Source of the DNA: an uncultured Actinomycetes bacterium
Lineage (GTDB): Bacteria; Actinomycetota; Acidimicrobiia; IMCC26256; DASPTH01
DNA length: 64,000 bases
Direction of reading: 5' to 3'
NCBI GenBank assembly: GCA_963720785.1
Contig: CAVRGQ010000009.1
Location: forward strand, 695,813 to 759,812
Part shown: piece after piece, positions 1 through 64,000 of the stretch
Layout: each line of letters opens with the position of its first letter
Numbering within the stretch: the first letter of the stretch is position 1
The notes under the pieces: generated by a model
What the model saw: the letters and a program-made list of their open reading frames with translations, nothing else
What the model was told of the DNA's origin: nothing
Database searches by the model: none
Program-made: the position numbers and the translations under genes

Positions 1-95
1 CCGTGACGGAACACGAAGTCGGCGATGGCGGCGACGATTCCCGGCCGGTCGGGGCACGACAGCAACAGAACGGCGGTGGGACCCAGGGTGTTCAT
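1..95 (-). CDS. purU: formyltetrahydrofolate deformylase, 5' fragment (gene continues past the left edge)
   Basis: Minus-strand translation from the ATG at 95 gives MNTLGPTAVLLLSCPDRPGIVAAIADFVFRHG. This matches the conserved ACT-domain N-terminus of PurU (LLLxCxDRPGI[IV]AAV). Only 31 codons are visible. Confidence 0.6.
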   Translation of the reverse strand, partial: MNTLGPTAVLLLSCPDRPGIVAAIADFVFRH

Positions 96-175
96 CGGCT
101 GGTGTTCATCGGCTGGTGTTCATCGGCTGGTGTTCATCGGCTGGTGTTCATCGGCTGGTGTGCACCCGATCGGCT
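87..175 (-). repeat. 14-bp tandem repeat (minus strand AGCCGATGAACACC): 5 perfect copies at 87-156 plus one degenerate copy at 157-175
   Basis: Read directly: GGTGTTCATCGGCT lies head-to-tail at 87-100, 101-114, 115-128, 129-142 and 143-156. The array fills most of the spacer between the SDR stop (184) and the purU ATG (95). That ATG is inside the last unit. Confidence 0.95.
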
Positions 176-183
176 TCGCCGCG

Positions 184-981
184 TCAGCCGGAGCGCTTGA
201 TGACCAGGCCGGCCACCTTGCGGGAGACGCCGGCCGGAGCTGCGCTGGAGAACGCGGCCGCGGTCTTGTTCATCGCGCCGGGGATGGACACCGAACGCCG
301 ACGGTCGAGGTCGCGCAACGCGTTGCGCACGACGTCGTCGGACGACTGCCACAGGAACTCCGGGATCTGCGTGGTGCCGAGCCCGGCGCGGTCGTGGAAC
401 TCGGTGTGGGTGTACCCGGGGCACACGGCCATCACGTGCACACCCTTCGGGCGCGCCTCCTCGTGCACCGCGTGCGTGAAGCTGTTCACGAACGCCTTGG
501 TCGCGCTGTACACCGCGCTCTCGGGCGACGGCTGGTACGCCGCGAGCGACGACACGTTCACGATGGCGCCGCTCCCCCGCGACTCCATCGCTGCGAGCCC
601 CGCGTGTGTGAGGCGCACCAGTGCCGACACGTTGAGCTGCACCTCGCGCAGCTCCTGCTGCACGTCGAGGTCGGCGAAGTGGCCGAAGGTGCCGAAGCCC
701 GCGTTGTTCACGAGCAGGTCGACGGGGCGCTCGGCGGCGCCGATGCGCGCGGCGACGGACTCGAGCTGCGCGGCGTCGAGCAGATCGGCCGGCAGCACCT
801 CGACGTCGACGCCCGATCGGGCCTGCAGATCGGCGGCGAGCGCCTCGAGCCGTGCCGCGTCACGCGCCACGAGCACGAGATCGGTGCCGCGCGCCGCGAG
901 CTGTTCGCTGAAGGTGCGGCCGATCCCCGCCGACGCGCCGGTGACCAGCGCGCGGGTGACCTTCGAGGCGGGTGCGCTCAT
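184..981 (-). CDS. SDR family oxidoreductase
   Basis: 265-aa ORF with the TGASAGIG cofactor motif and YSATK active-site motif. Its ATG (981) overlaps the thrC stop (978-980) as ATGA. Confidence 0.9.
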
Positions 982-2051
982 GCGGGCATCTCCAGTGCGG
1001 CGGCGACCTCGTCGGCGTTCGCGTCGACCGCGTCGCCGACGTTGACCTCGGCGATGGCGCGGTTGGGGTCCTTGAGCCCGTGGCCGGTGACGGTGCAGAC
1101 CACGACGTCGTCGGCGGCGAGCAGGCCGTCGGCGGCGGCGCGGAACAGGCCGGCCACCGATGCCGCCGACGCGGGTTCGACGAAGCAGCCCTCCTCACCG
1201 GCGAGGAACCGGTAGGCCTCGATGATCTGCGCGTCGGTGACCTCGCCGATGTGCCCGCCCGACTCGTCACGCGCGTTCACCGCGCCCTGCCAGGAGGCCG
1301 GGTTGCCGATCTGGATCGCAGTGGCGAGCGTCTCGGGGTGCAGCACCGGCTCGCCGCGCACGATGGGTGCGGCACCCGCGGCCTGCCAGCCGAGCATCCG
1401 GGGCCGGCGCGACGAGTGCCCCAGCTCCGCGTACTCGCAGTAGCCCTTCCAGTACGCGGTGATGTTTCCCGCGTTGCCGACCGGGATCGAGTGCACCGTG
1501 GGCGCGTCGCCGAGCACGTCGACGATCTCGAACGAAGCGGTCTTCTGTCCCTCGATGCGCGACGGGTTCACCGAGTTCACGACCTCGACCCCGGAGCGCT
1601 CGCCGAGCGTGCGCACGATGTCGAGGGCCTGGTCGAAGTTGCCGCGCACCGGCACCACTCGAGCGCCGTGGATGAGCGCCTGCGCGAGCTTGCCCAGCGC
1701 GATCTGTCCCTCGGGGATCACCACGCCGCACACCAGACCGGCGCGAGTCGCGTAGGCGGCGGCCGAGGCAGAGGTGTTGCCGGTTGACGCGCAGATCACG
1801 ACCTTGGCGCCGCGCTCCACCGCGTGCGACATGGCCATCGTCATGCCGCGGTCCTTGAACGAGCCGGTGGGGTTGAGCCCCTCGACCTTCAGCAGCACAC
1901 GCGCGACACCGACGCGCTGCGCGACCCGCGGTGCGTCGAGGAGCGGGGTGTTGCCCTCCAGCAGCGTGACCACGGGCGTGGCGTCGGTGACCGGGAGGTG
2001 CTCCCGGTACTCCTCGATCAGCCCCCGCCAGCCGTTCGCACCCCTCGCCAC
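978..2051 (-). CDS. thrC: threonine synthase
   Basis: 357-aa ORF with a GTG start. It carries the PLP-lysine motif [13 protein letters not shown] and the ASTGNTSAS and [13 protein letters not shown] motifs. It lies downstream of hom. Confidence 0.95.
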
Positions 2052-2053
2052 TG

Positions 2054-3352
2054 TCAGTCCTCTCCGACAACCCGCAGGACCGAGCCCACGCGGTGCACTT
2101 CGTCGATGTTCTCCAGCGCCGCGACCGTCGCGCGCAGGTCGGATTCCCTGGCGGTGTGCGTGACCAAGATCAGGCGCGCCTCGTCGCCGACGTCGCGCTG
2201 CTGCATCGAGCGGATCGACACCCGGTGCTCGCCGAACTTGGTGGCGATCGCCGCGAGCACACCGGGCTGATCGGCGACCTCGAGCTCCAGGTAGTACTGC
2301 GACTCGATGTCGTCGACGGCCCGGATCGGCCGGTCGACGAGCGTGCCGATGGTGGCGCCCTTGCGGCCCTCCGCCACGTTCTTCGCCGCGTCGACGAGAT
2401 CGCCGAGCACGGCCGACGCGGTGGGGCCACCGCCGGCACCGCGCCCGTAGAGCATCAACTCGCCGACCGCCTCGCCCTCGATGAACACCGCGTTGAAGGA
2501 GTCCCGCACCGCCGCCAGCGGGTGCCGCACCGGCACCATCGCCGGATGCACGCGCACCGCCACCTCGCCGCCCGACTCCTCGGCGACCGCGAGCAGTTTC
2601 ACCACGTAGCCGAGGTCGGCGGCGGACTCGATGTCGGCCGCGGTGATCCCGGTGATGCCCTCGCGGTACACGTCGGACGCGACGACCTGGGCGCCGAACG
2701 CGATCGAGGCGATGATCGCCACCTTCGCCGCGGCGTCGAAGCCCTCCACGTCGGCCGTGGGGTCGGCCTCCGCGAAGCCGAGCCGCTGCGCCTCACCCAG
2801 CGCGTCGGCGAACGACGCACCTTCGTCGGTCATCTTCGTGAGGATGTAGTTCGTGGTGCCGTTCACGATGCCGGTGACGCGCTTGATGCGGTCGCCGGCG
2901 AGCGACTCGCGCAGTGGGCGGATCAGCGGGATGCCCCCGCCGACCGAGGCCTCGAAGAGGATGTCGACGCCCGCGCGCTGCGCGGCCTCGAACACCTCGC
3001 GACCGTGCGTGGCGACCAGTTCCTTGTTCGCGGTCACGACGGGCTTGCCCGCGGCGAGCGCGTCGGCGATGAGCGTGCGGGCGGGCTCGATGCCGCCCAT
3101 GACCTCCACCACGATGTCGACGTCGGGGTCGTGCACGACGGCGGCCGCGTCGGCGGTGAAGGCATCGGCCGGCAGCGGCAGGCCGCGGTCACGCTCGAGA
3201 TCGCGCACCACCACCTTGGCGACCTCGATGCGCACGCCCGCCCGTTCCTGCAGCACGTCGGCGTTGTCGTGGATCAACTGCACCAGGGCGGCCCCGACGT
3301 TGCCGCACCCGAGGATCCCGACCCGTACCCGCTCGTCCCGCGCTGGATCCAT
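2054..3352 (-). CDS. hom: homoserine dehydrogenase
   Basis: ORF 2054..4018 trimmed to the ATG at 3352: [26 protein letters not shown]..., with TANKELVA and [12 protein letters not shown]. The upstream 222 codons of the ORF are Arg/Pro-rich out-of-frame overlap with lysA. Confidence 0.9.
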
Positions 3353-3356
3353 CGCG

Positions 3357-4730
3357 TCAGTCTCCCTCATGGCGGTCGCCCGGCTCGTCACGGGCGACCA
3401 GGTCGTCGTAGGTCTCGCGCCGCACCACCACGCGCGCCCGCCCCTCGTGGACGAACACGACCGCCGGGCGCGGCATCTGGTTGTAGGTGGACGCCATCGA
3501 GTGGCCGTAGGCGCCGGTGACCGGGGTGGCGAGCACGTCGCCCAACTGCACGCCGGCGGGGAGCCGGGCGTCGGTGACGAGGAGGTCGCCCTGCTCGCAG
3601 TGGCGACCCGCGACCGTGGCCACGAACGGACGCTCCTCGGCGGCCCGCGCGGGCAGGAACGCCTCGTACTCGGCGGAGTAGAGCGCGGGGCGGGGGTTGT
3701 CACCCATGCCGCCGTCGACGGCGACGTAGGTGTGGAGATGTCCGCCTTCCCCGCCGAGCCCGCCGGCCAGGCGGATCTCCTTGATCGTGCCCACGGTGTA
3801 GAGGGTGAGCCCCGAGGGCGCGGCGATGGAGCGGCCCGCCTCCACGCACAGCCGCGGCGCGGGGTCGAGCCCCGCCGATGCGCACGCGTGGGCGAAGCCG
3901 TCGCGCAGCGCGGCGCCGAACTCGGCGATCGACGGCGCGTCGAGGTCGTCGGCGGTGTAGGGGACGGCGAGGCCACCACCCAGGTTGAGCTCCTCCACCA
4001 GGTGGCCGGTCGCGTCACGCACCTCGGCCGCGAGCCGGGTGACCACCTCCGCCGCGAGCACGTACGACTCGAGGGCGAAGATCTGCGACCCGATGTGGCA
4101 GTGGAACCCGGCGAGGTGCATCGCGCCGCTCTTCACCACGTGCAGCGCGGCCTCGCGCGCCGCGCCGGACGACACGGTGAGCCCGAACTTGGAGTCGTCG
4201 GCACCGGTGGCGATGTACTCGTGCGTGTGCGCCTCCACGCCGGGAGTGACGCGCAGCAGCACGGTGGGCGGCGGGCAGCCGTCGGCAACGAGTCGCTCGA
4301 TGCGGGCGAGCTCGTCGAAGGAGTCGACGACGACGTGGCCGAACCCCTCCGTGAGCGCGGTGCGCAACTCGGCGTCGGACTTGTTGTTGCCGTGCATCGC
4401 CATGCGCGCCGAGGGGAAGCCCGCGCGGCGCGCCACGAAGGCCTCGCCGCCACTCGCGACCTCGAGCTGCAGCCCCTCCTGCGCCACGAGGCGCGCCATC
4501 GCGGTGCACAGGAACGCCTTGCTCGCGTACGACACGTTGTCGCCGCCGAACGCGTCGGCGTACTCACGGCACCGGGCCCGCAGCTCGCCTTCGTCGTACA
4601 CGTAGAGCGGGGTGCCGAACACGTCGGCGAGCTCCTCGACGTCGCACCCGCCCATGAGCAGCCGGCCGGCGTCGTCGAGTCGCGCCGAGCGCGGCAGCAG
4701 GCCGAGGTCGATCGGCGCGGCGCCGGACAT
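3357..4730 (-). CDS. lysA: diaminopimelate decarboxylase
   Basis: 457-aa ORF with GTPLYVYDE, YASKAF (PLP lysine) and GGGLAVPY motifs. It sits between argS and hom as in other actinobacteria. Confidence 0.95.
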   Translation of the reverse strand: MSGAAPIDLGLLPRSARLDDAGRLLMGGCDVEELADVFGTPLYVYDEGELRARCREYADAFGGDNVSYASKAFLCTAMARLVAQEGLQLEVASGGEAFVARRAGFPSARMAMHGNNKSDAELRTALTEGFGHVVVDSFDELARIERLVADGCPPPTVLLRVTPGVEAHTHEYIATGADDSKFGLTVSSGAAREAALHVVKSGAMHLAGFHCHIGSQIFALESYVLAAEVVTRLAAEVRDATGHLVEELNLGGGLAVPYTADDLDAPSIAEFGAALRDGFAHACASAGLDPAPRLCVEAGRSIAAPSGLTLYTVGTIKEIRLAGGLGGEGGHLHTYVAVDGGMGDNPRPALYSAEYEAFLPARAAEERPFVATVAGRHCEQGDLLVTDARLPAGVQLGDVLATPVTGAYGHSMASTYNQMPRPAVVFVHEGRARVVVRRETYDDLVARDEPGDRHEGD

Positions 4731-6404
4731 CAGTCGTTCTCGTCGGCTTCGGCCGCCGGATCATCGGCGTCGTCGTCGAGCCGGTGCATCTCGTCGGGCG
4801 CGTCCACGCCGAGGATCGCGAGCGCGCCGGCGAGGCCGAGGCGGCACGCCTCGGCCAGCCACAAGCGGGCCTGGGTGAGCGCGGCGTCGTCGGAGATGAC
4901 CTTGCAGTCGCGGTAGAAGCCGTGGAACGACTTGGCGAAGTCGCGCACCCACGTGGTGACGCGGTGCGGCGCGCGCAGTGCGGCGGCCTCCTCGAGCACA
5001 CCGGGGAACGCCTCCAGCGCGCGGAGCAGCTCGATCTCGCGCTCGTGCACCAGTGGCGCGAGTGACGTGTCGAGCAACGGCAGGCGCGTGACCCCGCGTT
5101 CGGCGGCCTTGCGACCGATCGACGCGATACGCGCGTGCGCGTACTGCACGTAATAGACGGGATTCTCCATCGACTGCGCGGTGACGACGTCGAGGTCGAA
5201 GGTCTGCGCGGTGTCGATCCCCTGGAGGAGGAAGGTCAGGCGCACGACGTCGGGATCGACCTCGTCGAGGATGTCCTCGAGCGTGATCACGTTGCCGGTG
5301 CGCTTGGAGATCTTCACCTCCTTGCCGTCCTTGACCAGCTTGACCAGCTGGCCGAGCAGCACCTCGGGCTCGCCGGCCGCGAAGCCGAGCGCCTCGAGGC
5401 CAGCCTGCACCGACTTCACCTGGCCGTGGTGGTCGGCGCCCCAGATGTCGATGAGGTGCTCCCACCCGCGCTCGAACTTGGAGCGGTGGTAGGCGAGGTC
5501 GTTGCACAGGTAGGTGGTCGCGCCGTCGCTCTTCACCAGCACGCGGTCGCGCTGGTCGCCGAAGTCGGTGGTACGCAGCCACACCGCACCGTCGCGCTCG
5601 TCGACCACACCGCGGGCGCGCAGGTCGTCGAGCACCCTCGCCACCGCGCCGGATTCGTGCAGGGTGCGCTCGGAGAACCACGTGTCGAAGTGCACGCCGA
5701 TGCGGCCGAGGTCGTCCTGCAGCGTGCGCACGACCTCCCGGTAGCCCCAGTCGCGCGCCTGCTCGGCAGTGACGGCGTCGCCTAGCTCGTCGCGCATCTG
5801 GGCCGCCATGTCGACGAGGTACTGGCCCTGGTACCCGTCCTCGGGCAGCTCCGTGCCGGCATAGCGCGCGATGCAGCGACGCCGCGAAGATGTCGAGCTG
5901 GTTGCCGGCGTCGTTGAGGTAGTACTCGCGGTGCACGTCGGCGCCCTGCGACGCGAGGAGGTTCGCCAACGCGTCGCCGACGGCGACCCAGCGCGCACCA
6001 CCCGCGTGCAACGGGCCCGTCGGGTTGGCCGAGACGAACTCGAGGTTGATGCGCGCACCTTCGAGGGTGCGGCCGTGCCCGTAGCCCTCCCCCTGTGCGA
6101 CGACGCCCCGCAGCACGTCGTGCAGCCACGTGGGCGAGAGGAAGAGGTTCAGGAAGCCGGGGCCGGCGATCTCGACCCGCTCCAGGCCGGCGGGGCGCTC
6201 CCGCTCCAACTCGGTGACGAGCTTGGCCGCGATGTCGCGGGGCGCCATCCCCACGGTCTTCGTGAGCTGCATGGCGACGTTGGTGGTGAAGTCGCCGTTC
6301 GCGGAGTCCTTCGGCGGCACGAGGTCGACCCCGGCCGGGGGCACGGGGAAACCACAGGCGTCGAGTGCGTGGTGCACGGCGGCGAGCAGAAGGTCACGGA
6401 TCAC
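4730..6404 (-). pseudogene. argS: arginine--tRNA ligase, reading frame broken once (+1) near 5870-5876; probably a sequence error
   Basis: The N-terminal part reads in the frame of ORF 4761..6794 (GTG at 6404: VIRDLLLAAVHHALD, FVSANPTGPLHAGGAR, YYLNDAGNQLD). The C-terminal part reads in the frame of ORF 4730..6058 (ARYAGTELPEDGYQGQY ... ENPVYYVQYAHARIASI). The junction on the minus strand is GCG TCG CTG [C] ATC GCG CGC TAT. Length is 1675 nt = 3n+1. Confidence 0.85.
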
Positions 6405-6563
6405 GGCTGGTCTCGCCCACCTGGTGCGAAAAGGGAATGCGGACCCTCGATCGTAGTGGGGTGCCCCACCGGGCCCCGCCTCCATAGACCGTTCAGCAGG
6501 GTCGTTCCGGGCGGGGTATCGTCTCCGATCCCCCCGCACGACTCCTCTCCGTCCGGATCCCAG

Positions 6564-6905
6564 TTGCCCGAACCGACCGCCACCCTCCTCGACGGCTTGA
6601 TCGAGACCGCCCGCCTCGGCTCCGGCCTGGCCTCGGTGTACCGCGCCCTCGACCTCGTCGTCGAGCGGTACGGCCTCGCCGACGCCGCGCTCGTCGTGGA
6701 CGTGCCGGGCCTCGGGCGTCAGGTGCTGCACGCGGGCCGCCGCCCGATCGGCGACGACGCGGCCCACCTCCACGACGCACCCGAGGGCCTTCACACCGAC
6801 CCGCCCCTCGATGACCCGGTGGTGGCGGAACTGGTGCTCGCCCTGGGCGCGCTGGCCCTGCGCTACGACGCCCGGCCCGATCCCGGCGGGGGTGGTCCGA
6901 CATGA
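6564..6905 (+). CDS. hypothetical protein (about 113 aa)
   Basis: This is the C-terminal part of ORF 5871..6905 from the TTG at 6564, with high GC3 codon usage. Its stop overlaps the next ATG as ATGA (6902-6905). I recognised no family, and the start is uncertain. Confidence 0.4.
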   Translation: MPEPTATLLDGLIETARLGSGLASVYRALDLVVERYGLADAALVVDVPGLGRQVLHAGRRPIGDDAAHLHDAPEGLHTDPPLDDPVVAELVLALGALALRYDARPDPGGGGPT

Positions 6906-7492
6906 GCCTCGACGAGCTCGAGCTCGAGCTGCGCCGCCTCCGGGGCGTGCTCGCCGTGGGGTTCCAGGAGTCCGACGGCTTGCTGCTCGTGGAGCTGCAG
7001 GCGGGCGCCGACGCCTACCCCGAGCTGGCGCGCGACGCCACGCTGATCGCCAACCAGGGCGCCGTCGGCCCCGTGGCCGTCGAAGTCGTCCGCTGGGGCG
7101 ACCGCGCCAGCACCCCCCGCGAGACCCGCCTCCGCCTCGTCGAGATCACCAGCGACCCTGCCATCGGTGAGCTGCAGGTGCGCCTCGCGCTCGGCGACGA
7201 CGAGGGCGTGGGCCGTGCGTCCACCGACCACGGACTGCTCGCTCCGGTCGAGGCCACCGTCGCCGCGATCCGCGTGTTCCTCCCCGAGTTGCGCTTCCTG
7301 CCGGGGTGGGCGCGTCTCGTGGAGACCACGCCCGACCGCCGGTTCCTCGTGGTCGCCTCGGTCACCGACCCCGACGCGCAGGAGCACCGGCGCGGCGCCG
7401 CCGAGGGCGCCTCGCCGGTCGCCGCCGCCGCCCGGGCCACCCTCGCGGCGCTCAATCGCACCATCGCGCTCGACCTCGCGCCCCTGCTCTGA
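6902..7492 (+). CDS. hypothetical protein (196 aa)
   Basis: Clean ORF with strong GC3 bias, translationally coupled to the upstream ORF. I recognised no motif. Confidence 0.55.
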   Translation: MSLDELELELRRLRGVLAVGFQESDGLLLVELQAGADAYPELARDATLIANQGAVGPVAVEVVRWGDRASTPRETRLRLVEITSDPAIGELQVRLALGDDEGVGRASTDHGLLAPVEATVAAIRVFLPELRFLPGWARLVETTPDRRFLVVASVTDPDAQEHRRGAAEGASPVAAAARATLAALNRTIALDLAPLL

Positions 7493-7510
7493 AAAACAGG
7501 AACCTCGTTC

Positions 7511-7539
7511 TTGACTGGGGCCGGCGGCGGGGCCAGACT
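7511..7539 (+). promoter_or_regulatory. candidate promoter for a leaderless TetR transcript: -35 TTGACT (7511-7516), 17-nt spacer, -10 CAGACT (7534-7539)
   Basis: The hexamers were read directly. The -10 ends 8 nt before the GTG start at 7548, and no Shine-Dalgarno sequence lies between them. Confidence 0.3.
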
Positions 7540-7547
7540 GCCGCCCC

Positions 7548-8204
7548 GTGTCCACCGGCGCCACCCTCCCGCTGACTCCCACCACGCCCGCCCAGCGCCG
7601 GCGCCGTGACCTGATCCTCGACACCGCGGTCTCGCTCGTCGAGGAGCGCGGCCCCGACGGCTTCCAGGTGCGCGAGGTGGTCGAGCGCTCCGGCGTCGCC
7701 CTCGGCACGATCTACCGGTACTTCCCGTCGAAGGACCACCTGATCGCCGAGGCGCTCGACCGCGCGACCTCCGACCTGCGCGAGCGCCTCGCGGTCGCCA
7801 CGCGCGACGGCCAGGGCACCGACCCCGCCGAGCGGGTCGCCGTGCTGCTGCAGATCGTCGCCGAGTCCATGGAACGCCGGCCCGGGAACGCCCGGGCGTC
7901 GCTCCAGCTGCTGTTGTCCGCCGACCCGATCGCCGAGGTCGCCCAGCACGACTTCCGCGACGCGTTCGGCGCCGCGCTCGAACTCGCGCTCGCCGACGTC
8001 GAGCCGTCGCTCGCGACCGATCTCAGCGTCGTCGCGTCGTCGTTGCTCACCGAGCACCTCGTCGCCGTCGCAACCGGCCGGCCGAGCGTCGGCGGCACCG
8101 ATCTCCAGATGGAGCGCGGCATCCGAGTGCTGCAACTCGCGATCTCCCGTTCGCGGCCCCCTTCGCACCCAACCGAGTCGAACCGAACAAAGGAAGCACC
8201 ATGA
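7548..8204 (+). CDS. TetR/AcrR family transcriptional regulator
   Basis: 218-aa ORF with the N-terminal HTH FQVREVVERSGVALGTIYRYFPSKDHL. Its stop overlaps the next ATG (ATGA at 8201-8204). Confidence 0.9.
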   Translation: MSTGATLPLTPTTPAQRRRRDLILDTAVSLVEERGPDGFQVREVVERSGVALGTIYRYFPSKDHLIAEALDRATSDLRERLAVATRDGQGTDPAERVAVLLQIVAESMERRPGNARASLQLLLSADPIAEVAQHDFRDAFGAALELALADVEPSLATDLSVVASSLLTEHLVAVATGRPSVGGTDLQMERGIRVLQLAISRSRPPSHPTESNRTKEAP

Positions 8205-9562
8205 CCGACAACTCACCCAGGTACACGGACGCGCCCCGATACGCCGACCGCATGTTCCCCGCGCCGGTCGACCACGGCATCGCCCGCGACGACCGTGCGC
8301 AGAGCACCGTGCTCTCCGGCACCGACGCCGAGTCACTCGGCGGCGGCGAGAACGAACTCTGGTACCACGGTGGTGGCCGGGTCGGCGAGCGACCGGTCGA
8401 GAGCATCACCGTGTACCCGCCGACGCGCGGCCTGCAGACGCAGGGCGACCCGTTCGAGCCGGTGAAGATCGGGATCCTCATCGACATGGACTCCGGCCAG
8501 CTCATCTTCGACTGGGTGAACGCGACCATCCTCGCCATCGAGGACGCGCTCAACGAAGGCGTGTACGACCGACCGGTCGAGATCATCGTCCGGGACGCGC
8601 GCGGCCTCCCGCGCGAGAACTACCTGAAGGTGCGCAAGGGGTACCTCGACCTCGTCGAGCGCGGCTGCGTGGTGATCGTCGGCCCCGAGATCTCCGACAA
8701 CGCGGTCAATCTCATGGACCTGATCAACGAGACCGGTGTGGCCTGTCTGTCGTGGACCGGTGCGGTGCGGTTCTTCGGTGAGTACTGCTTCACCGTGGCC
8801 AACGGCGACATCGGCGTCGAGGGCGGGATGGGCGCCAACTGGTGCGCGCAGCAGGGGTACAAGAAGGTCGGCTTCTTCTGGGAGAAGGGCTCGTCGGGTA
8901 CCGACTACGCCGACTTCTTCCGGCTCGCCGCCGCAACGTACGGCCTCGAGATCGTGAAGGAGGTCGCGCTCGGCCCGAACCCTCGCAACATGGAGGAGCA
9001 CCTCGCCACCATGCGCGCCCAGGGCGCCGAGGCGATCGTGTACATGGGCTACGGCTACGCCACGTTCCACTTCGCACGCGCGTTCAAGGCGCTCGACTGG
9101 GACCCGCCGCGCTTCATGGGCACCGCGTTCATGTTCTACAGCAACACCAACGAGTGGGCCGAGGGCCTCGAGGGCTGGCACGGCGTCGACCAACTCGGCG
9201 TCGACGGTGACAACCCGAACTACGAGGCGATGCTCCAGCGCTTCGAGAAGCGCTTCGGGCGGGTGTCGCGCAACGTCGTGGTCGCGCTGTCGTACGACTC
9301 GGCCCGGGCGGCGATCCACGGCATCGCCAACGCGACCATCGCCATCCCGAAGGAGGTCAAGAACGGCCTCGAGAAGATCAAGTGGATGCCGACCACCAAC
9401 GGTGGGCCCGGCTGCTACCTCACCTTCTCGCAGTACGACCACCGCGGGTACAAGGGCGACTTCCTCACCATCCGCGAACTGCGAGGCGGTGAGCTGCACT
9501 TCCGCGGCTACCACCGCCCGCAGTGGCCGTCGAACCGCTCGTCGCCGATCCTCGACGACTGA
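8201..9562 (+). CDS. type-I periplasmic-binding-protein fold (Leu/Ile/Val-binding / AmiC-like) protein without a signal peptide
   Basis: 453-aa ORF. The PBP1-like core starts at about residue 95 (VKIGILIDMDSG ... VIVGPEISDNA ... YMGYGY). The first 95 or so residues are hydrophilic with no hydrophobic signal segment. An AAAGGAAG RBS precedes the start. Confidence 0.75.
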   Translation: MTDNSPRYTDAPRYADRMFPAPVDHGIARDDRAQSTVLSGTDAESLGGGENELWYHGGGRVGERPVESITVYPPTRGLQTQGDPFEPVKIGILIDMDSGQLIFDWVNATILAIEDALNEGVYDRPVEIIVRDARGLPRENYLKVRKGYLDLVERGCVVIVGPEISDNAVNLMDLINETGVACLSWTGAVRFFGEYCFTVANGDIGVEGGMGANWCAQQGYKKVGFFWEKGSSGTDYADFFRLAAATYGLEIVKEVALGPNPRNMEEHLATMRAQGAEAIVYMGYGYATFHFARAFKALDWDPPRFMGTAFMFYSNTNEWAEGLEGWHGVDQLGVDGDNPNYEAMLQRFEKRFGRVSRNVVVALSYDSARAAIHGIANATIAIPKEVKNGLEKIKWMPTTNGGPGCYLTFSQYDHRGYKGDFLTIRELRGGELHFRGYHRPQWPSNRSSPILDD

Positions 9563-9588
9563 CCACCGGCTCCACCGCAATCCGGACA

Positions 9589-9641
9589 CGGGCCCCCGCC
9601 TCGCCGGGGGCCCGTCCGCGCCAGCTGGGCGCGGACGGGCC
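9589..9641 (+). terminator. two overlapping GC-rich hairpins after the PBP-like gene
   Basis: Hairpin 1: CGGGCCCCC (9589-9597) pairs with GGGGGCCCG (9606-9614). Hairpin 2: GGCCCGTCCGCGCC (9609-9622) pairs with GGCGCGGACGGGCC (9628-9641). The two share 9609-9614, so they are mutually exclusive. There is no U-tract. Confidence 0.45.
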
Positions 9642-9698
9642 GTGACGCGTTACTTTCCTTGGTCAACAAGACCGCGGAGTCCAGGCAAGAGGAGCACC

Positions 9699-10677
9699 GT
9701 GAGCGAAGTCCGCGAGATGACCATCCAGTTCCCGTACAAGCGGTCCCTCGGACCGGTCGTCGGGGCGTTCATGACCGCTCTCACCGAGCAACGGATCATC
9801 GGCATCCGTTGCGGTGACCGCGTCATCTGCCCCCCGATCGAGTGGGACCCCGCAACCGGCGACGAGCTCGCCCACGACTTCGTGGAGGTCGGCCCGGCCG
9901 GCACCGTCGAGTCGTGGAGCTGGGTCGCCAAGCCGTCGGAGCAGCACCCCGTCGACCACCCCTTCGGGTTCGCGCTGATCAAGCTCGACGCCGCGACCAC
10001 GAGCATCCTGCACGCGGTCGACGCCGGCTCGATCGACGCGATGTCCACCGGCATGCGCGTCGCACCTCGCTGGCGGGGCACCCGAATCGGGCACATCAGT
10101 GACATCGAAGCCTTCGTGCCGGGTGAGAGCTTCCGAGGTCGCCGGCGACGACACCGGCCCCGCCGAGGCCCCGGTCGAGATGATGGACTACAACGCGTCC
10201 ATCGCCTACACGCTGCCGGTCACCGCGAACGAGCTGCGCGCCGAGCAGGCGAACGTGGAAGGTCGCTTCCTCGGCCTGAAGTGCCCCAAGTGTGGGCGCC
10301 TCTACACGGGTGGCCGCGGCTTCTGCCCGATCGACTCGATCGAGCTGGGCGAGGCCGACGAGGTCGACCTCCCGCAGAAGGGCGTGATCACCAACTACAC
10401 GATCATCGAGCCGGTGCCCTACCCCGGCCAGACCATGACCGAGCCGTTCGCCCGGGTGATGGTGATGCTCGACGGCGCCGACATCGTCCTCGGGTACCAG
10501 CCCACCATCGACCTCCCGGTCGCCGACCTCCACATCGGCATCCGGGTGGAGGCGGTGTGGGCCTCCGACGCCGAGCTCGACGACCTCGCCTCCACCGCGG
10601 AGGGCCGCCTCCTCGGGTGGATCCCCACGGGTGAGCCCGACGTGACCGACCCCGACCTCGTGAACAGGATCTACTGA
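9699..10677 (+). pseudogene. tandem DUF35 (Zn-ribbon/OB-fold) protein, frame broken once (+1) near 10128-10133
   Basis: GTG at 9699 follows an AAGAGGAG RBS. The first OB-fold half reads in the frame of ORF 9207..10634 (MTIQFPYKRSLGPVVGAFM ... DIEAFVPGE). The second half, with the zinc ribbon CPKCGRLYTGGRGFCP, reads in the frame of ORF 10099..10677. Length is 979 nt = 3n+1. Confidence 0.75.
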
Positions 10678-11747
10678 TGCCCAACGCAGACGACATCGCG
10701 ATCATCGGGTGGAACGTGTCCCCGATGGTCCGTCACACCGACAAGACCGAAGCCCAGATGCTGCTCGAGGTCTGCAGCGGCGCGGTGGAGCACGCCGGCA
10801 TCACCCGCGCCGAGATCGACTTCACCTGTGCGGGCAGCTGCGACTACGTCGCCGGCCAGGCCTTCTCGTTCGTGCAGAACATCGACGCCCTCGGCGCGTG
10901 GCCGCCGAAGCGCGACTCGCACGTCGAGATGGACGGTGCGTGGGCGATGTACGAGGCGTGGCTGCGGCTCCAGATCGGCGACATCGACACCGCGCTCGTC
11001 ATGGGCTCGGGCCGGTCGTCCACCGCTGACCCGACCCTCATCTACCCGATGGAGATGGACCCCTACTACCTCGCGCCGCTCGGCACCGACGCCACGTCGT
11101 TCGCCGCGCTGCAGGCCCGGGCGCTCATCGACGCCGGGCAAGGTCACCGAGCGCCAGATGGCCGAGGTCGCCGCCCGCACCCGGCGTGACGGCAAGGACA
11201 GCCCGTACGCGCAGGTGACCGGCGACTTCGACGTGGACACGCTCCTCGCCGAGGAGTACGTGAACGCGCCGCTGCGCCGCCACGACCTGCCGCCGATCAC
11301 CGACGGCGCGTGCGCGGTCGTGATCGCCCGCGCCGACCGCGCCCGGGAACTGTGCGAGCAACCCGGTGTGGATCACCGGCTTCGCTCACTACACCGAGGC
11401 GCACTACCCCGGCGTGCGCGACCTCACCGAGTCGCCGTCGATCGACCCTCGCCGCCAAGGCCGCAGGCGTCGACGAGGGCCCGATCGAGGTCGCCGAGAT
11501 CCAGGCGGCGTACACCCACGAGGAGCCGCTGCTCGTGGAGGCGCTCGGCCTCGGCGCCGACGTCTCCGTCAACCCGTCGGGTGGCCCGCAGGCCGCGAAC
11601 CCGATCATGGCCACCGGCCTCGTGCGCGTCACCGAGGCGGCGCGCCAGATCCGTGACCTCGGCAAGTCCCGCACCCTGGCCCACAGCACGTCGGGCCCCT
11701 GCCTGCAGCAGAACCTCGTCTGCGTGCTCGAAGGAGACGCGAAGTGA
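10677..11747 (+). pseudogene. thiolase-like (SCP-x/Ltp-type) protein, three +1 frame breaks (about 11139, 11363, 11443)
   Basis: The protein is recovered by reading frame 0 (MPNADDIAIIGWNV ... ALIDAG), then frame 1 (KVTERQMAEVAARTRRDG ... RELCEQP), then frame 2 (VWITGFAHYTEAHYPGVRDLTESPSI), then frame 0 again (TLAAKAAGVDEGPIEVAEIQAAYTHEE ... NPSGG ... LVCVLEG). Each junction shows one extra base. Confidence 0.75.
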
Positions 11748-12913
11748 GCCACCAGCCGTGCGCCATCGTCGGGATCGGCCAGACCCACCACAAGAAGGCG
11801 CGTCGTGACGTGTCGTTCGCCGGCCTCGTCCGCGAAGCCGCGCAGCGGGCGCTCGACGACGCCCACATGACGTGGACCGACATCGACGCCGTCGTGGTCG
11901 GCAAGGCGCCCGACCTGTTCGAGGGCGTCATGAAGCCGGAGCTGTACCTCAGCGACGCGCTCGGCGCGACCGGCAAGCCGATGTTCCGCGTGCACACCGC
12001 CGGTTCGGTCGGCGGCACCACCGGCATCGTCGCGTCGCACCACGTCGAGACCGGGCGCTTCGAGCGCGTGCTCGCGGTCGCGTTCGAGAAGCAGTCGGAG
12101 GGCAACGCGCAGTTCGCCCTCGGTTCGGGCAAGAGCGGATCGCTCGGCGCCGGCGGCGCGTTCGCTCCGTACATGCGGTCGTACATCGCCCGCAGCGGTG
12201 CCCCGATGGACGTCGGCCCGATGGTCGCGGTGAAGGACCGTCTCAACGGCTGCAAGAACGAGTATGCGCACCTCAAGCTCAAGGACATCGACCTGGCGAC
12301 CGTCAAGGCGTCGCCGATGCTCTGGGATCCCGTGCGGTTCCTCGAGTCGTGCCCGTCGTCCGACGGCGCGTGTGCGGCGATCTTCACCAACGAGGCCGGG
12401 GGCAAGGCCGCGGCGGCCGACGGCCGTCAGCCCGCATGGATCCTCGGGTCCGCGGTGCGCTCCGAGCCGTCGACCTTCCCGGGCCGCGACCCGGTCCGCC
12501 CCCAGGGTGCGGTCGACTGCGCGTGGGACGTCTACGGCCAGGCCGGCATCACCAACCCGCGCGAGCAGATCGACTGCGCGGAGCTGTACGTGCCGTTCTC
12601 GTGGTACGAGCCGATGTGGCTCGAGGCCCACGACATCGCCGCACCCGGCGAGGGCTGGCAGATGACCGAGCGGGGCGACACCGCGCTCGGCGGCTCGTTC
12701 CCGGTCAACATGTCGGGCGGCGTGCTCTCGTCGAACCCGATCGGCGCGTCGGGCCTGCTCCGCTTCACCGAAGCGGCGCTGCAGGTGCGGGGCATGGCCG
12801 GCGAGCACCAGGTGGAGGGCGCCAAGGTCGCCCTCGCCCAGGCCTACGGCGCTGCCGCGCAGTACTTCTCGATGTGGGTCGTGTCGAGCTCCCTCGACCC
12901 CTTCGGCAACTAG
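11744..12913 (+). CDS. thiolase-like (SCP-x/Ltp-type) protein
   Basis: 389-aa intact ORF whose GTG overlaps the upstream stop. It has the thiolase-fold C-terminal motifs NMSGGVLSSNPIGASG and GAKVALAQAYG. At the usual nucleophile-Cys position it reads HTAGSVGG (alignment by eye). Confidence 0.85.
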   Translation: MSHQPCAIVGIGQTHHKKARRDVSFAGLVREAAQRALDDAHMTWTDIDAVVVGKAPDLFEGVMKPELYLSDALGATGKPMFRVHTAGSVGGTTGIVASHHVETGRFERVLAVAFEKQSEGNAQFALGSGKSGSLGAGGAFAPYMRSYIARSGAPMDVGPMVAVKDRLNGCKNEYAHLKLKDIDLATVKASPMLWDPVRFLESCPSSDGACAAIFTNEAGGKAAAADGRQPAWILGSAVRSEPSTFPGRDPVRPQGAVDCAWDVYGQAGITNPREQIDCAELYVPFSWYEPMWLEAHDIAAPGEGWQMTERGDTALGGSFPVNMSGGVLSSNPIGASGLLRFTEAALQVRGMAGEHQVEGAKVALAQAYGAAAQYFSMWVVSSSLDPFGN

Positions 12914-12930
12914 CCCCACCCTCTTCTCTT

Positions 12931-12981
12931 CGAACCGGCGTCAATCCCTGCCCACTATGGGCTCGGATTGACGCCGGTTCG
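12931..12981. repeat. 51-bp nested palindromic element, copy 1 (also a likely bidirectional terminator)
   Basis: CGAACCGGCGTCAATCC-CTGCCCACTATGGGCTC-GGATTGACGCCGGTTCG. The outer arms are 16-17 bp and the centre is an inner palindrome GCCCA-cta-TGGGC. It lies between convergent genes ending at 12913 (+) and 13006 (-). Confidence 0.85.
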
Positions 12982-13005
12982 TCGCGTCAGGCCGCCCGGT
13001 CGTGG

Positions 13006-13773
13006 CTAGGCCATCCAGACGCCGGAGTTGACGTCGAGGGTCTGGCCGGTGATCGAGCGGGCGCGCGCGGACGCGAGGAACACCACCGCGTCGGCGAGGT
13101 CGTCGGGGGTCGGGAGCCGCCGCAACGCCGTGTCCTTCGCGTAGTGCGCGAGCACCGCGTCGACGGTGGTGCCGCGCCGCTCGGCCTGCCGGGCGAACAT
13201 CTCGTCGGTGTTCGGGCCGGGCACGAACCCGGGCAGCACGATGTTGACGCGGATGTTCTCGGGGCCGACCTCCTTGGCCAGCGTCTGCATCGCGAGCTGC
13301 AGGGCACCCTTGGTCGCGGCGTACGCACCCTGCCCCGGGTTGACGGCCCGCACCGCGAGCGTGGACACCGCGACGATCGCGCCCCCGCCGGCCTCCTGGA
13401 AGTGCGGGATCGCGGCGCGGCACAGCTCGAGCGGGCCGAGCACGTTGACCTCCCACGCGCGCTGCCAGTCGGCAAGATCGGCGTTCACGATCGTGTGGTT
13501 CGGACTGCCCTTCGCCGCACTACTCACCACCACGTCGAGCCGGCCCAGCTCGGACGCGGCCCGCTCGACCAGCGCACGGCACTGCCCGACGTCGCCGGTG
13601 TCGGTCGGCACCACGAGCGCTCGACGGCCGAGCGCCTCGACCTCTGCGGCCACTTCCTCGAGGTACGACTGCGTGCGCGCCGCGAGGGCCACGTCGCACC
13701 CGTCGCGCGCGAGGCCCAGGGCGATCGATCGCCCGATGCCCGGCCCGACGCCCGTCACCACTGCCACTCTCAT
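13006..13773 (-). CDS. SDR family oxidoreductase
   Basis: ORF 13006..13860 trimmed to the ATG at 13773 (GGAGGTG RBS): MRVAVVTGVGPGIGRSIA..., with YAATKGAL. Its ATG overlaps the stop of marR (ATGA). Confidence 0.9.
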   Translation of the reverse strand: MRVAVVTGVGPGIGRSIALGLARDGCDVALAARTQSYLEEVAAEVEALGRRALVVPTDTGDVGQCRALVERAASELGRLDVVVSSAAKGSPNHTIVNADLADWQRAWEVNVLGPLELCRAAIPHFQEAGGGAIVAVSTLAVRAVNPGQGAYAATKGALQLAMQTLAKEVGPENIRVNIVLPGFVPGPNTDEMFARQAERRGTTVDAVLAHYAKDTALRRLPTPDDLADAVVFLASARARSITGQTLDVNSGVWMA

Positions 13774-14261
13774 TGCCCACCTCCGGGATTCGGGCCGGTG
13801 AAGTCGTCGGCCATGCGTGCGAGCAGCCGAGCCAACGTGGCGAGCTCGTCGGCGCGCCACCCGGCGAGGGCGGCGTCGGCCGCGGCCACCGACGACTCCT
13901 TCAGTCGGCGGTAGGCCGCGCGCCCCGCCGGCGTCACCGACACCACGACGGCGCGGCCGTCGACCCGGTCGGCGGTGCGCGCGACGAGGCCCTGGCGTTC
14001 GAGGCCCCGCAGCTCCCGGCTCACGTGGCTGCCGAGCAGCCCGGTGGCCGCGGCAATCGCGGAGACCCGCTGCGGCCCGCTGCGCGCCAGCGCGCCGAGC
14101 ACCCCCATCCCGGGGCTCGACACGTCGACGCCGGCCGTGACCGCCCGACGCCGGGCCGCCGCGACGCTCGATCCCACCCGCCCGATCCGGGCCATCGACC
14201 GCTCGATCATCTCCAGGGACTCGGCCCGTCGCATCCGGCGAGCGTACTTCCTATGATGCAC
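13770..14261 (-). CDS. MarR family transcriptional regulator
   Basis: 163-aa ORF with a winged-helix region GPQRVSAIAAATGLLGSHVSRELRGLERQGLVAR. The start is GTG at 14261, with an alternative ATG at 14234. Confidence 0.85.
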   Translation of the reverse strand: MHHRKYARRMRRAESLEMIERSMARIGRVGSSVAAARRRAVTAGVDVSSPGMGVLGALARSGPQRVSAIAAATGLLGSHVSRELRGLERQGLVARTADRVDGRAVVVSVTPAGRAAYRRLKESSVAAADAALAGWRADELATLARLLARMADDFTGPNPGGGQ

Positions 14262-14268
14262 GGAGTTT

Positions 14269-14283
14269 GCTGACTCAGTCAGC
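14269..14283. promoter_or_regulatory. candidate MarR operator, inverted repeat GCTGAC-TCA-GTCAGC
   Basis: Perfect 6-3-6 palindrome in the 46-bp divergent spacer between marR (14261) and the SDR gene (14308). Confidence 0.45.
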
Positions 14284-14307
14284 TATCTGGACGCACCTGG
14301 GGGAACC

Positions 14308-15099
14308 ATGGCAGAGGGAAGACTTGCCGGCCGCGTGGCCGTGATCACCGGATCGGGCGAGGGCATCGGCCGCGCGATCGCGCAACGCTTCGCCGAGGAG
14401 GGCGCCAACCTGGTGATCGCCGAGATCAACCCCGAGCTGGGTGAGGCCGCTGCCGCGGAGCTCGGCACCGTCACCGAGACCCGCTTCGTGCGCACCGATG
14501 TCGGCAGCAAGGCCGACAATCAGGCGATGGTCGCCGCCGCGCTCGACGCGTGGGGTCGCCTCGACATCCTCGTGAACAACGCATGGGGCGGCGGGGAGCT
14601 CAGCCGGGTGGAGAACAAGTCCGACGAGCTGATCGACCACGGGCTCGCGATCGGCTTCCGCGGCCCGCTGTGGGCGATGCAGGCGGCGTTCCCCGTGATG
14701 AAGGCGCAGGGCTACGGCCGCGTGATCAACCTCTGCTCGCTCAACGGCGTGAACGCGCACATGGGCTCGCTCGAGTACAACACCGCCAAGGAGGCGCTGC
14801 GCTCGGCCACGCGCACCGCAGCGCGTGAATGGGCGCCCACCGGCATCGTGTGCAACGTGATCTGCCCGGGCGCGAAGTCGGCATCGTTCCTGCGCGTGAT
14901 GGGCGAACACCCCGAGCTGCTCGCCGCGGCGGATGCCGGCAACCCGATGGGCCGCATCGGCGACCCGTACGACGACATCTCGCCGGTCGCGCTCTTCCTC
15001 GCCAGCGACGACTGCCGCTACATGACCGGCAACACGCTCTTCGTCGACGGCGGCGGCCACATCAACGGCGTGTCCTGGGCCCCCGACCTGCCCGAATGA
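14308..15099 (+). CDS. SDR family oxidoreductase
   Basis: 263-aa ORF with the TGSGEGIGRAIA, NNAWGG and YNTAKEAL motifs. Confidence 0.9.
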   Translation: MAEGRLAGRVAVITGSGEGIGRAIAQRFAEEGANLVIAEINPELGEAAAAELGTVTETRFVRTDVGSKADNQAMVAAALDAWGRLDILVNNAWGGGELSRVENKSDELIDHGLAIGFRGPLWAMQAAFPVMKAQGYGRVINLCSLNGVNAHMGSLEYNTAKEALRSATRTAAREWAPTGIVCNVICPGAKSASFLRVMGEHPELLAAADAGNPMGRIGDPYDDISPVALFLASDDCRYMTGNTLFVDGGGHINGVSWAPDLPE

Positions 15100-15114
15100 G
15101 CCGGCCCTCAGTAG

Positions 15115-15165
15115 CGAACCGGCGTCAATCGCTGCCCATAATGGGCACGGATTGACGCCGGTTCG
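15115..15165. repeat. 51-bp nested palindromic element, copy 2 (also a likely bidirectional terminator)
   Basis: CGAACCGGCGTCAATCG-CTGCCCATAATGGGCAC-GGATTGACGCCGGTTCG. About 47 of 51 positions match copy 1. It lies between convergent genes ending at 15099 (+) and 15168 (-). Confidence 0.85.
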
Positions 15166-15167
15166 GA

Positions 15168-15740
15168 TCAGGAGGGCGTGACACCGTCCGGGGGCCACGC
15201 CTCGGGACGGTCACCGTCGAGCGGCACCTCGAGCGCGGCCAGGATCGTGGCCAACCCCGCGTAGAAGCCGGGGATCGCCAGCAACTCCACGTAGGCCTCG
15301 TCGCTCCCGGCGACTTCGCGCGCCGATGTGAGCAGGGCGTCGTCGGGTTGGGCACCGGCCACGACGACGTCGACCACCTGCAGCACCACGCGCACGTCGT
15401 CGGGCAGGCCGGGTGCACCCCATCCCCCGCGCACCGCGACGATCTCGTCGTCGCTCATGCCCAGGCGCGCGCAGATCGCGTAGTGCGACGTCCACTCGTA
15501 CACCGAGCCCCGCAGCCACGCGGTGCGCATGATCGCGAGCTCGCGCAGACGCGCGTCGAGCACGCTGTCGAGCACGACCGCCTGCACCAGCTTCGCCACG
15601 ATGTCGGCGACCGGCGGATGGCGCAACAGCACGCGGAACACGTTGGGCCCCGCGAGCATCTCGGGGATGCCGGCCTCACGCGCCGCCGCCACCGCCTCCT
15701 CGGGAGGGAGCGGCGGGAGTGCCGGTCGCCCGGTGGTCAC
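15168..15740 (-). CDS. carboxymuconolactone decarboxylase (AhpD-like) family protein
   Basis: 190-aa ORF. LRELAIMRTAWLRGSVYEWTSHYAICARLGMSDDEI is typical of the CMD family. It lies 5 nt downstream of the aldehyde dehydrogenase. Confidence 0.75.
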   Translation of the reverse strand: MTTGRPALPPLPPEEAVAAAREAGIPEMLAGPNVFRVLLRHPPVADIVAKLVQAVVLDSVLDARLRELAIMRTAWLRGSVYEWTSHYAICARLGMSDDEIVAVRGGWGAPGLPDDVRVVLQVVDVVVAGAQPDDALLTSAREVAGSDEAYVELLAIPGFYAGLATILAALEVPLDGDRPEAWPPDGVTPS

Positions 15741-15745
15741 CCGGC

Positions 15746-17230
15746 TCAGCCGTTCCCGAACACGACGTGCTTGGCCTGCTGGAATGCCCGCAGTCCGAGC
15801 ACACCGCGCTCGCGCCCCACGCCACTGTTCTTGTAGCCGCCCATCGGCGTGTAGCTGTTGGCGAGCCCGGTGTTGACCTGCACGGTGCCCGTGCGGATCC
15901 GCGCGGCAAGGTCGCTCGCGGTGTCGAGATCGGCGGTGTACACGCCGGCCGAGAGGTCGTACTGCGAGTCGTTGGTGATGGCGACGGCCTCGTCGAGGTC
16001 GCCGTAGCCCTGCACGGTGACGACCGGGCCGAAGATCTCCTGCTGGGCCAGCGGGTTCGCGTTGTCGTCGATGTCGACGACAGTGGGCTCGAAGTAGAAG
16101 CCCCGCTCCATGTGCTCGGGCCGCTTGCCCCCGGTGACCACTCGTCCGCCCGCGGCGACACCCTCGGCCACGAGCCGCTCGATGCGGTCGCGCGATCCCG
16201 CCGACACGACCGGCCCGAGCACGGTGGCGGCGTCCTGCGGGTCACCGATGGTGATGGTGGGCCCGACGGCGGCGAGCGCGTCGAGCACGGCGGCCTTGCG
16301 GGCATGGGGCACGAGCATTCGCGTCTGCAACGAGCACCCCTGGCCCGCGTGCGCCATGAACACCGCCATCGCGCCGCCCACCGCCTTCGCGGGGCCGGCA
16401 TCGAGCGCGTCGTCGAGGTAGAGCTGCACGCTCTTGCCGCCCAACTCGAGGATGAGCCGCTTCATCGACGGTGCCGCCTGCGCGCCGATCGCCGCGCCGA
16501 CCCCGCTCGACCCGGTGAAGCTCACGAGGTCGACACCCGGGTGGGTGGACAGGCGTGCCGCGCCGTCGGGGCCGCCCTCGATCAGCACGTTCACGACGCC
16601 CGGCGGCAGGCCCGCCTCCTCGGCGGCCTCCGCGTAGGCGAGCGCCTCGAGCGGCGTCTGCGGGCTCGGCCGCAACACCACGGTGCAGCCCGCCATGAGC
16701 GCGGGCGTGAGCTTCCAGACGTTGGTGGTGAACGGGAAGTTCGACGGCGTGATCGCGGCGACGACGCCGACCGGCTCCCAGCGCCGGGTCGACACCTTCA
16801 CGGCACGCGCGCCGATGAGGTGCGGGAAAGGCACCTCGTTGTGCTCCCACTCGGGGAGCGGCAACGCGAGGTCGACCATCTCGCGGGACGCGTTGAGGCC
16901 GAAGCCGACCTGCATCATCTGCGCCATGGTGCGCGTGGCGCCGGCCTCGACGATCACCGACTCCACGAGCACGTCGTTGCGCGCGTGCAGCGCGTCGGAC
17001 AGCCGGTGCATCGCCGCAGCGCGCTCGGCCATCGACATGCGCGGCCAGGGACCGTCGTCGAACGCCCGGCGTGCCGCGCCGATCGCGGCGTCGAACTGGG
17101 CCGCCGACGACGCCTCCACCTCGAACCCGATCTCCTCGGTGGCGGGGTTCACGACGCCCAGGGCACCGGCGTCACCGGCGAGGAACCGCCCGTCGACGAA
17201 GGGGCTGCGGGCGGCGACGAGATCGGTCAT
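15746..17230 (-). CDS. aldehyde dehydrogenase family protein
   Basis: ORF 15746..17293 trimmed to the ATG at 17230 (MTDLVAARSPF...). It has the ELGGKS and catalytic-Cys GQGCS motifs and FTGSSGVG. Confidence 0.9.
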   Translation of the reverse strand: MTDLVAARSPFVDGRFLAGDAGALGVVNPATEEIGFEVEASSAAQFDAAIGAARRAFDDGPWPRMSMAERAAAMHRLSDALHARNDVLVESVIVEAGATRTMAQMMQVGFGLNASREMVDLALPLPEWEHNEVPFPHLIGARAVKVSTRRWEPVGVVAAITPSNFPFTTNVWKLTPALMAGCTVVLRPSPQTPLEALAYAEAAEEAGLPPGVVNVLIEGGPDGAARLSTHPGVDLVSFTGSSGVGAAIGAQAAPSMKRLILELGGKSVQLYLDDALDAGPAKAVGGAMAVFMAHAGQGCSLQTRMLVPHARKAAVLDALAAVGPTITIGDPQDAATVLGPVVSAGSRDRIERLVAEGVAAGGRVVTGGKRPEHMERGFYFEPTVVDIDDNANPLAQQEIFGPVVTVQGYGDLDEAVAITNDSQYDLSAGVYTADLDTASDLAARIRTGTVQVNTGLANSYTPMGGYKNSGVGRERGVLGLRAFQQAKHVVFGNG

Positions 17231-17333
17231 GCGGGCCTCCGGGCCTCGGACGGTGCGGTCCGCGCACACTACCGAGGGGGCCGGGCGGCCCACAACGTGC
17301 CGCCCTTGATGGCCGCCTCGCGAGCTCCCCGGC

Positions 17334-17807
17334 CTAGAGGAAGGCGGCGGTGGAGCCGCCGACCGGCATCTCGGCCTGGCCGAGCTTGCGGTGGTCCCAC
17401 GAGCGCACCCGCTCGGCGTCGATCCGCACGATGACGCGCTTGTTCATCATGATCTCGACGAACGGGCGCATCTCCTCGGTGTACGGGCCCTGATAGCGCT
17501 CGAAGACGCTCACCCCGGCGGCCCAGTACTCGTCGTCGGTGGTGTCGTCGATGATGTGCGCGGTCCCCTCGATCGACACGCCGCGCAGCTGGTCGTAGCT
17601 GAGGCCCGCCTCGACCATGCCGACGATGCGCGGGTCGCGCCGCAGGTTCGCGGCCTTCTGCGACTTCGCCTTCGTCTCGAAGTACACCTTGCCGTCGATC
17701 AGGCCGTACCACATCGCCACGAGGTGGGGCATGCCGTCGGGCCCGATCGTCGCCATCGTCATGGTGCGCGTCTGCTCGAGCATCGCCGCGACCTCGGCGT
17801 CGGTCAT
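17334..17807 (-). CDS. PPOX-class (pyridoxamine 5'-phosphate oxidase-like) probable F420-dependent enzyme
   Basis: ORF 17334..18035 trimmed to the ATG at 17807: MTDAEVAAMLEQTRTMTMATIGPDGMPHLVAMWYGLIDGKVYFETKAKSQKAANLRRDPR, typical of the family. Confidence 0.75.
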   Translation of the reverse strand: MTDAEVAAMLEQTRTMTMATIGPDGMPHLVAMWYGLIDGKVYFETKAKSQKAANLRRDPRIVGMVEAGLSYDQLRGVSIEGTAHIIDDTTDDEYWAAGVSVFERYQGPYTEEMRPFVEIMMNKRVIVRIDAERVRSWDHRKLGQAEMPVGGSTAAFL

Positions 17808-17913
17808 CGTGATCTGGCTGCGCTGGTTGGTCCCCACCGAGGTGCTCCTGGTCGTCGCTGTACGTTTGCCGCTCACGCTACCCCGCACGCCGTTCACCCC
17901 GAGGAGGGGCGTC

Positions 17914-18903
17914 ATGGCCCTGGCCGCCGTCTGCACCGCGCTCACCGGCGAGGACTCCATCGAGATCCGGGACTGGCCCGTGCGCGAGCCCGGGCCCGGC
18001 GAACTGAAGCTCGCGGTCCGCGCGGCATCGGTCAACTTCCCCGACGTGCTGATGGTGCGGGGCCTCTACCAGCAACGCCAGGTTCCGCCGTTCGTGCCCG
18101 GCTCCGAGGGCGCCGGGGTCGTCACCGCGGTGGGCGACGACGTCGAGGGATTCGCGCCCGGCGACCGGGTGCTGCTGATCGGCGGCGCGACCTTCGCGAC
18201 GGAGCTCGTCACCCGCGTCTCGCCCGGCCTCGTGCACCGCATCCCCGACGACATGCCCTTCGCCGAGGCCGCCGCCTTCGCGCTCACCTACGGCACCGCC
18301 TACAACGCGCTCGTCACGCGGGGCGCGGTGCGCGAGGGCGAGACGGTGCTGGTCACCGGCGCCGCGGGCGGGGTCGGCTCCGCCGCCGTCGAGGTCGCGA
18401 AGGCGAGCGGCGCCCGGGTGATCGCGGTGGTCGGCGGCGCCGAGAAGGCCGCGCTGGCACGTGAGCTCGGGGCCGACGCGGTGATCGACCACACCACGGT
18501 CGACGCGCTCGCCCCCGCGGTGAAGGAGCTCACCGACGGTCGCGGCGTCGACCTGTTCTGCGACAACGTCGGCGGCGCTGACGCGCGCGACCTGTTGCGC
18601 TGCGTCGGGTGGAACGGCCGCTTCCTCGTCGTCGGCTTCGCGGGCGGCGAGATCCCCGTGTTCAAGGCCAACCAGACGATCCTCAAGTGCATCTCGATCG
18701 TGGGCGTGGCCTACGGCATGTCGGCGATCCTCGACCCGGACACCGCCCGACGCGAGATCGACGCGCTGTTCGGCTGGTACCGCGAGGGCAAGGTGCGGCC
18801 CGCGGTCACCGCCCGCTTCCCCCTCGCGCAGACGGCCGACGCGCTGCGCGTGCTGCAGGAGCGGCGCGCACTCGGCAAGGTCGTCGTGGAGATGCCCGCC
18901 TAG
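17914..18903 (+). CDS. NADPH:quinone oxidoreductase / zinc-type alcohol dehydrogenase superfamily (MDR) protein
   Basis: ATG at 17914 after a GAGGAGGGG RBS. It has GSEGAGVV, the VTGAAGGVGSAAV Rossmann motif, and C-terminal LGKVVV. Confidence 0.9.
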   Translation: MALAAVCTALTGEDSIEIRDWPVREPGPGELKLAVRAASVNFPDVLMVRGLYQQRQVPPFVPGSEGAGVVTAVGDDVEGFAPGDRVLLIGGATFATELVTRVSPGLVHRIPDDMPFAEAAAFALTYGTAYNALVTRGAVREGETVLVTGAAGGVGSAAVEVAKASGARVIAVVGGAEKAALARELGADAVIDHTTVDALAPAVKELTDGRGVDLFCDNVGGADARDLLRCVGWNGRFLVVGFAGGEIPVFKANQTILKCISIVGVAYGMSAILDPDTARREIDALFGWYREGKVRPAVTARFPLAQTADALRVLQERRALGKVVVEMPA

Positions 18904-19322
18904 GACGTCGCCACGGCGGGGTCGTACGCGGGGCCCGGCACGTCGGAGTCGGTACCCATCTCGGGCCCCATGTTCGTGACCGGCGGCGACGTCGTCAACC
19001 GGTCCGCGTCCGGGCCGCGCCGGGATCGGAGGACCGCGAGCACGACCACCCCGGCGGCCGCTGCGAGGACAACGCCCCAGGCGAGCCGGCGCGTCGCCGT
19101 GGCGCGCTTCGCCTTCGCCTGCTTCGCCTGTGCCTTCGCCCGCGGGTCGTGGGAATCGAGGCCGCTGCGCACGCGCTGCGCGACCTCGTGGGCCACGTCA
19201 CCCGCGAGCGACTTCACCTCGTCGGTGACCGTGCCTGCGTAGTCGGCGGCGTGCGCCGCGACGCTCTCCGCCATGTCCTTCGCGTCCGAGACGTGCACCT
19301 GCGTCATGAGCCGTTCCTCCAA
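18900..19322 (-). CDS. hypothetical membrane-anchored protein
   Basis: 140-aa ORF with an acidic/helical N-terminal half, a Lys/Ala-rich stretch, one predicted TM segment (LAWGVVLAAAAGVVVLAVL), and a Pro-rich tail. The start may be the second Met (19307). Confidence 0.5.
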   Translation of the reverse strand: MEERLMTQVHVSDAKDMAESVAAHAADYAGTVTDEVKSLAGDVAHEVAQRVRSGLDSHDPRAKAQAKQAKAKRATATRRLAWGVVLAAAAGVVVLAVLRSRRGPDADRLTTSPPVTNMGPEMGTDSDVPGPAYDPAVATS

Positions 19323-19379
19323 GGATCGATCACCGGGTGATGCCCCGTTCTCCCGCTGCCGACACCTGCGCCCGGCCCG

Positions 19380-19625
19380 TTACTGGTCGGGCACCGCGTC
19401 CCACCACTGGCACCACCACTCCGATCCCACGAGGACCCGCAGCTTCGGGTGCCAGCAGTACGAGATCGCCGCGGTGTCCTCGAGGTAGTAGCGGCAGTTC
19501 TCGCACTTCTCCTCGCCCTGGGGCTCGCCGCGCAGCACGGCGTTCTCGGCGAGATGCCGCAGCTCGATCGCGAGCCTCTCGTCGATCTCCTTGGGCTCCG
19601 GTTCGGGAATCTGGTACTCGGCCAT
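19380..19625 (-). CDS. HiPIP-like (high-potential iron-sulfur protein family) small protein without a signal peptide
   Basis: 81 aa from the ATG at 19625 (GGAGGG lies 12 nt upstream). Cys pattern: C-E-N-C-x12-C-x14-C-QWW (CENCRYYLEDTAAISYCWHPKLRVLVGSEWWCQWW). This resembles the HiPIP signature CxNCxFY...CxxFPGKxV..GWCxxW. Confidence 0.55.
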   Translation of the reverse strand: MAEYQIPEPEPKEIDERLAIELRHLAENAVLRGEPQGEEKCENCRYYLEDTAAISYCWHPKLRVLVGSEWWCQWWDAVPDQ

Positions 19626-19649
19626 CCCCAGGGCGTACCCTCCTGCGCC

Positions 19650-20390
19650 ATGACCCATGCACCGACACATGCACTCCTCGACGGGAAGGTCGTGGTCGTC
19701 ACGGGCGCGGGGCGCTCGCTGGGCGAGATCACGGCGAAGCTCTGCGCCGCGGAGGGCGCCACGGTGGTCCGCACCGACATCACCGGGGAGGCGGGCACCG
19801 AGGTCGTCCCCCACGACGTCACGCAGGCCGACGACTGGCAGCGCGTGGTCGCCGACGTCGTGGCGGCGCACGGCCGCATCGACGGGCTGGTCAACAACGC
19901 CGCGATCATCTGGCCGTCGCGGCCGTTCCTCGACGAGCCGCCGGAGGAGTTCCGCAAGCTCCTCGACATCAACGTGATGGGCACGGTGCTCGGCATGCAG
20001 GCCGCAGCTCGGGCCATGATCGAAGCCGGCACGGGCGGCTCGATCGTGAACATCTCCTCCACCGCCGGCATGACCGCACACCAGGGCATCTCGAGCTACG
20101 GCACCAGCAAGTGGGCCGTGCGCGGTCTCACCAAGTACGGCGCCAACGAGCTCGGGCCCTCGGGCATCCGGGTCAACTCGGTGCACCCCGGCGGGATGAT
20201 GGGCACCACGATGTTCCCCGGTACCTTCGACCAGAAGGCCTACGACATCGCCGCCCGGAAGAACCCGCTGCGCCGGGTGGTCGACGCGTCCGACGTCGCC
20301 GACGCGGTCGTGTGGCTGCTCTCCGACCTGTCACACAACGTCACCGGGCGCGAGATGGTGGTCGACGCCGGCGCGACGTCGAACCACTGA
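19650..20390 (+). CDS. SDR family oxidoreductase (3-alpha/20-beta-hydroxysteroid dehydrogenase-like)
   Basis: ORF 19449..20390 trimmed to the ATG at 19650: LDGKVVVVTGAGRSLG, NNAAI, YGTSKWAVRG, VNSVHPG. Confidence 0.85.
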   Translation: MTHAPTHALLDGKVVVVTGAGRSLGEITAKLCAAEGATVVRTDITGEAGTEVVPHDVTQADDWQRVVADVVAAHGRIDGLVNNAAIIWPSRPFLDEPPEEFRKLLDINVMGTVLGMQAAARAMIEAGTGGSIVNISSTAGMTAHQGISSYGTSKWAVRGLTKYGANELGPSGIRVNSVHPGGMMGTTMFPGTFDQKAYDIAARKNPLRRVVDASDVADAVVWLLSDLSHNVTGREMVVDAGATSNH

Positions 20391-20402
20391 CGGGCGCGAC
20401 GG

Positions 20403-20951
20403 TCAGTCGCGCACCCGGGAGTAGTACAGGTTCAGCATCCCGCTCGGGAAGGCGCGCACGTCGTCGAGGCGGAGCTGCGCCCGCATGGGCCCCGGCGGGA
20501 ACAGCGGCCGGCCCTCACCGAGCAGGACCGGGGCCTTGGTGAGGGTGAAGTCGTCGATCAGCCCTTCGGCGAGGAACTGCCCGATCACCTGCCCGCCGTC
20601 CACGTACACCCGCTCGTGCCCCGCCGCCTCCCAGCGGGCGAGCGCCTCCCGGGGCGTCGCGGCCCAGAAGGTGACGCCGGGCCAGACTGCTTCGGTGGGC
20701 GCGGGTGGGCGATGGGTGAACACGTAGACCGCGCGCTCGCCCCACGGGTGCGGCCCGTCCGTGCCGACCGCGTTCACGACGTAGTCGTACGTGCCGCGAC
20801 CGATCGCCAACGCGTCGACGGTCGCGATGAACTCGTCGTACCCGTAGTCCTCGCCTTCGCCGACCGCGGCGTCGAGCCAGTCGAGCCGGTCGTCGAGGGT
20901 TGCGATGTAGCCGTCGGTGCTCGACGCACAGAAGACCGAGAGGCGGGTCAC
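20403..20951 (-). CDS. dihydrofolate reductase family (RibD C-terminal domain) protein
   Basis: 182-aa ORF: MTRLSVFCASSTDGYIA ... ALAIGRGTYD ... VYVDGGQVIGQFLAEGLIDDFTLTKAPVLLGEG. Confidence 0.8.
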   Translation of the reverse strand: MTRLSVFCASSTDGYIATLDDRLDWLDAAVGEGEDYGYDEFIATVDALAIGRGTYDYVVNAVGTDGPHPWGERAVYVFTHRPPAPTEAVWPGVTFWAATPREALARWEAAGHERVYVDGGQVIGQFLAEGLIDDFTLTKAPVLLGEGRPLFPPGPMRAQLRLDDVRAFPSGMLNLYYSRVRD

Positions 20952-20955
20952 GACA

Positions 20956-21738
20956 TCATCCGCCCACGACTCCTTGGGCCGCGCCGCCGTCGATGGTGAG
21001 GCCGCCGCCGGTGATCCACGCGGCCTGCTCCGAGCAGAGGATGGTGATCATCGCCGCCACCTCCTCCGGGCTGCCCACGCGCCCGAGCGGCAATGCCTTG
21101 CCCACCACGTCGCGCGCGAAGCCGTCGACGTCGGTGCCGGCGCGGTCGGCGCCGCGGGCGAGCATGCCGCGCAGGCGTTCCGTCATCGTGGGTCCGGGGT
21201 GCACCATCGTGACGGTGATGCCGGCGGGCCCGACGAGCTCCGCGGTGGCGCGGGTGAAGTGCACGAGACCGGCCGCGAGCGACGCCAGCGCGTACCCGGG
21301 CTGCGCGCGGAGCAGTCCGGTGCCACCCACGTTCACGATGCGCCCGTACTGCTGCGCACGCATCGCGGGGAGTACGGCCCGGGTGCACCGCACGTAGCCC
21401 ATGAACTTGAGGTCGAACGACTCCTGCCACTGCTCGTCGGTCACGTCGTCGATGCTCCCGCCCGGCGACGCGCCCGCGTTGTTCACGAGGATGTCGACAC
21501 CGCCGAGCGCGGCGACGCACTGCTCGATGCCGCGCGCGGCGCCGTCGGCGGTGGCGAGATCGGCGACGACCGCGTGTACGCCGTGCGCCGCGACGACCGC
21601 GTCGAGGGCCTCACGGTCGCGGCCGATCACCGCGACATCGGCACCCTCGGCGCGCAGCGCCGCGGCAGTGGCGGCGCCGATGCCGCGCGAGCCGCCGGTG
21701 ACAACCGCGCGCCGGGCCGTGAGTCCGAGGTCCATCAC
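20956..21738 (-). CDS. SDR family oxidoreductase
   Basis: 260-aa ORF with the VTGGSRGIGAA and NNAG motifs and a C-terminal ITGGGLTIDGG. Confidence 0.9.
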   Translation of the reverse strand: MMDLGLTARRAVVTGGSRGIGAATAAALRAEGADVAVIGRDREALDAVVAAHGVHAVVADLATADGAARGIEQCVAALGGVDILVNNAGASPGGSIDDVTDEQWQESFDLKFMGYVRCTRAVLPAMRAQQYGRIVNVGGTGLLRAQPGYALASLAAGLVHFTRATAELVGPAGITVTMVHPGPTMTERLRGMLARGADRAGTDVDGFARDVVGKALPLGRVGSPEEVAAMITILCSEQAAWITGGGLTIDGGAAQGVVGG

Positions 21739-21747
21739 GTCAGCTTG

Positions 21748-22564
21748 TCACGTGACTGCATCGCTGGCGCCGCCGTCGAAGCGGAGGTGCGCTCCGTCGA
21801 GATGCCACGCCGCCTCGCTCGTCACAAAGGCGACGAACCGGCCGACGTCGTCGGGGGTGCACACTCGCCCGCTCCAGTTCGTCATGCCCTCGTCGAGCAT
21901 GAGCAGCTGCAGCGCATCGGGATCGGTGGGCAGTCCACGCTTCTCCGCGCGCGGTGTACATATCGATGATCTCGTCGGTGGCGATCATCCCGGGGCTCAC
22001 GCAGTTCACGGTGACGCCCGATCCCGCGAGGTGCTTCGCCAGCCCGACCGCAACCGACGGCAACGCGCCCTTGGCCGCGTAGTACTCGGGGATGCGGTCG
22101 CCCGGGCGCGTCGCGCCGACCGTCGACACGAACACCACGCGTCCCCACCCCGAGTCGCGCATCGCAGGCAGGAACGCCTGCGTGACCCGCACCGCGCTCA
22201 CCACGTTCACGTCGTAGCTGCCGTGCCAGCTCGCGGTGTCGGAGGCCTCCCAGTCGCTGCCCTCGGGCCGGCCCCAGTTGTTCACCACGATGTCGACGTG
22301 GGGCGCGGCGCCGTCGACCCGCAACGCCTGCACCTCGGCAACCAACTGCGCGGTGCCCGCCTCGGTGTAGAGGTCGCCGGTCACCGCCGCGGCCCGACCG
22401 CCCGCGGCCGTGATCTCGCCCACCGTGCCATCGGTCTGCCCGCGTTCGAGCCCGTGCACGAGCACCGTGGCACCTTCCGCGGCGAGCACCCGGGCGATGC
22501 CCGCACCGGTGCCGCGGTACGAGCCGGTGACGAGCGCGGTCCTGCCGCGGAGTCCGAGATCCAT
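21748..22564 (-). pseudogene. SDR family oxidoreductase, frame broken once (+1) near 21946-21952
   Basis: MDLGLRGRTALVTGSYRGTGAGIA ... YYAAKGAL ... DEIIDMYTAR reads in the frame of ORF 21740..22579. It continues in another frame as EKRGLPTDPDALQLLMLDEGMTNWSGRVCTPDDVGRFVAFVTSEAAWHLDGAHLRFDGGASDAVT*. The junction on the minus strand is ACC GCG CGC [G] GAG AAG. Confidence 0.8.
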
Positions 22565-22600
22565 CGGGACACCTTGCACCGGCGGCGCCAGTCTGGCAAC

Positions 22601-22614
22601 ATAGTGATCACTAT
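22601..22614. promoter_or_regulatory. candidate operator: perfect 14-bp AT-rich palindrome ATAGTGATCACTAT
   Basis: Read directly in the 107-bp divergent spacer between the SDR operon (start 22564, minus) and the amidohydrolase gene (22672, plus). A direct repeat CCGGCGCTTCC x2 follows at 22623-22645. Confidence 0.5.
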
Positions 22615-22671
22615 CTCTCCGACCGGCGCTTCCGCCGGCGCTTCCACCGCCACTTTCACGGGGGTCCCCAC

Positions 22672-23802
22672 ATGGCAGACGTGCAGGAGCGGCTCATCTC
22701 GGCCGACGACCACGCCGACCTCAGCCACGACGCGATCAAGCGGTTCCTCGACGCGAAGCTCCACGGTGCGTACGACGCCGGCGTCGCCGAGTTCCGCGCG
22801 GGCATGGGCGCGACCGCCTCGGTGGCGTCGAACAACCGCTGGCGCGAGCAGCACCCCGAGCTCGACGACGGCGGACCGGTCGGCATGGGCGCCAACCGCA
22901 ACCACGCGGCGTTCGGCCGGCCGGGGCACACCGACCCGATCGCGCGCCTCGAGGACATGGACACCGACGGCGTCGACGCCTCGGTCACGTTCTGCGAGGT
23001 GAGTGCGTTCCGCTACCTCTACCTGATCCAGGACGGCTGGCGCGAGTCCACGCGCGCGTTCAACCTCGCACTGCAGGAGTTCGCGTCACCGGCGCCGCAC
23101 CGCCTGATCGTCAACCCGCAGATCCCCATCCACGACATCGAGGCCGCGGTCGCCGAGGTGCAGTGGGCCGCGAGCCAGGGCTTCAAGTCGCTGCAGCTGC
23201 CGGTGTTCCCCTCGGAGCTCGGCCTCCCCGACTACTGGGACAGCCGCTACGACCCGCTGTGGAGCGCGATCATCGACGTCGACCTCCCGGTCACCTTCCA
23301 CATCGGCATGAACACCGCGCTCGAGGCGATCGCGCTGCGCGACCCCACCCCGCAGAAGGGCATCTTCGTGCCGCAGGTCGCGATGTCGACCGGCGAGGCG
23401 TACGGCCACCTGGTGATGACCGGCCTGCTCGCGCGCTTCCCCGGCCTGCGCATCGTGTTCGTGGAACCCGGCATCGGCTGGTCGGCGTGGTGGCTGAACA
23501 TCGCCGACGACCTCATGCTGCGCCAGGGGTACACGTTCCCCGGCCTCACCGAGCTGCCGAGCCACTACTTCCGCCAGAACATCCATCTCACGTTCGTCGA
23601 CGAGCCGAACGTCGTGCGCTACGGGCGCGAATGCCTCGGCATCGAGAACTTGATGTGGTCGTCGGACTACCCGCACCCCGTGTCGAGCTGGCCGAAATCG
23701 CGCCACGTCGTCGACGAGATGTTCGCGAACGACCCGCCGGCCGATCGCGAGCTGGTCGTCCGCGGCAACGCCGAGCGGGTCTGGAAGCTCTCGCCGGGCT
23801 GA
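22672..23802 (+). CDS. amidohydrolase-2 family protein (ACMSD/LigW-type metal-dependent hydrolase/decarboxylase fold)
   Basis: 376-aa ORF with an N-terminal ISADDHADL metal motif, FHIGM, and the C-terminal LMWSSDYPHP motif. Confidence 0.8.
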   Translation: MADVQERLISADDHADLSHDAIKRFLDAKLHGAYDAGVAEFRAGMGATASVASNNRWREQHPELDDGGPVGMGANRNHAAFGRPGHTDPIARLEDMDTDGVDASVTFCEVSAFRYLYLIQDGWRESTRAFNLALQEFASPAPHRLIVNPQIPIHDIEAAVAEVQWAASQGFKSLQLPVFPSELGLPDYWDSRYDPLWSAIIDVDLPVTFHIGMNTALEAIALRDPTPQKGIFVPQVAMSTGEAYGHLVMTGLLARFPGLRIVFVEPGIGWSAWWLNIADDLMLRQGYTFPGLTELPSHYFRQNIHLTFVDEPNVVRYGRECLGIENLMWSSDYPHPVSSWPKSRHVVDEMFANDPPADRELVVRGNAERVWKLSPG

Positions 23803-23809
23803 GCTCGCG

Positions 23810-24541
23810 CTAGTCGAGTGCGAGGCCGCGGGCAGTGGCGTCGTCGCGAATCGCCGCGGCCACACCCCGCACGAGGAGTTCTCGCGCGTGCGTGTCGTCG
23901 GGCAGGTCGGTGATCGTGTTCGCGATCACGCGCGACGCGAGGTAGCCGCGCAGCGCGGTGAACGCGTAGGTCGAGAGGTCGTTGGCCTTCGCCGCGCCGC
24001 CGAGCGCCTGCTCGAACAGCGGCTGCCACGCGTGGGACAGCTCCTGTCCGTGCCGCTCGATGGCGGCGCGCGTCTCCGCCGACGTCGCGGGGTTCTTCCC
24101 GAGGTCGAGCAGGATCTGCACCTGCACGATGTAGCTCGGCTGCTCGTAGTACGACGCGAGGACGTCGAGCACCTCACGCAACCGGTCCTCGAGCGTGGCG
24201 CCGGTGATCTCCGTGTTCGCGACCGCCGCGTGCAGACGCGCCCAACCGTCGTCGAGCACATCGAGCATGAGCGCCTCGCGCGAGCCGAACAGGTGCTGGA
24301 TCGCACCCCAGGTGACACCGGCGCGGCGCGCGATCTCGTTGGAGCTCGCCTTGTAGTACCCGACGTCGAGCACGCTCTCGACCACGGCATCGAGCACCCG
24401 GCGGCGGGTGGCCTCACCGTCGCGGCGACGGCGCACCGGCGCGACCGGCGCGGCCGGCGCGACCGGCGCGGCCGCGCTCCCCGGCGCGACGGGGCTCCCC
24501 GCAGATGTGTCGGCGCCGCCCGTCTGTGCCATCGTGGCCAC
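23810..24541 (-). CDS. TetR/AcrR family transcriptional regulator
   Basis: 243-aa ORF with the HTH YKASSNEIARRAGVTWGAIQHLFGSREAL and an Ala/Pro-rich N-terminal tail. Confidence 0.85.
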   Translation of the reverse strand: MATMAQTGGADTSAGSPVAPGSAAAPVAPAAPVAPVRRRRDGEATRRRVLDAVVESVLDVGYYKASSNEIARRAGVTWGAIQHLFGSREALMLDVLDDGWARLHAAVANTEITGATLEDRLREVLDVLASYYEQPSYIVQVQILLDLGKNPATSAETRAAIERHGQELSHAWQPLFEQALGGAAKANDLSTYAFTALRGYLASRVIANTITDLPDDTHARELLVRGVAAAIRDDATARGLALD

Positions 24542-24572
24542 GCTACCCGTCCCTCGTCAGGAGCCGGATCCC

Positions 24573-26027
24573 GTGGAGTTCCTCCCCAGCCGTGAGGTGC
24601 GCGAGGTGCGCGAGCACCTCGACCACCCCGTGATCGACAGCGACGGCCACCTCATCGAGTACGTGCCCCTGGTGCGCGACTTCCTCGTGGAGGAGGCGGG
24701 CGAGAGCGTCGCGCAACGCTTCGACCGGTTGTCGTTCGCCGGCGCGGCCCGCAAGGCGATCCCCGACCCGATGGCGCGCCGCAAGGTGGGGCTGCACGCG
24801 GTCGGGGTGTGGGGCATCCCCACCGAGCACACGCTCGACCGCGCCACCGTGATGGTGCCCGAGCTGATGTACCGCCGCCTCGACGAGCTCGGCATCGACT
24901 TCGCCGTGCTGTACCCCACCTATGGCCTCACCGTCACCGCGCTCGGCGACGACGAGTTGCGGTGCGCGCTGGCGCGTGCGCTCAACCGCTACTACGCCGA
25001 GGTGTACGGCGGGCTGCGCGACCGCCTCGAACCGGTCGCCGCGATCCCCACCTTCACGCCCGAGGAGGCCATCGCCGAGCTCGACTACGCGGTCGGTGAG
25101 CTCGGACTCAAGGCGGTGATGATGGGCGGCGCGATTCCGCGTCGCCTCGACGGCGTCGACCCGGAGCGCGGCTCGAACGTGTGGATCGACACGCTCGGGC
25201 ACGGCTCGATCCACGACTACGACCCGGTCTGGCGGCGCTGCGAGGAGCTCGGCGTCGCGCCCACGTTCCACGCGGGTGGCCAGGGCTGGGGCACGCGCAT
25301 GTCGACCACCAACAACTCCTACAACCAGGTCGGCAACTTCGCGGCGGCGGCCGAGGGCACGTGCCGCTCGCTCGTGTTCGGCGGCGTGCCCCTGCGCTTC
25401 CCCAACCTGCGCTTCGCGTTCCAGGAGGGTGGCGTCGCGTGGGCGTCCGCGCTGCTCGGCGGGATCATCGGCCATTTCCAGAAGCGCCGCCGTGACGAGA
25501 TCGTGCACTACGACCCGGCGCGGCTCGACTTCGCGCAGCTCGACGCGCTGTTCCGCGAGCACGCGACCGGCGCGATCGCCGACCGCATCGACCGCCTCGA
25601 CACCGGACTGCGCATCCTCTCCGACCCCGACGAGATCGAGCGCGACGTCGACATGTTCGGCGAGTCGCTCCTGCAGTCGGAGGAGCAGCTGCTGGAGATG
25701 TTCTCGCAGCGGTTCTTCTACGGCTGCGAGGCCGACGACCCGATGAACGCGCTCGCGTTCGCCACCGACCTCAACCCCGGCGGCGTGCGCCTCCCCGCGG
25801 TGTTCGCCTCCGACGTCGGGCACTGGGACGTGCCCGACCTGCGCGGCGTGTTGCCCGAGGCCTACGAGTTGGTCGAGCACGGGCACGTCGACGAGCAGCA
25901 GTTCGCCGACTTCGTGTTCGCCAACCCCGTACGGCTCTGGGCCGGGGGCAACCCCGGCTTCTTCGCCGGCACCGTGGTGGAGGACGCCGCCGCCGCACTG
26001 GTTCCCGAGTCGGCTACGGCGTCGTGA
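24573..26027 (+). CDS. amidohydrolase-2 family protein
   Basis: ORF 24408..26027 trimmed to the GTG at 24573 (CAGGAG RBS). It has VIDSDGHLIEY (HxH-type metal site), TFHAG and FASDVGHWD. Confidence 0.8.
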   Translation: MEFLPSREVREVREHLDHPVIDSDGHLIEYVPLVRDFLVEEAGESVAQRFDRLSFAGAARKAIPDPMARRKVGLHAVGVWGIPTEHTLDRATVMVPELMYRRLDELGIDFAVLYPTYGLTVTALGDDELRCALARALNRYYAEVYGGLRDRLEPVAAIPTFTPEEAIAELDYAVGELGLKAVMMGGAIPRRLDGVDPERGSNVWIDTLGHGSIHDYDPVWRRCEELGVAPTFHAGGQGWGTRMSTTNNSYNQVGNFAAAAEGTCRSLVFGGVPLRFPNLRFAFQEGGVAWASALLGGIIGHFQKRRRDEIVHYDPARLDFAQLDALFREHATGAIADRIDRLDTGLRILSDPDEIERDVDMFGESLLQSEEQLLEMFSQRFFYGCEADDPMNALAFATDLNPGGVRLPAVFASDVGHWDVPDLRGVLPEAYELVEHGHVDEQQFADFVFANPVRLWAGGNPGFFAGTVVEDAAAALVPESATAS

Positions 26028-27342
26028 GGTCCGCGTCGAACGTGTAGCGGTTCTTGGTCGCACAGTCGAAGGTGCCGGCCTTCGTCGGGTACACCCGGTG
26101 GAACGCGCCCTTGTTCCACTGGATGAGCGCGAAGCAGCTCGACGGCACCTTCGCACCGATGTCGACCTTGCCGGTCATCCCGTCGGCGTCGAACGCGTGG
26201 AGCCCCTGCAGCGCAGTGAGCAGCGACACGCGCGTGAGACCACTCGCACCCTTCGTCGCGGTGTCGGCCGCTTCGCGGAACGCGAGCACGGCGGTCCAGC
26301 CGTACACCGCGAAGGCACTGAGGTTGTCCTTGCCGACGTACTTCACGAACGCGGCGAGCGTCTTGTTCGTCTTGGCCTCGGCGAACGGCAGGAACCCGAG
26401 CGGCATGTACTCGCCGTCCATCGCCGAGCCGGCGGCCGCCATCTGCTGCTCGTCGTAACACGCGCTCGTGCAGCTCCACACGATCTTCGGGTCGGTGAGG
26501 CCCTGCAGCGCAGCTTCTTGCCGGATGAGGATCGCGCCGGGCGCGGCGAGCCCGTTGTCGGAGAAGTTCGCGCCGTCCTGCTTCATCTGGTTGATGATCG
26601 ACGTGTACGCGCTCTGCGGGTCGCGGTTCGACAGCGAGGGCGTGTCGGTGACGGTGATGCCCGCGTGCTCCGCGGCCTTGATCGACACGTCGGTGGAGCG
26701 GGTCGCGTCGGGCGAGTCGCTGGTGCGGATCACCGGGCCGTGCAGCTTCGCGTTCTTCGCCACGAAGTACTCGTACTGGCCCTGCTGCACCCGGTACGTC
26801 TGGGGCACCTTGCCGACGGTCGCGCAGTCGATCATCGCCGGCGTAACGGGGAACGAGGTCGCGGCGCAGGCCTGCGGGGTGCCGAGCACGATGGCACCGA
26901 TGTCGGGCAGGCCGGTCGCCGCACCCGCCTGGTCCTTGCAGCCCACCATGTCCTCGAGGCCGCTGAACAGCGCGGTGGCCGTGCCCACCATCGCCACGTC
27001 CTGGCCGCAGGCGGTGATCACCGCGTTGCGCACCTGCGTGGGGTTGAGGTGCGAGTCGATGAAGTCGACCACGAGCTTGCGCCCACCGGCCACACCCCCG
27101 GTCTTGTTCACGTACTTCGCCGCCGCCTGGGCGCCGTCGACGACACCCTTGAACACGCCGGGCGCGATCGGGTTGTCGACGTCGGCGATCACGGCGACGT
27201 GCACCGACGACGTGTCCACCCCGATCTCGGTGGCCTTGCCGCTCGCCGCACCGGCACTCGGTGTCGCCACCATCGCCGTCGCGGTGGCGACGATGACCGC
27301 CAGGACGATCAGCACTGTCCGTTTGGTTCGCTTGCTCTCCAC
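26014..27342 (-). CDS. secreted type-I solute-binding protein (branched-chain amino acid/amide ABC SBP family), no transporter partner (SBP-1)
   Basis: 442-aa ORF. The signal peptide is MESKRTKRTVLIVLAVIVATATAMVATPSAGAAS. A PBP1 core follows (VHVAVIADVDNPIAPG ... GGRKLVVDFIDSHLNP) with many Cys residues. Confidence 0.85.
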   Translation of the reverse strand: MESKRTKRTVLIVLAVIVATATAMVATPSAGAASGKATEIGVDTSSVHVAVIADVDNPIAPGVFKGVVDGAQAAAKYVNKTGGVAGGRKLVVDFIDSHLNPTQVRNAVITACGQDVAMVGTATALFSGLEDMVGCKDQAGAATGLPDIGAIVLGTPQACAATSFPVTPAMIDCATVGKVPQTYRVQQGQYEYFVAKNAKLHGPVIRTSDSPDATRSTDVSIKAAEHAGITVTDTPSLSNRDPQSAYTSIINQMKQDGANFSDNGLAAPGAILIRQEAALQGLTDPKIVWSCTSACYDEQQMAAAGSAMDGEYMPLGFLPFAEAKTNKTLAAFVKYVGKDNLSAFAVYGWTAVLAFREAADTATKGASGLTRVSLLTALQGLHAFDADGMTGKVDIGAKVPSSCFALIQWNKGAFHRVYPTKAGTFDCATKNRYTFDADLTTP

Positions 27343-27380
27343 GGTTCCCCCCTCGGATACCTGTGAACGGATCGGATCGG

Positions 27381-28550
27381 TCAGGTGCGCGACGGCGCCG
27401 GCAGCTCCGGCGGCACGTCGTAGCGATCGGAGTAGGCGGCGAAGCGCTCACGGATCTCGCCCGCATCGAGGCCGTACTCGGCCAGGTCGTACCGATGCGC
27501 GCCGAAGCGACCCTTCGGGTTGCGCTGCGCGTAGTCGGTGATCGCGCCGTGCGCTTCGCCGGTGAGCTCGTCGCCACACGCGGCATAGATGCGCGCGACC
27601 GTGCCCGCCGGATCCGCGACGAGGTCGGCGTACTGCACGTCGACGATCGGGCGCTCCGGGTGCGCGGCACGGAACTCGTCGATGCGGCGCACCGACTCCT
27701 CGAGCTTCGTGCTCCAGTGCCGCCCGACGTACTCACGGTGGTCGGCGTCGCTGAACGTGCTCGTGAGCGTGGAGATCAGGCCGCACACCGACCCGCACAG
27801 CACCACCGGGTCGCGGTGCAACAGCACCAGGTGGGCATCCGGGTACACCGAGGTCAGCGCGTCGAGCGCGATCGCGTGGTGCGGGCTCTTGAGCGTCCAC
27901 CGCCCACGGACGCCGCCGCTCTGTAGCACCTGCAACACCCGGCGGTGGTACTCGTACGCCGAACGCTGGTCGACGGCCATGAGCCACTCGTCGTAGGCCG
28001 GCACATTGGCGATCGCCTCCCACGAGAGGCTCTTGAAGTCCTGGGCCATCACCGAGATGTCCTCGGTCGCCTCGTCGGCCGCTTCGCGGTGCACCACGTC
28101 GACGCCCGGGTTCAAGGTCGACAACATCGCGTTGGCCGCGTGCACCGCGTCGACGCGTGGCCCCACGCGGTGTTCGGCGGGCGACGGCGGCGGCACGCTG
28201 TCCCCGGCCTCCCAGCCGAGCAGCGCGCGGTTCTGCGGGTCCTGGTCCAGCAACCGGCTGAGCAGCGTGGTCCCGGCCCGGAACATGCCGATCACGACGA
28301 TCGGCGCGACGACGGGCGCGGCCGCGACCTCGGGATGGGTGGTCCACCAGTCCTGCACGCGCAGCCGGTTCTGGAGCGCGGCGGTGAGCATCCCGGGGAA
28401 CGCCGCCTCGCCCACCGCGTTGAAGCGGGCCTCGCGGGTCGCGGAGTCGACGAGCACGTCGAGGCCCTCGCGGAAGTCCGCGGGACCGAGGTCGTCGAGG
28501 CCCGTGCCGGCACGGGCCGCAGCGACGATCTCGTCGACGTCGACGTTCAC
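27381..28550 (-). CDS. sulfotransferase family protein
   Basis: 389-aa ORF. It has a PAPS 5'-phosphosulfate-binding loop FRAGTTLLSRLL and a 3'-phosphate motif LLHRDPVV. Confidence 0.8.
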   Translation of the reverse strand: MNVDVDEIVAAARAGTGLDDLGPADFREGLDVLVDSATREARFNAVGEAAFPGMLTAALQNRLRVQDWWTTHPEVAAAPVVAPIVVIGMFRAGTTLLSRLLDQDPQNRALLGWEAGDSVPPPSPAEHRVGPRVDAVHAANAMLSTLNPGVDVVHREAADEATEDISVMAQDFKSLSWEAIANVPAYDEWLMAVDQRSAYEYHRRVLQVLQSGGVRGRWTLKSPHHAIALDALTSVYPDAHLVLLHRDPVVLCGSVCGLISTLTSTFSDADHREYVGRHWSTKLEESVRRIDEFRAAHPERPIVDVQYADLVADPAGTVARIYAACGDELTGEAHGAITDYAQRNPKGRFGAHRYDLAEYGLDAGEIRERFAAYSDRYDVPPELPAPSRT

Positions 28551-28624
28551 GAGGACCCCCTCCTCCCCGTGACCACCGCCACTCGGCCCGGTCCCGGTGA
28601 CGGGAGGGTATTAACCACCCCTGC

Positions 28625-29280
28625 TTATGTCAAGGGCACCGGAGCCGCGAGCGAGGCCGCCACCATCGCCACGAGGTTCCCGACGAAGTCCTCGTCACCG
28701 ATCTGGGGCCGGGCCGAGTGGGTCGAGCCCCGGTCCTCGACATCGAGGGCCCGGGCGCGGTCGGCGACCGAGCGCAGGATGAACACGGTGACCAGGCCGA
28801 AGCGCTCCGCGAGCAGCTCGGGTCCCATCGACGGCATGCGGGCCGCGAGCACTGCGTACACCTCGTTGCCGCCGGTGCGGTCGAGCACCGCCGCGAGCTC
28901 CGGGCTGAAGCGGTCGGGGTCCTCACCGGCGAGCTCGGCGACGATCAGCAGGCAGTCGCGCCCCCGGGGCCCGCTCGCCGCCAGCTCGACCGCCGGGCGC
29001 ACGACGGCCTCGACCACGGCGGCGAGGTCGTCGGCCGGCGTGCGCAGCGCCTTGGCCAGCAGCTCCCCCTCCCGGCGGGCGAGAAATTCGGTGTGGCGGT
29101 CGAGCACGGCGCAGAGGACGTCCTCACGCGACCCGAAGTGGTAGCGGAGCGCAGCCCGGTTGCGCTGCCCGGCGCGGCGAGTGATCTCGATGAGCGAGGC
29201 GTTCCACACCCCCGCGCGGCGAACTCGGCGGCGGCGGCGTCGAGCAGCCGGGTCCGGGTCTCCGAGGCGTCGGGCGGCAC
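28625..29280 (-). pseudogene. TetR family transcriptional regulator, frame broken once (-1) in a C5/G5 run at 29209-29213
   Basis: The first half of the N-terminal HTH region, ETRTRLLDAAAAEFAARG, reads in the frame of ORF 28945..29337. The rest (VWNASLIEITRRAGQRNRAALRYHFGSREDVL ...) reads in the frame of ORF 28625..29374. The start is GTG at 29280, with an alternative GTG at 29337. Confidence 0.75.
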
Positions 29281-29282
29281 CG

Positions 29283-29335
29283 CCTGATCGTACGGCCCTG
29301 ATCGTACGGCCCGCGTCGACCCGGCCCGCGTTGAC
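29283..29335. repeat. short direct repeats in the TetR/SBP-2 divergent region: CCTGATCGTACGGC x2 (29283-29310), then GGCCCGCGT[C/T]GAC x2 (29308-29320, 29323-29335)
   Basis: Read directly. On the minus strand each 14-bp unit contains TACGAT (a TAnnnT -10-like hexamer). The proximal one ends 6 nt before the GTG at 29280. Confidence 0.8.
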
Positions 29336-29402
29336 ACGGCCTGGTTCCTCGGGTGAGAATGGTCCTCTACTCATAGGGAAACATGCATCTGTACCGATCG
29401 GT
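29331..29402 (+). promoter_or_regulatory. candidate SBP-2 promoter (-35 TTGACA 29331-29336, 18-nt spacer, -10 GAGAAT 29355-29360) with a downstream palindrome ACCGATCGGT (29393-29402)
   Basis: Consensus -35 and a TAnnnT-like -10 were read directly. A 10-bp perfect palindrome lies in the predicted 5' UTR, about 28 nt before the ATG at 29430. The RBS is GGAGGGG. Confidence 0.45.
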
Positions 29403-29429
29403 CAGACCGGCGGGTGCGGAGGGGGGAAC

Positions 29430-30774
29430 ATGCGCAAGTCCCGGTTCGCGGCCTTGGCCGCGCTCGTCACCGTGCTCGCGGTCGTCTTGTCGGCGCTCGC
29501 CGCCGGCGCCCAGACCACCACCACGGGGTCGGGTGGATCGAGCTCGTCGAAGAATGAGATCGGCCTCACCGACAAGGAGATCAAGATCGCCGTCCTCGCC
29601 GACGTCGAGAACTCCATCTCGCCCGGCCTGTTCAAGAAGTCGGTCGACGCCATGGAGGCGTGGGCCAAGGTCGTCAACAAGGCCGGCGGGGTCGCAGGTC
29701 GCAAGGTCGTGATCGACTTCCACGACACGAAGCTCAACCCCACCGAGACCCGCAACGCGATCATCCAGGCGTGCCAGGACGACTTCGCCACGGTCGGCGG
29801 CGAGTCGCTGTTCATGAGCAACGTCGACGACCTGGTCGGCTGCAAGGACGCCACCGGCGCCACGACCGGCCTCCCCGACGTGCCGGGCCTCGCGCTCGAC
29901 GTGTCCCAGAAGTGCTCGCCGGTCACCTGGCAGAACAGCGGCGACGCGACCTTCTGCGCGACGCGTGACCAGAGCCCGCAGACGTACCGCGCGCAGCAGG
30001 GCGAGTTCCTGTACTACACGAAGGTCAACAAGGACCTCCACGGCATCTGGACCCTGCCGAACGACCTCAAGGCCACGCGCGAACTCGGAGATCCCGATCT
30101 TCCAGGCCGGCGTGAACCTCGGGATCAAGGAGGACGGCCAGGGCTTCTACGACACCTCGGCGCGCAGCCAGCAGTCGGAGCTCACGCCGATCATCCAGGT
30201 GGTCAAGCAGAACAACTCGAACTGGGTCTACAACGGCAACAGCGCCGGCATCGCCGCCCTGCTCCGCAAGGAGGCCATCATCCAGGGCGTCAACTCGGTG
30301 AAGGTGTGGGCCTGCAACATCGGTTGCTACTCCACCGACTTCCTCGACGCCGCGGCCGGCGACGGCGAGGGCCAGTCGTCGGGCATCACGATGATGCCCT
30401 TCTACACGGAGTGGAAGAACAACCCCACGATGAAAAAGCTCGTCAACGCAGTGGGTGGCATCGAGAACGTCAACAGCAGCTCGGTGTCGTCGTGGATCGC
30501 GGCGATCCTCTTCCAGGACGCGGCCACCAAGGCGGCGGCCAAGGGCGCGCTGACCCGGAAGTCGCTGATGGCGGCGCTGGCCGAAGAGCACAACTTCGAC
30601 GCCGACGGGATCACCGGTCCCTTCGACGTCGGCGCCCACCAGCCGCCGCTCTGCTACGTGATGACCGAGGTCAAGAACGGGAAGTGGGTGCGCACGTACC
30701 CGAAGCAGGTCGGCAAGTTCGACTGCAACCCGAAGAACCTCGTGACCATCAAGCTCGACGTCAAGGACTACTGA
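29430..30774 (+). pseudogene. secreted type-I solute-binding protein (SBP-2), paralog of SBP-1, frame broken once (+1) near 30079-30084
   Basis: MRKSRFAALAALVTVLAVVLSALAAGAQ ... IKIAVLADVENSISPG ... DLKATR reads in the frame of ORF 29160..30797. It continues as SEIPIFQAGVNLGIKEDG ... VKDY in the frame of ORF 29965..30774. Length is 1345 nt = 3n+1. It is roughly 50% identical to SBP-1 by eye, with the Cys residues conserved. Confidence 0.8.
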
Positions 30775-30835
30775 TCACCTGCACGGACACACACTGATCG
30801 CACACGCCGTGGGCGGCGTCCTCACCTGATTTCGT

Positions 30836-31700
30836 TCAGGCGGGGACGTCGCCCGCCAGCGTGATGCGGTTCATCACGCGGCGGTGGCCGTGGTAGTCGT
30901 TGATCGGGTTGTGCATCGCACAGCGGTTGTCCCACATGGCGAGCGTGCCGACCTGCCAGCGCAGCCGACACGTGAACTCGGGCTTCACCGAGTGGGCGAA
31001 CAGGAACTCGAGCAGCGGTCGGCTCTCCTCGACCGTCATGCCGACGAAGCGCTCCGTGTGCGCCACGTTCACGTAGAGCGCCTTGCGCCCCGTCTCCGGG
31101 TGGGTGCGCACGACGGGATGCTCCGACACGTACTCCTGCTTCGCATCGGGGCCAGCGTCGCTCGCGCTGTCGTGGCCGCTGTCGGCGATCCGGTCCTCGC
31201 GTGTCTTCGACACGTCGGCGAGCCGCGCTGCTGTTCACCGCGCGCAGGCCGTCGAGCAGTTGCCGCATCCCGGGTGACAGCGCCTCGTAGGCGGCGTACA
31301 TGCTCGCCCACATGGTGTCGCCGCCGTAGGGCGGCACCTCATGGGCAATGAGCAGGGTGCCCATCGGCGGGCGCTCGAGGTACACGGTGTCGCTGTGCCA
31401 GATGCCGCCGAAGTTCACCGTCTCGTGCGGCAGCTTGGCGATCGCGATGATCTCGGGGTAGCCCTCGATCCCCTTCACGAACGGGTACTCCACCGGCTCG
31501 CCGATGCGCTCGGCGAAGGCCATGAACGGGGCGGGCTCCAATCGCTCATGGCCGCGGAAGAACAGCACGAGGTGCTCGAGCCACGCGGCGCGGATCTCCG
31601 CGACCGTCTCGTCGGACAGATCGGCGGTGAGGTCGACACCCGCGACCTCGGCGCCGAGCGCGCCCGCGACGGGTGCCACCTCGATCGTGCGGTACATCAC
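30836..31700 (-). pseudogene. TauD/TfdA family Fe(II)/2-oxoglutarate dioxygenase (TauD-1), frame broken once (+1) near 31217-31226
   Basis: The N-terminal part reads MMYRTIEVAPVAGALGAEVAGVDL ... GIWHSDTVYLERPP (HxD iron motif) ... LRAVNSSA. The C-terminal part reads in the frame of ORF 30836..31213 ([21 protein letters not shown] ... [14 protein letters not shown]). Length is 865 nt = 3n+1. Confidence 0.8.
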
Positions 31701-32767
31701 TGACTCCTCCGGTCACCGGCCGGGTTTCCGATGCCCGCGGGCACCAACGGCGGCAGGTCGTTGCTGGTGAGGATCCCGGGCGGCGCCGCACACACGAAGG
31801 GCACCACGTTGACCGGGCGGTTGGCGGTGATCGACGGCGTCATCGCGCCGAGCTCCGCGAGCGGAACGGGGAAGGTGATCTGCACGTCGAGCGGCGCGTC
31901 GCCGTGCACCTGCACACGCCAGCCGGTGTCGCGGAGATCCCACGCGGGGTCGACGTCCTTCGTGCAGTACCAGGTGGCGCGGAAGCGCACGACGGGCTCG
32001 CCGGCGGCGGTGCCGGTGACGACGGTGCGCTGCGCGGCGACGCGGCCCGCGGCGAGGGGGCCCGCGACGATCGTGGTGTCGTGCGCGGCGACGGCGACCT
32101 CGCCGAGCACGTCCCAGGCGTCGACGGGAGTGCCCGCCGCCTCCGCGAGCACCGCGAGCGTCGCGGAGAACTCGCGCTGGAAGTGCTCGGCGCGCGCGCC
32201 ACCCGCGAACGTGTCGGGTGCGCGTCCGAAGCCCATCTGCTCGAACAACAGGTGCGGCGAGTCGCGCTGCGACAGGTCGGCGAACTCGTCGATCTCGACC
32301 AGCTCGACGTCGCGCTGCAACGACAGCAGCGCGAACGGCAAGGCGTCGGTGCTGAACCCCGGGCTGCTGCCCGTCGCGTACAGCGAGGCGTTGCCGCGCG
32401 TGCGCACGTTCCACGAGGAGCGCCCGCTCGTCGGCAGGGAGGCGAGCGCCGCCGGCCTCCGGTTCACCGCGGGTGGTCACGACGTTGATGCCGGCGCCGA
32501 GCAGGGTGGCCACCTCGGCGGCGTCCCACACCCGCGCCATGTGCACCACGCAGTCGGGCGCGAGCGCGAGCACCGCCGCGGGGTCGGTGGTGGCGGTGAC
32601 GCCCACGGGCCCTTCGCCGCACAGCACACCCGCGTCGACACCGGCCTTGGCCGGGTCGTACACCAGCACGCCCACGAGCTCGAGCCCGGGGTGGCGCAGG
32701 ATCGAGCGGAGCGCACGCGCGTGCCGATGTTGCCCGTCGCCCACTGCACGACTCGGAGGCGTCCCAT
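31697..32767 (-). pseudogene. DapB-N-terminal-like NAD(P)-binding oxidoreductase (dihydrodipicolinate reductase-like / amine dehydrogenase family), two frame breaks (-1 near 32712-32722, +1 near 32394-32402)
   Basis: MGRLRVVQWATGNIGTR reads from the ATG at 32767. ALRSILRHPGLELVGVLVYDPAKAG ... INVVTTRGE ... VERAHA reads in a second frame. GNASLYATGSSPGFSTDALPFALLSLQRDVELVEIDEFADLSQRDSP ... reads in the frame of ORF 31697..32467. Its stop overlaps the TauD-1 ATG. Confidence 0.7.
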
Positions 32768-32879
32768 ACGCCCGGACGCTAACTGGAGAATTGCGTTCGC
32801 GTTCAAGGTGAGATACGTTCTCCGAATCTCTCCCCGAGCCGATGGCGCGTCCGCCCGCCCGACGGAGCAAGCTACGGAT

Positions 32880-34040
32880 ATGGACATCGCCCAATTTCGT
32901 GCCGAGCTCCACGCGTGGCTCGACGAGCACGCCGACGAGGTCGCAGTCCGGTACTCCGAGCCGGGCACGCTGAAGGACCGCCTCGACCAGATCCGCCGGA
33001 TCCGGGGCATCCTGTACGACGCCGGGTTCATGCGGTACGGCTGGCCCGAACGGGTCGGTGGCCTCGGCGGCCCGCCGATGATGCGCACGGAGCTCAACGC
33101 CGCCATATCCGGGCGGGGACTGTCCGACCCGGGCACCGCCTCCCTCGTCGAGGTGCTCGGCCCCACGATGGTCGACTACGCGCCGCCGGAGCTCGCGGCC
33201 GAGATGATGCCCAAGCTGCTCTCCGGCGAGGAGCTGTGGTGCCAGGGCTTCTCCGAGCCGGGCAGCGGCAGCGACCTCGCGTCGCTCAGCTGCCGGGCCA
33301 CCCCGAACTTGGGCCCGAACGGCGGCGACCCCGAGACCGCCACCACCTGGACGATCAACGGCCAGAAGGTGTGGACCAGCATCGCCGACTTCTCCGAGCG
33401 TTGCGTGCTGCTCACTCGCACCGGCACGCCCGAGTCGCGCCACCGCGGCATCACCGCCTTCTTCGTCGACATGGACACTCCGGGCATCACCCGTCGCCCC
33501 ATCGAGATGATCAACGGCGAGGCCGAGTTCTGCGAGGTGTTCTTCGACGACGTGCAGGTGCCCGCCAGTCGCATCTGCGGCGGCGTGAACGGCGGCTGGG
33601 CCGTCGCGATGTCGATCCTCCCGTTCGAGCGCTCCTCCTGCTTCTGGGCCTGGGTGTCCTACGAGCAGTACAAGCTGCAGCGGGCGGTGGAGCAGGCACC
33701 CGACGACGACCGCGCCGCCGAGGCCCTCGGCAACGGGTACCTGCAGTGGTACACGCTGCGCGCCCGTTCGCGCGTCACCCAGTTGCGGATGGCCGCGGGC
33801 GAACCGCTCGGCGCGGAGACCTCCATCGACAAGGTGCTCGTGGCGATGAGCGAGAACGCCGTGTACGACACCGCCCGCAAGGTGCTCGGCGGCGGCCTCG
33901 AGATCGACGACGACCCCGCCGCCCAGGTGTGGCGCAGCGGCTGGATCTACTCCCGGGCGTCCACGATCTACGGCGGCACCGGTGAGGTGCAGCGCAACAT
34001 CATTGCCCGCCGCCTGCTCGACCTGGGAGACGAGGCCTGA
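32880..34040 (+). CDS. acyl-CoA dehydrogenase, catalytic (alpha-type) subunit
   Basis: ATG at 32880: MDIAQFRAELHAWLDE ... WCQGFSEPGSGSDLASL ... IYGGTGEVQRNIIARRLL (catalytic Glu region). Its stop overlaps the next ATG. Confidence 0.9.
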   Translation: MDIAQFRAELHAWLDEHADEVAVRYSEPGTLKDRLDQIRRIRGILYDAGFMRYGWPERVGGLGGPPMMRTELNAAISGRGLSDPGTASLVEVLGPTMVDYAPPELAAEMMPKLLSGEELWCQGFSEPGSGSDLASLSCRATPNLGPNGGDPETATTWTINGQKVWTSIADFSERCVLLTRTGTPESRHRGITAFFVDMDTPGITRRPIEMINGEAEFCEVFFDDVQVPASRICGGVNGGWAVAMSILPFERSSCFWAWVSYEQYKLQRAVEQAPDDDRAAEALGNGYLQWYTLRARSRVTQLRMAAGEPLGAETSIDKVLVAMSENAVYDTARKVLGGGLEIDDDPAAQVWRSGWIYSRASTIYGGTGEVQRNIIARRLLDLGDEA

Positions 34041-35032
34041 TGGACGCCGCCGACCGCGAACTGCTGCAGACCTCCGTGCACGACGCGCTCGCCGCGCACG
34101 CCGAGGCGAACGCCGGGGCCACCGGCATGACCGCCGTCCCCGCCCGCGCCGACGAGTTGCTCGCCGACCTCGGCTGGTTCGAGATGCTCGACGCCGAGCC
34201 GCGCGACGCCGTCACGATCGTGGCGTACGAACTGGGCGCGACCGAGACGTACGCGAGCATCCTCGACGACGTGTTCGCGGCCGCGCTCGGTGTCGAGCCC
34301 CGCGCCGACCTCGCCGTCGTGCTCCCCGCCTACCCCGCCACCGCGTACCCCGCGCACGGGTCCGGTGGCGCCGCTGCGGGCATCGGCACCACCCGCGCGT
34401 CGAGCGCGGCCGAGTTGCTCGTCGTGCGCAGCAACACCGAGGCGGTGCTCGTCCCGGCATCGGCGGCGACGGTCACGCCCGTCGCGGGCATCGCGCCGCG
34501 TTGGGGCGCCACCAAGGTGGCGATCGAAACCGTGGCCGGCACCGACGTCGCGCTCGCACCGGGCGCGTGGGACGCCGCAATCGCTGCCGGTCGCCGTGCG
34601 GTCGGCCACGAGATCGTGGGCGCCAACCGCACGATGATCGCACTGGCGCGCGAGCACACGCTCGAGCGCACCCAGTTCGGCAAGCCGATCTCCCAGTTCC
34701 AGGCGCTGCGCCACAAGCTCGCCGAGGCGCTGGTCGCGGTCGAGGCCACCGACGCCGCGCTCGTCGCCGCGTGGGACACGCTCGACTCGCCGAACGGCCT
34801 CATGACCGCCGCGCTGGCCAAGGCCCTCGCGGCGCACGGGGCGCGCACGGTGGCCACGCACACGCAGCAGGTGCTCGCGGGCATCGGCTTCACGACCGAC
34901 CACGACTTCCACTTCTTCCTCAAGCGCTGCCTGCTGCTCGAGGGGATGTTCGGATCGGCCGACAGCATCACCCTGGAGGTGGGCCGCCACCTCCTCGAGA
35001 CCAGGACCGTGCCCACCCTCATCGAGCTCTAG
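34040..35032 (+). CDS. acyl-CoA dehydrogenase-like, non-catalytic (beta-type) subunit
   Basis: 330-aa ORF. It has a C-terminal ACAD helical domain (FGKPISQFQALRHKLAEA ... GIGFTTDHDFHFFLKR) but no GxGE catalytic motif. Its pairing with the upstream gene resembles the FadE26/27- and FadE28/29-type alpha2beta2 enzymes. Confidence 0.8.
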   Translation: MDAADRELLQTSVHDALAAHAEANAGATGMTAVPARADELLADLGWFEMLDAEPRDAVTIVAYELGATETYASILDDVFAAALGVEPRADLAVVLPAYPATAYPAHGSGGAAAGIGTTRASSAAELLVVRSNTEAVLVPASAATVTPVAGIAPRWGATKVAIETVAGTDVALAPGAWDAAIAAGRRAVGHEIVGANRTMIALAREHTLERTQFGKPISQFQALRHKLAEALVAVEATDAALVAAWDTLDSPNGLMTAALAKALAAHGARTVATHTQQVLAGIGFTTDHDFHFFLKRCLLLEGMFGSADSITLEVGRHLLETRTVPTLIEL

Positions 35033-35084
35033 GCGCGCCGCGCCAGGCATCGTCCAGGGGGCACCTGATCGCGGAGGCGAACCG

Positions 35085-36398
35085 GTGAGTGGACAACTGA
35101 GCGAGTTCGACAAGGCGGACTTCTTCCGCGACGACACGTTCGTCGCCGACCCGTTCCCCTACTTCGCCGCGCTTCGTGAGGAGTGCCCGGTGCGGCGCGA
35201 GCCGCACCACGGCATCGTGATGGTCACGGGTTACGAGGAAGCGGTGTCGATCTACAACGACACCGACACGTGGTCGTCGTGCGTGTCGGTGACCGGGCCG
35301 TTCCCCGGGTTCCCGGTGCCGATCGACGAGTCGGTCGGCGACGACATCACCGACCTCATCGTCGCCCACCGCGACGAGCTGCCGATGAGCGACCAGCTCC
35401 CCACGCTCGACCCGCCGACCCACACCGACCACCGCGCCATCCTCATGCGGATGATCACGCCCAAGCGCCTCGCCGAGAACGAGGAATTCATCTGGCGGTT
35501 GGCCGACGAGCAGCTCGACGAGTTCCTCGCCAACGGGAAGTGCGAGTTCATCTCCGAGTTCGCCGGGCCGTTCGCGCTGCTCGTGATCGCGGACCTCCTC
35601 GGCGTGCCCGAGGAGGATCACCCGCGCTTTCGCGAGATGCTCCACGACCGCAAGCACAACAGCGCGATCGGGGGCCTCGAGGGATCCCTGGAACTGAACC
35701 CGCTGGAGTTCCTCTACCAGGAGTTCACGAAATTCATCGAGGACCGTCGCGCCAACCCGCGCGACGACGTCCTCACCGGTCTCGCCCAGGCCACCTTCCC
35801 CGATGGTTCCGTGCCGCCGGTGCGCGACGTCGTGACCGTGGCCGCCAACCTGTTCGCGGCCGGCCAGGAGACGACCGTGCGGCTGCTCGGCGCGGCGATG
35901 CACATCATGGCCGAGCGGCCCGAGGTGCAGCAGTGGCTGCGCGACGACCCGTCTCGCCTACGCAACTTCGTCGAGGAGACGCTGCGGATGGAGAGCCCGG
36001 TGAAGGGCGACTTCCGCATCTCCCGACGCGCCACCACGGTCGGCGGCGTCGATCTCCCGGTGGGCACCACGGTGATGCTCGTGAACGCGGCCGCCAACCG
36101 CGACCCGTCGTTGTTCCCCGACCCCGACACCTTCGACGCCGAGCGGACCAACGCCCGCCAGCACGTCGCGTTCGGGCGCGGGATCCACACGTGCCCGGGT
36201 GCGCCGCTCGCGCGAGCCGAGGGCGTCATCAGCCTCACCCGCATCCTCGAGCGCATGGCCGACATCCGCATCGACGAGTCGGTGCACGGCCCCGCCGACG
36301 CCCGGCGCTACAGCTACGTCCCCACCTACATCCTGCGCGGCCTCACCAAGCTGCACCTGCAGTTCGAACCGGCCGAGTTCACCCCCATGGGAGCGTGA
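35085..36398 (+). CDS. cytochrome P450
   Basis: 437-aa ORF with a GTG start. It has the heme-thiolate loop FGRGIHTCPGAPLARAE, the I-helix AGQETT and the EETLR (ExxR) motif. Confidence 0.95.
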   Translation: MSGQLSEFDKADFFRDDTFVADPFPYFAALREECPVRREPHHGIVMVTGYEEAVSIYNDTDTWSSCVSVTGPFPGFPVPIDESVGDDITDLIVAHRDELPMSDQLPTLDPPTHTDHRAILMRMITPKRLAENEEFIWRLADEQLDEFLANGKCEFISEFAGPFALLVIADLLGVPEEDHPRFREMLHDRKHNSAIGGLEGSLELNPLEFLYQEFTKFIEDRRANPRDDVLTGLAQATFPDGSVPPVRDVVTVAANLFAAGQETTVRLLGAAMHIMAERPEVQQWLRDDPSRLRNFVEETLRMESPVKGDFRISRRATTVGGVDLPVGTTVMLVNAAANRDPSLFPDPDTFDAERTNARQHVAFGRGIHTCPGAPLARAEGVISLTRILERMADIRIDESVHGPADARRYSYVPTYILRGLTKLHLQFEPAEFTPMGA

Positions 36399-36400
36399 AG

Positions 36401-36607
36401 ATGCGAGTCACGGTCGATGCCGATGTGTGCGGTGGGCACGGTGCCTGTCTGTCGACCGCGCCCGAGGTGTTCACCCTCACCGACGACGGCTACGCCGAGG
36501 TGCTGCCCAAATTCTCGGCGAACGGCGTGCCGGAGGAGTTGCAGGCCGCGGTCGAGCAGGCTGCGCTCCACTGCCCCACGAAGGCCATCATCATCTCTCC
36601 GGGGTGA
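36401..36607 (+). CDS. ferredoxin (single-cluster 3Fe-4S type, P450 redox partner)
   Basis: 68 aa, MRVTVDADVCGGHGACLSTAPEVF ... HCPTKAI, with the CxxHxxC...CP pattern. It starts 3 nt after the P450 stop. Confidence 0.85.
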   Translation: MRVTVDADVCGGHGACLSTAPEVFTLTDDGYAEVLPKFSANGVPEELQAAVEQAALHCPTKAIIISPG

Positions 36608-36616
36608 TCCCGTAGC

Positions 36617-37429
36617 GTGTCGGTCATGCCGACAGTCACTGCAAACGGGATCGAGATCTACCACGAGCTCCACGGCGAGGGGCCGCGACTGCTGTTCGTG
36701 AACGGCAGCGGGGCGACCCTGGAGTCCACCGGGATGATGCTGGCGCCGTACGCCGCGCGCTTCGAGGTGCTCGCCTTCGACCAGCGCGGCCTCGGGCGTA
36801 CGTCGATCCCCGACGGCCCCTACGAGATGGCCGACTACGCGGCTGACGCCGCGGCCCTCCTCGACGCGGTCGGCTGGGACTCGTGCGGGGTCACCGGCAC
36901 CAGCTTCGGTGGCATGGTGGCGCAAGAGTTCGCGGTCACGTTCCCCGAGCGGGTCGAGCGCCTCGCGCTCGTGTGCACGTCGCCCGGCGGCGACTTCGCG
37001 TCGTACCCGCTGCACACACTCCGCGAGGTGCCTGCCGCGGAGGCCGCCGCAAGCGCGCCGCGGATCCTCGACACTCGCTTCACGCCCGAGTGGCTCGCCA
37101 CCCACGACGACGACCGCGCGGTCGCCGAGATGGTCGCCGGGATGTGGGGTGGCGAGAAGCCGGACGACGTGCGGCGCGGCGAGCTCGCGCAGCTCGACGC
37201 CCGCAGCCGCCTCGACGTGCTCGACCGCCTGTCGCGGATCAGCTGCCCGACCCTCGTCGCCGCCGGCCGGTACGACGGCATCGCGCCGCCGCGCAACGGC
37301 GAGGAGATCGCCGGACGCATCCCGGGCGCGGAGCTGCGCCTCTACGAGGGCGGCCACCTCTTCATGATGCAGGACCCGCAGGCCATGCCCGACATCCTCG
37401 GGTTCCTGGAAGGCGGCCTCGCCCGATGA
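36617..37429 (+). CDS. alpha/beta hydrolase
   Basis: 270-aa ORF with the nucleophile elbow GTSFGG, FDQRGLGRT, and a C-terminal GGHLF histidine region. An alternative start is the ATG at 36626. Confidence 0.85.
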   Translation: MSVMPTVTANGIEIYHELHGEGPRLLFVNGSGATLESTGMMLAPYAARFEVLAFDQRGLGRTSIPDGPYEMADYAADAAALLDAVGWDSCGVTGTSFGGMVAQEFAVTFPERVERLALVCTSPGGDFASYPLHTLREVPAAEAAASAPRILDTRFTPEWLATHDDDRAVAEMVAGMWGGEKPDDVRRGELAQLDARSRLDVLDRLSRISCPTLVAAGRYDGIAPPRNGEEIAGRIPGAELRLYEGGHLFMMQDPQAMPDILGFLEGGLAR

Positions 37430-38503
37430 GCGAGCCCCGCACCGTCGTCGTCACCGGCGGCGCCGGCTACATCGGCAGCCACACGTGTGTCGTCCTCCTC
37501 GACGCCGGCTGGCACGTGGTGGTGATCGACAACCTCGACAACAGCAGCGAGGTGGCGATCGACCGTGTGCGCGAACTGGCGGCCGGCGGCGGCGAGCGTC
37601 TGGAGTTCGTGCGCGGCGACATCCGCGAGCCCGCCGACCTCGACCGCGCGTTCGCCGCAGGCCCCGACCGACGCGCCGGCGAGCGCGGTGATCCACTTCG
37701 CGGGGCGCAAGGCCGTCGGCGAGTCGGTCGACCACCCGCTCTGGTACTACGACCACAACGTCACCGGCACCGTGCGCCTGCTGCAGGCGATGCAGCGCCA
37801 CGGTGTGCACGACCTCGTGTTCTCGTCGTCGTGCACCGTGTACGGCGAACCCGAACGCGTGCCGATCACGGAGGACTGCGCGCTCAGCGCCATGAGCCCG
37901 TACGGCCGCAGCAAGCTGCAGATCGAGGACATGTTCCGCGACCTGGCCGCCACACCGTCGTCGTCGCCCGACGCCGCGCCCGATCCGGGCTGGCGCATCG
38001 CCCTGCTGCGCTACTTCAACCCGGTGGGCGCGCACCCGAGCGGGCGCATCGGTGAGGACCCGGTCGGCATCCCCAACAACCTGATGCCGTACATCATGCA
38101 GGTGGCCGTCGGGGTGCGTGACCACCTCACCGTGCACGGCGACGACTACCCCACCCCCGACGGCACCGCGGTCCGCGACTACTTGCACGTGATGGACCTC
38201 GCCGAGGGTCACCTCGCCGCACTGGAGCGCATCGACCGCATCGACGGCGCCGTGCCCGTGAACCTCGGTACCGGCGTGGGGTCGTCGGTCCTCGACGTGG
38301 TGCACGCAGCACGCGAGGCGACGGGCCGCGCGATCCCCTACGAGATCGGACCCCGCCGACCGGGTGACGTCGTGGCCGCCTGGGCCGACGCCACCCTCGC
38401 CGCGGAACTGCTCGGCTGGCGCTCCACCCGCACGCTCGGCGAGATGTGCGCCGACCACTGGCGCTGGCAGGAGGCGAACCCCCAGGGATTCAGGCCCCAG
38501 TGA
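37426..38503 (+). pseudogene. galE: UDP-glucose 4-epimerase, frame broken once (+1) near 37661-37668
   Basis: MSEPRTVVVTGGAGYIGSH ... DIREPADLDRAFAAG reads from the ATG at 37426, which overlaps the hydrolase stop. It continues as AVIHFAGRKAVGES ... SPYGRSKLQIE ... RYFNPVGAHPSG in the frame of ORF 37565..38503. Length is 1078 nt = 3n+1. Confidence 0.85.
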
Positions 38504-38864
38504 ACTGCGCCATGTCGAAGTAGTCGCGCCACGCCTTGATCTTCCCGTCGGCGATCTCGAACGCGCCCATCACCGGCAGGGCCACCGTCTTGTCGCCCAT
38601 CACGATGGTGTCGGTGCGCTCGTTCATCACCAGGTTGCCGTCGGCCACCTGGCGGTGGATGGCGAAGTCGATGCCCCCGCTCATCCCCGCGAACATCTCG
38701 ATGACGCCACGGATCGCGTCACGACCCTCGGCGGGCTCGAGCGGGATGTTGTGGTACACCGCGTCGTCGGCGAAGTACGACATCACCTCGTCGACGTCCA
38801 ACTGCTTCCAGACGGCGCAGAACGCGCGCACCAGCGCGTCGGGATCGGTGGGGTGTTCGGGCAT
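38490..38864 (-). CDS. SnoaL-like / limonene-1,2-epoxide hydrolase-like (NTF2 fold) protein
   Basis: ORF 38490..38924 trimmed to the ATG at 38864 (GAGGAG RBS): FCAVWKQLDVDEVMSYFADDAVYHNIPLEPAEGRDAI ... GKIKAWRDYFD. Confidence 0.7.
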   Translation of the reverse strand: MPEHPTDPDALVRAFCAVWKQLDVDEVMSYFADDAVYHNIPLEPAEGRDAIRGVIEMFAGMSGGIDFAIHRQVADGNLVMNERTDTIVMGDKTVALPVMGAFEIADGKIKAWRDYFDMAQFTGA

Positions 38865-38906
38865 GGGTGGCTCCTCGAGAGTCGACGACGGCAGTAGGTT
38901 CCCCCG

Positions 38907-40436
38907 ATGCACGCACGTCGTCAACTCGCGCTCGCGGCAATCGCAGGGGGCCTGAGCCTCGCGCTGCTCCCGACCCTCCTCCCCGCGACGGCGACGGGCG
39001 CGGCCACCACGACGACGCCCGCGGCGACGCCCGCGGCCACGACCTCACCGGCGGCCGACGACTGGGCGATGCCCGGGCACGACCTCGACAACACGCGCGC
39101 CACCACCGACTCCCCGATCCGTGCCGCGAACGTGTCACAGCTCCAGGTCGCGTGGAAGGCACCGGTCGGCGGCTCGTTGAGCACGGTCCCGATCGTCGTC
39201 GGCGACACCGTGTACCTGCAGGACAGCGCGGGCGGGGTGTTCGCGCTCGACCGCGCCACCGGTGCGCAGCGCTGGCACGCCGACGGCACCGGGTTCAACA
39301 TCGGACCCTTCGGCGTTGCCGTCGAGGACGGCCGGGTGTTCGCGGTGAGCGGGTCCACCGGCGCGGTCGCGCTCGACGCGCAGACCGGCGCGGTCCTGTG
39401 GACCAAGCAGCTCACCACCACGCCCACCGAGGGTGTCGACATCCAGCCGCAGGTGGCCGACGGCACCGTGTACATCGCCACCGTGCCCATCAGCATCAAG
39501 GGCATCTACAAGGGCGGCGACCGCGGGATGTTGTACGCGCTCGACGCGAAGACCGGCGAGACGAAGTGGTCGTTCGACACGGTGAAGTCACCCGACCTGT
39601 GGGGCAACGCGGCGGTGAACTCGGGCGGCGGCGCGTGGTACACACCGGCGGTCGATCCACAGAAGCACCTCGTGTACTGGGGCGTCGCCAACCCGGCGCC
39701 CTTCCCCGGCACCGCGGAGTTCCCGAACGGTTCGAGCCGGCCGGGGGCGAACCTCTACACCGACTCGATCGTCGCCCTCGACACCCGCACCGGGAAGCTG
39801 AAGTGGTTCCACCAGGTGCAACCGCACGACCTCTTCGACCGCGACCAGGTGCACGCGCTGATCGCCACCACCACCGACGGCACGCGCGTCGCCGTGTCCG
39901 CGGGCAAGGGCGGCGTGATCGTCGGCCTCGACCCCGTCACCGGCAAGAAGCGCTGGCGCACGTTGGTCGGCACCCACCAGAACGACGAGCTCCAGGCCCT
40001 CGGCGGCCCCACGCAGGTCCTCCCCGGCACGTACGGCGGCATCGAGACGCCGCCCGCCACCGCCGACGGCGTGGTGTACGCCGCGGCGTTGAACGCACCG
40101 GTCACCCTCTCCCCCGACCAGATCGCCTACTTCGGGGCCAAGATGGGTCAGCGGCCGGGTGTCGTCGCCGCGGTCGACGCGAAGCGCGGGAAGGTGCTGT
40201 GGTCCACGGAGGTGCCGGGCGATCCGCTCGGCGCCGCGACCGTGGTGAACGACCTCGTGCTCACCACCGTGGTGCAGGGACAGCTCGTCGCCCTCGACCG
40301 CGCCAGCGGCACGATCGTGGCGACCATCGACCTCGGCGGCGGCACCAACGGCTGGCCCGCGGTCGCTGGCGACCGGTTGCTCGTCCCCGTCGGCAACGGC
40401 GCCTCGCCCCAACTCGTCGCCTTCAAGCTCGGCTGA
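38907..40436 (+). CDS. secreted PQQ-binding-like beta-propeller repeat protein (quinoprotein dehydrogenase-like)
   Basis: 509-aa ORF with a signal peptide and a Thr/Ala/Pro-rich linker. Repeated propeller motifs follow (GDTVYLQDSAGGVFALDRATGAQRW, GAVALDAQTGAVLW, MLYALDAKTGETKW, IVALDTRTGKLKW). Confidence 0.8.
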   Translation: MHARRQLALAAIAGGLSLALLPTLLPATATGAATTTTPAATPAATTSPAADDWAMPGHDLDNTRATTDSPIRAANVSQLQVAWKAPVGGSLSTVPIVVGDTVYLQDSAGGVFALDRATGAQRWHADGTGFNIGPFGVAVEDGRVFAVSGSTGAVALDAQTGAVLWTKQLTTTPTEGVDIQPQVADGTVYIATVPISIKGIYKGGDRGMLYALDAKTGETKWSFDTVKSPDLWGNAAVNSGGGAWYTPAVDPQKHLVYWGVANPAPFPGTAEFPNGSSRPGANLYTDSIVALDTRTGKLKWFHQVQPHDLFDRDQVHALIATTTDGTRVAVSAGKGGVIVGLDPVTGKKRWRTLVGTHQNDELQALGGPTQVLPGTYGGIETPPATADGVVYAAALNAPVTLSPDQIAYFGAKMGQRPGVVAAVDAKRGKVLWSTEVPGDPLGAATVVNDLVLTTVVQGQLVALDRASGTIVATIDLGGGTNGWPAVAGDRLLVPVGNGASPQLVAFKLG

Positions 40437-40450
40437 CCCTCTCGCTCGCC

Positions 40451-40500
40451 GAGCACGTGACAGTTGGGTGCCGTATGGACCCCTCAACTGTCACTTGCTC
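40451..40500. terminator. bidirectional hairpin between convergent genes
   Basis: GAGCACGTGACAGTTGGG (40451-40468) pairs with CCTCAACTGTCACTTGCTC (40482-40500), about 16 of 18 bp. It lies between the gene ends at 40436 (+) and 40513 (-). Confidence 0.6.
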
Positions 40501-40512
40501 GGGCAGAGCGGG

Positions 40513-41262
40513 TCAGGTGCCGGCGATGCGGGCGGTGGTACCGCCGTCGATCGGGACGACCGCGCCGGTGACGTAGCCCGCGCGGTCCGACGCGAGGAAC
40601 GACGCGACCTCGGCGATCTCCTCGGGTTGCGCGGCGCGCTTGAGCGCGGTGGCCGCGATCATCTGGGGGAAGCGCTCGCCCGCGCCCTTGCCGCCCGACA
40701 TCGCGGTCTCCACGAAGCCGGGGCAGATCGCGTTGGCGCGGATGCCCTCGTGGCCGTGCTCGAGCGCGGCGGCCTTGGTGATCATGATCACGCCGGCCTT
40801 CGCCGCCGAGTACACGCTCGTGTACGCCGAGCCGTTCATACCGCCGATCGACGCCCAGTTGAGGATCACACCGCCGCCGGTGGGCACCATCGCCTTGATG
40901 CCGTGCTTGGTGCCGAGCATCACGCCGAGCAGGTCGACCCCCATCACGCGGTCGTACTCCTCGGTGGTGAAGTCGACGAAGCGCCCGCCGCTGCCGATGC
41001 CCGCGACGTTCAGCACCGCGTCGACGCGACCGAACGCTTCGGTCGCCGCGCCGAACATCGCCTCGACCTGCGCTTCGTTGGTGACGTCGACCCGGCAGGG
41101 CACCACCGCGTCGCCGAGCGCGGCCGCGGTCTCCTCTTCCTGTCCGCTCACGTCGGCCGCCAGCACCTTCGCCCCCTCGCGCACGAAGACCTCGGCGCAC
41201 GCGCGGGCCATGCCCGATCCCGCGCCCGTGATCACCGCGACCTTGCCGTCGAGCTCTCCCAT
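40513..41262 (-). CDS. SDR family oxidoreductase
   Basis: 249-aa ORF: GKVAVITGAGSGMA, NVAG, YSAAKAGV, ICPGFVET. Confidence 0.9.
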   Translation of the reverse strand: MGELDGKVAVITGAGSGMARACAEVFVREGAKVLAADVSGQEEETAAALGDAVVPCRVDVTNEAQVEAMFGAATEAFGRVDAVLNVAGIGSGGRFVDFTTEEYDRVMGVDLLGVMLGTKHGIKAMVPTGGGVILNWASIGGMNGSAYTSVYSAAKAGVIMITKAAALEHGHEGIRANAICPGFVETAMSGGKGAGERFPQMIAATALKRAAQPEEIAEVASFLASDRAGYVTGAVVPIDGGTTARIAGT

Positions 41263-41296
41263 GGTTCCCCCTGTGTCGTCGTGACTCTTGTCGGAT

Positions 41297-43627
41297 TCAG
41301 TGACCGGCCGTCTCGGCGAGCCGCCGCACGATCGTGTCGGGCCGCACCGGCATGCGCAGGATCTCCACGCCGAACGGCGCGAGCGCGTCGTTCACCGCGT
41401 TGACCACGGCCGGCGGCGCGCCGATCGCGCCGCCTTCGCCCACGCCCTTGTAGCCACCCGGACCCGCGCCCATCGTGACCACGTGGCCGAACTCGATGGT
41501 CGGCACGTCGGACGCGGTGGGCACGAGGTAGTCGAGGAAGGTGGTGGCGAGCGGGTTGCCGTGCTCGTCGTACACCAGCTCCTCCAGCAGCGCGCCGCCG
41601 ATGCCCTGCACCGTGCCGCCCGCGATCTGCCCTTCGACGATGTCGGGGTTGATCATCGGGCCGCAGTCCTCGGCCACCACGTAGCGCAGCAGCTTCACCA
41701 TGCCGGTGGCGACGTCGACCTCGCAGGTGCACGCGTGCGTGGCGTTCGCCCAGTTCGGCATCATCGACGCGGTGTACCGCTCGCTGGCCTCGAGGCCGGC
41801 GTTCAGGCCCGGCGGGAGCATCGCGGGTTGGTAGTAGACCTTCGCCGCGATCTCGGCGACGGTGATCGCCGAGGCCGGCGTGCCGCGCACGAAGGCGCGG
41901 CCCTGCACGATGTCGATGTCCTCCGGTGCCGCCTCCAGCGAGTGCGCGGCGATGGCGACGAGTCGTTCGCGCAACACCTGCGCGGTGGCGGTGACCGCAC
42001 CCGCGAGCATCGAGCCGCTGCGGCTCCCGCCGGTGCCCGCGCCGTAGGGCGTGAGCGCGGTGTCGCCCTGGATGGTGGCGACGTCGTCGATGGGCACGCC
42101 GAGCGCGTCGGCAGTGAGCTGCACGACGGTGGTCTCCAGGCTGTTGCCGGAGGAGCCGCCCGCCACGTAGACGAGCACCTTGCCGCTCGGGTCGATGCGG
42201 ATGGTGGCGCCCTCGCTGCCGTAGTAGCCGACACCCGGGGTGGTGGGCTCGACGTAGCTGCACGTACCCACGCCGAGGTAGCGACCCTCCGCGCGCGCGG
42301 CAGTCTGCTCGGCGCGGAAGGCGTCGTAGTCGAGCAGTTCGAGCGCGTGGTCGAAGGTCTCGCGTGGTGACATGTGCGCGTAGGGCATGCCGACCGCGTT
42401 GGCGTAGGGCAGCTCGTCGGCGCTCAGCATGTTGCGGCGGCGCAGCTCGACGGGGTCGAGATCGAGCAGCCGCGCGGCGACGTCGAGCACCACCTCGCGC
42501 GCCATCGACTCGAACGCCCAGGGCCCGCGGTACGCGGTGCGCCCGGCCGTGTGCGAGAACACCGAGCGGTGCGTGAAGCTGGCGGCCGGGATGCGGTACG
42601 GCCCGGGGAAGATCATCCCGACGGCGGCGCCGGTGCCCACCGGCCACGGGATCGGGTAGGCGCCGCAGTCCTGGACGTGGTCGACCGCGGCGGCGAGCAG
42701 CGTGCCGTCGTCGGCGAACGCGAACGTGGTGTGCGCGTGCTCGTGACGGGCCTGACCCGCGGCCAGCAGGTTCTCGCGTCGGTCCTCGATCCACTTCAAC
42801 GCCGCCGGCACGAGCTGCGCGGCGAGCATCACCGCGACGTCCTCACGTCCGGGGACGACTTTCTGCCCGAACGCACCACCCGTGTCGCGCATGATCACGC
42901 GGATGCGGTGCTCGGGAACCCCGGTGACGCGCGAACACACGGAGCGCACCTCGTTGGGGCCCTGCGTGGCCGCCCAGATCGTGAACTCGCCGGTCGACGA
43001 GACCCACTCGGCCACGAGGCCCCGCGTCTCCATGGGCACCGCCGCGTACATCTGCTCGAACACGTCTTCCTCGACGACGAGGTGGGCGTCGGCGATGGCG
43101 GCATCGACGGCCTCGCGGTTGCCGCCGGCCATCTCGCCGACGACGTTGCCCGCGAAGCCCTCGTGGACGACGTGCTCCGAGTCGGCACCGAACTCGTAGT
43201 CGACCGCGGGCGTCAGCTCCGTGTAGTCGACCTCCACCAGTTCCGCCGCGTCCTCCGCGACATAGCGGTTGACGGCGACGACGAGGGCGACGGGATCACC
43301 TGCGAAGCGCGCCTCGCCCTCCGCGAGCGGCGGGAGCGGCGTGGTGGGCGCGCTCGACCCCATCCCCGTGTACCAGAGCTCCTGCACCCTCGGGTTCAGG
43401 TCGGCGCCGGTGAACACCGCCCGCACTCCGGGGTGGGCGAGCGCGGCACTCACGTCGATCGCGTCGATCCGGGCACGCGGGAACGGGCTGCGCACGAAGC
43501 AGGCGTGGAGCATGCCGGGGCGCACGATGTCGTCGACGTACGTGCCCTGCCCGGTGAGCAGGCGCGCGTCCTCGACGCGATGCACCCGTGTGCCGGAGTA
43601 GCGCGTCGCGCCGGCAACCTGCTCCAC
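41297..43627 (-). CDS. xanthine dehydrogenase / aerobic CO dehydrogenase family molybdopterin-binding large subunit
   Basis: 776-aa ORF with a GTG start. The N-terminal RVEDARLLTGQGTYVDDI and the large Mo-pterin binding domains are present (GGAFGQK, GSRS). No small (2Fe-2S) or medium (FAD) subunit gene lies nearby. Confidence 0.85.
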   Translation of the reverse strand: MEQVAGATRYSGTRVHRVEDARLLTGQGTYVDDIVRPGMLHACFVRSPFPRARIDAIDVSAALAHPGVRAVFTGADLNPRVQELWYTGMGSSAPTTPLPPLAEGEARFAGDPVALVVAVNRYVAEDAAELVEVDYTELTPAVDYEFGADSEHVVHEGFAGNVVGEMAGGNREAVDAAIADAHLVVEEDVFEQMYAAVPMETRGLVAEWVSSTGEFTIWAATQGPNEVRSVCSRVTGVPEHRIRVIMRDTGGAFGQKVVPGREDVAVMLAAQLVPAALKWIEDRRENLLAAGQARHEHAHTTFAFADDGTLLAAAVDHVQDCGAYPIPWPVGTGAAVGMIFPGPYRIPAASFTHRSVFSHTAGRTAYRGPWAFESMAREVVLDVAARLLDLDPVELRRRNMLSADELPYANAVGMPYAHMSPRETFDHALELLDYDAFRAEQTAARAEGRYLGVGTCSYVEPTTPGVGYYGSEGATIRIDPSGKVLVYVAGGSSGNSLETTVVQLTADALGVPIDDVATIQGDTALTPYGAGTGGSRSGSMLAGAVTATAQVLRERLVAIAAHSLEAAPEDIDIVQGRAFVRGTPASAITVAEIAAKVYYQPAMLPPGLNAGLEASERYTASMMPNWANATHACTCEVDVATGMVKLLRYVVAEDCGPMINPDIVEGQIAGGTVQGIGGALLEELVYDEHGNPLATTFLDYLVPTASDVPTIEFGHVVTMGAGPGGYKGVGEGGAIGAPPAVVNAVNDALAPFGVEILRMPVRPDTIVRRLAETAGH

Positions 43628-43651
43628 CAGTGTCCCCCCTCGGACCGAATC

Positions 43652-43663
43652 CTTCGACGTCGA
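43652..43663. promoter_or_regulatory. perfect 12-bp palindrome TTCGACGTCGAA upstream of the Mo-hydroxylase gene
   Basis: Read directly in the 44-bp spacer between the ACAD stop (43672) and the CoxL-like start (43627). It could be a small hairpin or an operator. Confidence 0.3.
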
Positions 43664-43671
43664 AAGACTAG

Positions 43672-44841
43672 TCAGGCCTTTGCTTCGCGAGCGCGGGCGA
43701 GGAGGCCACGCGCGATCACGATGCGCTGGATCTCGTTGGTGCCCTCGCCGATGATCATCAGCGGAGCGTCCCGCAGGTAGCGCTCCACCGGCAGCTCCTG
43801 GGTGTACCCCACGCCTCCGTGCACGCGCATCGACTCGGTGGCCACCTCGAACGCGGTCTCGCTGGCGAACAGCTTGGCCATGCCGGCCTCGACGTCGCAG
43901 CGCAGCCCCGCCTGTTTGCGCTCCGCCGCGGACACGGTGAGCAGGCGCGACGCCTCGATCTTCGTGGCCATGTCGGCGAGCTTGAGCTGGATGGCCTGGT
44001 GCTCCGCGATCGGCTTGCCCATCGTGACCCGCTGCTGCGAGTACTCAAGCGCGGCGTCGAACGCGGCGCGGGCCACCCCAACGGCGCGGGCGGCGATGTT
44101 GATGCGCCCCACTTCGAGCACGCCGAGGATCTGCGGCAGGCCGCGTCCGAGCTCGCCGAGCAGCGCGTCGGCCGGGAGCCGGTGCTCGTCGTACGCCATC
44201 TCGACCGTCTCGATGCCCTTGTACCCGAGCTTGGGGATGTTGCGCGACACCGTGAGCCCGCCGAACTTCGGCCCGGGCTCCTTCTCGACGATGAAGGCGG
44301 AGATGCCCTCCTCGGTGCGTGCGGCCAGCGCGACGATCCCGGCGCGCTCGCCGTTGGTGACCCACGTCTTCGTGCCGGTGACGACCCACTCGTCGCCGTC
44401 GCGCGCGGCGCGGCACTGGATGTTGCGGGTGTCGGTGCCCGCGTCGGGCTCCGACAGCGACAGCGCGCCCCGCACCTCGCCGGTGACCATGGTGGGCAGC
44501 CACTTCGCCTTCTGTTCGGCGGTGCCGAACGTGGTGATCAGCGTGGCGACCATCGTGTGCGTGTTGAGGATGCCCGACAGCGACATCCAGCCGTACGCGA
44601 GCTCCTCGATCACCCCGATGTAGGTGAGGAGGTCGAGACCGAGGCCGCCGTACTCCTCGGGCACGGTGATGCCGAAGAGGCCGAGCTCCTTCATCGTCTC
44701 GACGATCGCGGTGGGGAACTCGTCGGCGTGCTCGAGCTCGCTCGCGACCGGGATCACGTCGCGCGTCACGAAGCGGCGCACGGTCGCGATCATCTCGTCG
44801 CGGATCTCCGGATCCGTCGGCGTGTAAGTGGGCGAGGCCAT
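43672..44841 (-). CDS. acyl-CoA dehydrogenase
   Basis: ORF 43672..46128 trimmed to the ATG at 44841 (389 aa). It has LSEPDAGTD, and GGVGYTQELPVERYLRDAPLMIIGEGTNEIQRIVIAR with the catalytic Glu. Confidence 0.9.
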   Translation of the reverse strand: MASPTYTPTDPEIRDEMIATVRRFVTRDVIPVASELEHADEFPTAIVETMKELGLFGITVPEEYGGLGLDLLTYIGVIEELAYGWMSLSGILNTHTMVATLITTFGTAEQKAKWLPTMVTGEVRGALSLSEPDAGTDTRNIQCRAARDGDEWVVTGTKTWVTNGERAGIVALAARTEEGISAFIVEKEPGPKFGGLTVSRNIPKLGYKGIETVEMAYDEHRLPADALLGELGRGLPQILGVLEVGRINIAARAVGVARAAFDAALEYSQQRVTMGKPIAEHQAIQLKLADMATKIEASRLLTVSAAERKQAGLRCDVEAGMAKLFASETAFEVATESMRVHGGVGYTQELPVERYLRDAPLMIIGEGTNEIQRIVIARGLLARAREAKA

Positions 44842-45990
44842 CAGACGGTGAGGATGGAGACGCCGGCCGTGCCGGGGGCGCCATAGAGCTGGGTGTATCC
44901 GACCTTGGGCTCGTTGGGCACCTGCCGCTCGCCCGCCTGGCCCCGCAGCTGCAACACGATCTCGTGCACCTGACGCAGGCCCGACGCGCCGATCGGCTCG
45001 CCGTTGGCGATGAGGCCGCCATCGGTGTTCACCGGCAGCCGCCCACCGATCTCGGTCTCGCCGTCGAGGTAGAGCTGCTCCTGCTCGCCGTCGGCGCAGA
45101 AGCCGTTCTCGGCGAGGTGGATGATCTCCGCGCCGGCGTCGGTGTCCTGGAGCTGGATGACGTCGACGTCCTCCGGCCCGATGCCCGCCATCTCGTAGGC
45201 GGCGCGCGACGCGTCGACGGTGGGCGCCACCGTCTGCTCCTCGGGCAGCCACGTGCTGTGCACCTCGAACGCGCCGAGACGCCGCGTGCGCACCGTCGTC
45301 GCCCGCAGGTACACGGGCTTGTCGGTGTACTTGTGCGCATCCTCCGCCGGGCAGAAGACGACTGCCGCTGCACCTTCGTCGGGGCTGCAGAACATGTACT
45401 GCGTCAACGGATAGTTGAGCATCGGCGACTCGAGGATCTGCTCCTCGCTCATGGGCTTGCGCCGGAACGCGTTCTCGTTGAGCGCGCCGTTGCGCAGGTT
45501 CTTGTTCACGACTCGCGCGAGCGTCTCGTGCGAGATGCCGTGGTCGAGCATGTACTTGTTGATCTTCATCCCGAAGAACTTGGTGGTGAGGAACTCGCCG
45601 ACCTGGCCGTACCAGAGCGGGCAGGCGTAGTCGCGCGGGTCCGCGCTCGAACGCGCCCGGCGGGTGCTTGTCCATGCCCACCGCGATGCCGAGGCGGTGG
45701 TCGCCGAGGCGGATGGTGTTGGCCGCCATCGTCAGCGCGCTCGCCGCGGTGGCGCAGCCGTTGTACACGTCGGTGAACGGGATGCCGGTGAGGCCCATCA
45801 GCGCGACGACCGCGTCGGGATTGTCGACCTCGTAGCTCCCGCCGAACGCGAACTCGATGTCCTTCCACGCGACGCCCGCGTCGGCGAGCGCCCTGCGGAT
45901 CGCGACCGCACCCATCTGGATGCCCGACACGCCGGGGTGACGGCCGAACGGGTGGATCCCCACTCCCACGATGGCGACGTCCATGGCCAT
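44841..45990 (-). pseudogene. thiolase (SCP-x/nsLTP type, nucleophile Cys present), frame broken once (+1) near 45640-45645
   Basis: MAMDVAIVGVGIHPFGRH ... VYNGCATAASAL ... GMDKHPPGAFER reads from the ATG at 45990 (GAAGGAG RBS). It continues as DPRDYACPLWYGQVGEFLTTKFFGMKINKYM ... NTDGGLIANGEPIGASG in the frame of ORF 44841..45569. Length is 1150 nt = 3n+1. Confidence 0.8.
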
Positions 45991-45991
45991 G

Positions 45992-46438
45992 TCAGCTCTC
46001 CTTCGTGGGTGTGGCGGGCGCGAACGCGAACGACACGATCTCGTTGCCGTCGTCGTCGGTGCCGATCGGCAGGACGACCATCTCCAACTCGGCGCGGTTC
46101 GTGACCGCGGCGTTGAGCACGTCGGCATCGGTGGTGGTGAGGCGCGCCTCCACCTTCACCTCACCGAGGTCGACGAAGCCCACGCCGAACGGCACGAAGT
46201 CCTTGCCGACCGGGCCCACGTAGGGCGGCACGGGCGGCGGGAAGCTCTGCGTGGTCCACGCCCACAACGTGCCGCGGCGAGCGAGGAGGTGTTCCTCCAT
46301 CGCGATGGACGCACACCGCGGGCAGGAGTCCTGCACCGGGAAGGTGACGATGCCGCAGTCGGCGCACTTGCTGCCGATCAGTTGCGGGTCGTCGCCGGGC
46401 CACGTGAAGAGGCCCTCGGACACGGGGACCTGGGTCAT
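45992..46438 (-). CDS. DUF35 Zn-ribbon/OB-fold protein (thiolase partner)
   Basis: 148-aa ORF with the zinc ribbon CADCGIVTFPVQDSCPRC followed by an OB-fold (GTLWAWTT ... VGFVDLGE). Confidence 0.85.
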   Translation of the reverse strand: MTQVPVSEGLFTWPGDDPQLIGSKCADCGIVTFPVQDSCPRCASIAMEEHLLARRGTLWAWTTQSFPPPVPPYVGPVGKDFVPFGVGFVDLGEVKVEARLTTTDADVLNAAVTNRAELEMVVLPIGTDDDGNEIVSFAFAPATPTKES

Positions 46439-46442
46439 GCCG

Positions 46443-48038
46443 TCACTCCGTTCTCGCGGCGAGTGCGCGCAGGTCGTCCTTCACCACTTTGCCGGATGCG
46501 TTGAGTGGCAGCGCGTCGACGAACGCGACGCGCCGCGGCACCTTGAAGTTGGCCATCTCGTCGCGCGCCCACGCGATCAGGTCCGCTTCGGTGGGTGCGT
46601 CCTCGCCCGGGCTTCCCGGCGCCCGCACCACGAACGCCATCCCCACCTCACCGAGACGGGCGTCGGGGATGCCGATCACCGACACCTGCGCGATCGCCGG
46701 GTGGCGCAGCAGCAGGTTCTCGATCTCGGCCGGGTACGCGTTGAACCCACCCACGAGGAACATGTCCTTGATGCGCCCGACGATGCGCAGGTAGCCGTCG
46801 GCGTCGAACACACCGAGGTCGCCGGTGTGCAGGAAGCCCTCGGCATCGAACGCGGCTGCGGTGGCGTCGGGGTCGTCGAAGTACTCGCGCATCACCGTGT
46901 CGCCGCGCACGATGACCTCACCGGACTCGCCGACGGCGACCGGCACGCCCGCTTCGTCGACCGTGCGCACCTCGAAGCCGGGCCACACCACACCCACCGT
47001 GGTGGCGACGAGCTCGAAATCGTCGTGGGGCGTACTGCCCGTGAGCGTGCCCGCCTCGGTGAGGCCGTAGCCGGAGAGGATGCGTTCGAACGGCAGCTCG
47101 TCGCGCATGCGCCGGATGAGCTCCACCGGGATGTCTGCACCTCCCGTGACCGCGACGCGCACCGACGAGATGTCGCGCTTCTCGCGGTCGGGGTGGTCGA
47201 GCAGCATCTGGTACACGGTCGGCGGCCCGGGGAACACCGTGATGCGCTCGCGTTCGACGAGCTCGAGCGCGGTCGCCGGATCGAACACCGCGACGGGGAA
47301 CAGGGTGGCGCCGCGCATCATCGACGCGAGGATGCCTGCCTTGTACCCGAAGATGTGGAAGAACGGGTTGGCCGCGAGGTAGCGGTCGCCGGGGCGCAGG
47401 TCGGCCCAGTCGCACCAGTCGAGATAGGCGCGCAGCACCTGGTGGTGCGCCATGACCACGCCCTTGGGCGCGCCGGTGGTGCCGGAGGTGAAGAAGATGT
47501 CGGCGGGGTCGTCGGGGCCGACACCGTCGATGCGGGCGTCGATCTCGGCGTCGGCAACGCGCGCGCCGGCGGCGGTGAAGTCGCCCCAGGCGACCTCGTC
47601 ACCCTCGGGCTCGCCGGCGAGCAGCACCGTCTGGTCGAGCCCGGGCAACGCCTCGCCCGCGGCGGTGAGCAGCGCCGGGTAGTCGGTGTCGAGGAAGCCC
47701 CGGGTGGTGCAGAGCACGCGGGCCCGGCTGCGGCCCAGGATGTACGCGGCCTCGGCGCCCTTGAAGCGGGTGCTCACCGGGACCATCACGCCGCCCGCAG
47801 TCGTGATCGACAGCGCGGCGGCCACCCAGTCGAGGGAGTTGGGCGCCCACATGGCCACTCGGTCGCCCGGCTCGACCCCGGCCGCGACCAGGCCGCGGGC
47901 CCCGTCGCGCACCATCCTGCCGACCTCGGCGAACGTCACCCGGCGGTCGCCGTCGACCACGGCCAGGCGCCCGGCAGCACGGTCTGCCGCCTCGCGCACC
48001 ATCGCCGGGATGCTCGGCCAGGTCACCTCGCTGCGCAC
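46443..48038 (-). CDS. AMP-dependent acyl-CoA synthetase/ligase (ligase-1)
   Basis: 531-aa ORF with the AMP motifs FTSGTTGAPKGV, GYGLTE, TGDLG and the terminal SGKVVK. Confidence 0.9.
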   Translation of the reverse strand: MRSEVTWPSIPAMVREAADRAAGRLAVVDGDRRVTFAEVGRMVRDGARGLVAAGVEPGDRVAMWAPNSLDWVAAALSITTAGGVMVPVSTRFKGAEAAYILGRSRARVLCTTRGFLDTDYPALLTAAGEALPGLDQTVLLAGEPEGDEVAWGDFTAAGARVADAEIDARIDGVGPDDPADIFFTSGTTGAPKGVVMAHHQVLRAYLDWCDWADLRPGDRYLAANPFFHIFGYKAGILASMMRGATLFPVAVFDPATALELVERERITVFPGPPTVYQMLLDHPDREKRDISSVRVAVTGGADIPVELIRRMRDELPFERILSGYGLTEAGTLTGSTPHDDFELVATTVGVVWPGFEVRTVDEAGVPVAVGESGEVIVRGDTVMREYFDDPDATAAAFDAEGFLHTGDLGVFDADGYLRIVGRIKDMFLVGGFNAYPAEIENLLLRHPAIAQVSVIGIPDARLGEVGMAFVVRAPGSPGEDAPTEADLIAWARDEMANFKVPRRVAFVDALPLNASGKVVKDDLRALAARTE

Positions 48039-48124
48039 GTTCGCCTCTCCCCCCGGAACGAGAGAACGAGCCTATCCTTGAGCGAGAGTCGCTTTCACCC
48101 TCGCCTGGGACGGGCCGGAAGAAA

Positions 48125-49170
48125 TTGGACCACGACCAAAACTACTACGCACTCCGGGTCGCCGCCGTGGTCGAGGAGACCGCCGACACCCGCTCCTTCG
48201 TGCTGGAGGTCCCCGCCGAGTTGGCGGCGGAGTTCGACTACGAGGCGGGCCAGTTCTGCACCTTCCGGGCCAGCATCCCGGGAGCCGTCGGCGGCCACGA
48301 AGTCGTGCGCTGCTACTCGATGTCGAGCACGCCGCACCCGGGCGACACCACCCTCACCGTCACCGTGAAGCGGGTGCCCGACGGCGTGATGTCGAACTGG
48401 ATGATCGACACCCTCGAGCCGGGCGCCACCATCGAGGCGATGCGCCCGTCGGGCCTGTTCGTGCTGCAGGACCAGGGCGCCGGAATCCCGATCGTCGCGT
48501 TCGGCGGCGGGAGCGGCATCACCCCGATCCTCTCGATCGTCGAGACCGCGCTCGCCACCACCGACCGGCCCATCACCCTCGTGTACGCCAACCGCGACGC
48601 CGACTCCGTGATCTTCGACGCGCGACTCCGCGCGCTCGCGGCCGGCTCCGGCGGACGGCTCACGGTGCACTTCCACCTGGACACGGAGGCCGGCTACCTC
48701 ACCCCCGCCGATTGCGCGCGTCTCGTCGGCGACGCGGTGCCCGACGCCACCACCGCCGACTTCTACGTGTGCGGCCCCGGCCCCTACATGGACGTGGTCG
48801 AGTCCGCGGTCGCCACGCTCGGCATCTCCCCCGCGCACCTGTTCATCGAGCGCTTCGTGGTGCCCGGCGAGCACGTGCTCGAGGAGCGCTCGGGCACCGA
48901 GTCGGTCACCATCCGGCTCAACGGCCGCAAGACCACCGTCGACTACCGCATGGGCGACAGCATCCTCGACACCGCGGACGCGGCGGCCTCAAGCCGCCGT
49001 TCTCCTGCGAGTCGGGCAGTTGCGCCACCTGCATGGCCCACCTCGACGAGGGCTCGGCCACCATGCGGGTCAACAACGCGCTGCGCCCCGACGAGGTCGA
49101 CGACGGCTGGGTGCTCACCTGCCAGGCCGTCCCCCAGTCCCGCACCCTCACCGTCGACTACGACGCCTGA
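48125..49170 (+). pseudogene. ferredoxin-NAD(P) reductase-type oxygenase reductase with C-terminal plant-type 2Fe-2S domain (KshB/PaaE-like), frame broken once (-1) near 48981-48988
   Basis: The FNR-like part (RCYSMSS, GGGSGITP, YVCGPGPYM) reads in the frame of ORF 48125..49357 up to ILDTADAA. It continues as GLKPPFSCESGSCATCMAHL ... VLTCQA in the frame of ORF 48712..49170. Length is 1046 nt = 3n-1. The start is a TTG and is uncertain. Confidence 0.75.
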
Positions 49171-49184
49171 CCTCGCCACTTCTC

Positions 49185-49238
49185 CCGTTTTGGCGTCACC
49201 AGAGGTCGCTATAGCGGCGCGTGGTGACGCCAAAACGG
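49185..49238. repeat. 54-bp nested palindrome between convergent genes (likely bidirectional terminator), with architecture related to the 51-bp elements
   Basis: CCGTTTTGGCGTCACCA (49185-49201) pairs with TGGTGACGCCAAAACGG (49222-49238). The centre contains the inner palindrome CGCTATAGCG. It shares the GGCGTCA...TGACGCC core with the elements at 12931 and 15115. Confidence 0.75.
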
Positions 49239-49239
49239 A

Positions 49240-50182
49240 TCAGGTCAGGGTGGCGACGAGGGTTTCGGTGCGGTCGCGGGAGGCGATGCGCTCGTCGCGG
49301 GACTTGCCCCAGGGGACGACGCGCACGGCGATGTCGGTCGCGCCGGCGTCGGCGTAACGCGCGAGGCGGGCCGCGATCGCGGCTTCGTCGCCGACGGCGG
49401 CCATGTCGCCCACGTCGGACGCGTTCCCGCGCTCGAGCAGCGTCTGGTAGTTCGGCGAGTACTCGGCGTGAGCGAGCGCGCGGTTGGTCCACGCGCGCAC
49501 GTCGTCCTCCTCGCCGGCCGTGCACACCGTGACCGGCACGCCGGCGACGACCCGCGGCGCGGGCTTCCCCGCTCCGGCGGCGGCCTCGGTGATGCGCGGC
49601 ACGATGTGCTCACCGATGGCGCGCTCGTCGGCCATCCAGAGGATGGTGCCGTCGGCGAGCTCGCCCGCGGCGCGCAACATCGTGGGCCCGAGCGCGGCCA
49701 CGAGCACCGGCACGGGGAGGTCGGTCACGTCGAGCGGGTTGTGGACCGTGTACCAGTCGTTCTCCACGTCGACCGGGCCCGGCCCCGCGAACGCGACGCG
49801 CAGTACCTCGAGGTACGCACGCGCCTGCGCGGCGGGTTTCTCGTAGGGCAGACCCATCATGTCGGCGACGATCCAGTGGTGCGACGGGCCGAGCCCGAGC
49901 ACGAACCGGCCACCGCACGCGGCCTGGGTGGACAGTGCCTGTTGCGCCATCGCCACCGGGTGGCGCGACTGGATCGGCATCACCGCGGTGCCGAGTTCCA
50001 CCCGGTCCGTGACCTGGCCCATGAGGGCGATCGCGGTGAGGGCGTCGAAGTCGTCGGGGAGTTGCGGCACCCACACGGAGTGGTAGCCGAGCTCCTCGGC
50101 GCGCCGCCGCGCCCTCGAGCAGCTTCGCGACCTTCTCGGGATAGCGGCCCCGCTCCGGGCCGAGCTGGAGTCCGATGCGCAT
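49240..50182 (-). pseudogene. LLM-class (luciferase-like) probable F420-dependent oxidoreductase, frame broken once (+1) near 50100-50112
   Basis: MRIGLQLGPERGRYPEKVAKLLEGAA reads in the frame of ORF 49610..50182. It continues as RAEELGYHSVWVPQLPDDFDALT ... in the frame of ORF 49240..51081. Length is 943 nt = 3n+1. Confidence 0.75.
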
Positions 50183-50304
50183 GGGCGGACCCTAGCCACG
50201 CAAGCTCCGGGCGGCAACCTCGTTCTCACATCCGAGAGGGTGCCTTGCAGGCGCCCCGGCCCGCGTCCATACTCTGGCGTCCGCACGGGAACGAGGGGGA
50301 ACAG

Positions 50305-51051
50305 ATGGGCAACCGGGTCGCAGTGGTCACCGGCGGTGGCGCCGGCATGGGATTGGCGATCGCGCAACACCTGGCGCGTCGCGGCGACCGGGTGGCGGTG
50401 ATCGACCTGCGCGCCGAGGTGGCCGAAGCCGCCGCCGCGGGCATCCGCGCCGAGGGCGGCACCGCCATCGGCTGCGCGGCCGACGTCTCCGACCGTGCCG
50501 CGGTGGCCGCGGCCTACGACGCGGTGCGCGCCGAGTTCGGGCCGATCGAGATCCTCGTGACCAGCGCGGGCATCGACGAGTTCACGCCCTTCACCGAGAT
50601 CAGCGTGGACGAGTGGCAGCGCGTCATCGACGTGAACCTCACCGGCACGTTCCACTGCATCCAGCTCGCGATCGGCGACATGCTCGACGCGGGCTTCGGC
50701 CGCATCCTCACCATCTCGTCGTCGAGCGCGCAGTCGGGCGCGAAGAACATGGGGCACTACGTCGCGTCGAAGGGCGGCGTGATCGGCCTCACCAAGGCAC
50801 TGGCCATCGAGTACGCCCGCAACGGGATCACCGTGAACACCATCCCGCCCGCGTTCATCGACACGCCGATGTCGCGCCGCGCCGAGGAGCGCGGTGACCT
50901 CCCCGACATGGACGCGATCGCCAAGCGCACGCCGATGGGGCGCGCGGGCACGCCCGACGACATCGCCGCGGCCGCGGCGTTCGTCACCAGCGACGACGCC
51001 GGCTACATCAGCGGCCAATCGATCAACGTCAACGGGGCGATGTACCTGTGA
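50305..51051 (+). CDS. SDR family oxidoreductase (FabG-like)
   Basis: ATG at 50305: NRVAVVTGGGAGMGLAIA, TSAG, YVASKGGV, PPAFIDTPM. Confidence 0.9.
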   Translation: MGNRVAVVTGGGAGMGLAIAQHLARRGDRVAVIDLRAEVAEAAAAGIRAEGGTAIGCAADVSDRAAVAAAYDAVRAEFGPIEILVTSAGIDEFTPFTEISVDEWQRVIDVNLTGTFHCIQLAIGDMLDAGFGRILTISSSSAQSGAKNMGHYVASKGGVIGLTKALAIEYARNGITVNTIPPAFIDTPMSRRAEERGDLPDMDAIAKRTPMGRAGTPDDIAAAAAFVTSDDAGYISGQSINVNGAMYL

Positions 51052-51653
51052 CCGACACGGCGGGTAGGCCGCGCATCGCACCCCTCCCCGCCGCCGAGTG
51101 GGGCGACGACGAGCAACGCGCCATCGCCGGCGCGTTCGGTGACGCTGCGGTCGCGAGCTTCCGCTCCGGCGAGCGCCCGTGCCCGAACGTGGTCACCACG
51201 CTGGCGCGCCACCCCACGCTCTCCGGCTCGTGGCTCAAGTTCAACAACGTGTTGTTCCGCGACCTCGAGCTCGACCCACGCCTGCGCGAGCTCGCGATCC
51301 TGCGGGTCGCGTCGCGCACCGACGCCGAGTACGAGTGGGCGCAACACGTGCGCCTCGCCCAGCAGCAGCTCGGCGTCACCGACGACGAAGTGGATGCCGC
51401 TGGCAGCGGCGCGACCCACGGCTGGACCCCGATCGAGGCCGCCGTGCTCGACGCCACCGACGAGCTCGTCGCCGACCACGTCATCAGCGACGCCACGTAC
51501 GCGCGGCTGGCCGAGCACATGGACGACCGGATGATCATGGAGCTGACGTTCGCGATCGGCGCCTACACGTGCCTCGCAATGGTGTTCAACACCTGCGGCA
51601 TGCAGCTCGACGACGACCTGATCGGGACCGGCCGGCCCTTCCCTGGCAAGTAG
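51048..51653 (+). CDS. carboxymuconolactone decarboxylase (AhpD-like) family protein
   Basis: 201-aa ORF whose GTG overlaps the SDR stop. LRELAILRVASRTDAEYEWAQHVRLA is typical of the CMD family. Confidence 0.75.
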   Translation: MTDTAGRPRIAPLPAAEWGDDEQRAIAGAFGDAAVASFRSGERPCPNVVTTLARHPTLSGSWLKFNNVLFRDLELDPRLRELAILRVASRTDAEYEWAQHVRLAQQQLGVTDDEVDAAGSGATHGWTPIEAAVLDATDELVADHVISDATYARLAEHMDDRMIMELTFAIGAYTCLAMVFNTCGMQLDDDLIGTGRPFPGK

Positions 51654-51666
51654 GCCCGCTCCCGCG

Positions 51667-52003
51667 TCAGACGGCCGGCAGCACCAGAGGTGTCCAGTCG
51701 GCCGCGCCGCTGTCGGGCACGCGCTGCTGGCGCCACACCTCGATCGGGAACGACACGTTGCACAGCGCGCAGTAGAGCCACAGCAGGTTGACGCCCTCGT
51801 CGGAGAGCTCGTCGACCGGGTACTGCTCGAGGTAGGCGAGCACGTCGTCGATACGGGCCATCGCCGTGTCGTAGAACGTCTGCAGGTCGTCCATCGACGC
51901 GTCGAGCCGCCGCGAGGTAGCGCGCCCGCTGGTCGGGGAGCACCCACTGCTCGGTGAACGGCTGGAGGTCCTCGAACCCCGCGGGGAGCGCGTGCGCGGT
52001 CAC
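51667..52003 (-). pseudogene. small hypothetical protein (about 112 aa) coupled to the Rieske oxygenase, frame broken once (+1) near 51901-51913
   Basis: GTG at 52003 overlaps the Rieske stop (GTGA). VTAHALPAGFEDLQPFTEQWVLPDQRARYLAA continues as LDASMDDLQTFYDTAMARIDDVLAYLEQYPVDELSDEG ... in the frame of ORF 51667..51894. I recognised no family. Confidence 0.5.
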
Positions 52004-53281
52004 TGGGCACCTGCCTTCGTGGTGTCGCCGGCTTGCGCCTGCCAGTCGGCGACGTACTGACGCGCCGTCGTGTGCAGGTGGCGCAGCAGGATCTCCTGGT
52101 CGCAGAGCGGGAACTCGGTGATCGCCTGCGTCTCGAGCATCGTCTGCGTGGCCTCGAGCGTGTTGCCGTCCTGCAGCGCATATTCGACGAACGTGACCAT
52201 CGAGAGCTCCTGGGTGAGCCGCTCGCGCGCGTTCTTCGGCGGCACGAAGTACGCGGTGCCCTCGAAGATGTGCGTGTTGTGGCTGGTCGGCCAGTAGTGG
52301 TACGTGAGGATCCACTGGCGTTCCCAGATGAGGATCATGAAGTTCGGGAAGAAGAGGAACGAGTCCTCACCCCACGCGCGGTGCTCCGCGGGGTTGAGTC
52401 CCGACGGCAGCTCGGGCACCACGTCGGGCGAGTCCCACGGGCCGAAGAGACCGGCGCGCAGCTTGCGCTCGATCGGCTTCACCATGCTCTCGTCCTTCGG
52501 CGGCGACATGCCGCCCCACGACGACACGACGTTGTGCGGGCCGTCGACCTCGTACCAGAGCGCTTCGTAGCCGTAGCCCGCGAGCTTGCGCGACTCCTCC
52601 TCCACCGCCTGGCGGCCATGGAGAATCGGTGCGTGGTAGAACTCGGTGAAGGCGTCGATGAAGAGCTTCCAGTTGCTCCCGACCTCCGCCCGGTACTTGT
52701 AGACCTGCGTGAACTCGTGGAACGGGTAGCCCTCCAACTTGCGGAGCATCGTCCCGAGATAGTCGGTGAGCGGTGCGGCATCGTCGTCGAAGTTGACGAA
52801 GATCCAGCCCTCCCACACTTCGAGGCGCACCGACCGCAACGGCCAGTCGGCCTTGTCGAAGTCGAAGAACTCCTCTTCCTGCTGCACGAACTGCAGGTCG
52901 CCCTCGAGGTTGTACTCCCACCCGTGGTACTTGCAGGTGAACGCACGGCAGGAGCCGCTCACTTCTTCGTTCGGGAAGTCCTGCCACACGAGCTTGTTCC
53001 CGCGGTGACGGCAGATGTTGTAGAAGGCGCGGTACTCGTCGGGCCCGGAGCGCACGATCACCACGGACGCGCCGGCCGCGGCGATCTCCTTGGTGAAGTA
53101 GCTGCCCACCCGCTTGAGTCTGCTCGACCCGGCCGAGGTTCAGCCAGGTGCGGCGGAAGATCGCGTCACGCTCGAGTTCGTAGTGCTCCGGGCTGATCGA
53201 GTCCTGGTACGACACCGGCTTCGTGTCGATCCCGTAGTGCTCGGTCCAGCTGCCCTCGGCAGGCTTGGGGAAGTGCGGCAC
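52000..53281 (-). pseudogene. Rieske 2Fe-2S aromatic-ring-hydroxylating oxygenase alpha subunit, frame broken once (+1) near 53119
   Basis: GTG at 53281: VPHFPKPAEGSWTEHYG ... FRRTWLNLGRVEQ reads in the frame of ORF 52367..53326. It continues as LKRVGSYFTKEI ... CRHRGNKLVW ... CKYHGWEY (Rieske CxH/CxxH) ... FTEFYHAPILH (mononuclear iron site) in the frame of ORF 52000..53109. Length is 1282 nt = 3n+1. Confidence 0.8.
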
Positions 53282-53338
53282 GGCAGTGTCCTCTCGTCGC
53301 GTGCTGCGGCCGAACGAATGTAACACGCCCTCTCCGAA

Positions 53339-53357
53339 ATGAGAAGGCCCTTCTCAT
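53339..53357. promoter_or_regulatory. perfect 9-1-9 palindrome ATGAGAAGG-C-CCTTCTCAT upstream of the Rieske operon
   Basis: Read directly. It is AT-rich relative to its surroundings. It lies between the HIBADH-like stop (53364) and the Rieske start (53281). The half-site ATGAGAAGG recurs at 56084-56092. Confidence 0.45.
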
Positions 53358-53363
53358 CGGACC

Positions 53364-54233
53364 TCAGCCCTCGCCGCTGCCCTCGCCGCAGAGCCAGGGG
53401 TAGATGCGGGTGAAGTCGGCACCGGGCTCCTCGGCGGCGAACCGGGCCCACTGGCCGGCGACCACCTCGGACATCACCGACGGCCCGCCCCCGCCCGCCA
53501 CCTCGCCGAGGTAGAGGCCCACGTCCTTGGCCATCAGCGAGTTGCTGAACCCCGAGGCGTACCGGCCGGTGAGCACGTGGTTGGGGAACTTGTCGTCGGT
53601 GGCGCTGTTGTGCCCGCTCGACGCGTTGAGCACGTCGAGCATCGTCGCGAGGTCGAGCCCCGAGGCGAGGCCGAAGGCCACGGCCTCGCTGGTGGCGGCG
53701 AGCGCGGTGGCCGAGAGGAAGTTGTTCGCCAGCTTCATCGCCTGCGCGGGGCCGGCGCGGTCGCCCACGCGGTGGCGGCGGTCGCTCAGGCCGGCGAGCA
53801 CCGGCTCGACCGCGGCGCACACGTCGTCGGGGGCCGCGTACATCACTGCCAGCGTGCGCCGGCGAGCCCCGGCCACTCCCCCCGACACCGGCGCGTCGAC
53901 GTACGCGACACCCGAGCCGGCGAGGAGTGCCACGATCGCGACCGCGGCACGCGGACCGACGGTCGAGGTGTCGATCACATGGGTGGTTGCCCGGTCGTCG
54001 GCGGCGACGATCTCACGCGCGACCGCCTCGGACGCGACGCCGTCGGGCAGGCTGCACACGACGACCGCCGCGGCGCGCGCCACCGCGGCGACGTCGGCGA
54101 CGAACTGCACGCCCTCGGGGGCGCGGTCGGGGCCCGACGCGTCGAACCCGAGCACCTCGTGCCCGGCGCCCACGAGGTTGCCCGCCAGCGCGCTCCCCAT
54201 GTTGCCGAGGCCGACGAAGCCCACGACGCTCAT
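53364..54233 (-). CDS. NAD(P)-dependent beta-hydroxyacid dehydrogenase (3-hydroxyisobutyrate dehydrogenase family)
   Basis: The C-terminal 289 aa of the giant ORF 53364..57692, from the ATG at 54233: MSVVGFVGLGNMGSALAGNL ... VDAPVSGG ... MKLANNFL. Confidence 0.85.
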   Translation of the reverse strand: MSVVGFVGLGNMGSALAGNLVGAGHEVLGFDASGPDRAPEGVQFVADVAAVARAAAVVVCSLPDGVASEAVAREIVAADDRATTHVIDTSTVGPRAAVAIVALLAGSGVAYVDAPVSGGVAGARRRTLAVMYAAPDDVCAAVEPVLAGLSDRRHRVGDRAGPAQAMKLANNFLSATALAATSEAVAFGLASGLDLATMLDVLNASSGHNSATDDKFPNHVLTGRYASGFSNSLMAKDVGLYLGEVAGGGGPSVMSEVVAGQWARFAAEEPGADFTRIYPWLCGEGSGEG

Positions 54234-54622
54234 CGCGCGTCCTTCGCCGAACGCGCCGCGCGCACCTTCGCCAGCGATCGCTTCGCCGAGACCGCGGCGG
54301 GCGCGCCGGCATACGCGGCGATCTGGAACAGCAGCTCGTCGACCTCGTCGTCGGTGACGCCCGCGTTGTGGCACGCGCCGGCGTGGAGCTCGAACTCCTC
54401 CGTGCGCCCGAGCGAAGCGGTGATCGCGAGCACGAGCAGGCTGCGGTCGCGCAGGCTCAACGGCCCTTCGCGCGTCCAGACGCCCCACGCGGAGCGCGTG
54501 AGGTGGTCCTGGAACTCGCGCAACGTGGGGTTGGGGTCGGCCGTCTGCGCGTCGACGTACTCGTCGCCGAGGATCCGGCGGCGCATCGCGCGCGCCGCGT
54601 CCAACTGCTGCTGCTCGTCCAC
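54230..54622 (-). CDS. carboxymuconolactone decarboxylase family protein (PcaC-like, about 130 aa)
   Basis: 130-aa ORF: LSLRDRSLLVLAITASLGRTEEFELHAGACHNAGVTDDEVDELLFQIAAYAGAPAA. Its stop overlaps the downstream ATG. Confidence 0.8.
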   Translation of the reverse strand: MDEQQQLDAARAMRRRILGDEYVDAQTADPNPTLREFQDHLTRSAWGVWTREGPLSLRDRSLLVLAITASLGRTEEFELHAGACHNAGVTDDEVDELLFQIAAYAGAPAAVSAKRSLAKVRAARSAKDAR

Positions 54623-54640
54623 CGCGGTACTCCTGTCGTC

Positions 54641-56057
54641 TCAGCCCAGCGAGAGGCTGACGGTCTTGGTCTGGGCGTAGTCGTGCAGGGCCTCGATGCC
54701 CTTCTCGCGGCCGTAGCCGCTCTGTTTGAAGCCGCCAAAGGGCGTCTCGATGGTGAGCGGGCCACCGTTCACCGCCACCTGGCCGGCGTCGATGCGCTCG
54801 GCCACGCGCAACCCGCGCGCGACGTCGCCTGACCACACTGCGCCGACGAGCCCGTAGTCGGTGTCGTTGGCGCGCGTGACGGCGTCGTCCTCGTCGGCGA
54901 ACGGCATGGTCACCAGGACGGGTCCGAACACCTCCTCGCGCGCGATCGGTGCCTGCGGGTCGACCCCCACGTACACGGTGGGTTGCACGTAGAAGCCTTC
55001 GGCTCCCGGTCCATCGCCGTATGCGGCACCGCCCACTGCGGGCATCAGCCCCGCCTCGCGCGCGCTGGCGAAGTGCGCGAGCACCTTGGCGTGTTGCGCT
55101 TCGGTGATCATGGGCCCGAAGTCGGTGGCCGGCTGCAGCTTCGCGACCGCGTCGGCCACGCGCGTCGCGACCTCGTCGTGCACCGACTCCTCCACGAGGA
55201 GACGCGTGAGCGCGGAGCACACCTGGCCGGTGTTGAACGCGACCGCGTTGACCGCGGCGGCCACCGCGCGATCGAGATCCGCATCGGCGAACACCACGAG
55301 TGGCGACTTGCCGCCGAGCTCCAGGGTCATCGGGAGCAGCCGGTCGGCGGCGAGCGCGGCGAGCTGCTTGCCGGTGGCGACCGAACCGGTGAACGCGACC
55401 CGCCGCACGAGCGGGTGGGTCACGAGCGGCGTGCCGACATCGGGGCCGGTGCCGGTGACGACGTTCAGTACGCCGTCGGGCAACCCCGCCTCGCTCGCGA
55501 GCTGCGCCAACCGCAGCGTGGACACCGACGTGAACTCCGACGGCTTCACCACCACCGCATTGCCGACCGCGAGGGCGGGCGCCACCGCACGCGCCGTCTG
55601 GTTGAGGGGGAGGTTCCACGGCGTGATCACCCCCACCACGCCGAAGGGCTCGAGGCGCGTGTAGGTGTGGGCGCCGGCGCCGAGGTCGACGGTGCGGCCG
55701 CCGAAGGACGCGGACGATGCCGGCGTAGTAGCGGAAGTAGGCGACCGACAGATCGACCTCGTTGCGGGCCTGCCCCGGGAGCTTGCCGGTGCACGCCCGC
55801 TCGAGCGCCACCAGCTCCTCGGTGGCCTGTTCGGCGGCGTCGGCCACCGCGTGCAGCGCATCGGCGCGGTCCCCCGCCGAGCCCCCGGCCCAGGCGGGCT
55901 GAGCCGCCGCCGCGGCGCGCACCGCGGCGTCGACGTCGGGCTCGGTGCCACCGGCGATCTCGTCACCGGGGCGGCGGGTGGCCGGTTCGATCGTGGGGAG
56001 GTGCCCACCCGCGGCGGGGGCGACCGCCGCGCCGTCGATCCAGTGCTCGTGGCGCAT
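54641..56057 (-). pseudogene. aldehyde dehydrogenase family protein (ALDH-2), frame broken once (+1) near 55709
   Basis: ATG at 56057: MRHEHWIDGAAV ... DLSVAYFRYYAGIVR reads in the frame of ORF 53364..57692. It continues as SFGGRTVDLG ... ITPWNLPLNQ ... ELGGKSP ... FNTGQVCSA in the frame of ORF 54641..56476. Length is 1417 nt = 3n+1. Confidence 0.85.
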
Positions 56058-56171
56058 CGACCGCTCCCGGGCTCGGAGGGGACATGAGAAGGGCGTTCTT
56101 CGCAGACTACAAGGGCACTTGCAGAGCCCGCGCGGGGCGGCGAAGCTGTCGCCTCCGACGAGGGGGGACGA

Positions 56172-57779
56172 GTGGGGACCGCACACTTCGAGCTGCGCAC
56201 CGTGGCACCGGACCTCGCGGCGCGATACCGCGCCGCGGGCTGGTGGGCCGACACCACCGTGGGTGCGGTCGCCGAGTCGGGCCTCGCCGCCCTGCACGAC
56301 CGGGAGTTCGTGGTGCACTCGCAGGTGCGGCCGTGGCGCGGCACCTTCGGCGAGGTCGACGCCCGGGGCCGGGCCCTCGCCGGATGGCTCGCCGCCCGCG
56401 GGGTGGGCGCGGGCGACGTCGTCGTGCTGCAGCTGCCCAACTGGATGGAGGCGGGCGTCGCCTTCTTCGCCGCCACCTATCTCGGCGCGGTCGTGGTGCC
56501 GGTCGTGCACTTCTACGGGCCGAAGGAGGTGGGCTACATCCTGCGCGCCACCGAACCGGCGGTCGTCGTCACGCCCGAACGCTTCGGGCACACCGACCAC
56601 CTCGCGATGTACGACGAGCTCCTCGCCGACCATCCCGACACACTCTGGCTGGTGGCGGCCGACCCGGCGACCGAGCTCCCGCGTCGGGGGATCGCACTCG
56701 ACACGACCTTCGACCACGCACCGGTCACGCACGCCACCGCGGTCGACCCCGACACCCCCGCACTCATCGGGTTCACCTCGGGCACCACCCGCGACCCGAA
56801 AGGCGTGGTGCACTCGCACAACACCATCCTGTGCGAGACCCGCCAGCTCGCCGAGATGAACTCGCTCCCCGGGCCGCCCGGGCTCACCGGCGCGCCCGTC
56901 GGTCACTTCATCGGGATGCTCGGCGCCTTCCTCATGCCGTTGCTGCGCCGGGAGCCCGTCCACCTCATCGACGTGTGGAACCCCGGCGAGGTGCTGCGCA
57001 TCATGCGCGAGGAGCAGGTGGGGGTGCTCGGCGGCGCGACCTTCTTCCTCACCAGTCTCCTCGACCACCCCGACTTCTCCGACGAGCACCGCGCGCTCAT
57101 GCCCTACGCAGGGCTCGGCGGCGCGCCCATCCCCGCGTCGGTGGCCGAGCGGCTCGACGCGCTCGGCATCACCATGTTCCGTTCGTACGGCAGCACCGAG
57201 CACCCGTCGATCACGGGCAGTCCGCCCACCGCGCCGCGGGAGAAGCGCCTCTACACCGACGGCTGCGCGATGCCGGGCGTGGAGCTGCGCCTCGACGACG
57301 ACGGCCAGATCGTGAGCCGCGGCCCCGACCTCTTCCTCGGGTACACCGATCCCGAGCTCACCGCGACCGTGTTCGACGACGACGGCTGGTACCACACCGG
57401 CGACGTCGGCGTGCTCGACGACGACGGCTACCTGGCGATCACCGACCGCATCTCCGACGTGATCATCCGCGGCGGCGAGAACATCAGCGCGCAGGAGATC
57501 GAGGAGCAACTCCTGAAGGTGCCCGGCTTCGCCGAGGTTGCCGTGGTCGCCGCGCCCGACGAACGACTCGGCGAGCATGCGGCCGCGATCGTGCGCGTCC
57601 TCGACGGCACCGACGCGCCCACCCTCGACGATGTCCGCGTGCACCTCGAGTCGGTCGGCCTCGCCCGGCAGAAGTGGCCCGAGGAGCTGCACGTCGTCGC
57701 GGAGCTCCCCCGCACCGCGTCGGGCAAGGTGCAGAAGTTCCGCCTCCGCCAGGCCCTCCGCGAAGGGACGATCACATGA
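56172..57779 (+). CDS. AMP-dependent acyl-CoA synthetase/ligase (ligase-2)
   Basis: 535-aa ORF with GTG after a GAGGGGGG RBS. It has FTSGTTRDPKGV, YGSTE, TGDVG and SGKVQK. Confidence 0.9.
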   Translation: MGTAHFELRTVAPDLAARYRAAGWWADTTVGAVAESGLAALHDREFVVHSQVRPWRGTFGEVDARGRALAGWLAARGVGAGDVVVLQLPNWMEAGVAFFAATYLGAVVVPVVHFYGPKEVGYILRATEPAVVVTPERFGHTDHLAMYDELLADHPDTLWLVAADPATELPRRGIALDTTFDHAPVTHATAVDPDTPALIGFTSGTTRDPKGVVHSHNTILCETRQLAEMNSLPGPPGLTGAPVGHFIGMLGAFLMPLLRREPVHLIDVWNPGEVLRIMREEQVGVLGGATFFLTSLLDHPDFSDEHRALMPYAGLGGAPIPASVAERLDALGITMFRSYGSTEHPSITGSPPTAPREKRLYTDGCAMPGVELRLDDDGQIVSRGPDLFLGYTDPELTATVFDDDGWYHTGDVGVLDDDGYLAITDRISDVIIRGGENISAQEIEEQLLKVPGFAEVAVVAAPDERLGEHAAAIVRVLDGTDAPTLDDVRVHLESVGLARQKWPEELHVVAELPRTASGKVQKFRLRQALREGTIT

Positions 57780-58607
57780 GCACCCTCACCATCGAACCGC
57801 TCGGCACCTCCGTGGGCGCGGGAGGTGCGCGGTGCCGATCCCGCGATGCTCGCGCACGACGAGGGCTTCGCCACCTGGTGCCTCGACACGCTGGAGGCCC
57901 ACGGCGCGCTCGTGTTCCGCGGCCTGCACCTCGACGACGCGTCGCAGGTCGCGTTCGGTCGCCGGCTCGGCGAACCGGAGATCAAGGGGCGCGGCGAGCA
58001 CCCGGAGATCATGATCGTGAGCCTCGACCCCGCCGTCTCCAAGATGGCGGAGTACCTGCGCGGCACCGTGTACTGGCACATCGACGGCGCGCAGGACGAC
58101 ATCCCGAGCAAGGCGACCATCCTCAACGCGATCGCGGTCGCGGCCACCGGCGGTGAGACGGAGTTCGCGAGCACGTACGCCGCGTTCGACATGCTCGACC
58201 CCGATGAGCAGGCCCGCGCGCTCGACACCCGCGTCGTGCACAGCCTCGAGGCCACCCAACGCCTCACCGACCCCGACCCCACGCCCGAGCAGGTCGCGCG
58301 GTGGCGCATGGTCCCCGACAAGGTCCACCCCCTCGTGTGGACCCACCACACCGGTCGCCGCTCGCTCGTGATCGGCGCGACCGCGTCGCACGTCGAGGAC
58401 ATGGACGTCGACGAGGGCCGGGCGTTCCTCGCCTCACTCGACGCGCGCGCCACCGCCCCCGACCGTGTGTACCGCCACGAGTGGCAGGTCGGTGACCTCG
58501 TCATCTGGGACAACCGCGGCGTGATGCACCGGGTGTGCCCGTACGACCCGACGTCCACGCGCGAGATGCACCGCATCACGATCGCCGGCGACGAGCCGAT
58601 CCGATGA
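57776..58607 (+). pseudogene. TauD/TfdA family Fe(II)/2-oxoglutarate dioxygenase (TauD-2), frame broken once (+1) near 57819-57822
   Basis: ATG at 57776 overlaps the ligase-2 stop (ATGA). MSTLTIEPLGTSVGA continues as EVRGADPAML ... VYWHIDGAQ (HxD) ... WDNRGVMHRV in the frame of ORF 57825..58607. Length is 832 nt = 3n+1. Confidence 0.8.
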
Positions 58608-58635
58608 CCCGCACATCGACCCCACTACCCTGCCC

Positions 58636-59343
58636 GTGATGGCGAAGAGCGGCAAGGGAGCAGCCGGAGCAGCGGGCGCGGCGAAGGGGGACGACGCCCC
58701 CAGCCGGCGCGAGCTCGCGGTCGCGCGCTCGCTCGACTCCGCCCGCACCCGGGCCGAGAACCGCGTGCAGCAGTTCCTCGACGCGGCGGTCGAGCTGATG
58801 GACGAGGACCCCAACCGCGACTTCACCGTGCAGGAGGTCGTCGACCGCTCCGGGCAGTCGTTGCGCAGCTTCTACCAGTACTTCGACGGCAAGTACGAGC
58901 TGCTGCTCGCGCTGTTCGAGGAGTCGGTGCGCGCCACCGTCGTGGCCCTCCGCGACACGCTCCCCACCGGTGACGCCGGTGAGCGCCTGCACACGTTCGT
59001 CGTCCAGTACCACGCGATGTGCCGCCCGGCGCGCAGTGGCCGCGCCCGGCCCACGCCCGGGATGGGCCGCTTCGCGCAGCAACTGCTCACCGAACACCCG
59101 AAGGAGGCAGCCGCCGCGTTCGGCCCCCTCATGGACCTCACCCGCGGTCTGCTCGACGACGCCGCCGCAGCCGGCGCGATCCGCGACGACCTCGCGCACG
59201 ACGCCCTCGCGGGCGTGTTGCTGCAGGCCATCATGTTCAACTCGTTCGCCACCATCATCAGCGGGAAGGCAACCGCCGAGGCGTCGGCCGACGCCGACCC
59301 CGAGGTGATGTGGGGACTGTTCTTCGAGGGAATGGAGCGCTAG
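58636..59343 (+). CDS. TetR/AcrR family transcriptional regulator
   Basis: 235-aa ORF with the HTH FTVQEVVDRSGQSLRSFYQYFDGKYELL. Confidence 0.85.
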   Translation: MMAKSGKGAAGAAGAAKGDDAPSRRELAVARSLDSARTRAENRVQQFLDAAVELMDEDPNRDFTVQEVVDRSGQSLRSFYQYFDGKYELLLALFEESVRATVVALRDTLPTGDAGERLHTFVVQYHAMCRPARSGRARPTPGMGRFAQQLLTEHPKEAAAAFGPLMDLTRGLLDDAAAAGAIRDDLAHDALAGVLLQAIMFNSFATIISGKATAEASADADPEVMWGLFFEGMER

Positions 59344-60092
59344 TGCGTGCAGTCGTGGTGGGGGCCTCGAGTGGGCTCGGTCGGTGCATCGGTGTGGGCC
59401 TGGCCCAGAAGGGCGAGCAGGTCGCACTGCTGGCGCGTCGGCTCGACAAGCTCGAGGGCGCGGCCGAGGAGGCCGGCAACGGCGCCATCGCGGTCCGCTG
59501 CGACGTCACCGACGCGGCGTCCACGCACGCGGCGATCGCGGAAGCCGCGGCGAAGCTGGGCGGGATCGACGCCCTCGTCTACTCCACCGGCATCGGCCCG
59601 CTGTCGCGCGTCGAGGACATCGACGTCGACACCTGGCGCGCCGCGCTCGACACCAACGTGGTCGGCGCCTCGATCGTGACCGCCGCCGCGCTACCCCACC
59701 TGCAGGCGTCCCGCGGTCGCGCCGCATACCTGTCGTCGGTGAGCGGCTCGACCACCGCGCCGTGGCCCGGTCTCGGCGCCTACGTCGTGAGCAAGGCCGC
59801 GCTCGAGCGCCTCATCGAGGTATGGCGCGTCGAGCACCCGTCCGTCGGTTTCACGCGGGTCGTCGTCGGCGACTGCGTCGGCGGCGAAGGCGACAGCGCG
59901 ACCGGGTTCAACACCGGCTGGGACATGGATCTCGCGCTCGAGTTGTTCCCCACGTGGGCGGCCCGCGGCCTGATCTCCGAGACGCAACTGGCGGTCGAGG
60001 AGCTGGTGGAGACGGTCGACCACGTGCTGCGCCTGGGCGCCACCGCGAACATCCCCTCGGTCTCGGTCACGCCCCGCAACCCTGCCGCGTAA
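59343..60092 (+). CDS. SDR family oxidoreductase
   Basis: GTG at 59343 overlaps the TetR stop. It has VRAVVVGASSGLGRCIG and YVVSKAALERL. Confidence 0.8.
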   Translation: MRAVVVGASSGLGRCIGVGLAQKGEQVALLARRLDKLEGAAEEAGNGAIAVRCDVTDAASTHAAIAEAAAKLGGIDALVYSTGIGPLSRVEDIDVDTWRAALDTNVVGASIVTAAALPHLQASRGRAAYLSSVSGSTTAPWPGLGAYVVSKAALERLIEVWRVEHPSVGFTRVVVGDCVGGEGDSATGFNTGWDMDLALELFPTWAARGLISETQLAVEELVETVDHVLRLGATANIPSVSVTPRNPAA

Positions 60093-60095
60093 CTC

Positions 60096-60927
60096 CTACA
60101 AAGCGCCGGGGCCGCCCGCGCGGCCGCGGATCATGGCGTCCTGCACGAACGACGCCACGATGTTGCCCTGCTGGTCGAACACGTTCGCCGTGCCGTAGCT
60201 CCGGCCGCGCCCCGCGTACGGGCTGCGGTGCGAGAGCAGCAGCCACTGGTCGGCGTGGATCGGCTCGTGGAACGTGAGCGTGTGGCCGATCACGCCGGTC
60301 GACAGCGTGACGTGCGCGAGCGCGTAGCCCACGCCCGCGTGCGGGATCATCGCGGTGCCGATGAGCCAGCCGTCGGTCGCGAACGACAACAACGCCTGGT
60401 TCACGACGGGGTCGGCAGGAGCGCCGACGAAGCGGCTCCAGATCTCCAACTCCGCGGGGCCGACGGGCGCGTCGGGGTCGACGACGTCGATGCCACCCAC
60501 CACCGCGCACTCCCAGCCCGGCAACTCGGTCGGCGAGCTCACCGACTCCTCGGGCGGCGCCGACCTGCGGCATCGCCGCGCCGTGCCGGATCGTGTCCTC
60601 GTCGTCGGCGCTGAGGAGCACGATCGCCCGGCAGCAGAGGCGGTCGCCCTGGCTGATGGTGACGGTGCTGCTGGCGAACGCCCGACCCGCGTGCATCGGG
60701 TCGACGGTGACGTCGAGCGGCTCGTCGTACGACGCACCGCGCGCGAACACCGTGTGGATCGTCTTGACCGTCTTGCCCTCGTGGCCGAGCGCGCCGGCCA
60801 CGATCATCTGCCCGAGCAGCTGTCCGCCGAACACCACGCTGTGGCCGGTGCCCGCGTGCTGCGCCCGGTAGGCGTTCTCGCCGGTGGGCTCGAGCTCGAG
60901 CCAGTCGAGGTTCATCGCGTCAGCCAT
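60096..60927 (-). pseudogene. tesB: acyl-CoA thioesterase II (double hot-dog), frame broken once (+1) near 60553-60560
   Basis: MADAMNLDWLELEPTGENAYRAQHAGTGHSVVFGGQLLGQ ... IRHGAAMPQVGA reads in the frame of ORF 60067..60927. It continues as PEESVSSPTELPGWE ... GHTLTFHEPIHADQWLLLSHRSPYAGRGRSYG in the frame of ORF 60096..60737. Length is 832 nt = 3n+1. Confidence 0.8.
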
Positions 60928-60933
60928 GGTGGA

Positions 60934-61704
60934 CTACTTCGGAGGGAAGCGCAGCGCGCCGTCGAGGCGGATGTTCTCACCGTTGAGGTAGCTGTTGCGG
61001 GCGATCATCTCGACCAGCTCGCCGAACTCCTCGGGCTTGCCCAGGCGGTGCGGGTGGATGATCTGCTCGACGAGCTTCTCGCGCATCGCGTCGGGCGCGC
61101 TCATCATCAGCGGCGTGCCCATCGTGCCGGGAGCGATCGCGCACACGCGGATGCCGATGGGGGCGAGGTCGCGCGCCATCGGGAGCGTCATGCCGAGCAC
61201 GCCGGCCTTGGCGGTGCCGTAGGCGATCTGGCCCGTCTGGCCCTCCATGCCCGCGATCGAGCCGACGTTCACGAACACGCCGCGCTCGTTGCTGTCGTCG
61301 GGCTCGTTGTCGGCCATGGCCGCGGCCGCGTGTCGGCACACGTTGAAGGTGCCCATGATGTTCATCTGGATCGTGATGACGAACGCGTCCCAGTCGTGCG
61401 GCACGTTGCCCTTGCCGACCGTGCGCCCGCCGCCCACGCCGCCACCGGCGACGTTGACCACCACCGTGAGGCGGCCGAGGTCCTGCGCGGCGAGGATCGC
61501 CGCCTGCACGGCCGCGTCGTCGGTGGTGTCACCCACGACCGCGATCGTGTCGGGCCCGAGCTCCTTGGCCAGCGCCTCGGCGGGGTCGGCCACTCGGTCG
61601 AAGATCACGACCTTCATCCCCGCGTCGACCAGGCGGCGGACGCTGGCGGAACCCAGGCCGCCTGCCCCACCGGTGACGATTGCCGAACGACCTGCGATCT
61701 CCAT
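60934..61704 (-). CDS. 3-hydroxyacyl-CoA dehydrogenase-type SDR (HSD17B10 / 3-hydroxy-2-methylbutyryl-CoA dehydrogenase-like)
   Basis: ORF 60934..62106 trimmed to the ATG at 61704: GRSAIVTGGAGGLGSA ... NVAGGG ... SIAGMEGQTGQIAYGTAKAGVLGMTLPMARDLAPIGIRV ... NGENIRLDGALRFPPK. Confidence 0.85.
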   Translation of the reverse strand: MEIAGRSAIVTGGAGGLGSASVRRLVDAGMKVVIFDRVADPAEALAKELGPDTIAVVGDTTDDAAVQAAILAAQDLGRLTVVVNVAGGGVGGGRTVGKGNVPHDWDAFVITIQMNIMGTFNVCRHAAAAMADNEPDDSNERGVFVNVGSIAGMEGQTGQIAYGTAKAGVLGMTLPMARDLAPIGIRVCAIAPGTMGTPLMMSAPDAMREKLVEQIIHPHRLGKPEEFGELVEMIARNSYLNGENIRLDGALRFPPK

Positions 61705-61777
61705 GCGTGCGCTGCTTCCTTCGTGACTGGTTGCTTCGTGATGTGCGGGCGTTGGCCGCGAGCGTGGCCCGAAAAAG

Positions 61778-61806
61778 TGGACCGAGTCCAATTGCGACCC
61801 TACATT
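61778..61806 (+). promoter_or_regulatory. candidate promoter for the CoA-transferase gene: -35 TGGACC (61778-61783), 17-nt spacer, -10 TACATT (61801-61806)
   Basis: The hexamers were read directly in the 145-bp divergent spacer. A small palindrome TGGAC-cga-GTCCA overlaps the -35. Confidence 0.35.
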
Positions 61807-61849
61807 GTCGCCCGCACCCGACTTCGTGGCCGCACTGGGGGACACACCG

Positions 61850-63064
61850 ATGACCGACGTGATGCAGGGGATACGGATCCTCGAGGTGGCGGAGCAGACC
61901 TTCGTGCCTGCCGCCTCCGCGATCCTCGCCGAGTGGGGCGCCGACGTGATCAAGATCGAACACGTCGAGCGGGGCGACGCGATGCGGGGCCTGATGGCGA
62001 GCGGGATCATGAACCTGCAGTCGAACGTGCACGTGATCCTCGAGCACTCGAACCGCGGGAAGCGCAGCCTCGGCCTCGACCTCACCAGCGACGAGGGCCG
62101 CGCCATCCTCTACCAGCTCGCGACCACCAGCGACGTGTTCCTCACCAACAAGCTGCCGACGGTACGCACGAAGCTGAAGCTCGACGTCGACGACATCCGG
62201 GCGGCCAACCCGAACATCGTCTACGTGCGCGGCACCGGGCAGGGCGAGCGCGGCCCCGACGCCGACAAGGGCGCCTACGACCATCTCGCGTTCTGGTGCC
62301 GGGCGGGTGTGTCGATGGGTGCAACCCCGGAAGGCGAGAACCCCGCGCAGACGCCGGCTCCCGCGTTCGGCGACTCCATCGGCGCGATGACCATCGCCGG
62401 CGGGATCATGGGCGCGCTGCTCCACCGGGAACGCACCGGTGAGGCGACCACCGTCGACGTGTCGCTGATGAGCGCGGGCCTGTGGTCGATGGGCGCGGCG
62501 ATCGCGCTGTCGTTGCAGACGGGCATGCCGTGGCGCCCGCCGCCGATGACGCACGGCTCGGGCAACCCGCTCGTGGGCAACTACGTCACCGGCGACAGCC
62601 GCTGGCTCGCGTTCTCGTGCCTGCAGCTCGACAAGTACTGGCGCAACTTCGTCACCCTGATCGGCAAGCCCGAGATGGCCGACGACGAGCGCTATACCGA
62701 CCACGCCACGATCGTCGCCAACGCGGAGACCGCGCACGCCACGATCGCGGGTGTGCTCGCGTCCGAGTCGCTCGCGCACTGGCGCGAGGTGCTCGCGCCG
62801 TTCAACGGCCAGTGGTCGGTGGTCCAGGACACCAACGAGGCCGCCGCCGACGAGCAGACGCTCGCCAACGACTACATCCAGGACTACACCACCTCGGAGG
62901 GTGTCCCGTTCCAGCTCGTCGCGCCGCCGGTGCAGTTCGGAGGCGTGCCCGGGACCCCGAAGCGCGCGCCGGAGTTCAACGAGCACGGTGACGCGATCCT
63001 CGAGTCGATCGGTCTCGATTGGGACACCGTGATCGACCTGAAGGTCCGCGGCATCGTCGCCTGA
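61850..63064 (+). CDS. family III CoA-transferase (CaiB/BaiF / alpha-methylacyl-CoA racemase family)
   Basis: ORF 61805..63064 trimmed to the ATG at 61850: GIRILEVAEQTFVPAASAILAEWGADVIKIEH ... NRGKRSLGLDL ... VFLTN. The catalytic-Asp region is AFGDSIGAMT. Confidence 0.9.
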   Translation: MTDVMQGIRILEVAEQTFVPAASAILAEWGADVIKIEHVERGDAMRGLMASGIMNLQSNVHVILEHSNRGKRSLGLDLTSDEGRAILYQLATTSDVFLTNKLPTVRTKLKLDVDDIRAANPNIVYVRGTGQGERGPDADKGAYDHLAFWCRAGVSMGATPEGENPAQTPAPAFGDSIGAMTIAGGIMGALLHRERTGEATTVDVSLMSAGLWSMGAAIALSLQTGMPWRPPPMTHGSGNPLVGNYVTGDSRWLAFSCLQLDKYWRNFVTLIGKPEMADDERYTDHATIVANAETAHATIAGVLASESLAHWREVLAPFNGQWSVVQDTNEAAADEQTLANDYIQDYTTSEGVPFQLVAPPVQFGGVPGTPKRAPEFNEHGDAILESIGLDWDTVIDLKVRGIVA

Positions 63065-63077
63065 GCGGCGGCTGCTG

Positions 63078-64000
63078 GTGGACACGCTCGACGGCGTCCT
63101 GCGCGCACGCGCCACCACCGACGCCACGCGCGTCGCCCTCGACTTCGAGGATCAGGGGTTCACCTTCGCCGATGTCGCGGCGCGGGCCGACGACTGGTCC
63201 CGCGCGCTGCACGATGCGGGGGTCGGACCCGGCGCTCGCGTCGCGGTGATGTCGGGCAACCGGCCCGAGTTCGTCTTCGCGGTGTACGGCGTGCTGCAGC
63301 TCGGCGCCGCCGTGGTGATGTGCAGCCCCGCGTGGAAGGCGCGCGAGCTCGAGCACGCGTGTGCACTGACCGAACCAGGCTTCGTGGTGACCGACGACGC
63401 CGGTGCGCTCGCGTTCAACGCGGTGCGGCCGACGATCACGGTCGTGCGCATCGACGAGCCCGTCTCCTCCGAGCGCGCCGAACCGCTCACGTGTGCCGAC
63501 GACGTCGACGCCGACGCGGTGCTCGTGTTCAGCTCCGGCACCACCGGGTTCCCGAAGGCAGTGCGCCACACCCATCGCACCATGGGCCACGGCGTCGCGC
63601 ACTGGATCACCGCGCTCGGCCTCACCGCCGACGACCGCTTCCAGGTGGCCACGCCACCTGTCCACATCCTCGGCCTGCTGAACATCGTCACCGCCGTCGC
63701 CGCGGGCGCGCGCCTACGGCTCCACCTGCGCTTCGACCTCGACGCCCTCCTCGCCGCGATCGGAGCGCGACCGCGTCACCCTGGAGATGGCAGTCGCGCC
63801 GATCGCGCTCGGGATGGCCAACCACCCCGAGCTCGAGCGCTACGACCTGTCGTCGCTGCGCTACGTGATGTGGGGCGCCACCCCGGTGACGCCCGAGGTC
63901 GCGGCCACGGTGACCCGCCGCTCGGGCGTGCGCTGGCTCCCCTGCTACGGAACGAGTGAGGTGCCGGTGCTCACCGCCAACCCCGTCGACCGGCCCGACG
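63078..64000 (+). pseudogene. AMP-dependent acyl-CoA synthetase/ligase (ligase-3), 3'-truncated by the window edge, frame broken once (+1) near 63760-63763
   Basis: GTG at 63078: ... VFSSGTTGFPKAVRHTH ... FDLDALLAAI reads in the frame of ORF 63078..63959. It continues as ERDRVTLEMAVAPIALGMANHPELERYDLSSLRYVMWGATP ... YGTSEVPVL in the +1 frame to the end of the window. Confidence 0.8.

Follow-up and report, generated by a model that had tools for sequence, protein, structure and literature searches.

The purU locus and its operon

The window, by which we mean the whole 64-kb stretch of DNA that was analysed, has a G+C content of 71%, and a scan of species-representative genomes finds its nearest named relative in an Acidimicrobiia MAG, whose SDR protein is 88% identical to that of the window; the source is accordingly taken to be an uncultured, Acidimicrobiia-like actinobacterium. 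Its left end carries four genes on the minus strand, in the order hom, thrC, SDR, purU. The same order is seen in the orthologous contigs, where the corresponding Pfam domains are Homoserine_dh, PALP, adh_short and, for PurU, ACT plus Formyl_trans_N. Between the last two genes lies a short tandem repeat, the subject of this analysis. The features, in the direction in which they are read, are as follows.

2054..3352, minus strand: hom (homoserine dehydrogenase); start approximate, ATG 3352 with GGGAG upstream, alternatively 3370
978..2051, minus strand: thrC (threonine synthase; PALP domain in orthologues); its stop overlaps the SDR start
184..981, minus strand: gene for an SDR-family oxidoreductase, 265 aa; stop TGA 186..184
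157..175, minus strand: probable decayed older unit, the 19-mer AGCCGATCGGGTGCACACC, which is the unit with a CGGGT insertion and one substitution
148..165, minus strand: mini-ORF 0, GTG CAC ACC AGC CGA TGA, (M)HTSR*; its TGA overlaps ATG151
87..156, minus strand: five perfect 14-nt units AGCCGATGAACACC, with ATGA in each (Tandem Repeats Finder and exact-string search)
134..151, minus strand: mini-ORF 1, MNTSR*; its stop overlaps ATG137 as ATGA
120..137, minus strand: mini-ORF 2, MNTSR*; its stop overlaps ATG123
106..123, minus strand: mini-ORF 3, MNTSR*; its stop overlaps ATG109
92..109, minus strand: mini-ORF 4, MNTSR*; its stop overlaps the purU start ATG95
1..95, minus strand: 5' end of purU (formyltetrahydrofolate deformylase, N-terminal ACT domain); starts at ATG 95..93

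The hom stop lies only 2 nt before the thrC GTG (window 2049-2056), and the thrC stop and the SDR start overlap as ATGA (981..978). A scan of window positions 1-4200 with a sigma-70-type consensus found no sigma-70-like promoter, nor were intrinsic-terminator-like sites found there, which is consistent with a single hom-thrC-SDR-purU operon. The SDR stop lies 18 nt before GTG165, 32 nt before ATG151 and 88 nt before the purU ATG.

From ATG95 purU reads MNTLGPTAVLLLSCPDRPGIVAAIADFVFRH and continues past the left end of the window. The N-terminus of the window's PurU is colinear with those of 12 relatives, whose full genes encode 287 aa with ACT and Formyl_trans_N domains, and the start lies 1-5 residues ahead of the conserved GPTAVLLLSCPD.

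Anatomy of the repeat array

The array is the top tandem repeat of the window in Tandem Repeats Finder (87-161, period 14, 5.4 copies, 100% matches), with a score of 150 as against 74 for the second-best. An exact-string search of the DNA as assembled places the minus-strand copies of AGCCGATGAACACC at 156..143, 142..129, 128..115, 114..101 and 100..87, and finds no further exact copy within the 64-kb window outside this five-unit array. When up to two mismatches are allowed, 7 matches are found in the window against 0.44 expected, a number that none of 100 shuffles reaches; two of the 7 are unrelated two-mismatch hits outside the array, close to chance.

The ATGs of the array, all on the minus strand, lie at 151, 137, 123, 109 and 95, the last being the start of purU. 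Mini-ORFs 1-4 each read ATG AAC ACC AGC CGA TGA, with TG common to the stop and the next ATG. An earlier note on this DNA had described the five perfect 14-bp units, the duplicated starts, the ATGA-linked MNTSR* mini-ORFs and the supply of the purU start by the last unit; all of these were found as claimed, the exact coordinates and Tandem Repeats Finder agreeing on the units. The four MNTSR* links that it counted are likewise there, but the count itself needs to be raised: the GTG at 165..163, inside the 19-mer, opens an extra 5-codon ORF that stands in the same ATGA relation to ATG151, so that the chain has five upstream links, not four, and five ATGA junctions (151..148, 137..134, 123..120, 109..106 and 95..92).

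A second perfect 14-nt tandem repeat, CCTGATCGTACGGC x2.1, is present at window 29283-29341, and a 15-nt repeat (ACGGCCCGCGTCGAC x2.4) overlaps its end. That region is covered by several overlapping ORFs, and the repeat itself is free of ATG and GTG on the strand read.

Copy number at the orthologous junction

For comparison, 36 complete orthologous SDR-purU junctions were collected from other assemblies, together with two cut by contig ends; they came from the species-representative genome scan, from exact-protein look-ups of the closest SDR relatives and from a metagenome pattern scan. The window's own SDR and ThrC proteins have no exact match in the assembly collection. A neighbour-joining tree of the SDR proteins nests the window among relatives with a single unit, places a clade with 2-6 units as sister to these, and leaves the repeat-free lineages outside.

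In these outgroups (SDR 67-88% identical) the repeat is absent from the SDR-purU junction. The two genes are joined by a GTGA overlap in L003, L004 and L006 (possibly also in L005), or are separated by spacers of +5 nt (L126-L135), +7 (L009), +10 (L001) or +15 with a GGGAG motif (L010). An overlap or a spacer of 5-15 nt throughout the outgroups indicates that the ancestral SDR-purU junction was tightly coupled.

In the clade to which the window itself belongs (SDR 92-96% identical), 26 contigs, drawn from many independent samples, each have a 32-nt spacer made up of the 19-mer and one unit, the 19-mer being kept in 26/26 of these single-unit relatives. In five of them, L144-L148, AGCCGATCGGGTGCACACC is followed by AGCCGATGAACACC, so that the junction is letter for letter that of the window collapsed to one unit; judged by this identity, theirs is the pre-expansion allele of the window. 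The window alone is expanded in this clade, all 26 other contigs having one unit.

The sister clade (SDR 88-90% identical) is without the 19-mer. Its SDR stop reads TGAACACC, and this is followed by units of the form CGCCGATGAACACC or CTCCGATGAACACC, of which there are two in L114, L117, L118 and L122, three in L083, L119 (the same contig as L099), L120, L121 and L123, and six in L116. Nine sister-clade contigs encode an identical SDR protein despite having 2, 3 or 6 units, and the flanks are ~99.9-100% identical (0-2 mismatches per ~1,900 nt). L116, with six units, and L117, with two, have 0/1400 mismatches upstream and 1/511 downstream; L118 (two units) and L119 (three units) have 0/1400 and 0/553. 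Such near-identical flanks around differing unit counts mean that array length changes far faster than point substitutions accumulate. In two further sister-clade contigs, L124 (1408-1473) and L125 (~995-1026), the contig ends inside the array, as would be expected of a sample in which several copy-number alleles occur together.

Unit number thus differs among the SDR-purU spacers of relatives (1, 2, 3, 6), where the earlier note had asked whether it might be invariant. Every allele (1, 2, 3, 5 or 6 units) precedes an intact, in-frame purU start, which bears out its expectation that a change in copy number would leave the gene whole. Its description of a hypervariable VNTR is supported for this junction by the sister clade, with 2, 3 and 6 units in near-identical flanks; in the window's clade the 26 other contigs all have one unit. 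The assembled alleles demonstrate hypermutability only for arrays that already have at least two copies, and only in the sister clade, the single-unit allele being stable in 26 contigs. The locus has what defines a VNTR, namely head-to-tail copies of a unit whose number differs between close relatives at the orthologous position.

It is very unlikely that either the five-copy count or the entire repeat is an artefact of assembly or sequencing, absent from the organism. Repeat arrays are indeed error-prone in assemblies, as the contigs L124 and L125 with their breaks inside the array illustrate, but typical reads and assembly k-mers are longer than the 70 nt of this one, whose copies are perfect. 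Independent JGI and ENA assemblies, moreover, have 2, 3 and 6 units at the orthologous junction, and five contigs carry the exact single-unit precursor. From these comparisons the junction repeat is real, changes fast and leaves purU intact.

Three relatives depart from this pattern in other ways. In L082, a 92%-identical relative, the purU start is a normal single-unit one (2299-2570), and the gene is called 270 nt downstream, without the ACT domain; an indel near 'GCGCTTGGCGCCGCTCG', either an assembly error or a real frameshift, is the likely cause. In L007 (~3774-3830) and L002 (~3765), both ~70% relatives, the SDR gene has no purU after it. L007 retains just the first ~12 codons of a purU-like start (GTGACGGCCTCGAGCGGCACCAACGCGGTGCTGCTC) before unrelated sequence begins, which suggests a rearrangement breakpoint just inside purU.

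Origin of the repeat

The reading that we favour, and consider probable, is that the feature is a VNTR made by slippage, which copies the stop-start junction between SDR and purU, is tolerated because of its geometry, and would act as a relay for reinitiating ribosomes. Replication slippage would have duplicated the whole junction. In the sister clade the seed may have been the 8-nt direct repeat formed, 14 nt apart, by the SDR stop TGAACACC and the purU start ATGAACACC; in the window's clade it may have been the ACACC...ACACC that flanks the surviving unit on both sides. Once two perfect copies existed, the length of the array would shift quickly.

The 19-mer aligns to the unit and, small indels apart, to the first unit of a two-unit sister array, and is therefore probably an older duplicate whose ATG has been destroyed. 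The five copies of the window would then be a second, recent expansion of the unit that had remained intact, and expansion at this junction appears, from the alleles compared, to have happened at least twice. Recombination with a sister array, or inheritance of one, was considered as the source of the window's array and is less likely, since the window's unit (AGCCG...) is that of L144-L148 and unlike the CGCCG... or CTCCG... units of the sister clade.

The chain of mini-ORFs follows from the unit itself. Since ATGA is part of the unit and the period is 14 nt (3n+2), each extra ATG opens five codons that end in a TGA sharing TG with the next ATG. The ATGA chain is thus a matter of arithmetic, given the sequence and length of the unit, and is not evidence of design. 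Extra copies would be tolerated for this reason, and because the last unit always rebuilds the native start and N-terminus of purU.

Proposed translation across the array

The unit ATGs, including the purU start, have no Shine-Dalgarno complementarity, whereas SD-like sequences precede thrC and SDR: the predicted duplex with the anti-SD is +0.3 kcal/mol at the unit ATGs, -8.2 at thrC and -6.4 at SDR, against a background mean of -4.3. All five ATGs have an identical context from -14 to +9. The RNA of the array is predicted to be less structured than shuffled versions (z = +1.17 for the window, +3.43 for L116). The GGGTG within the 19-mer was considered as an SD for ATG151 (duplex -6.1 kcal/mol) and rejected, being 11 nt away from the ATG and complementary to the wrong end of the anti-SD.

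Another reading is that the units are iterated binding sites for a regulator, or form a structured RNA such as a riboswitch or attenuator that controls purU. Arrays of direct repeats can be iterated operator sites, and riboswitch control is frequent for purine and one-carbon genes. The idea is nevertheless extremely improbable here. An Rfam search of window positions 1-1200 at a permissive threshold returned only sub-threshold noise from microRNA families on the antisense strand, the best of it scoring 23 bits where the gathering score is 76, and a riboswitch or sRNA was rejected accordingly. An internal promoter or attenuator was likewise rejected, as far as a sigma-70-type consensus can tell, the scan of 1-4200 having been empty of promoter- and terminator-like sites. 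Rfam, folding and the terminator scan together thus gave nothing of the kind that marks a leader-peptide attenuator or riboswitch, the array RNA being less structured than its shuffles. The outgroup junctions of 0-15 nt leave no room for such an element, and the unit is found nowhere else in the 64-kb window.

The reading that we favour instead has ribosomes pass along the chain. The commonest spacing of translationally coupled genes is the -4 of NTGA, coupling falls 3-10-fold by about +40 nt, and ribosomes can reach a downstream gene by way of short ORFs (PMC12548453). Each link of the array, a stop overlapping the start of the next co-oriented ORF, has this NTGA form, at the level of sequence. 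From this literature, together with the SD-less ATGs and the unstructured RNA of the array, we infer a relay by termination and reinitiation. But for the chain, the 88-nt gap would break the coupling between SDR and purU; with it, ribosomes that finish SDR would be passed from ORF to ORF down to purU, and their number would be topped up by SD-independent loading on the open RNA.

In its simplest form this may be modelled as F_k = d + r*F_(k-1), where d is the de novo flux per AUG and r the fraction received from the preceding ORF. Output would then tend to d/(1-r), with the largest effect coming from the first few copies, and added copies would progressively uncouple the output of purU from the translation of SDR. 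Entry into the chain by reinitiation may be inefficient, given that GTG165 comes 18 nt and ATG151 32 nt after the SDR stop, and independent SD-less initiation at each AUG could dominate over the relay.

The array might also be an inert spacer, in which the upstream AUGs are ignored, purU is initiated at ATG95 only and the repeat is without translational consequence. Bacterial initiation needs no scanning, and the array sits between the SDR stop and an intact purU start, all of which such a reading would accommodate. We nonetheless regard it as improbable: the identical context of the ATGs from -14 to +9 means that nothing local marks out ATG95, there is no SD at any of them, and a gap of 88 nt is expected to weaken the coupling to SDR (PMC12548453).

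Comparison with known systems

Slipped-strand mispairing near the 5' end of a gene, giving heritable and reversible variation, is what the array has in common with phase-variable loci. In lic1 of Haemophilus influenzae, a (CAAT)n repeat is combined with alternative ATGs, and repeat number interacts with several start codons; the T-tract of Helicobacter sabA is a 'rheostat' in a promoter tract. Those repeats shift the reading frame or the promoter spacing and so leave the gene on, off or weak, whereas purU is never inactivated by copy number, and its 14-nt unit contains its own start together with the stop of the next unit. All alleles have an intact, in-frame purU and no promoter-like site was found; since no allele disrupts purU, this is not an on/off contingency locus.

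The links of the chain resemble NTGA coupling and the 'delivery' uORFs in having canonical -4 ATGA junctions and a short, non-functional ORF that hands the ribosome on (PMC12548453, which cites the coupling and delivery-uORF studies of Huber et al. 2019/2023 and Shell et al. 2015). The thrC-SDR junction of the same operon is also an ATGA. The known cases are single junctions or single uORFs, however, while here up to five (window) or six (L116) identical 5-codon ORFs follow one another in a head-to-tail chain, and their number is polymorphic.

The earlier note knew of no precedent for an array of duplicated start codons, and this was too strong, given the MIRUs (PMC12548453) and VNTR3239 (PMC2734929), both already described in Actinobacteria. 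MIRUs, such as those of the senX3-regX3 intergenic region, are tandem units with an ORF coupled at -4 to the start of the gene (PMC12548453, citing Supply 1997). According to that account they too occur between co-oriented operon genes at a start codon, in tandem and with variable copy number, and each unit has a small ORF coupled at -4 (NTGA), so that expansion would have little effect on the downstream gene. The position in the operon and the -4 overlap are found at purU as well, except that the upstream end is not overlapped, the SDR stop being 18 nt before GTG165. The MIRU unit is, however, 40-100 bp long (PMC2734929), as opposed to 14 nt here, and MIRUs are portrayed as dispersed and apparently mobile, with dozens of loci per genome, and as foreign to the gene that they precede. 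The purU unit copies the start context of its own gene, apparently arose locally by slippage, and is not dispersed in the 64-kb window that was searched. For these reasons (a 14-nt unit, self-derived from the gene start, not dispersed in the window) classification of the array as a MIRU was rejected.

In M. tuberculosis, the repeat VNTR3239 (ETR-F) lies between rnc and fpg1 and stops at the start codon of fpg1; its length is reported to correlate with the level of mRNA (PMC2734929). As at purU, copy number there differs between strains while the gene is conserved. Its units, of 55 and 79 bp, are compound, and the effect was measured on mRNA; duplicated start codons and chained mini-ORFs do not figure in what that report says of the locus (PMC2734929). 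Set beside these systems, the purU array would best be described as a micro-scale, self-derived operon VNTR that carries start codons.

Similar arrays elsewhere

The metagenome scan used a pattern of two adjacent units, by which both ATGA and the 14-nt period were imposed. Beyond purU it yielded 17 contigs, representing 13 distinct unrelated loci (within L097-L115), in which 2-7 tandem 14-nt units of the type ..CCGATGA(G/A)CACC form chained 5-codon ORFs (for example L102 4938-4995, L109 984-1027, L111 2008-2107 and L103 1665-1706). The last ATG at 14-nt spacing opens an ORF of 183-754 aa in 11/13 of them; of the other two, L106 is a contig that ends just after the array, and in L109 the array goes on with irregularly spaced units. 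Pfam domains were found near the N-terminus in 9/10 of the ORFs tested from these non-purU arrays, and comprise FlgD, LUD, TetR, PIG-L, PBP dimer, acyltransferase, homocysteine S-methyltransferase, ABC/MacB and HD.

Since the pattern forces ATGA and the period, the 13 loci are not unbiased evidence that this geometry is preferred; they are informative only through their position at gene starts and their high copy numbers. The same picture would arise if purifying selection removed 14-nt duplications from the interior of genes. The number of matches expected without tandem duplication is, by a rough estimate, well under one; 14-nt duplications are common, however (two perfect ones occur in the window alone), so that about a dozen hits are not clearly an excess. 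In 805 kb of DNA scanned for perfect tandem repeats (period 7-30 nt, 2.8 copies or more), no start-codon arrays came up beyond those already known from the pattern search, in a sample too small and too biased for the question of period modulo 3. A scan of viral contigs with a variable gap (N{0,9}) gave two hits, both in the same non-repeat N-terminal coding sequence.

A wider claim can be put forward only tentatively, and we think it unlikely to be correct: that repeats of the start-codon junction make up a general class of element under selection in high-G+C bacteria. An NTGA chain of 3n+2 units would then serve as a heritable, reversible dial on a ribosome relay, progressively uncoupling an SD-less gene from its upstream neighbour, and selection would favour this geometry over other periods.

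Some of the contigs call for separate comment. L101 and L103, which have the same PIG-L gene in two samples, differ at the upstream edge of the array, GAGG in L101 and GATG in L103; this single-base change makes or removes an extra ATG and so alters the number of mini-ORFs with the length of the repeat unchanged. At its contig end (10236-10304) L099, from an organism with a three-unit purU array, has a 12-nt repeat x5.8 which, read in frame, is predicted to encode an (ADVP)n peptide and is unrelated to start codons.

Does copy number tune PurU?

An adaptive reading of the locus would make it a translational rheostat, in which a selected copy number tunes PurU to the demand for one-carbon units and purines, much as in a contingency locus. 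PurU is a housekeeping enzyme with allosteric regulation through its ACT domain, which argues against this reading. There are points on the adaptive side: copy number ranges over 2-6 in near-identical backgrounds, at least two expansions have apparently occurred at the same junction, and thirteen other metagenome loci have 2-7 such units. None of the 10 complete sister-clade arrays is a single-copy allele, which could be a hint of selection for at least two copies rather than neutrality. There is also the M. tuberculosis operon VNTR which, as reported, ends at a start codon and tracks the level of mRNA (PMC2734929). Against these stand the automatic origin of the ATGA chain from the sequence and length of the unit, the invariance of the 26 single-unit relatives, and the bias of a sample of other loci drawn by a search that had ATGA and the 14-nt period built in. 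On balance we consider adaptive tuning of PurU by copy number unlikely.

Significance

Whatever its effect on PurU, the junction offers a natural allelic series, with 1, 2, 3, 5 and 6 units of ATGA-chained 5-codon ORFs in otherwise near-identical genomes. Such a series is well suited to measuring the efficiency of termination-reinitiation per junction, and to testing scanning by 30S subunits against scanning by 70S ribosomes in SD-poor, high-G+C bacteria. As to annotation, a gene caller may choose any of several identical ATGs at arrays of this kind, and assemblies break at them.

The locus is a case in which a tightly coupled operon junction can absorb slippage mutations while the downstream gene is kept, and it provides a very short, self-derived counterpart to operon repeats of the MIRU type. 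Should copy number indeed tune PurU, a core one-carbon/purine enzyme would be under slipped-strand control in a lineage that is environmental and non-pathogenic, outside the host-pathogen setting in which contingency loci are usually found.

Follow-up and report, generated by a model that had tools for sequence, protein, structure and literature searches.

The locus at 7511-12913 is a newly found copy of a known type of module together with one unexplained neighbour. The window, a 64,000-nucleotide stretch of DNA from an Acidimicrobiia bacterium, contains all five genes of the original prediction in this interval, all of them on the + strand, with overlapping junctions between TetR and the periplasmic-binding-fold protein (PBP; ATGA), between DUF35 and the first thiolase-like gene (T1; TGATG), and between T1 and the second thiolase-like gene (T2; GTGA). 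Three of the five, encoding a double-DUF35 protein, an Ltp4-family protein and an Ltp3-family protein, make up a widespread, already named actinobacterial module. The family membership of these proteins, the loss of their catalytic residues, their conserved order and their synteny with the ltp4-ltp3 locus were observed directly, and we consider it likely that 9699-12913 is a three-gene operon for a heteromeric DUF35-dependent retro-aldolase of the Rv3521/Ltp4/Ltp3 type. The five-gene combination had been described as uncharacterised; this no longer holds for the triad, which is named in NCBIfam, widely conserved, syntenic with Rv3521-ltp4-ltp3 and has a published role. TetR and the signal-less PBP are a lineage-specific neighbour that lies outside any conserved five-gene system. 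The features of the locus are as follows.

7500..7547, +, putative promoter/operator of the TetR-PBP unit, as read from the sequence
7548..8204, +, TetR-family regulator, 218 aa (Pfam TetR_N 3e-15, TetR_C_20)
8201..9562, +, signal-less type I periplasmic-binding-fold protein, 453 aa (Pfam Peripla_BP_6)
9563..9698, +, 136-nt spacer between PBP and DUF35; two GC-rich hairpins, both perfect, at 9588-9615 and 9609-9641
9699..10677, +, fused double-DUF35 protein of the Rv3521 type, 325 aa after removal of one base near 10129-10132
10677..11747, +, T1, Ltp4-family Cys-less thiolase-fold protein, 355 aa after removal of three bases (NF005924)
11744..12913, +, T2, Ltp3-family Cys-less thiolase-fold protein, 389 aa, intact (NF006180)
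12931..12981, no strand, perfect palindrome of 51 nt with 17-bp arms and a 17-nt loop, lying between the convergent genes for T2 and SDR

Reading frames of the DUF35 and T1 genes

The predicted order of a fused double-DUF35 gene followed by two thiolase-like genes stands once bases are removed, but in the window as given four frameshifts had been overlooked. The DUF35 gene is split over two frames and T1 changes frame three times; each encodes a single protein only after single-base deletions near 10129-10132, 11136-11139, 11359-11366 and 11442-11448. The corrected DUF35 protein aligns along its entire length (100%) with proteins of 325 aa, the best of them at 93%. Four frame-breaking insertions, one in DUF35 and three in T1, within 1.3 kb could mean that both are genuine pseudogenes and that the module is decaying in this organism. 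We regard this as improbable: the same kind of frameshift affects argS, an essential gene, and several other genes of the window, every isolated difference from the relative L014 is a +1 insertion on the window side, usually within a short G/C run, and in T1 the three shifts together bring the gene back into frame, each segment encoding conserved protein sequence. Because the inserted bases are absent from L014, an 89%-identical relative in which the ORFs are intact, and because argS is affected as well, the four insertions are most likely sequencing errors.

The thiolase-fold pair and the double-DUF35 protein

T1, encoded between the double-DUF35 and Ltp3-family genes, passes the NCBIfam model NF005924/PRK07937 'lipid-transfer protein' (467.6 bits against a cutoff of 419, residues 5-353 of 355), and T2 passes NF006180/PRK08313 (588.4 bits against 514, residues 2-383). 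The syntenic Rhodococcus proteins of the Ltp4 and Ltp3 families score 628 and 741 bits, respectively, to these models. T1 and T2 are 27% identical to each other. The original prediction had placed EMDGAWAM of T1 and HTAGSVGG of T2 at the nucleophile site, and HMMER alignment agreed in both cases, setting Glu84 (EMDG) and Gly87 (HTAGS) opposite the Cys of solved thiolases. The remaining catalytic residues are also replaced: T1 has Q275-A-A-Y for H-D-(A/C)-F and Asn at the GHP His, and T2 has Y282-V-P-F for H-D-C-F and Asn331 at the GHP His (GHP to SNP). A proper alignment therefore bears out the description of a Cys-less thiolase pair. These replacements are conserved across both families; the Gly/Tyr/Asn signature of T2 is kept in relatives down to 33% identity and the SHVEMD motif of T1 is invariant across its relatives, most of which have HAPF where T1 has QAAY. 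Given the invariant SHVEMD, T1 may be a catalytic or co-catalytic subunit. A thiolase of degradative, biosynthetic or SCP2 type was rejected for both proteins, the nucleophilic Cys, the HDCF His and the GHP His all being replaced. SCP2-type thiolases and the BbsAB benzoylsuccinyl-CoA thiolase have the same fold, and BbsAB has a DUF35 partnership in common with the window proteins, but the catalytic Cys, HDCF motif and GHP His of these enzymes are replaced in T1 and T2.

The steroid C3 side-chain aldolase Ltp2-ChsH2(DUF35) (6ok1) and the bile-acid aldolase Sal-Shy(DUF35) (9myr) combine a Cys-less thiolase fold with a DUF35 partner, as the window triad does. The first-position Tyr of their motifs, YDHF in Ltp2 and YDCY in Sal, is the catalytic base, and Tyr is present there in SLP too (PMC12329534). 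Tyr282 of T2, which aligns with the His of HDCF in the SCP2-thiolase 6hsj, occupies this first position, where T1 has Gln, but the sequence similarity to Ltp2/Sal-type aldolases is only E 1e-8 to 4e-11. T2 differs from the solved aldolases in lacking their second catalytic residue (Tyr344 of Ltp2, Cys304 of Sal): Asn331 replaces Tyr344, and Pro284 replaces both Cys304 and the oxyanion-hole residue His296 of Ltp2. Furthermore, Ltp2 and Sal are homodimers whose DUF35 domains lie within a MaoC hydratase, whereas in the window the two subunits differ from each other and the tandem DUF35 stands alone, lacking a MaoC domain. The proposed resemblance of T1 and T2 to DUF35-dependent retro-aldolases, with the thiolase catalytic set missing, is supported.

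The double-DUF35 protein contains OB_ChsH2_C (two stretches) and zf-ChsH2 by Pfam, and its halves are homologous, an internal duplication detected at E 6e-4. Only the C-terminal half carries a Zn ribbon, in which Cys195, Cys198 and Cys209 are invariant and Asp212 nearly so; the Streptomyces double DUF35 has Cys4 in place of this Cys3Asp. The AF2 model (pLDDT 87.7, pTM 0.52) has as its best structural matches ChsH2-DUF35 (6ok1) and Shy-DUF35 (9myr). With tandem DUF35 modules, a length in the range of ~300-330 aa and a position upstream of an ltp4-like gene, the protein is of the Rv3521 type, as compared via the Rhodococcus gene at the Rv3521 position, with which residues 7-314 align.

The same component logic, two thiolase-superfamily proteins and a DUF35 protein, is found in condensing or acyl-transferring complexes such as PhlABC/MucABC or the archaeal thiolase/HMG-CoA synthase/DUF35 complex. 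The C-terminus of T2 matches PhlC (E 7.5e-16), and the DUF35 model also matches PhlB, MucB and archaeal DUF35 structurally. These complexes depend on an active-site Cys in their thiolase-like and KAS III/HMGCS-like subunits. Such a function is very improbable for the triad, since that Cys is missing in T1 and T2 (the SCP2-thiolase Cys aligns with Gly87), matches of T1 and T2 to HMG-CoA synthase models do not rise above noise and those to FabH are far below cutoffs, and the closest DUF35 structures are aldolase partners.

Conservation of the triad and its proposed reaction

The order double DUF35, Ltp4, Ltp3 is kept in 77 of 80 loci, and two of the three exceptions are cut by contig ends. In Rhodococcus oryzae both thiolase-like families follow a homologous double DUF35. 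Immediately ahead of that triad are an EchA19 equivalog (433 bits against a cutoff of 400) and a divergent TIGR03559 'F420_Rv3520c' gene (502 bits against 335); FadD17-like genes and acyl-CoA dehydrogenase genes are also close by. This arrangement reproduces Rv3516...Rv3520c/Rv3521-ltp4-ltp3 of Mycobacterium tuberculosis, in which Rv3522 and Rv3523 are Ltp4 and Ltp3. Wilbrink 2012 reportedly found ltp3 and ltp4 essential for degradation of C24-branched sterol side chains. Two later papers describe their products as aldol-lyases for C24-branched sterols (PMC7807495 and PMC10832528, both citing Wilbrink 2012). Rv3521 adjoins ltp4 (PMC9782250) and has one KstR operator in common with Rv3520c (PMC1995591).

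The window triad matches Rv3521-Ltp4-Ltp3 of Mycobacterium and Rhodococcus in its three families, their order, their sizes (about 325, 355 and 389 aa) and the loss of the thiolase Cys. Its DUF35, T1 and T2 proteins are only 43, 51 and 59% identical to those of R. oryzae, and it differs in its Acidimicrobiia host and in its surroundings: the window has no EchA19, FadD19 or Rv3520c-type gene and no KstR operator near the triad, neither a hydratase nor a CoA ligase adjoins it, and canonical steroid genes and a steroid cluster are absent. In Streptomyces and Actinomycetes-type loci, ECH and AMP-ligase genes adjoin the triad.

Neither a biochemical nor a structural study of an Ltp3-Ltp4-DUF35 complex turned up in the literature searched; analogy and genetics are therefore the basis for the heterotrimer architecture and the aldolase activity, and we infer the subunit stoichiometry, catalytic subunit, substrate and regulation of the triad. 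The Ltp4-like and Ltp3-like proteins would form a thiolase-fold heterodimer, with each half of the fused double DUF35 capping one protomer, as in the solved DUF35-enzyme-enzyme-DUF35 assemblies of Ltp2-ChsH2 and Sal-Shy, and zinc bound by the C-terminal half only. Thiolysis would be impossible because neither subunit has a nucleophilic Cys. The complex would instead cleave a branched beta-hydroxyacyl-CoA, made by an enoyl-CoA hydratase encoded elsewhere, to a ketone or aldehyde and a short acyl-CoA, with Tyr282 of the Ltp3-like subunit as the putative base. The substrate in this host is probably a branched lipid, isoprenoid or sterol-type side chain.

The TetR regulator and the signal-less binding protein

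Residues 87-415 of the PBP match Pfam Peripla_BP_6 (106 bits against a cutoff of 31.7). The original prediction of a cytoplasmic protein without a signal peptide is supported by the sequence: the first 100 aa contain no hydrophobic N-terminus, RR motif or Cys, and their Kyte-Doolittle 15-residue maximum is 0.57, whereas a secreted PBP elsewhere in the window reaches 2.74. No cleavable signal or lipobox was found, and the N-termini of 65 homologues confirm the start codon. The N-terminal extension is about 86 aa long, not 95 as stated earlier. It is retained in relatives with 65-98% identity across 95-100% of the length, and in the AF2 model (pLDDT 84.5) its residues 11-40 and 61-80 have pLDDT 81-93. 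A Foldseek search with this model returned LivJ/K-like and aromatic-acid SBPs as the nearest structures, at 13-19% identity. From Acidimicrobiia to Frankia and Streptosporangiales, family members remain 65-82% identical while their neighbours change. Catabolic genes for P450, KshA-like Rieske, acyl-CoA dehydrogenase and Amidohydro_2 proteins are among these neighbours, and neither the window nor the five neighbourhoods annotated with Pfam showed ABC components such as a permease or ATPase. This is a very conserved, transporter-less family located in varied catabolic clusters.

The role of an ABC-transporter substrate-binding protein was rejected: the domain matches, but there is no export signal, lipobox, permease or ATPase. 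LivJ/K-type SBPs share the fold with the PBP, which differs from them in having neither a signal peptide nor a permease or ATPase neighbour. AmiC has both the type I fold and the cytoplasmic location in common with it; the label 'AmiC-like' was nevertheless not upheld, as the PBP has no ANTAR/AmiR partner, and AmiC is absent from the PDB sequence matches and from the top 50 Foldseek matches. Neither AmiC nor LivJ/K has a counterpart to the conserved 86-aa extension.

The TGA of TetR overlaps the PBP ATG at 8201, as had been noted, and the same ATGA overlap occurs in L014. The best NCBIfam model for the regulator is KstR (NF033703), an identity that was rejected because the score of 88.8 bits is below the cutoff of 280 and no match to the KstR operator (TnnAACnnGTTnnA) occurs within 7300-13100. 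In the upstream region, a palindrome, GGAACctcGTTC, overlaps a TTGACT -35-like hexamer (7511-7516) that is followed 17 nt downstream by CAGACT; a consensus promoter scan found nothing. The GTG start of TetR may be leaderless, judging from the sequence.

The translational coupling of TetR and PBP in both the window and L014, the common direction of all five genes, and the presence of the same five genes in L014 and three metagenome contigs (PBP 97-98% identical) would suit a single regulon in which the cytoplasmic PBP senses the substrate and, with TetR, controls the aldolase genes, as in AmiC/AmiR. We consider this unlikely. The examples all come from one lineage: whereas triad order is widely kept, TetR-PBP stands beside the triad in one of 79 other species-level genomes and in the three near-identical contigs, so that the neighbourhood survey did not reveal the expected five-gene conservation. 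Apart from these examples, the PBP is in none of the other 79 triad loci and the triad in none of ~75 other PBP loci, the PBP family stays 65-82% identical across orders with changing neighbours, no operator sequence common with the TetR upstream region was seen ahead of the triad, and two perfect hairpins follow the PBP stop, separating the pair from the triad. TetR-PBP is a separate, translationally coupled unit that came to adjoin the triad in this lineage only. It is conceivable, though doubtful, that the PBP founds a transporter-independent cytoplasmic type I binding family with an ordered, conserved N-terminal strap, a ligand sensor or substrate carrier captured here by TetR through translational coupling as a two-protein switch gating the Ltp3/Ltp4-type aldolase operon.

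The spacer is hairpin-rich, as originally described, its length of 136 nt being exact. It folds with an MFE of -70.7 kcal/mol (z-score -2.6) and contains no canonical terminator; its hairpins, the first of which (9588-9615) is absent in L014, are likely to form either a terminator lacking a U-tract or a processing site. The GTG of DUF35 at 9699 has an AGGAG ribosome-binding site ahead of it. At the other end of the triad, the palindrome at 12931-12981 is likely to serve as a terminator in both directions; positions 15124-15156 hold a related copy (three matches, against zero expected in shuffles).

Gene layout and reading frames

The five genes are present as the original prediction had claimed, but that account overlooked several changes of frame, one in the DUF35 gene and three in T1, the first of the two thiolase-like genes. 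The second is designated T2, and the double-DUF35 gene, T1 and T2 (9699-12913) are together called the triad.

Genes and junctions of the locus
7548-8204, + strand: TetR-family gene
8201-9562, + strand: Peripla_BP_6 gene (PBP), its ATG overlapping the TGA of the TetR gene
Between PBP and the DUF35 gene: spacer of 136 nt
From 9699 (GTG start), + strand: DUF35 gene, with an AGGAG ribosome-binding site ahead of the GTG
10677-11747, + strand: T1, thiolase-like, joined to the DUF35 gene by a TGATG overlap
11744-12913, + strand: T2, thiolase-like, joined to T1 by a GTGA overlap

Deletion of a single base in each of four short runs restores the DUF35 gene and T1 to products of 325 aa and 355 aa. After correction, the DUF35 product can be aligned along 100% of its length to many proteins of 325 aa, with 93% identity to the best of them. 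The closest genome, an Acidimicrobiia MAG (locus L014), is collinear with the window at 86–89% nucleotide identity, lacks exactly these four bases, and carries intact ORFs of 329, 355 and about 389 aa.

Positions of the frame changes
Runs needing a one-base deletion: near 10129-10132, 11136-11139, 11359-11366 and 11442-11448
+1 insertions relative to L014: 5845-5873 (argS), 10129, 11139, 11359, 11442, 13300, 13454 and about 45650 (thiolase gene 44841-45990)

Within the first 20 kb, all isolated differences from L014 that alter the frame are +1 insertions in the window, and argS, an essential gene, is broken in the same manner, as is the thiolase gene at 44841-45990 (one frameshift). The interrupted frames could instead mean that the DUF35 gene and T1 are truly pseudogenised, a minor possibility beside the reading that the four frameshifts are sequencing or assembly errors, which is the most likely one. 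Because the assembly appears to carry indel errors, pseudogene calls in the window are unsafe, and gene or pseudogene callers applied to this assembly must allow for systematic +1 insertions.

Family, active site and proposed architecture of the triad

The 325-aa protein contains two OB_ChsH2_C stretches and a ChsH2 zinc ribbon, and both T1 and T2 show weak matches to the thiolase N- and C-terminal domains (Pfam). Against NCBIfam, T1 scored above the cutoff for NF005924/PRK07937 'lipid-transfer protein' (467.6 bits versus 419) and T2 above that for NF006180/PRK08313 (588.4 bits versus 514). When an alignment of the double-DUF35 family was used to scan species-representative genomes, relatives were found in at least 589 of them, mostly Acidimicrobiia MAGs, with other carriers in Frankia, Rhodococcus, Actinoplanes, Saccharomonospora, Nocardioidaceae, Streptosporangiaceae and a few Proteobacteria/Myxococcota.

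Orthology was anchored on the Rhodococcus locus in place of M. tuberculosis Rv3520c/Rv3521. The Rhodococcus oryzae locus (L084) has, after its double-DUF35 gene, genes whose products score 628 bits for NF005924 and 741 bits for NF006180; ahead of the double-DUF35 gene stands a divergent TIGR03559 'F420_Rv3520c' oxidoreductase gene (502 bits, cutoff 335). The region farther upstream encodes an EchA19 equivalog (433.6 bits, cutoff 400) together with a PRK07798 acyl-CoA synthetase, a FadD17-like ligase and a pair of acyl-CoA dehydrogenases; this arrangement is the Rv3515c-Rv3523 order of M. tuberculosis. The match places the window triad in the Rv3521/Ltp4/Ltp3 families; identities to the Rhodococcus proteins are 43, 51 and 59%. 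In M. tuberculosis, Rv3520c and Rv3521 have a common KstR operator (PMC1995591), and Rv3521 is a conserved hypothetical gene adjoining ltp4 (PMC9782250). PMC7807495 and PMC10832528, citing Wilbrink 2012, describe Ltp3 and Ltp4 as aldol-lyases required for the removal of C24-branched sterol side chains. The published 26-nt KstR operator of Rv3520c/Rv3521 gave zero exact matches in the searched genome contigs, an exact-protein search of public assemblies with T2 returned no record, and literature searches found nothing specific on Ltp3/Ltp4 biochemistry or on an Ltp3-Ltp4-DUF35 structure.

Catalytic positions were read from HMMER alignments to solved structures. In T2, Gly87 (HTAGSVGG) stands at the nucleophilic Cys of the SCP2-thiolase 6hsj (NNNCSTGS), Y282-V-P-F at its HDCF motif and Asn331 at the GHP His. 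In T1, Glu84 (VEMDG) stands at the Cys of the archaeal-type thiolase 7yvy, with Q-A-A-Y at HDAF and Asn at the GHP His. The alignment thus upholds the by-eye claim that both proteins lack the nucleophilic Cys. With this Cys, HDCF/HDAF and the GHP His all replaced, a thiolase identity was excluded for both, and the missing active-site Cys also led to the rejection of PhlABC-like and thiolase/HMGCS-like readings. The analogy to DUF35-dependent retro-aldolases proved sound, and is narrowed here to membership of the Rv3521/Ltp4/Ltp3 families. Among such aldolases, the corresponding motif is YDHF in Ltp2 and YDCY in Sal, its Tyr serving as the catalytic base (PMC12329534). T2 retains this Tyr but lacks Cys304, the second catalytic residue of Sal, as well as the oxyanion-hole His296 and Tyr344 of Ltp2. 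The Gly/Tyr/Asn signature of T2 is kept in full-length relatives down to 33% identity. Since the SHVEMD(G/A)A motif of T1 is invariant across Acidimicrobiia, Rhodococcus, Streptomyces and a deltaproteobacterium, T1 is more than a degenerate subunit, and either protein may be the catalytic one.

The two halves of the double-DUF35 protein are homologous (23% identity, E 6e-4), and zinc-ribbon ligands occur only in the C-terminal half, where Cys195, Cys198 and Cys209 never vary and Asp212 is nearly invariant; in the Streptomyces homologue a fourth Cys takes the Asp212 position. An AF2 model combines high pLDDT (87.7) with low pTM (0.52), which fits two well-defined modules of undefined mutual orientation. 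Both modules structurally match ChsH2-DUF35 (Ltp2 aldolase) and Shy-DUF35 (Sal), and also the DUF35 subunits of BbsAB, PhlABC, MucABC and the archaeal thiolase/HMGCS complex. Solved complexes have one DUF35 per protomer of a thiolase-fold dimer. In the triad, the two DUF35 modules are fused, the two thiolase-fold proteins differ from each other, and the three genes occur 1:1:1 with overlapping codons; this suggests a heterotrimer that would be ordered DUF35(N)-Ltp4-Ltp3-DUF35(C). A tandem DUF35 with two non-identical thiolase-fold subunits is a testable architecture for an enzyme known by genetics.

Conservation of the triad and of the binding protein

The order double DUF35, T1, T2 on one strand was found in 77 of the 80 best loci, and two of the three exceptions stop at a contig edge. 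Among the same 80 loci, orthologues of PBP (95% identity) and TetR (81%) stand beside the triad only in L014. In the reverse survey, the triad occurred in 3 of 80 metagenome loci with the PBP family, all three having a PBP 97–98% identical to that of the window, and it was absent from all five Pfam-annotated PBP neighbourhoods. A TetR and Peripla_BP pair beside the triad in another MAG, at locus L005, gives a semblance of conservation and is non-orthologous (PBP E 0.95; TetR similarity confined to the HTH). Both surveys, together with the unrelatedness of this pair, show that the five-gene unit is restricted to the window's lineage. The proposed novel five-gene system is therefore dropped as a false lead: the locus consists of a known three-gene module and an unrelated neighbour.

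The Acidimicrobiia-type triad (L015-L067) mostly stands alone. In the Actinomycetes type (L080-L092), to which the Streptomyces triad belongs, the double DUF35 is 40–45% identical and the triad adjoins genes for an EchA19-like hydratase and a FadD19-like ligase. An enoyl-CoA hydratase and an AMP-forming ligase are its recurrent partners in Actinomycetes-type loci and Streptomyces, which fits a sequence in which activation would be followed by hydration and retro-aldol cleavage. To our knowledge, Streptomyces is not a known sterol degrader. The Rv3521/Ltp4/Ltp3 module extends beyond steroid-degrading Actinomycetes: hundreds of genomes, of Acidimicrobiia and others, carry it as a free-standing operon. 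It therefore probably accepts a wider range of substrates than C24-branched sterols. In Saccharomonospora halophila (L091, 10001-11633), only part of the T1 homologue could be detected, and no T2 turned up even though the contig runs on; this may be a decayed copy.

PBP lacks a signal peptide, as predicted, and also a Tat motif and lipobox; a clear signal peptide is present in a secreted PBP encoded at another place in the window. The family, of ~450 aa, is 65–82% identical across Acidimicrobiia, Frankia, Actinomadura, Actinocorallia and Trebonia, including an 86-aa N-terminal extension with the motifs RMFPAPVDHGIA, WY.GGGR.GE and VYPPT.G..TQGDPFEPV. In the AF2 model (pLDDT 84.5, pTM 0.87), part of the extension is modeled with high confidence and no regular secondary structure, which suggests that the extension forms an ordered strap along the surface of the domain. 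Foldseek matches were LivJ/K-type, aromatic-acid and fatty-acid binding proteins at 13–19% identity; the label 'AmiC-like' could not be sustained, AmiC being absent from the top 50 of these matches and from the PDB sequence matches. Immediate neighbours of the family (L001, L008, L010, L107-L171) vary, including cytochrome P450, Amidohydro_2, acyl-CoA dehydrogenase, enoyl-CoA hydratase, KshA-like Rieske oxygenase and SnoaL-like genes, with no obvious conserved partner; the P450, Amidohydro_2, acyl-CoA dehydrogenase and KshA-like Rieske genes are the ones that recur directly next to it. No ABC permease or ATPase genes were present in the Pfam-annotated neighbourhoods, and literature searches found nothing specific on cytoplasmic Peripla_BP_6 proteins. 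PBP is predicted to be a cytoplasmic, transporter-independent binding protein tied to catabolic clusters, and its family is unusually conserved and unexplained. The translational coupling of PBP to TetR is suggestive but unique to this lineage.

Surroundings and regulatory features

The window has a G+C content of ~71%. Housekeeping genes lysA and argS lie upstream of the five genes; SDRs, MarR, a CMD-family protein and an aldehyde dehydrogenase follow downstream, and farther on Amidohydro_2 genes, two secreted PBPs, acyl-CoA dehydrogenases, a P450, a molybdenum hydroxylase and a Rieske oxygenase. Overall, the gene content is that of general catabolism and not of a canonical steroid cluster.

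Further features of the window
12931-12981: perfect palindrome of 51 nt, 3' of T2, CGAACCGGCGTCAATCC-17 nt-GGATTGACGCCGGTTCG
15124-15156: diverged copy of this palindrome
26014-27447, - strand: Peripla_BP_6 gene with a classical signal peptide
About 29818-30774, + strand: Peripla_BP_6 gene, frameshifted
44841-48071, - strand: second DUF35 module (FadD3-family ligase, single DUF35, thiolase-like)

In the second module, the acyl-CoA ligase is of the FadD3 family (706.7 bits versus cutoff 657), the single DUF35 has a zinc ribbon, and the thiolase-like protein (44841-45990) has the nucleophilic Cys (NGCATAAS), with QDTD replacing HDCF and GEP replacing GHP. The two further Peripla_BP_6 genes, which adjoin Amidohydro_2, sulfotransferase and TauD-like genes, were rejected as paralogues of the signal-less PBP.

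Upstream of TetR, the palindrome GGAACctcGTTC overlaps a TTGACT hexamer, with CAGACT 17 nt downstream; the region may be an autoregulated, possibly leaderless promoter. The best model for TetR was KstR, far under cutoff, and no KstR operator was detected in a search around the locus. A consensus promoter/terminator scan gave zero sites. The spacer contains two perfect hairpins, the first absent in L014, which probably terminate or attenuate the TetR-PBP transcript. Rfam had no matches in the entire window, the repeated palindrome included. The palindrome pattern matched three times, versus zero in shuffles, and the copies at 12931-12981 and 15124-15156, each between convergent genes, are possibly a bidirectional terminator or a REP-like repeat.

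What the first reader, a model, noticed from the sequence alone, without database searches (positions are those of the whole stretch)
12931..15165. Near-identical 51-bp nested palindromes at two different convergent gene junctions (a REP-like element family?)
12931-12981 and 15115-15165 share about 47 of 51 positions. Both have outer arms CGAACCGGCGTCAATC / GATTGACGCCGGTTCG that enclose an inner palindrome TGCCCA-N3-TGGGCA (GCCCA-cta-TGGGC in copy 1). Both sit exactly between convergently transcribed genes, so they would fold into hairpins of more than 20 bp on either transcript and act as bidirectional terminators. Ordinary intrinsic terminators are not conserved in sequence between unrelated junctions 2 kb apart. 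This conservation suggests a dispersed repeat family (REP/BIME-like), possibly one with a dedicated binding protein for the inner 15-bp palindrome. I cannot tell from one window how many copies the genome holds.
Basis: seen in the sequence. Interest (0 to 1): 0.6.

Follow-up and report, generated by a model that had tools for sequence, protein, structure and literature searches.

The report
Hairpin repeat family tied to nuclease
The two 51-bp palindromes are real copies of a small dispersed hairpin-repeat family in uncultured Acidimicrobiia that sits at gene ends, and in related contigs the same repeat brackets a predicted DNA-binding nuclease gene, an arrangement like REP elements and their transposase that I did not find described.

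Summary
W1 (12931-12981) and W2 (15115-15165) match at 47 of 51 positions. Their 16-nt arms are identical, and each fills a convergent gene junction.

They belong to a family ("E") found at unrelated junctions in two Acidimicrobiia/Actinomycetes MAGs and about 12 metagenome contigs. Every copy lies within 35 nt of a stop codon. The arms stay nearly invariant. The inner 19 nt varies but remains a small hairpin with compensatory changes.

Copy number is low: 2-3 exact-core copies per MAG. W2 is cleanly absent in two close relatives, with no target-site duplication. The W1 core was replaced in the window lineage.

The unexpected result concerns a ~310-aa gene. It combines an AbiEi-like DNA-binding module with a Vsr/I-Bth0305I-like nuclease domain. 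In all five unbiased look-ups it is bracketed by two such hairpins 1005-1034 bp apart. One E-gene-E unit sits at an unrelated locus, and its boundaries fall exactly at the outer E ends. A distant homologue is bracketed by a different hairpin family that shares the GGCGTCAATC core.

My best reading is a REP/RAYT-like partnership with a different enzyme. W1 and W2 would be solo copies that probably act as U-tract-less 3'-end hairpins. Terminator activity, protein binding and the nuclease's presence in this genome are untested.

The parts
12931..12981 (.). E element copy W1. It is a 51-bp two-tier palindrome: 16-bp outer stem, short internal loop, 5-bp inner stem, 3-nt loop. The family's asymmetric core form (CG-AGCCCA-TAG-TGGGCA-GG) reads on the - strand.
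   Evidence: CM 77.9 bits. The core is 18/19 identical to the copy next to the nuclease gene in L090/L095.
15115..15165 (.). E element copy W2, with the same arms and the core GC-TGCCCA-TAA-TGGGCA-CG.
   Evidence: 74.8 bits. It is present at the orthologous site in STL-ACT8 and cleanly absent in L140/L141 and L129.
11744..12913 (+). Thiolase-like (SCP-x type) gene. Its stop codon lies 18 nt upstream of W1.
13006..13776 (-). Short-chain dehydrogenase gene. Its stop codon lies 25 nt from W1 and it converges on the thiolase gene.
13770..14237 (-). MarR-family regulator gene, between the two elements.
14308..15099 (+). Short-chain dehydrogenase gene. Its stop codon lies 16 nt upstream of W2.
15168..15740 (-). 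Carboxymuconolactone-decarboxylase-family gene. Its stop codon lies 3 nt from W2.
49185..49238 (.). H3, another two-tier hairpin of the same architecture at a convergent junction (CCGTTTTGGCGTCACC...GGTGACGCCAAAACGG). It shares the GGCGTCA core and may be a distant relative of E.
   Evidence: 25.4 bits; -42.9 kcal/mol, z -6.9.
40449..40502 (.). H4, a 54-nt hairpin at a convergent junction with similar architecture and a different sequence.
   Evidence: (18.2 bits).

Best explanation
W1 and W2 are two solo copies of a 51-bp two-tier palindromic repeat (E) found in a clade of uncultured Acidimicrobiia.

Shown: E is a discrete unit. It occurs at unrelated gene junctions in several genomes, always next to a stop codon. 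It can be present or absent with exact boundaries and no target duplication. Its outer 16-bp arms are held nearly constant, while the inner hairpin changes by compensatory substitution or wholesale replacement.

Shown in related contigs: the same repeat, in direct orientation, brackets a conserved ~310-aa gene. That gene encodes an AbiEi-like DNA-binding module fused to a Vsr/I-Bth0305I-like nuclease domain whose putative catalytic residues are invariant. The hairpin variant changes as the protein diverges.

Inferred: the protein binds the conserved inverted arms through its AbiEi-like module, as AbiEi antitoxins bind inverted repeats. Its nuclease activity, followed by repair or gene conversion between copies, would keep the arms uniform, swap cores, and occasionally add or remove copies. 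This resembles REP elements and their flanked RAYT gene, but with a different enzyme.

Inferred: at the W1 and W2 junctions the transcribed element forms a very stable hairpin on either strand. That hairpin would block read-through or 3' exonucleases for both convergent transcripts, although it is not a canonical intrinsic terminator.
For: Family and location:
- An exact-pattern scan of 185,579 species genomes gave 5 loci in 2 MAGs. All have full 16-nt arms and a 19-nt core.
- The metagenome scan added about 12 E contigs.
- All 25 tabulated copies lie within 35 nt of a stop codon, and most junctions are convergent.

Conservation:
- In the syntenic STL-ACT8 locus (87% nt identity) both sites keep the arms at 62 of 64 positions, while the cores are unrelated.
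- Covariation is seen in the inner stem (score 0.110 against 0.067, 0 of 500 shuffles).
- Covariation is also seen in the outer stem: C6-G46 becomes T-A, and CG/CG becomes TT/AA.

Turnover:
- W2 is absent in L140/L141 (..GGTAG|TCAGCGG..) and in L129, but present in the window and in L001.
- The W1 core in L140 is of the STL-ACT8 type, whereas the window core matches the nuclease-flanking copy at 18 of 19 positions.

Nuclease link:
- E pairs about 1005 bp apart bracket one gene in L031, L090 and L095.
- All five unbiased look-ups of homologues (53-77% identity) are bracketed by two about 51-nt hairpins. These ten sites are the only CM hits with E<1e-3 in those loci.
- L135 carries the unit at an unrelated locus. 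Homology ends exactly at the outer E ends, and its up-E and down-E carry position-specific features.
- A homologue of 25-30% identity is bracketed by a different 63-nt family that shares the GGCGTCAATC core and has at least 9 dispersed copies at gene ends.

Protein:
- The AF2 model has pLDDT 91.7.
- Foldseek matches AbiEi (6y8q, E 1e-4) and the I-Bth0305I catalytic domain (3r3p, probability 1.0, TM 0.72).
- D238, E249, H256, D265, R268 and R269 are invariant.

Precedents: AbiEi binds inverted repeats (PMC7319586). I-Bth0305I is a homodimer with an about 60-bp footprint (PMC3239194).
Against: - The nuclease gene was not found in the 64-kb window. I could not show it in the window genome or in the two MAGs that carry E. 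Co-occurrence rests only on shared metagenome samples.
- Copy number is far below that of classical REPs.
- The arm conservation seen in scan-derived copies is partly imposed by the search patterns.
- PD-(D/E)XK nucleases are not known to mobilise hairpins, and no mechanism of insertion is demonstrated.
- The nuclease gene is syntenic at the dedA-hppA junction from 53% to 100% identity. The hairpins there could simply insulate that gene.
- The element has no U-tract. Mycobacterial RNA polymerase needs one for intrinsic termination (title and abstract of PMC3993855), so terminator activity is doubtful.
- A strand-bias test comparing G.U with A.C mismatches was inconclusive.
Confidence: 0.5

Rival explanations
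1. E elements are only host 3'-end or terminator hairpins. Their sequence would be conserved because a host factor reads the double-stranded RNA stem, as was proposed for mycobacterial TRIT. The nuclease gene would be one of many genes that happen to carry them.
For: Copies lie strictly next to stop codons, mostly at convergent junctions. The hairpins are very stable on both strands. Copies persist for long periods at orthologous sites. Other unrelated two-tier hairpins sit at the remaining wide convergent junctions of the window. TRIT is a precedent (PMC3152330).
Against: This does not explain why five of five nuclease homologues are bracketed on both sides by the family, when only about 4 such hairpins occur per 64 kb. 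It does not explain the E-gene-E unit moving as a block, or a second hairpin family pairing with a distant homologue. It does not explain the exact 51-bp presence/absence at W2. There is no U-tract.
Confidence: 0.22
2. The conserved inverted arms are operator sites of an AbiEi-like regulator. On this view E marks a small regulon or acts as a roadblock site, with no mobility.
For: The N-terminal two-thirds of the bracketed protein matches AbiEi. AbiEi proteins bind inverted repeats to autoregulate (PMC7319586). One hairpin lies 35-50 nt upstream of the gene's start codon.
Against: Most copies lie at convergent 3' ends, where initiation cannot be controlled. Covariation in both stems points to base-pairing and not to half-site reading. 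The nuclease residues are invariant. Presence/absence polymorphism and the transposed unit remain unexplained.
Confidence: 0.12
3. W1 and W2 are site-specific recombination sites, like attC or pdif, that bracket a mobile SDR-MarR-SDR gene module.
For: Pairs of E bracket 1-2 kb segments in the window, L001 and L080. The repeats flanking the nuclease gene are in direct orientation.
Against: The three-gene module keeps its place in four relatives, whether or not W2 is present. No empty thiolase/CMD junction was found. No integrase or recombinase appears among the window genes scanned. There are no attC R/L boxes, no extrahelical bases, no cassette arrays, and no 28-bp dif-like organisation.
Confidence: 0.05
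4. The pair is a remnant of a local segmental duplication, or a chance similarity.
For: Only two strong copies occur in the 64-kb window.
Against: The same element occurs at unrelated loci in other genomes. Nothing outside the 51 bp is duplicated. Chance is excluded (z about -8).
Confidence: 0.01

Closest known systems
REP/REPIN elements with their flanked RAYT gene (Proteobacteria; Nunvar 2010 and Ton-Hoang 2012 from my own knowledge; Di Nocera 2013, PMC3733652)
   Same: Both are short palindromic extragenic repeats lying downstream of genes, between convergent or co-directional ORFs. In both, a single conserved nuclease-type gene is itself bracketed by two copies of the repeat. In both, the repeat variant appears to differ with the lineage of the gene.
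   Different: - The E enzyme is an AbiEi-like wHTH plus Vsr/PD-(D/E)XK-like nuclease, not an HUH Y1 transposase.
- The element is 51 bp with a two-tier stem, against 20-40 bp.
- It has no unpaired GTAG or CGTC tag.
- The flanking copies are direct, not inverted.
- There are a few to perhaps tens of copies, not hundreds.
- The host is an actinobacterium. PMC3733652 does not mention Actinobacteria in its main text and notes that CGTC REPs lack a dedicated transposase.
TRIT, the 'tuberculosis Rho-independent terminator' motif of Mycobacterium (Gardner et al. 2011, PMC3152330)
   Same: Both are sequence-conserved palindromic hairpins in an actinobacterium. Both are bidirectional, tightly associated with stop codons and often overlap them. 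Neither has a classical U-tract. In both cases the conservation was taken to imply an extra factor.
   Different: TRIT has 147 copies in M. tuberculosis and is reported only in Mycobacterium. No associated gene is described for it. I could not compare sequences, because no TRIT sequence or model was available to me. Its terminator activity is also unproven.
EDxHD/Vsr-like homing endonuclease I-Bth0305I (PMC3239194)
   Same: The C-terminal domain of the bracketed protein has the same fold. I-Bth0305I is a multidomain homodimer that footprints about 60 bp around a pseudopalindrome, which is close to the size and symmetry of E.
   Different: I-Bth0305I is encoded in a phage group I intron and homes into recA. 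The gene here is free-standing, bracketed by complete palindromes, and largely syntenic. No homing site or intron is involved.
AbiEi antitoxin of type IV AbiE toxin-antitoxin systems (PMC7319586)
   Same: The N-terminal ~200 residues share the fold. AbiEi binds inverted repeats.
   Different: No AbiEii (DUF1814) toxin gene lies next to the gene in the loci whose gene calls were listed. The antitoxicity partner is replaced by a fused nuclease domain.

Membership tests
REP/BIME elements | Short (20-40 nt) imperfect palindrome with a single stem of 8-15 bp | tested here: not met
   The element is 51 nt with a 16-bp outer stem plus a 5-6 bp inner stem.
REP/BIME elements | High copy number (hundreds per genome) | tested here: not met
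   The exact-core scan found 3 and 2 copies in the two MAGs that carry E and 2 in this 64-kb window. Imperfect copies were missed, so these are lower bounds. One metagenome sample (Ga0214473) yielded 7 copies on 5 contigs.
REP/BIME elements | Extragenic, mostly downstream of genes between convergent or co-directional ORFs | tested here: met
   All 25 tabulated copies lie within 35 nt of a stop codon.
REP/BIME elements | Unpaired GTAG or CGTC tag at one end (PMC3733652) | tested here: not met
   There is no GTAG. CGTC is present at positions 9-12, but it is internal and base-paired.
REP/BIME elements | Associated RAYT (Y1 HUH transposase) gene flanked by REPs | tested here: not met
   No RAYT appears among the about 56 window gene products scanned. 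The gene flanked by E elsewhere is an AbiEi/Vsr-like nuclease. The whole genome could not be scanned.
Canonical intrinsic terminator | GC-rich hairpin followed by a U-tract | tested here: not met
   The hairpin is present, but neither strand has a T run. The terminator scan found 0 sites in 9000-19000.
TRIT-like conserved terminator motif | Conserved palindromic hairpin in a narrow position range around stop codons, on both strands | tested here: met
   Stop codons abut or overlap the element in W2, L001b, L002, L005, L033, L058 and the nuclease gene.
TRIT-like conserved terminator motif | Sequence homology to the Mycobacterium TRIT model | not testable with these tools
   The Rfam search gave no relevant hit, and no TRIT sequence was available to me.
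Integron attC site | R''/L''-L'/R' boxes (RYYYAAC...GTTRRRY), extrahelical bases, cassette arrays and a nearby intI | tested here: not met
   The ends are CGAACC/GGTTCG and the outer stem is perfectly paired. At most two copies lie together. No integrase appears among the window genes scanned.
MITE | Terminal inverted repeats flanked by a target-site duplication | tested here: not met
   The flanks of 21 copies show no duplication. The filled and empty W2 sites differ by exactly the element: TAG|E|TCAGGG in L001 against TAG|TCAGCGG in L140.
AbiE type IV toxin-antitoxin (for the associated gene) | AbiEi antitoxin gene in an operon with an AbiEii DUF1814 nucleotidyltransferase gene | tested here: not met
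   The AbiEi fold is present. The neighbouring genes are dedA, hppA, ETF-QO, whiB and hpaB, and none is DUF1814.
EDxHD/Vsr-like nuclease (for the associated gene) | Vsr-like catalytic fold with conserved acidic and His residues | tested here: met
   Foldseek matches 3r3p with probability 1.0 and TM 0.72, and also 3hrl. D238, E249, H256 and D265 are invariant. Pfam DUF559 and MTES_1575 give weak hits. Enzymatic activity was not tested.

The most novel reading that the evidence does not exclude
A large, essentially unannotated protein family fuses an AbiEi-like DNA-binding module to a Vsr/EDxHD-like nuclease. It has 4,985 50%-identity cluster representatives at E<=1e-30. On this reading it is the cognate enzyme of families of long palindromic hairpin repeats in Actinobacteria and other soil bacteria. 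Each gene would be bracketed by two copies of its own repeat, whose conserved core (GGCGTCAATC in E and F2, GCGTC more widely) is the protein's recognition site. Solo copies such as W1 and W2 would be seeded at gene ends and homogenised by nuclease-driven repair. This would be a second, enzymatically unrelated solution to the REP-RAYT lifestyle.
Probability: 0.4. Interest if true: 0.85.

Novelty: new variant of a known kind. Interest (0 to 1): 0.66.

Why it matters
REP-like repeats and their RAYT genes are a main model for how short non-coding repeats persist in bacterial genomes, and so far that model rests on one enzyme class. Suppose palindromic repeats in Acidimicrobiia, and at least one other lineage, are paired with an AbiEi-Vsr nuclease. 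Several things would then follow:

- A family of thousands of uncharacterised proteins, currently called 'DUF559' or 'very-short-patch-repair endonuclease', would gain a concrete and testable substrate.
- The sequence conservation of U-tract-less 'terminator' hairpins in Actinobacteria, which is the puzzle raised by TRIT, would have a candidate explanation.
- A natural long-target, palindrome-recognising nuclease would be defined.

For genome annotation, these elements mark gene 3' ends and can extend ORF calls, because several ORFs read into the element and stop at the TGA inside the arm GATTGACGCC.

Tried and rejected
- Rfam at permissive E-values gave nothing relevant.
- The promoter and terminator consensus scan gave nothing.
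- Retrieving the source contig failed. Neither the window SDR product nor the 100%-identical thiolase P0001 (on an 871-kb contig) is on record for DNA retrieval, so genome-wide copy number and the presence of the nuclease in this genome could not be checked. P0015's contig had no DNA held.
- Plasmid and phage collections gave no match to the element or to the nuclease protein.
- NCBIfam and PDB sequence searches gave nothing for the nuclease. Only the fold search was informative.
- A strand-of-function test compared G.U with A.C mismatches. It gave 8:5 on the oriented alignment, while copies oriented by the nuclease gene leaned the other way (my reading). I judged it inconclusive and dropped it.
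- Target-site duplications and an extended flank consensus were sought. There is no TSD. A CGCGA flank next to some copies (W1, L001a, L026 and the nuclease-downstream copies) is suggestive but not consistent.
- I considered a remnant right arm at the L129 W2 site. It is probably just CMD coding sequence.
- The -35-like TTGACG in the arm was checked as a possible promoter for the nuclease gene. No convincing -10 follows it, by inspection of the sequences.
- The attC, pdif and MITE readings were rejected on the features listed in the membership table.
- The literature searches found no paper linking DUF559 or AbiEi nucleases with palindromic repeats. That library is incomplete.
Full report
**Observation.**
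- W1 (12931-12981) and W2 (15115-15165) match at 47 of 51 positions.
- Their 16-nt arms, CGAACCGGCGTCAATC and GATTGACGCCGGTTCG, are identical and perfectly complementary.
- The repeat finder lists the pair independently (I6). The exact arm occurs only at these two sites in 64 kb.
- Either strand of either copy folds into a hairpin of 22-23 bp. As RNA the energy is -43.7 to -48.5 kcal/mol with z about -8. As DNA it is -27 kcal/mol with z about -10.
- Both junctions are convergent. W1 lies between the thiolase-like gene (+) and an SDR gene (-). W2 lies between a second SDR gene (+) and a CMD-family gene (-). A MarR gene lies between the two elements.
- Neither strand has a T-tract after the hairpin, and the terminator scan finds nothing. 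Rfam has no match.

**A family, not a local duplication.** I scanned one genome for each of 185,579 species for CCGGCGTCAATC-N15-23-GATTGACGCCGG.
- The scan found five loci in two MAGs: Acidimicrobiia STL-ACT8 and 'uncultured Actinomycetes' MFD02134.bin.2.164. All five have the full 16-nt arms and a spacer of exactly 19 nt.
- A looser metagenome scan required only the inner 10-mer of each arm.
- These loci share nothing with the window except the element.
- Every one of 25 tabulated copies lies within 35 nt of a stop codon. Several abut or overlap one. Most junctions are convergent and a few are co-directional.
- Copy number is low: 3 and 2 exact-core copies in the two MAGs, and 2 in this window. 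The covariance model R1 finds no other strong copy in the window.
- One metagenome sample (Ga0214473) gave 7 copies on 5 contigs.

**What is conserved.** I oriented the copies by an asymmetry in the core. The core consensus is C[A/G]-[A/T/G]GCCC[A/T]-NNN-[A/T]GGGCA-GG.
- The inner stem shows compensatory changes such as GCCCA/TGGGC to GCCCT/AGGGC and CGCA/TGCG. The covariation score is 0.110 against 0.067 in shuffles, exceeded by 0 of 500 shuffles.
- Arm conservation in scan-derived copies is partly imposed by the search pattern. The unbiased evidence therefore comes from orthologous sites.
- STL-ACT8 locus L001 is syntenic with window 8036-16128 at 87% identity. It carries an element at both sites, with 62 of 64 arm positions conserved and both 19-nt cores unrelated to those of the window.
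- Over longer distances the outer stem also changes by compensation. C6-G46 becomes T6-A46, with T.G and C.A intermediates. CG/CG becomes TT/AA in L129, L137 and L139, and L136 is a half-changed intermediate.
- Pairing is therefore selected in both tiers, yet the arm sequence is held fixed over moderate divergence.

**Turnover at the window's own sites.** Relatives were fetched through thiolase homologues. Over 6.5 kb the tree is ((window, L140 at 92.9%), L129 at 87.5%, L001 at 86.9%).
- W1 site:
  - L140 has an E with one change per arm. Its core, AGGTCGCATTCTGCGGCTC, matches the STL-ACT8 copy at 14 of 19 positions.
  - The window core differs from that type. It matches at 18 of 19 positions an E copy found next to a nuclease gene in contigs L090 and L095.
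  - The core was therefore replaced in the window lineage while the flanking genes stayed 95-97% identical.
  - L129 has a different hairpin of the same architecture.
- W2 site:
  - The element is present in the window and in L001.
  - It is absent in L140/L141 (..GGTAG|TCAGCGG..) and in L129.
  - The filled site in L001 (TAG|E|TCAGGG) differs from the empty site by exactly the 51 bp, with no target-site duplication.
- E is thus a discrete unit of gain or loss. Two losses and two gains are equally parsimonious.
- More distant relatives (L126, L130) have other genes after the thiolase gene and no E there.

**The associated gene.** In L031, L090 and L095 a second E lies about 1 kb from the first.
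- The pair brackets one ~310-aa gene inserted between dedA and hppA. The gene's last 13 codons and its stop codon lie inside the downstream E.
- The protein has weak Pfam hits to DUF559, MTES_1575, AbiEi_4 and AbiEi_1.
- A 34-sequence alignment shows invariant D238, E249, S252, H256, D265, R268 and R269.
- An AlphaFold model (pLDDT 91.7) matches two solved structures. Its first ~200 residues match the S. agalactiae AbiEi antitoxin (6y8q, E 1e-4). Its last ~105 residues match the catalytic domain of the Vsr-like homing endonuclease I-Bth0305I (3r3p, probability 1.0, TM 0.72) and NGO0050 (3hrl).
- I then looked up five homologues, choosing them only for contig length.
  - L134 (77% identity) sits at dedA-hppA.
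  - L135 (77%) sits at an unrelated ETF-QO locus.
  - L136 (58%) and L139 (53%) sit at dedA-hppA.
  - L137 (54%) sits at whiB-hpaB.
  - All five are bracketed by two about 51-nt two-tier hairpins, 1005-1034 bp apart start to start.
  - These ten sites are the only CM hits below E = 1e-3 in those loci.
- The hairpin variant changes with the protein. The close homologues carry E itself. L139 and L137 carry CGAAGTTGCGTCG... . L136 carries intermediates.
- In L135, homology to the dedA-hppA units begins and ends exactly at the outer ends of the two E copies. Its upstream E also shares derived characters (T6/A46 and A36) with the upstream E of L134. The whole E-gene-E block therefore moved or was copied as a unit.
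- The two copies are direct repeats in the gene's orientation.
- A homologue of 25-30% identity in L042/L065 is bracketed by a different 63-nt hairpin family, F2 (CCGTGAGG-GGCGTCAATC-TGGTCTCTGG...). F2 has at least nine further copies at gene 3' ends, in contigs from the same sample series.
- The protein family is large: 4,985 cluster representatives at E<=1e-30.

**Interpretation.** The arrangement parallels REP elements and their RAYT gene: a conserved nuclease-type gene bracketed by two copies of a palindrome that is also scattered at gene ends. The enzyme, however, is unrelated.
- AbiEi proteins bind inverted repeats (PMC7319586).
- I-Bth0305I is a homodimer that footprints about 60 bp around a pseudopalindrome (PMC3239194).
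- A dimer could therefore plausibly read the two conserved arms of a 51-bp palindrome and act near its centre.
- Nuclease-triggered repair between copies would explain the uniform arms, the swapped cores and the occasional gain or loss of copies.
- These mechanistic steps are inference. I could not show the gene in the window genome. It is not in the window, and co-occurrence rests only on shared samples.
- The role of W1 and W2 at their junctions is also inferred. The hairpins are very stable, fill the gap between convergent stop codons, and persist at orthologous sites. This fits a bidirectional barrier or 3'-end protection.
- They lack the U-tract that mycobacterial RNA polymerase requires at intrinsic terminators (PMC3993855).
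- The closest actinobacterial analogue is TRIT. It is a conserved, stop-codon-hugging palindrome whose conservation was taken to imply an unknown factor (PMC3152330).

**Comparison and novelty.** E fails several defining tests for REP/BIME: size, tag, copy number and RAYT association. It also fails the tests for attC, MITE and canonical terminators (see the membership table).
- It works like a REP-RAYT pair, but it is not a member of that family.
- The literature searches found no description linking DUF559 or AbiEi nucleases to palindromic repeats.
- The REP survey PMC3733652 does not mention Actinobacteria in its main text. It notes that CGTC REPs lack a dedicated transposase.
- I rate the finding a new variant of a known kind.

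**Limits.**
- The collection scans were exact-match and capped, so copy numbers are lower bounds.
- The shared GGCGTCAATC core of E and F2 was imposed by my pattern, and no control scan was possible.
- The window's genome could not be retrieved.
- No transcript or biochemical data exist for these elements.

Noticed in passing
window 49185-49238 and 40449-40502: Two further 54-nt two-tier hairpins fill convergent junctions. All four convergent gaps of 68-92 nt in the window hold one such hairpin, while the other convergent gene pairs overlap or have shorter gaps (at most 61 nt) and no such hairpin. H3 (CCGTTTTGGCGTCACC...) shares the GGCGTCA core with E. A similar hairpin, CGTTTTGGCGCCGCAA..., sits at a convergent junction in L126 2214-2264.
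   Followed up: partly
window 73-170: A tandem array of a 14-nt unit (GGTGTTCATCGGCT, about 6 copies) lies at the very start of the window, just before the 3' end of a minus-strand SDR gene (184-981).
   Followed up: no
window 14270-14282: A perfect palindrome, CTGACTCAGTCAG, lies in the 70-nt divergent gap between the MarR gene and the SDR gene 14308-15099. It is a plausible MarR operator.
   Followed up: no
L009, L057, L063, L091, L094, L111 (all from sample Ga0247727): A 39-nt perfect palindrome, GGCGTCAATCGACCTCGATAATCGAGGTCGATTGACGCC, is present on six large contigs of one metagenome with unrelated flanks. This is another multi-copy hairpin family with the same 10-mer core. No nuclease homologue was seen in the stretches held.
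   Followed up: partly
L015, L096, L117, L119 (CXWL01 contigs): A 51-nt family, CATACC-GGCGTCAATC-N19-GATTGACGCC-GGTATG, has the same length and 13-nt core as E (CM 33-42 bits). Its ends differ and its core does not form a hairpin.
   Followed up: no
L004 (JAXLRL010000062.1, 2.5 kb) vs L003 5846-5896: A short STL-ACT8 contig is a diverged reverse-complement copy of the L003 region, including its E element, which lies after a thiolase-like paralogue. It may be a strain variant or a real second copy. Several STL-ACT8 ORFs also look frameshifted.
   Followed up: no
one search hit table: Most homologues of the bracketed nuclease gene sit on very short contigs (1-3 kb). This would be expected if the flanking repeats or multiple gene copies break assemblies.
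   Followed up: no
L002 391-2484(-), L005 4880-6546(+), nuclease genes in L031/L090/L095/L134/L135: Open reading frames that run into an E element translate it as ..TNRRQS.P..G(R)D and stop at the TGA inside GATTGACGCC. The element can therefore supply C-terminal residues and the stop codon, and can mislead gene callers.
   Followed up: partly
window 1-64000 gene content: The window is a dense lipid/steroid-type catabolic region. It encodes several thiolase-like/ChsH2 OB-fold pairs, acyl-CoA dehydrogenases, a P450, many SDRs, CMD-family proteins, AMP-ligases and TetR/MarR regulators, with many internal paralogues (for example inverted repeats I1 and I2). No mobile-element genes were seen.
   Followed up: partly
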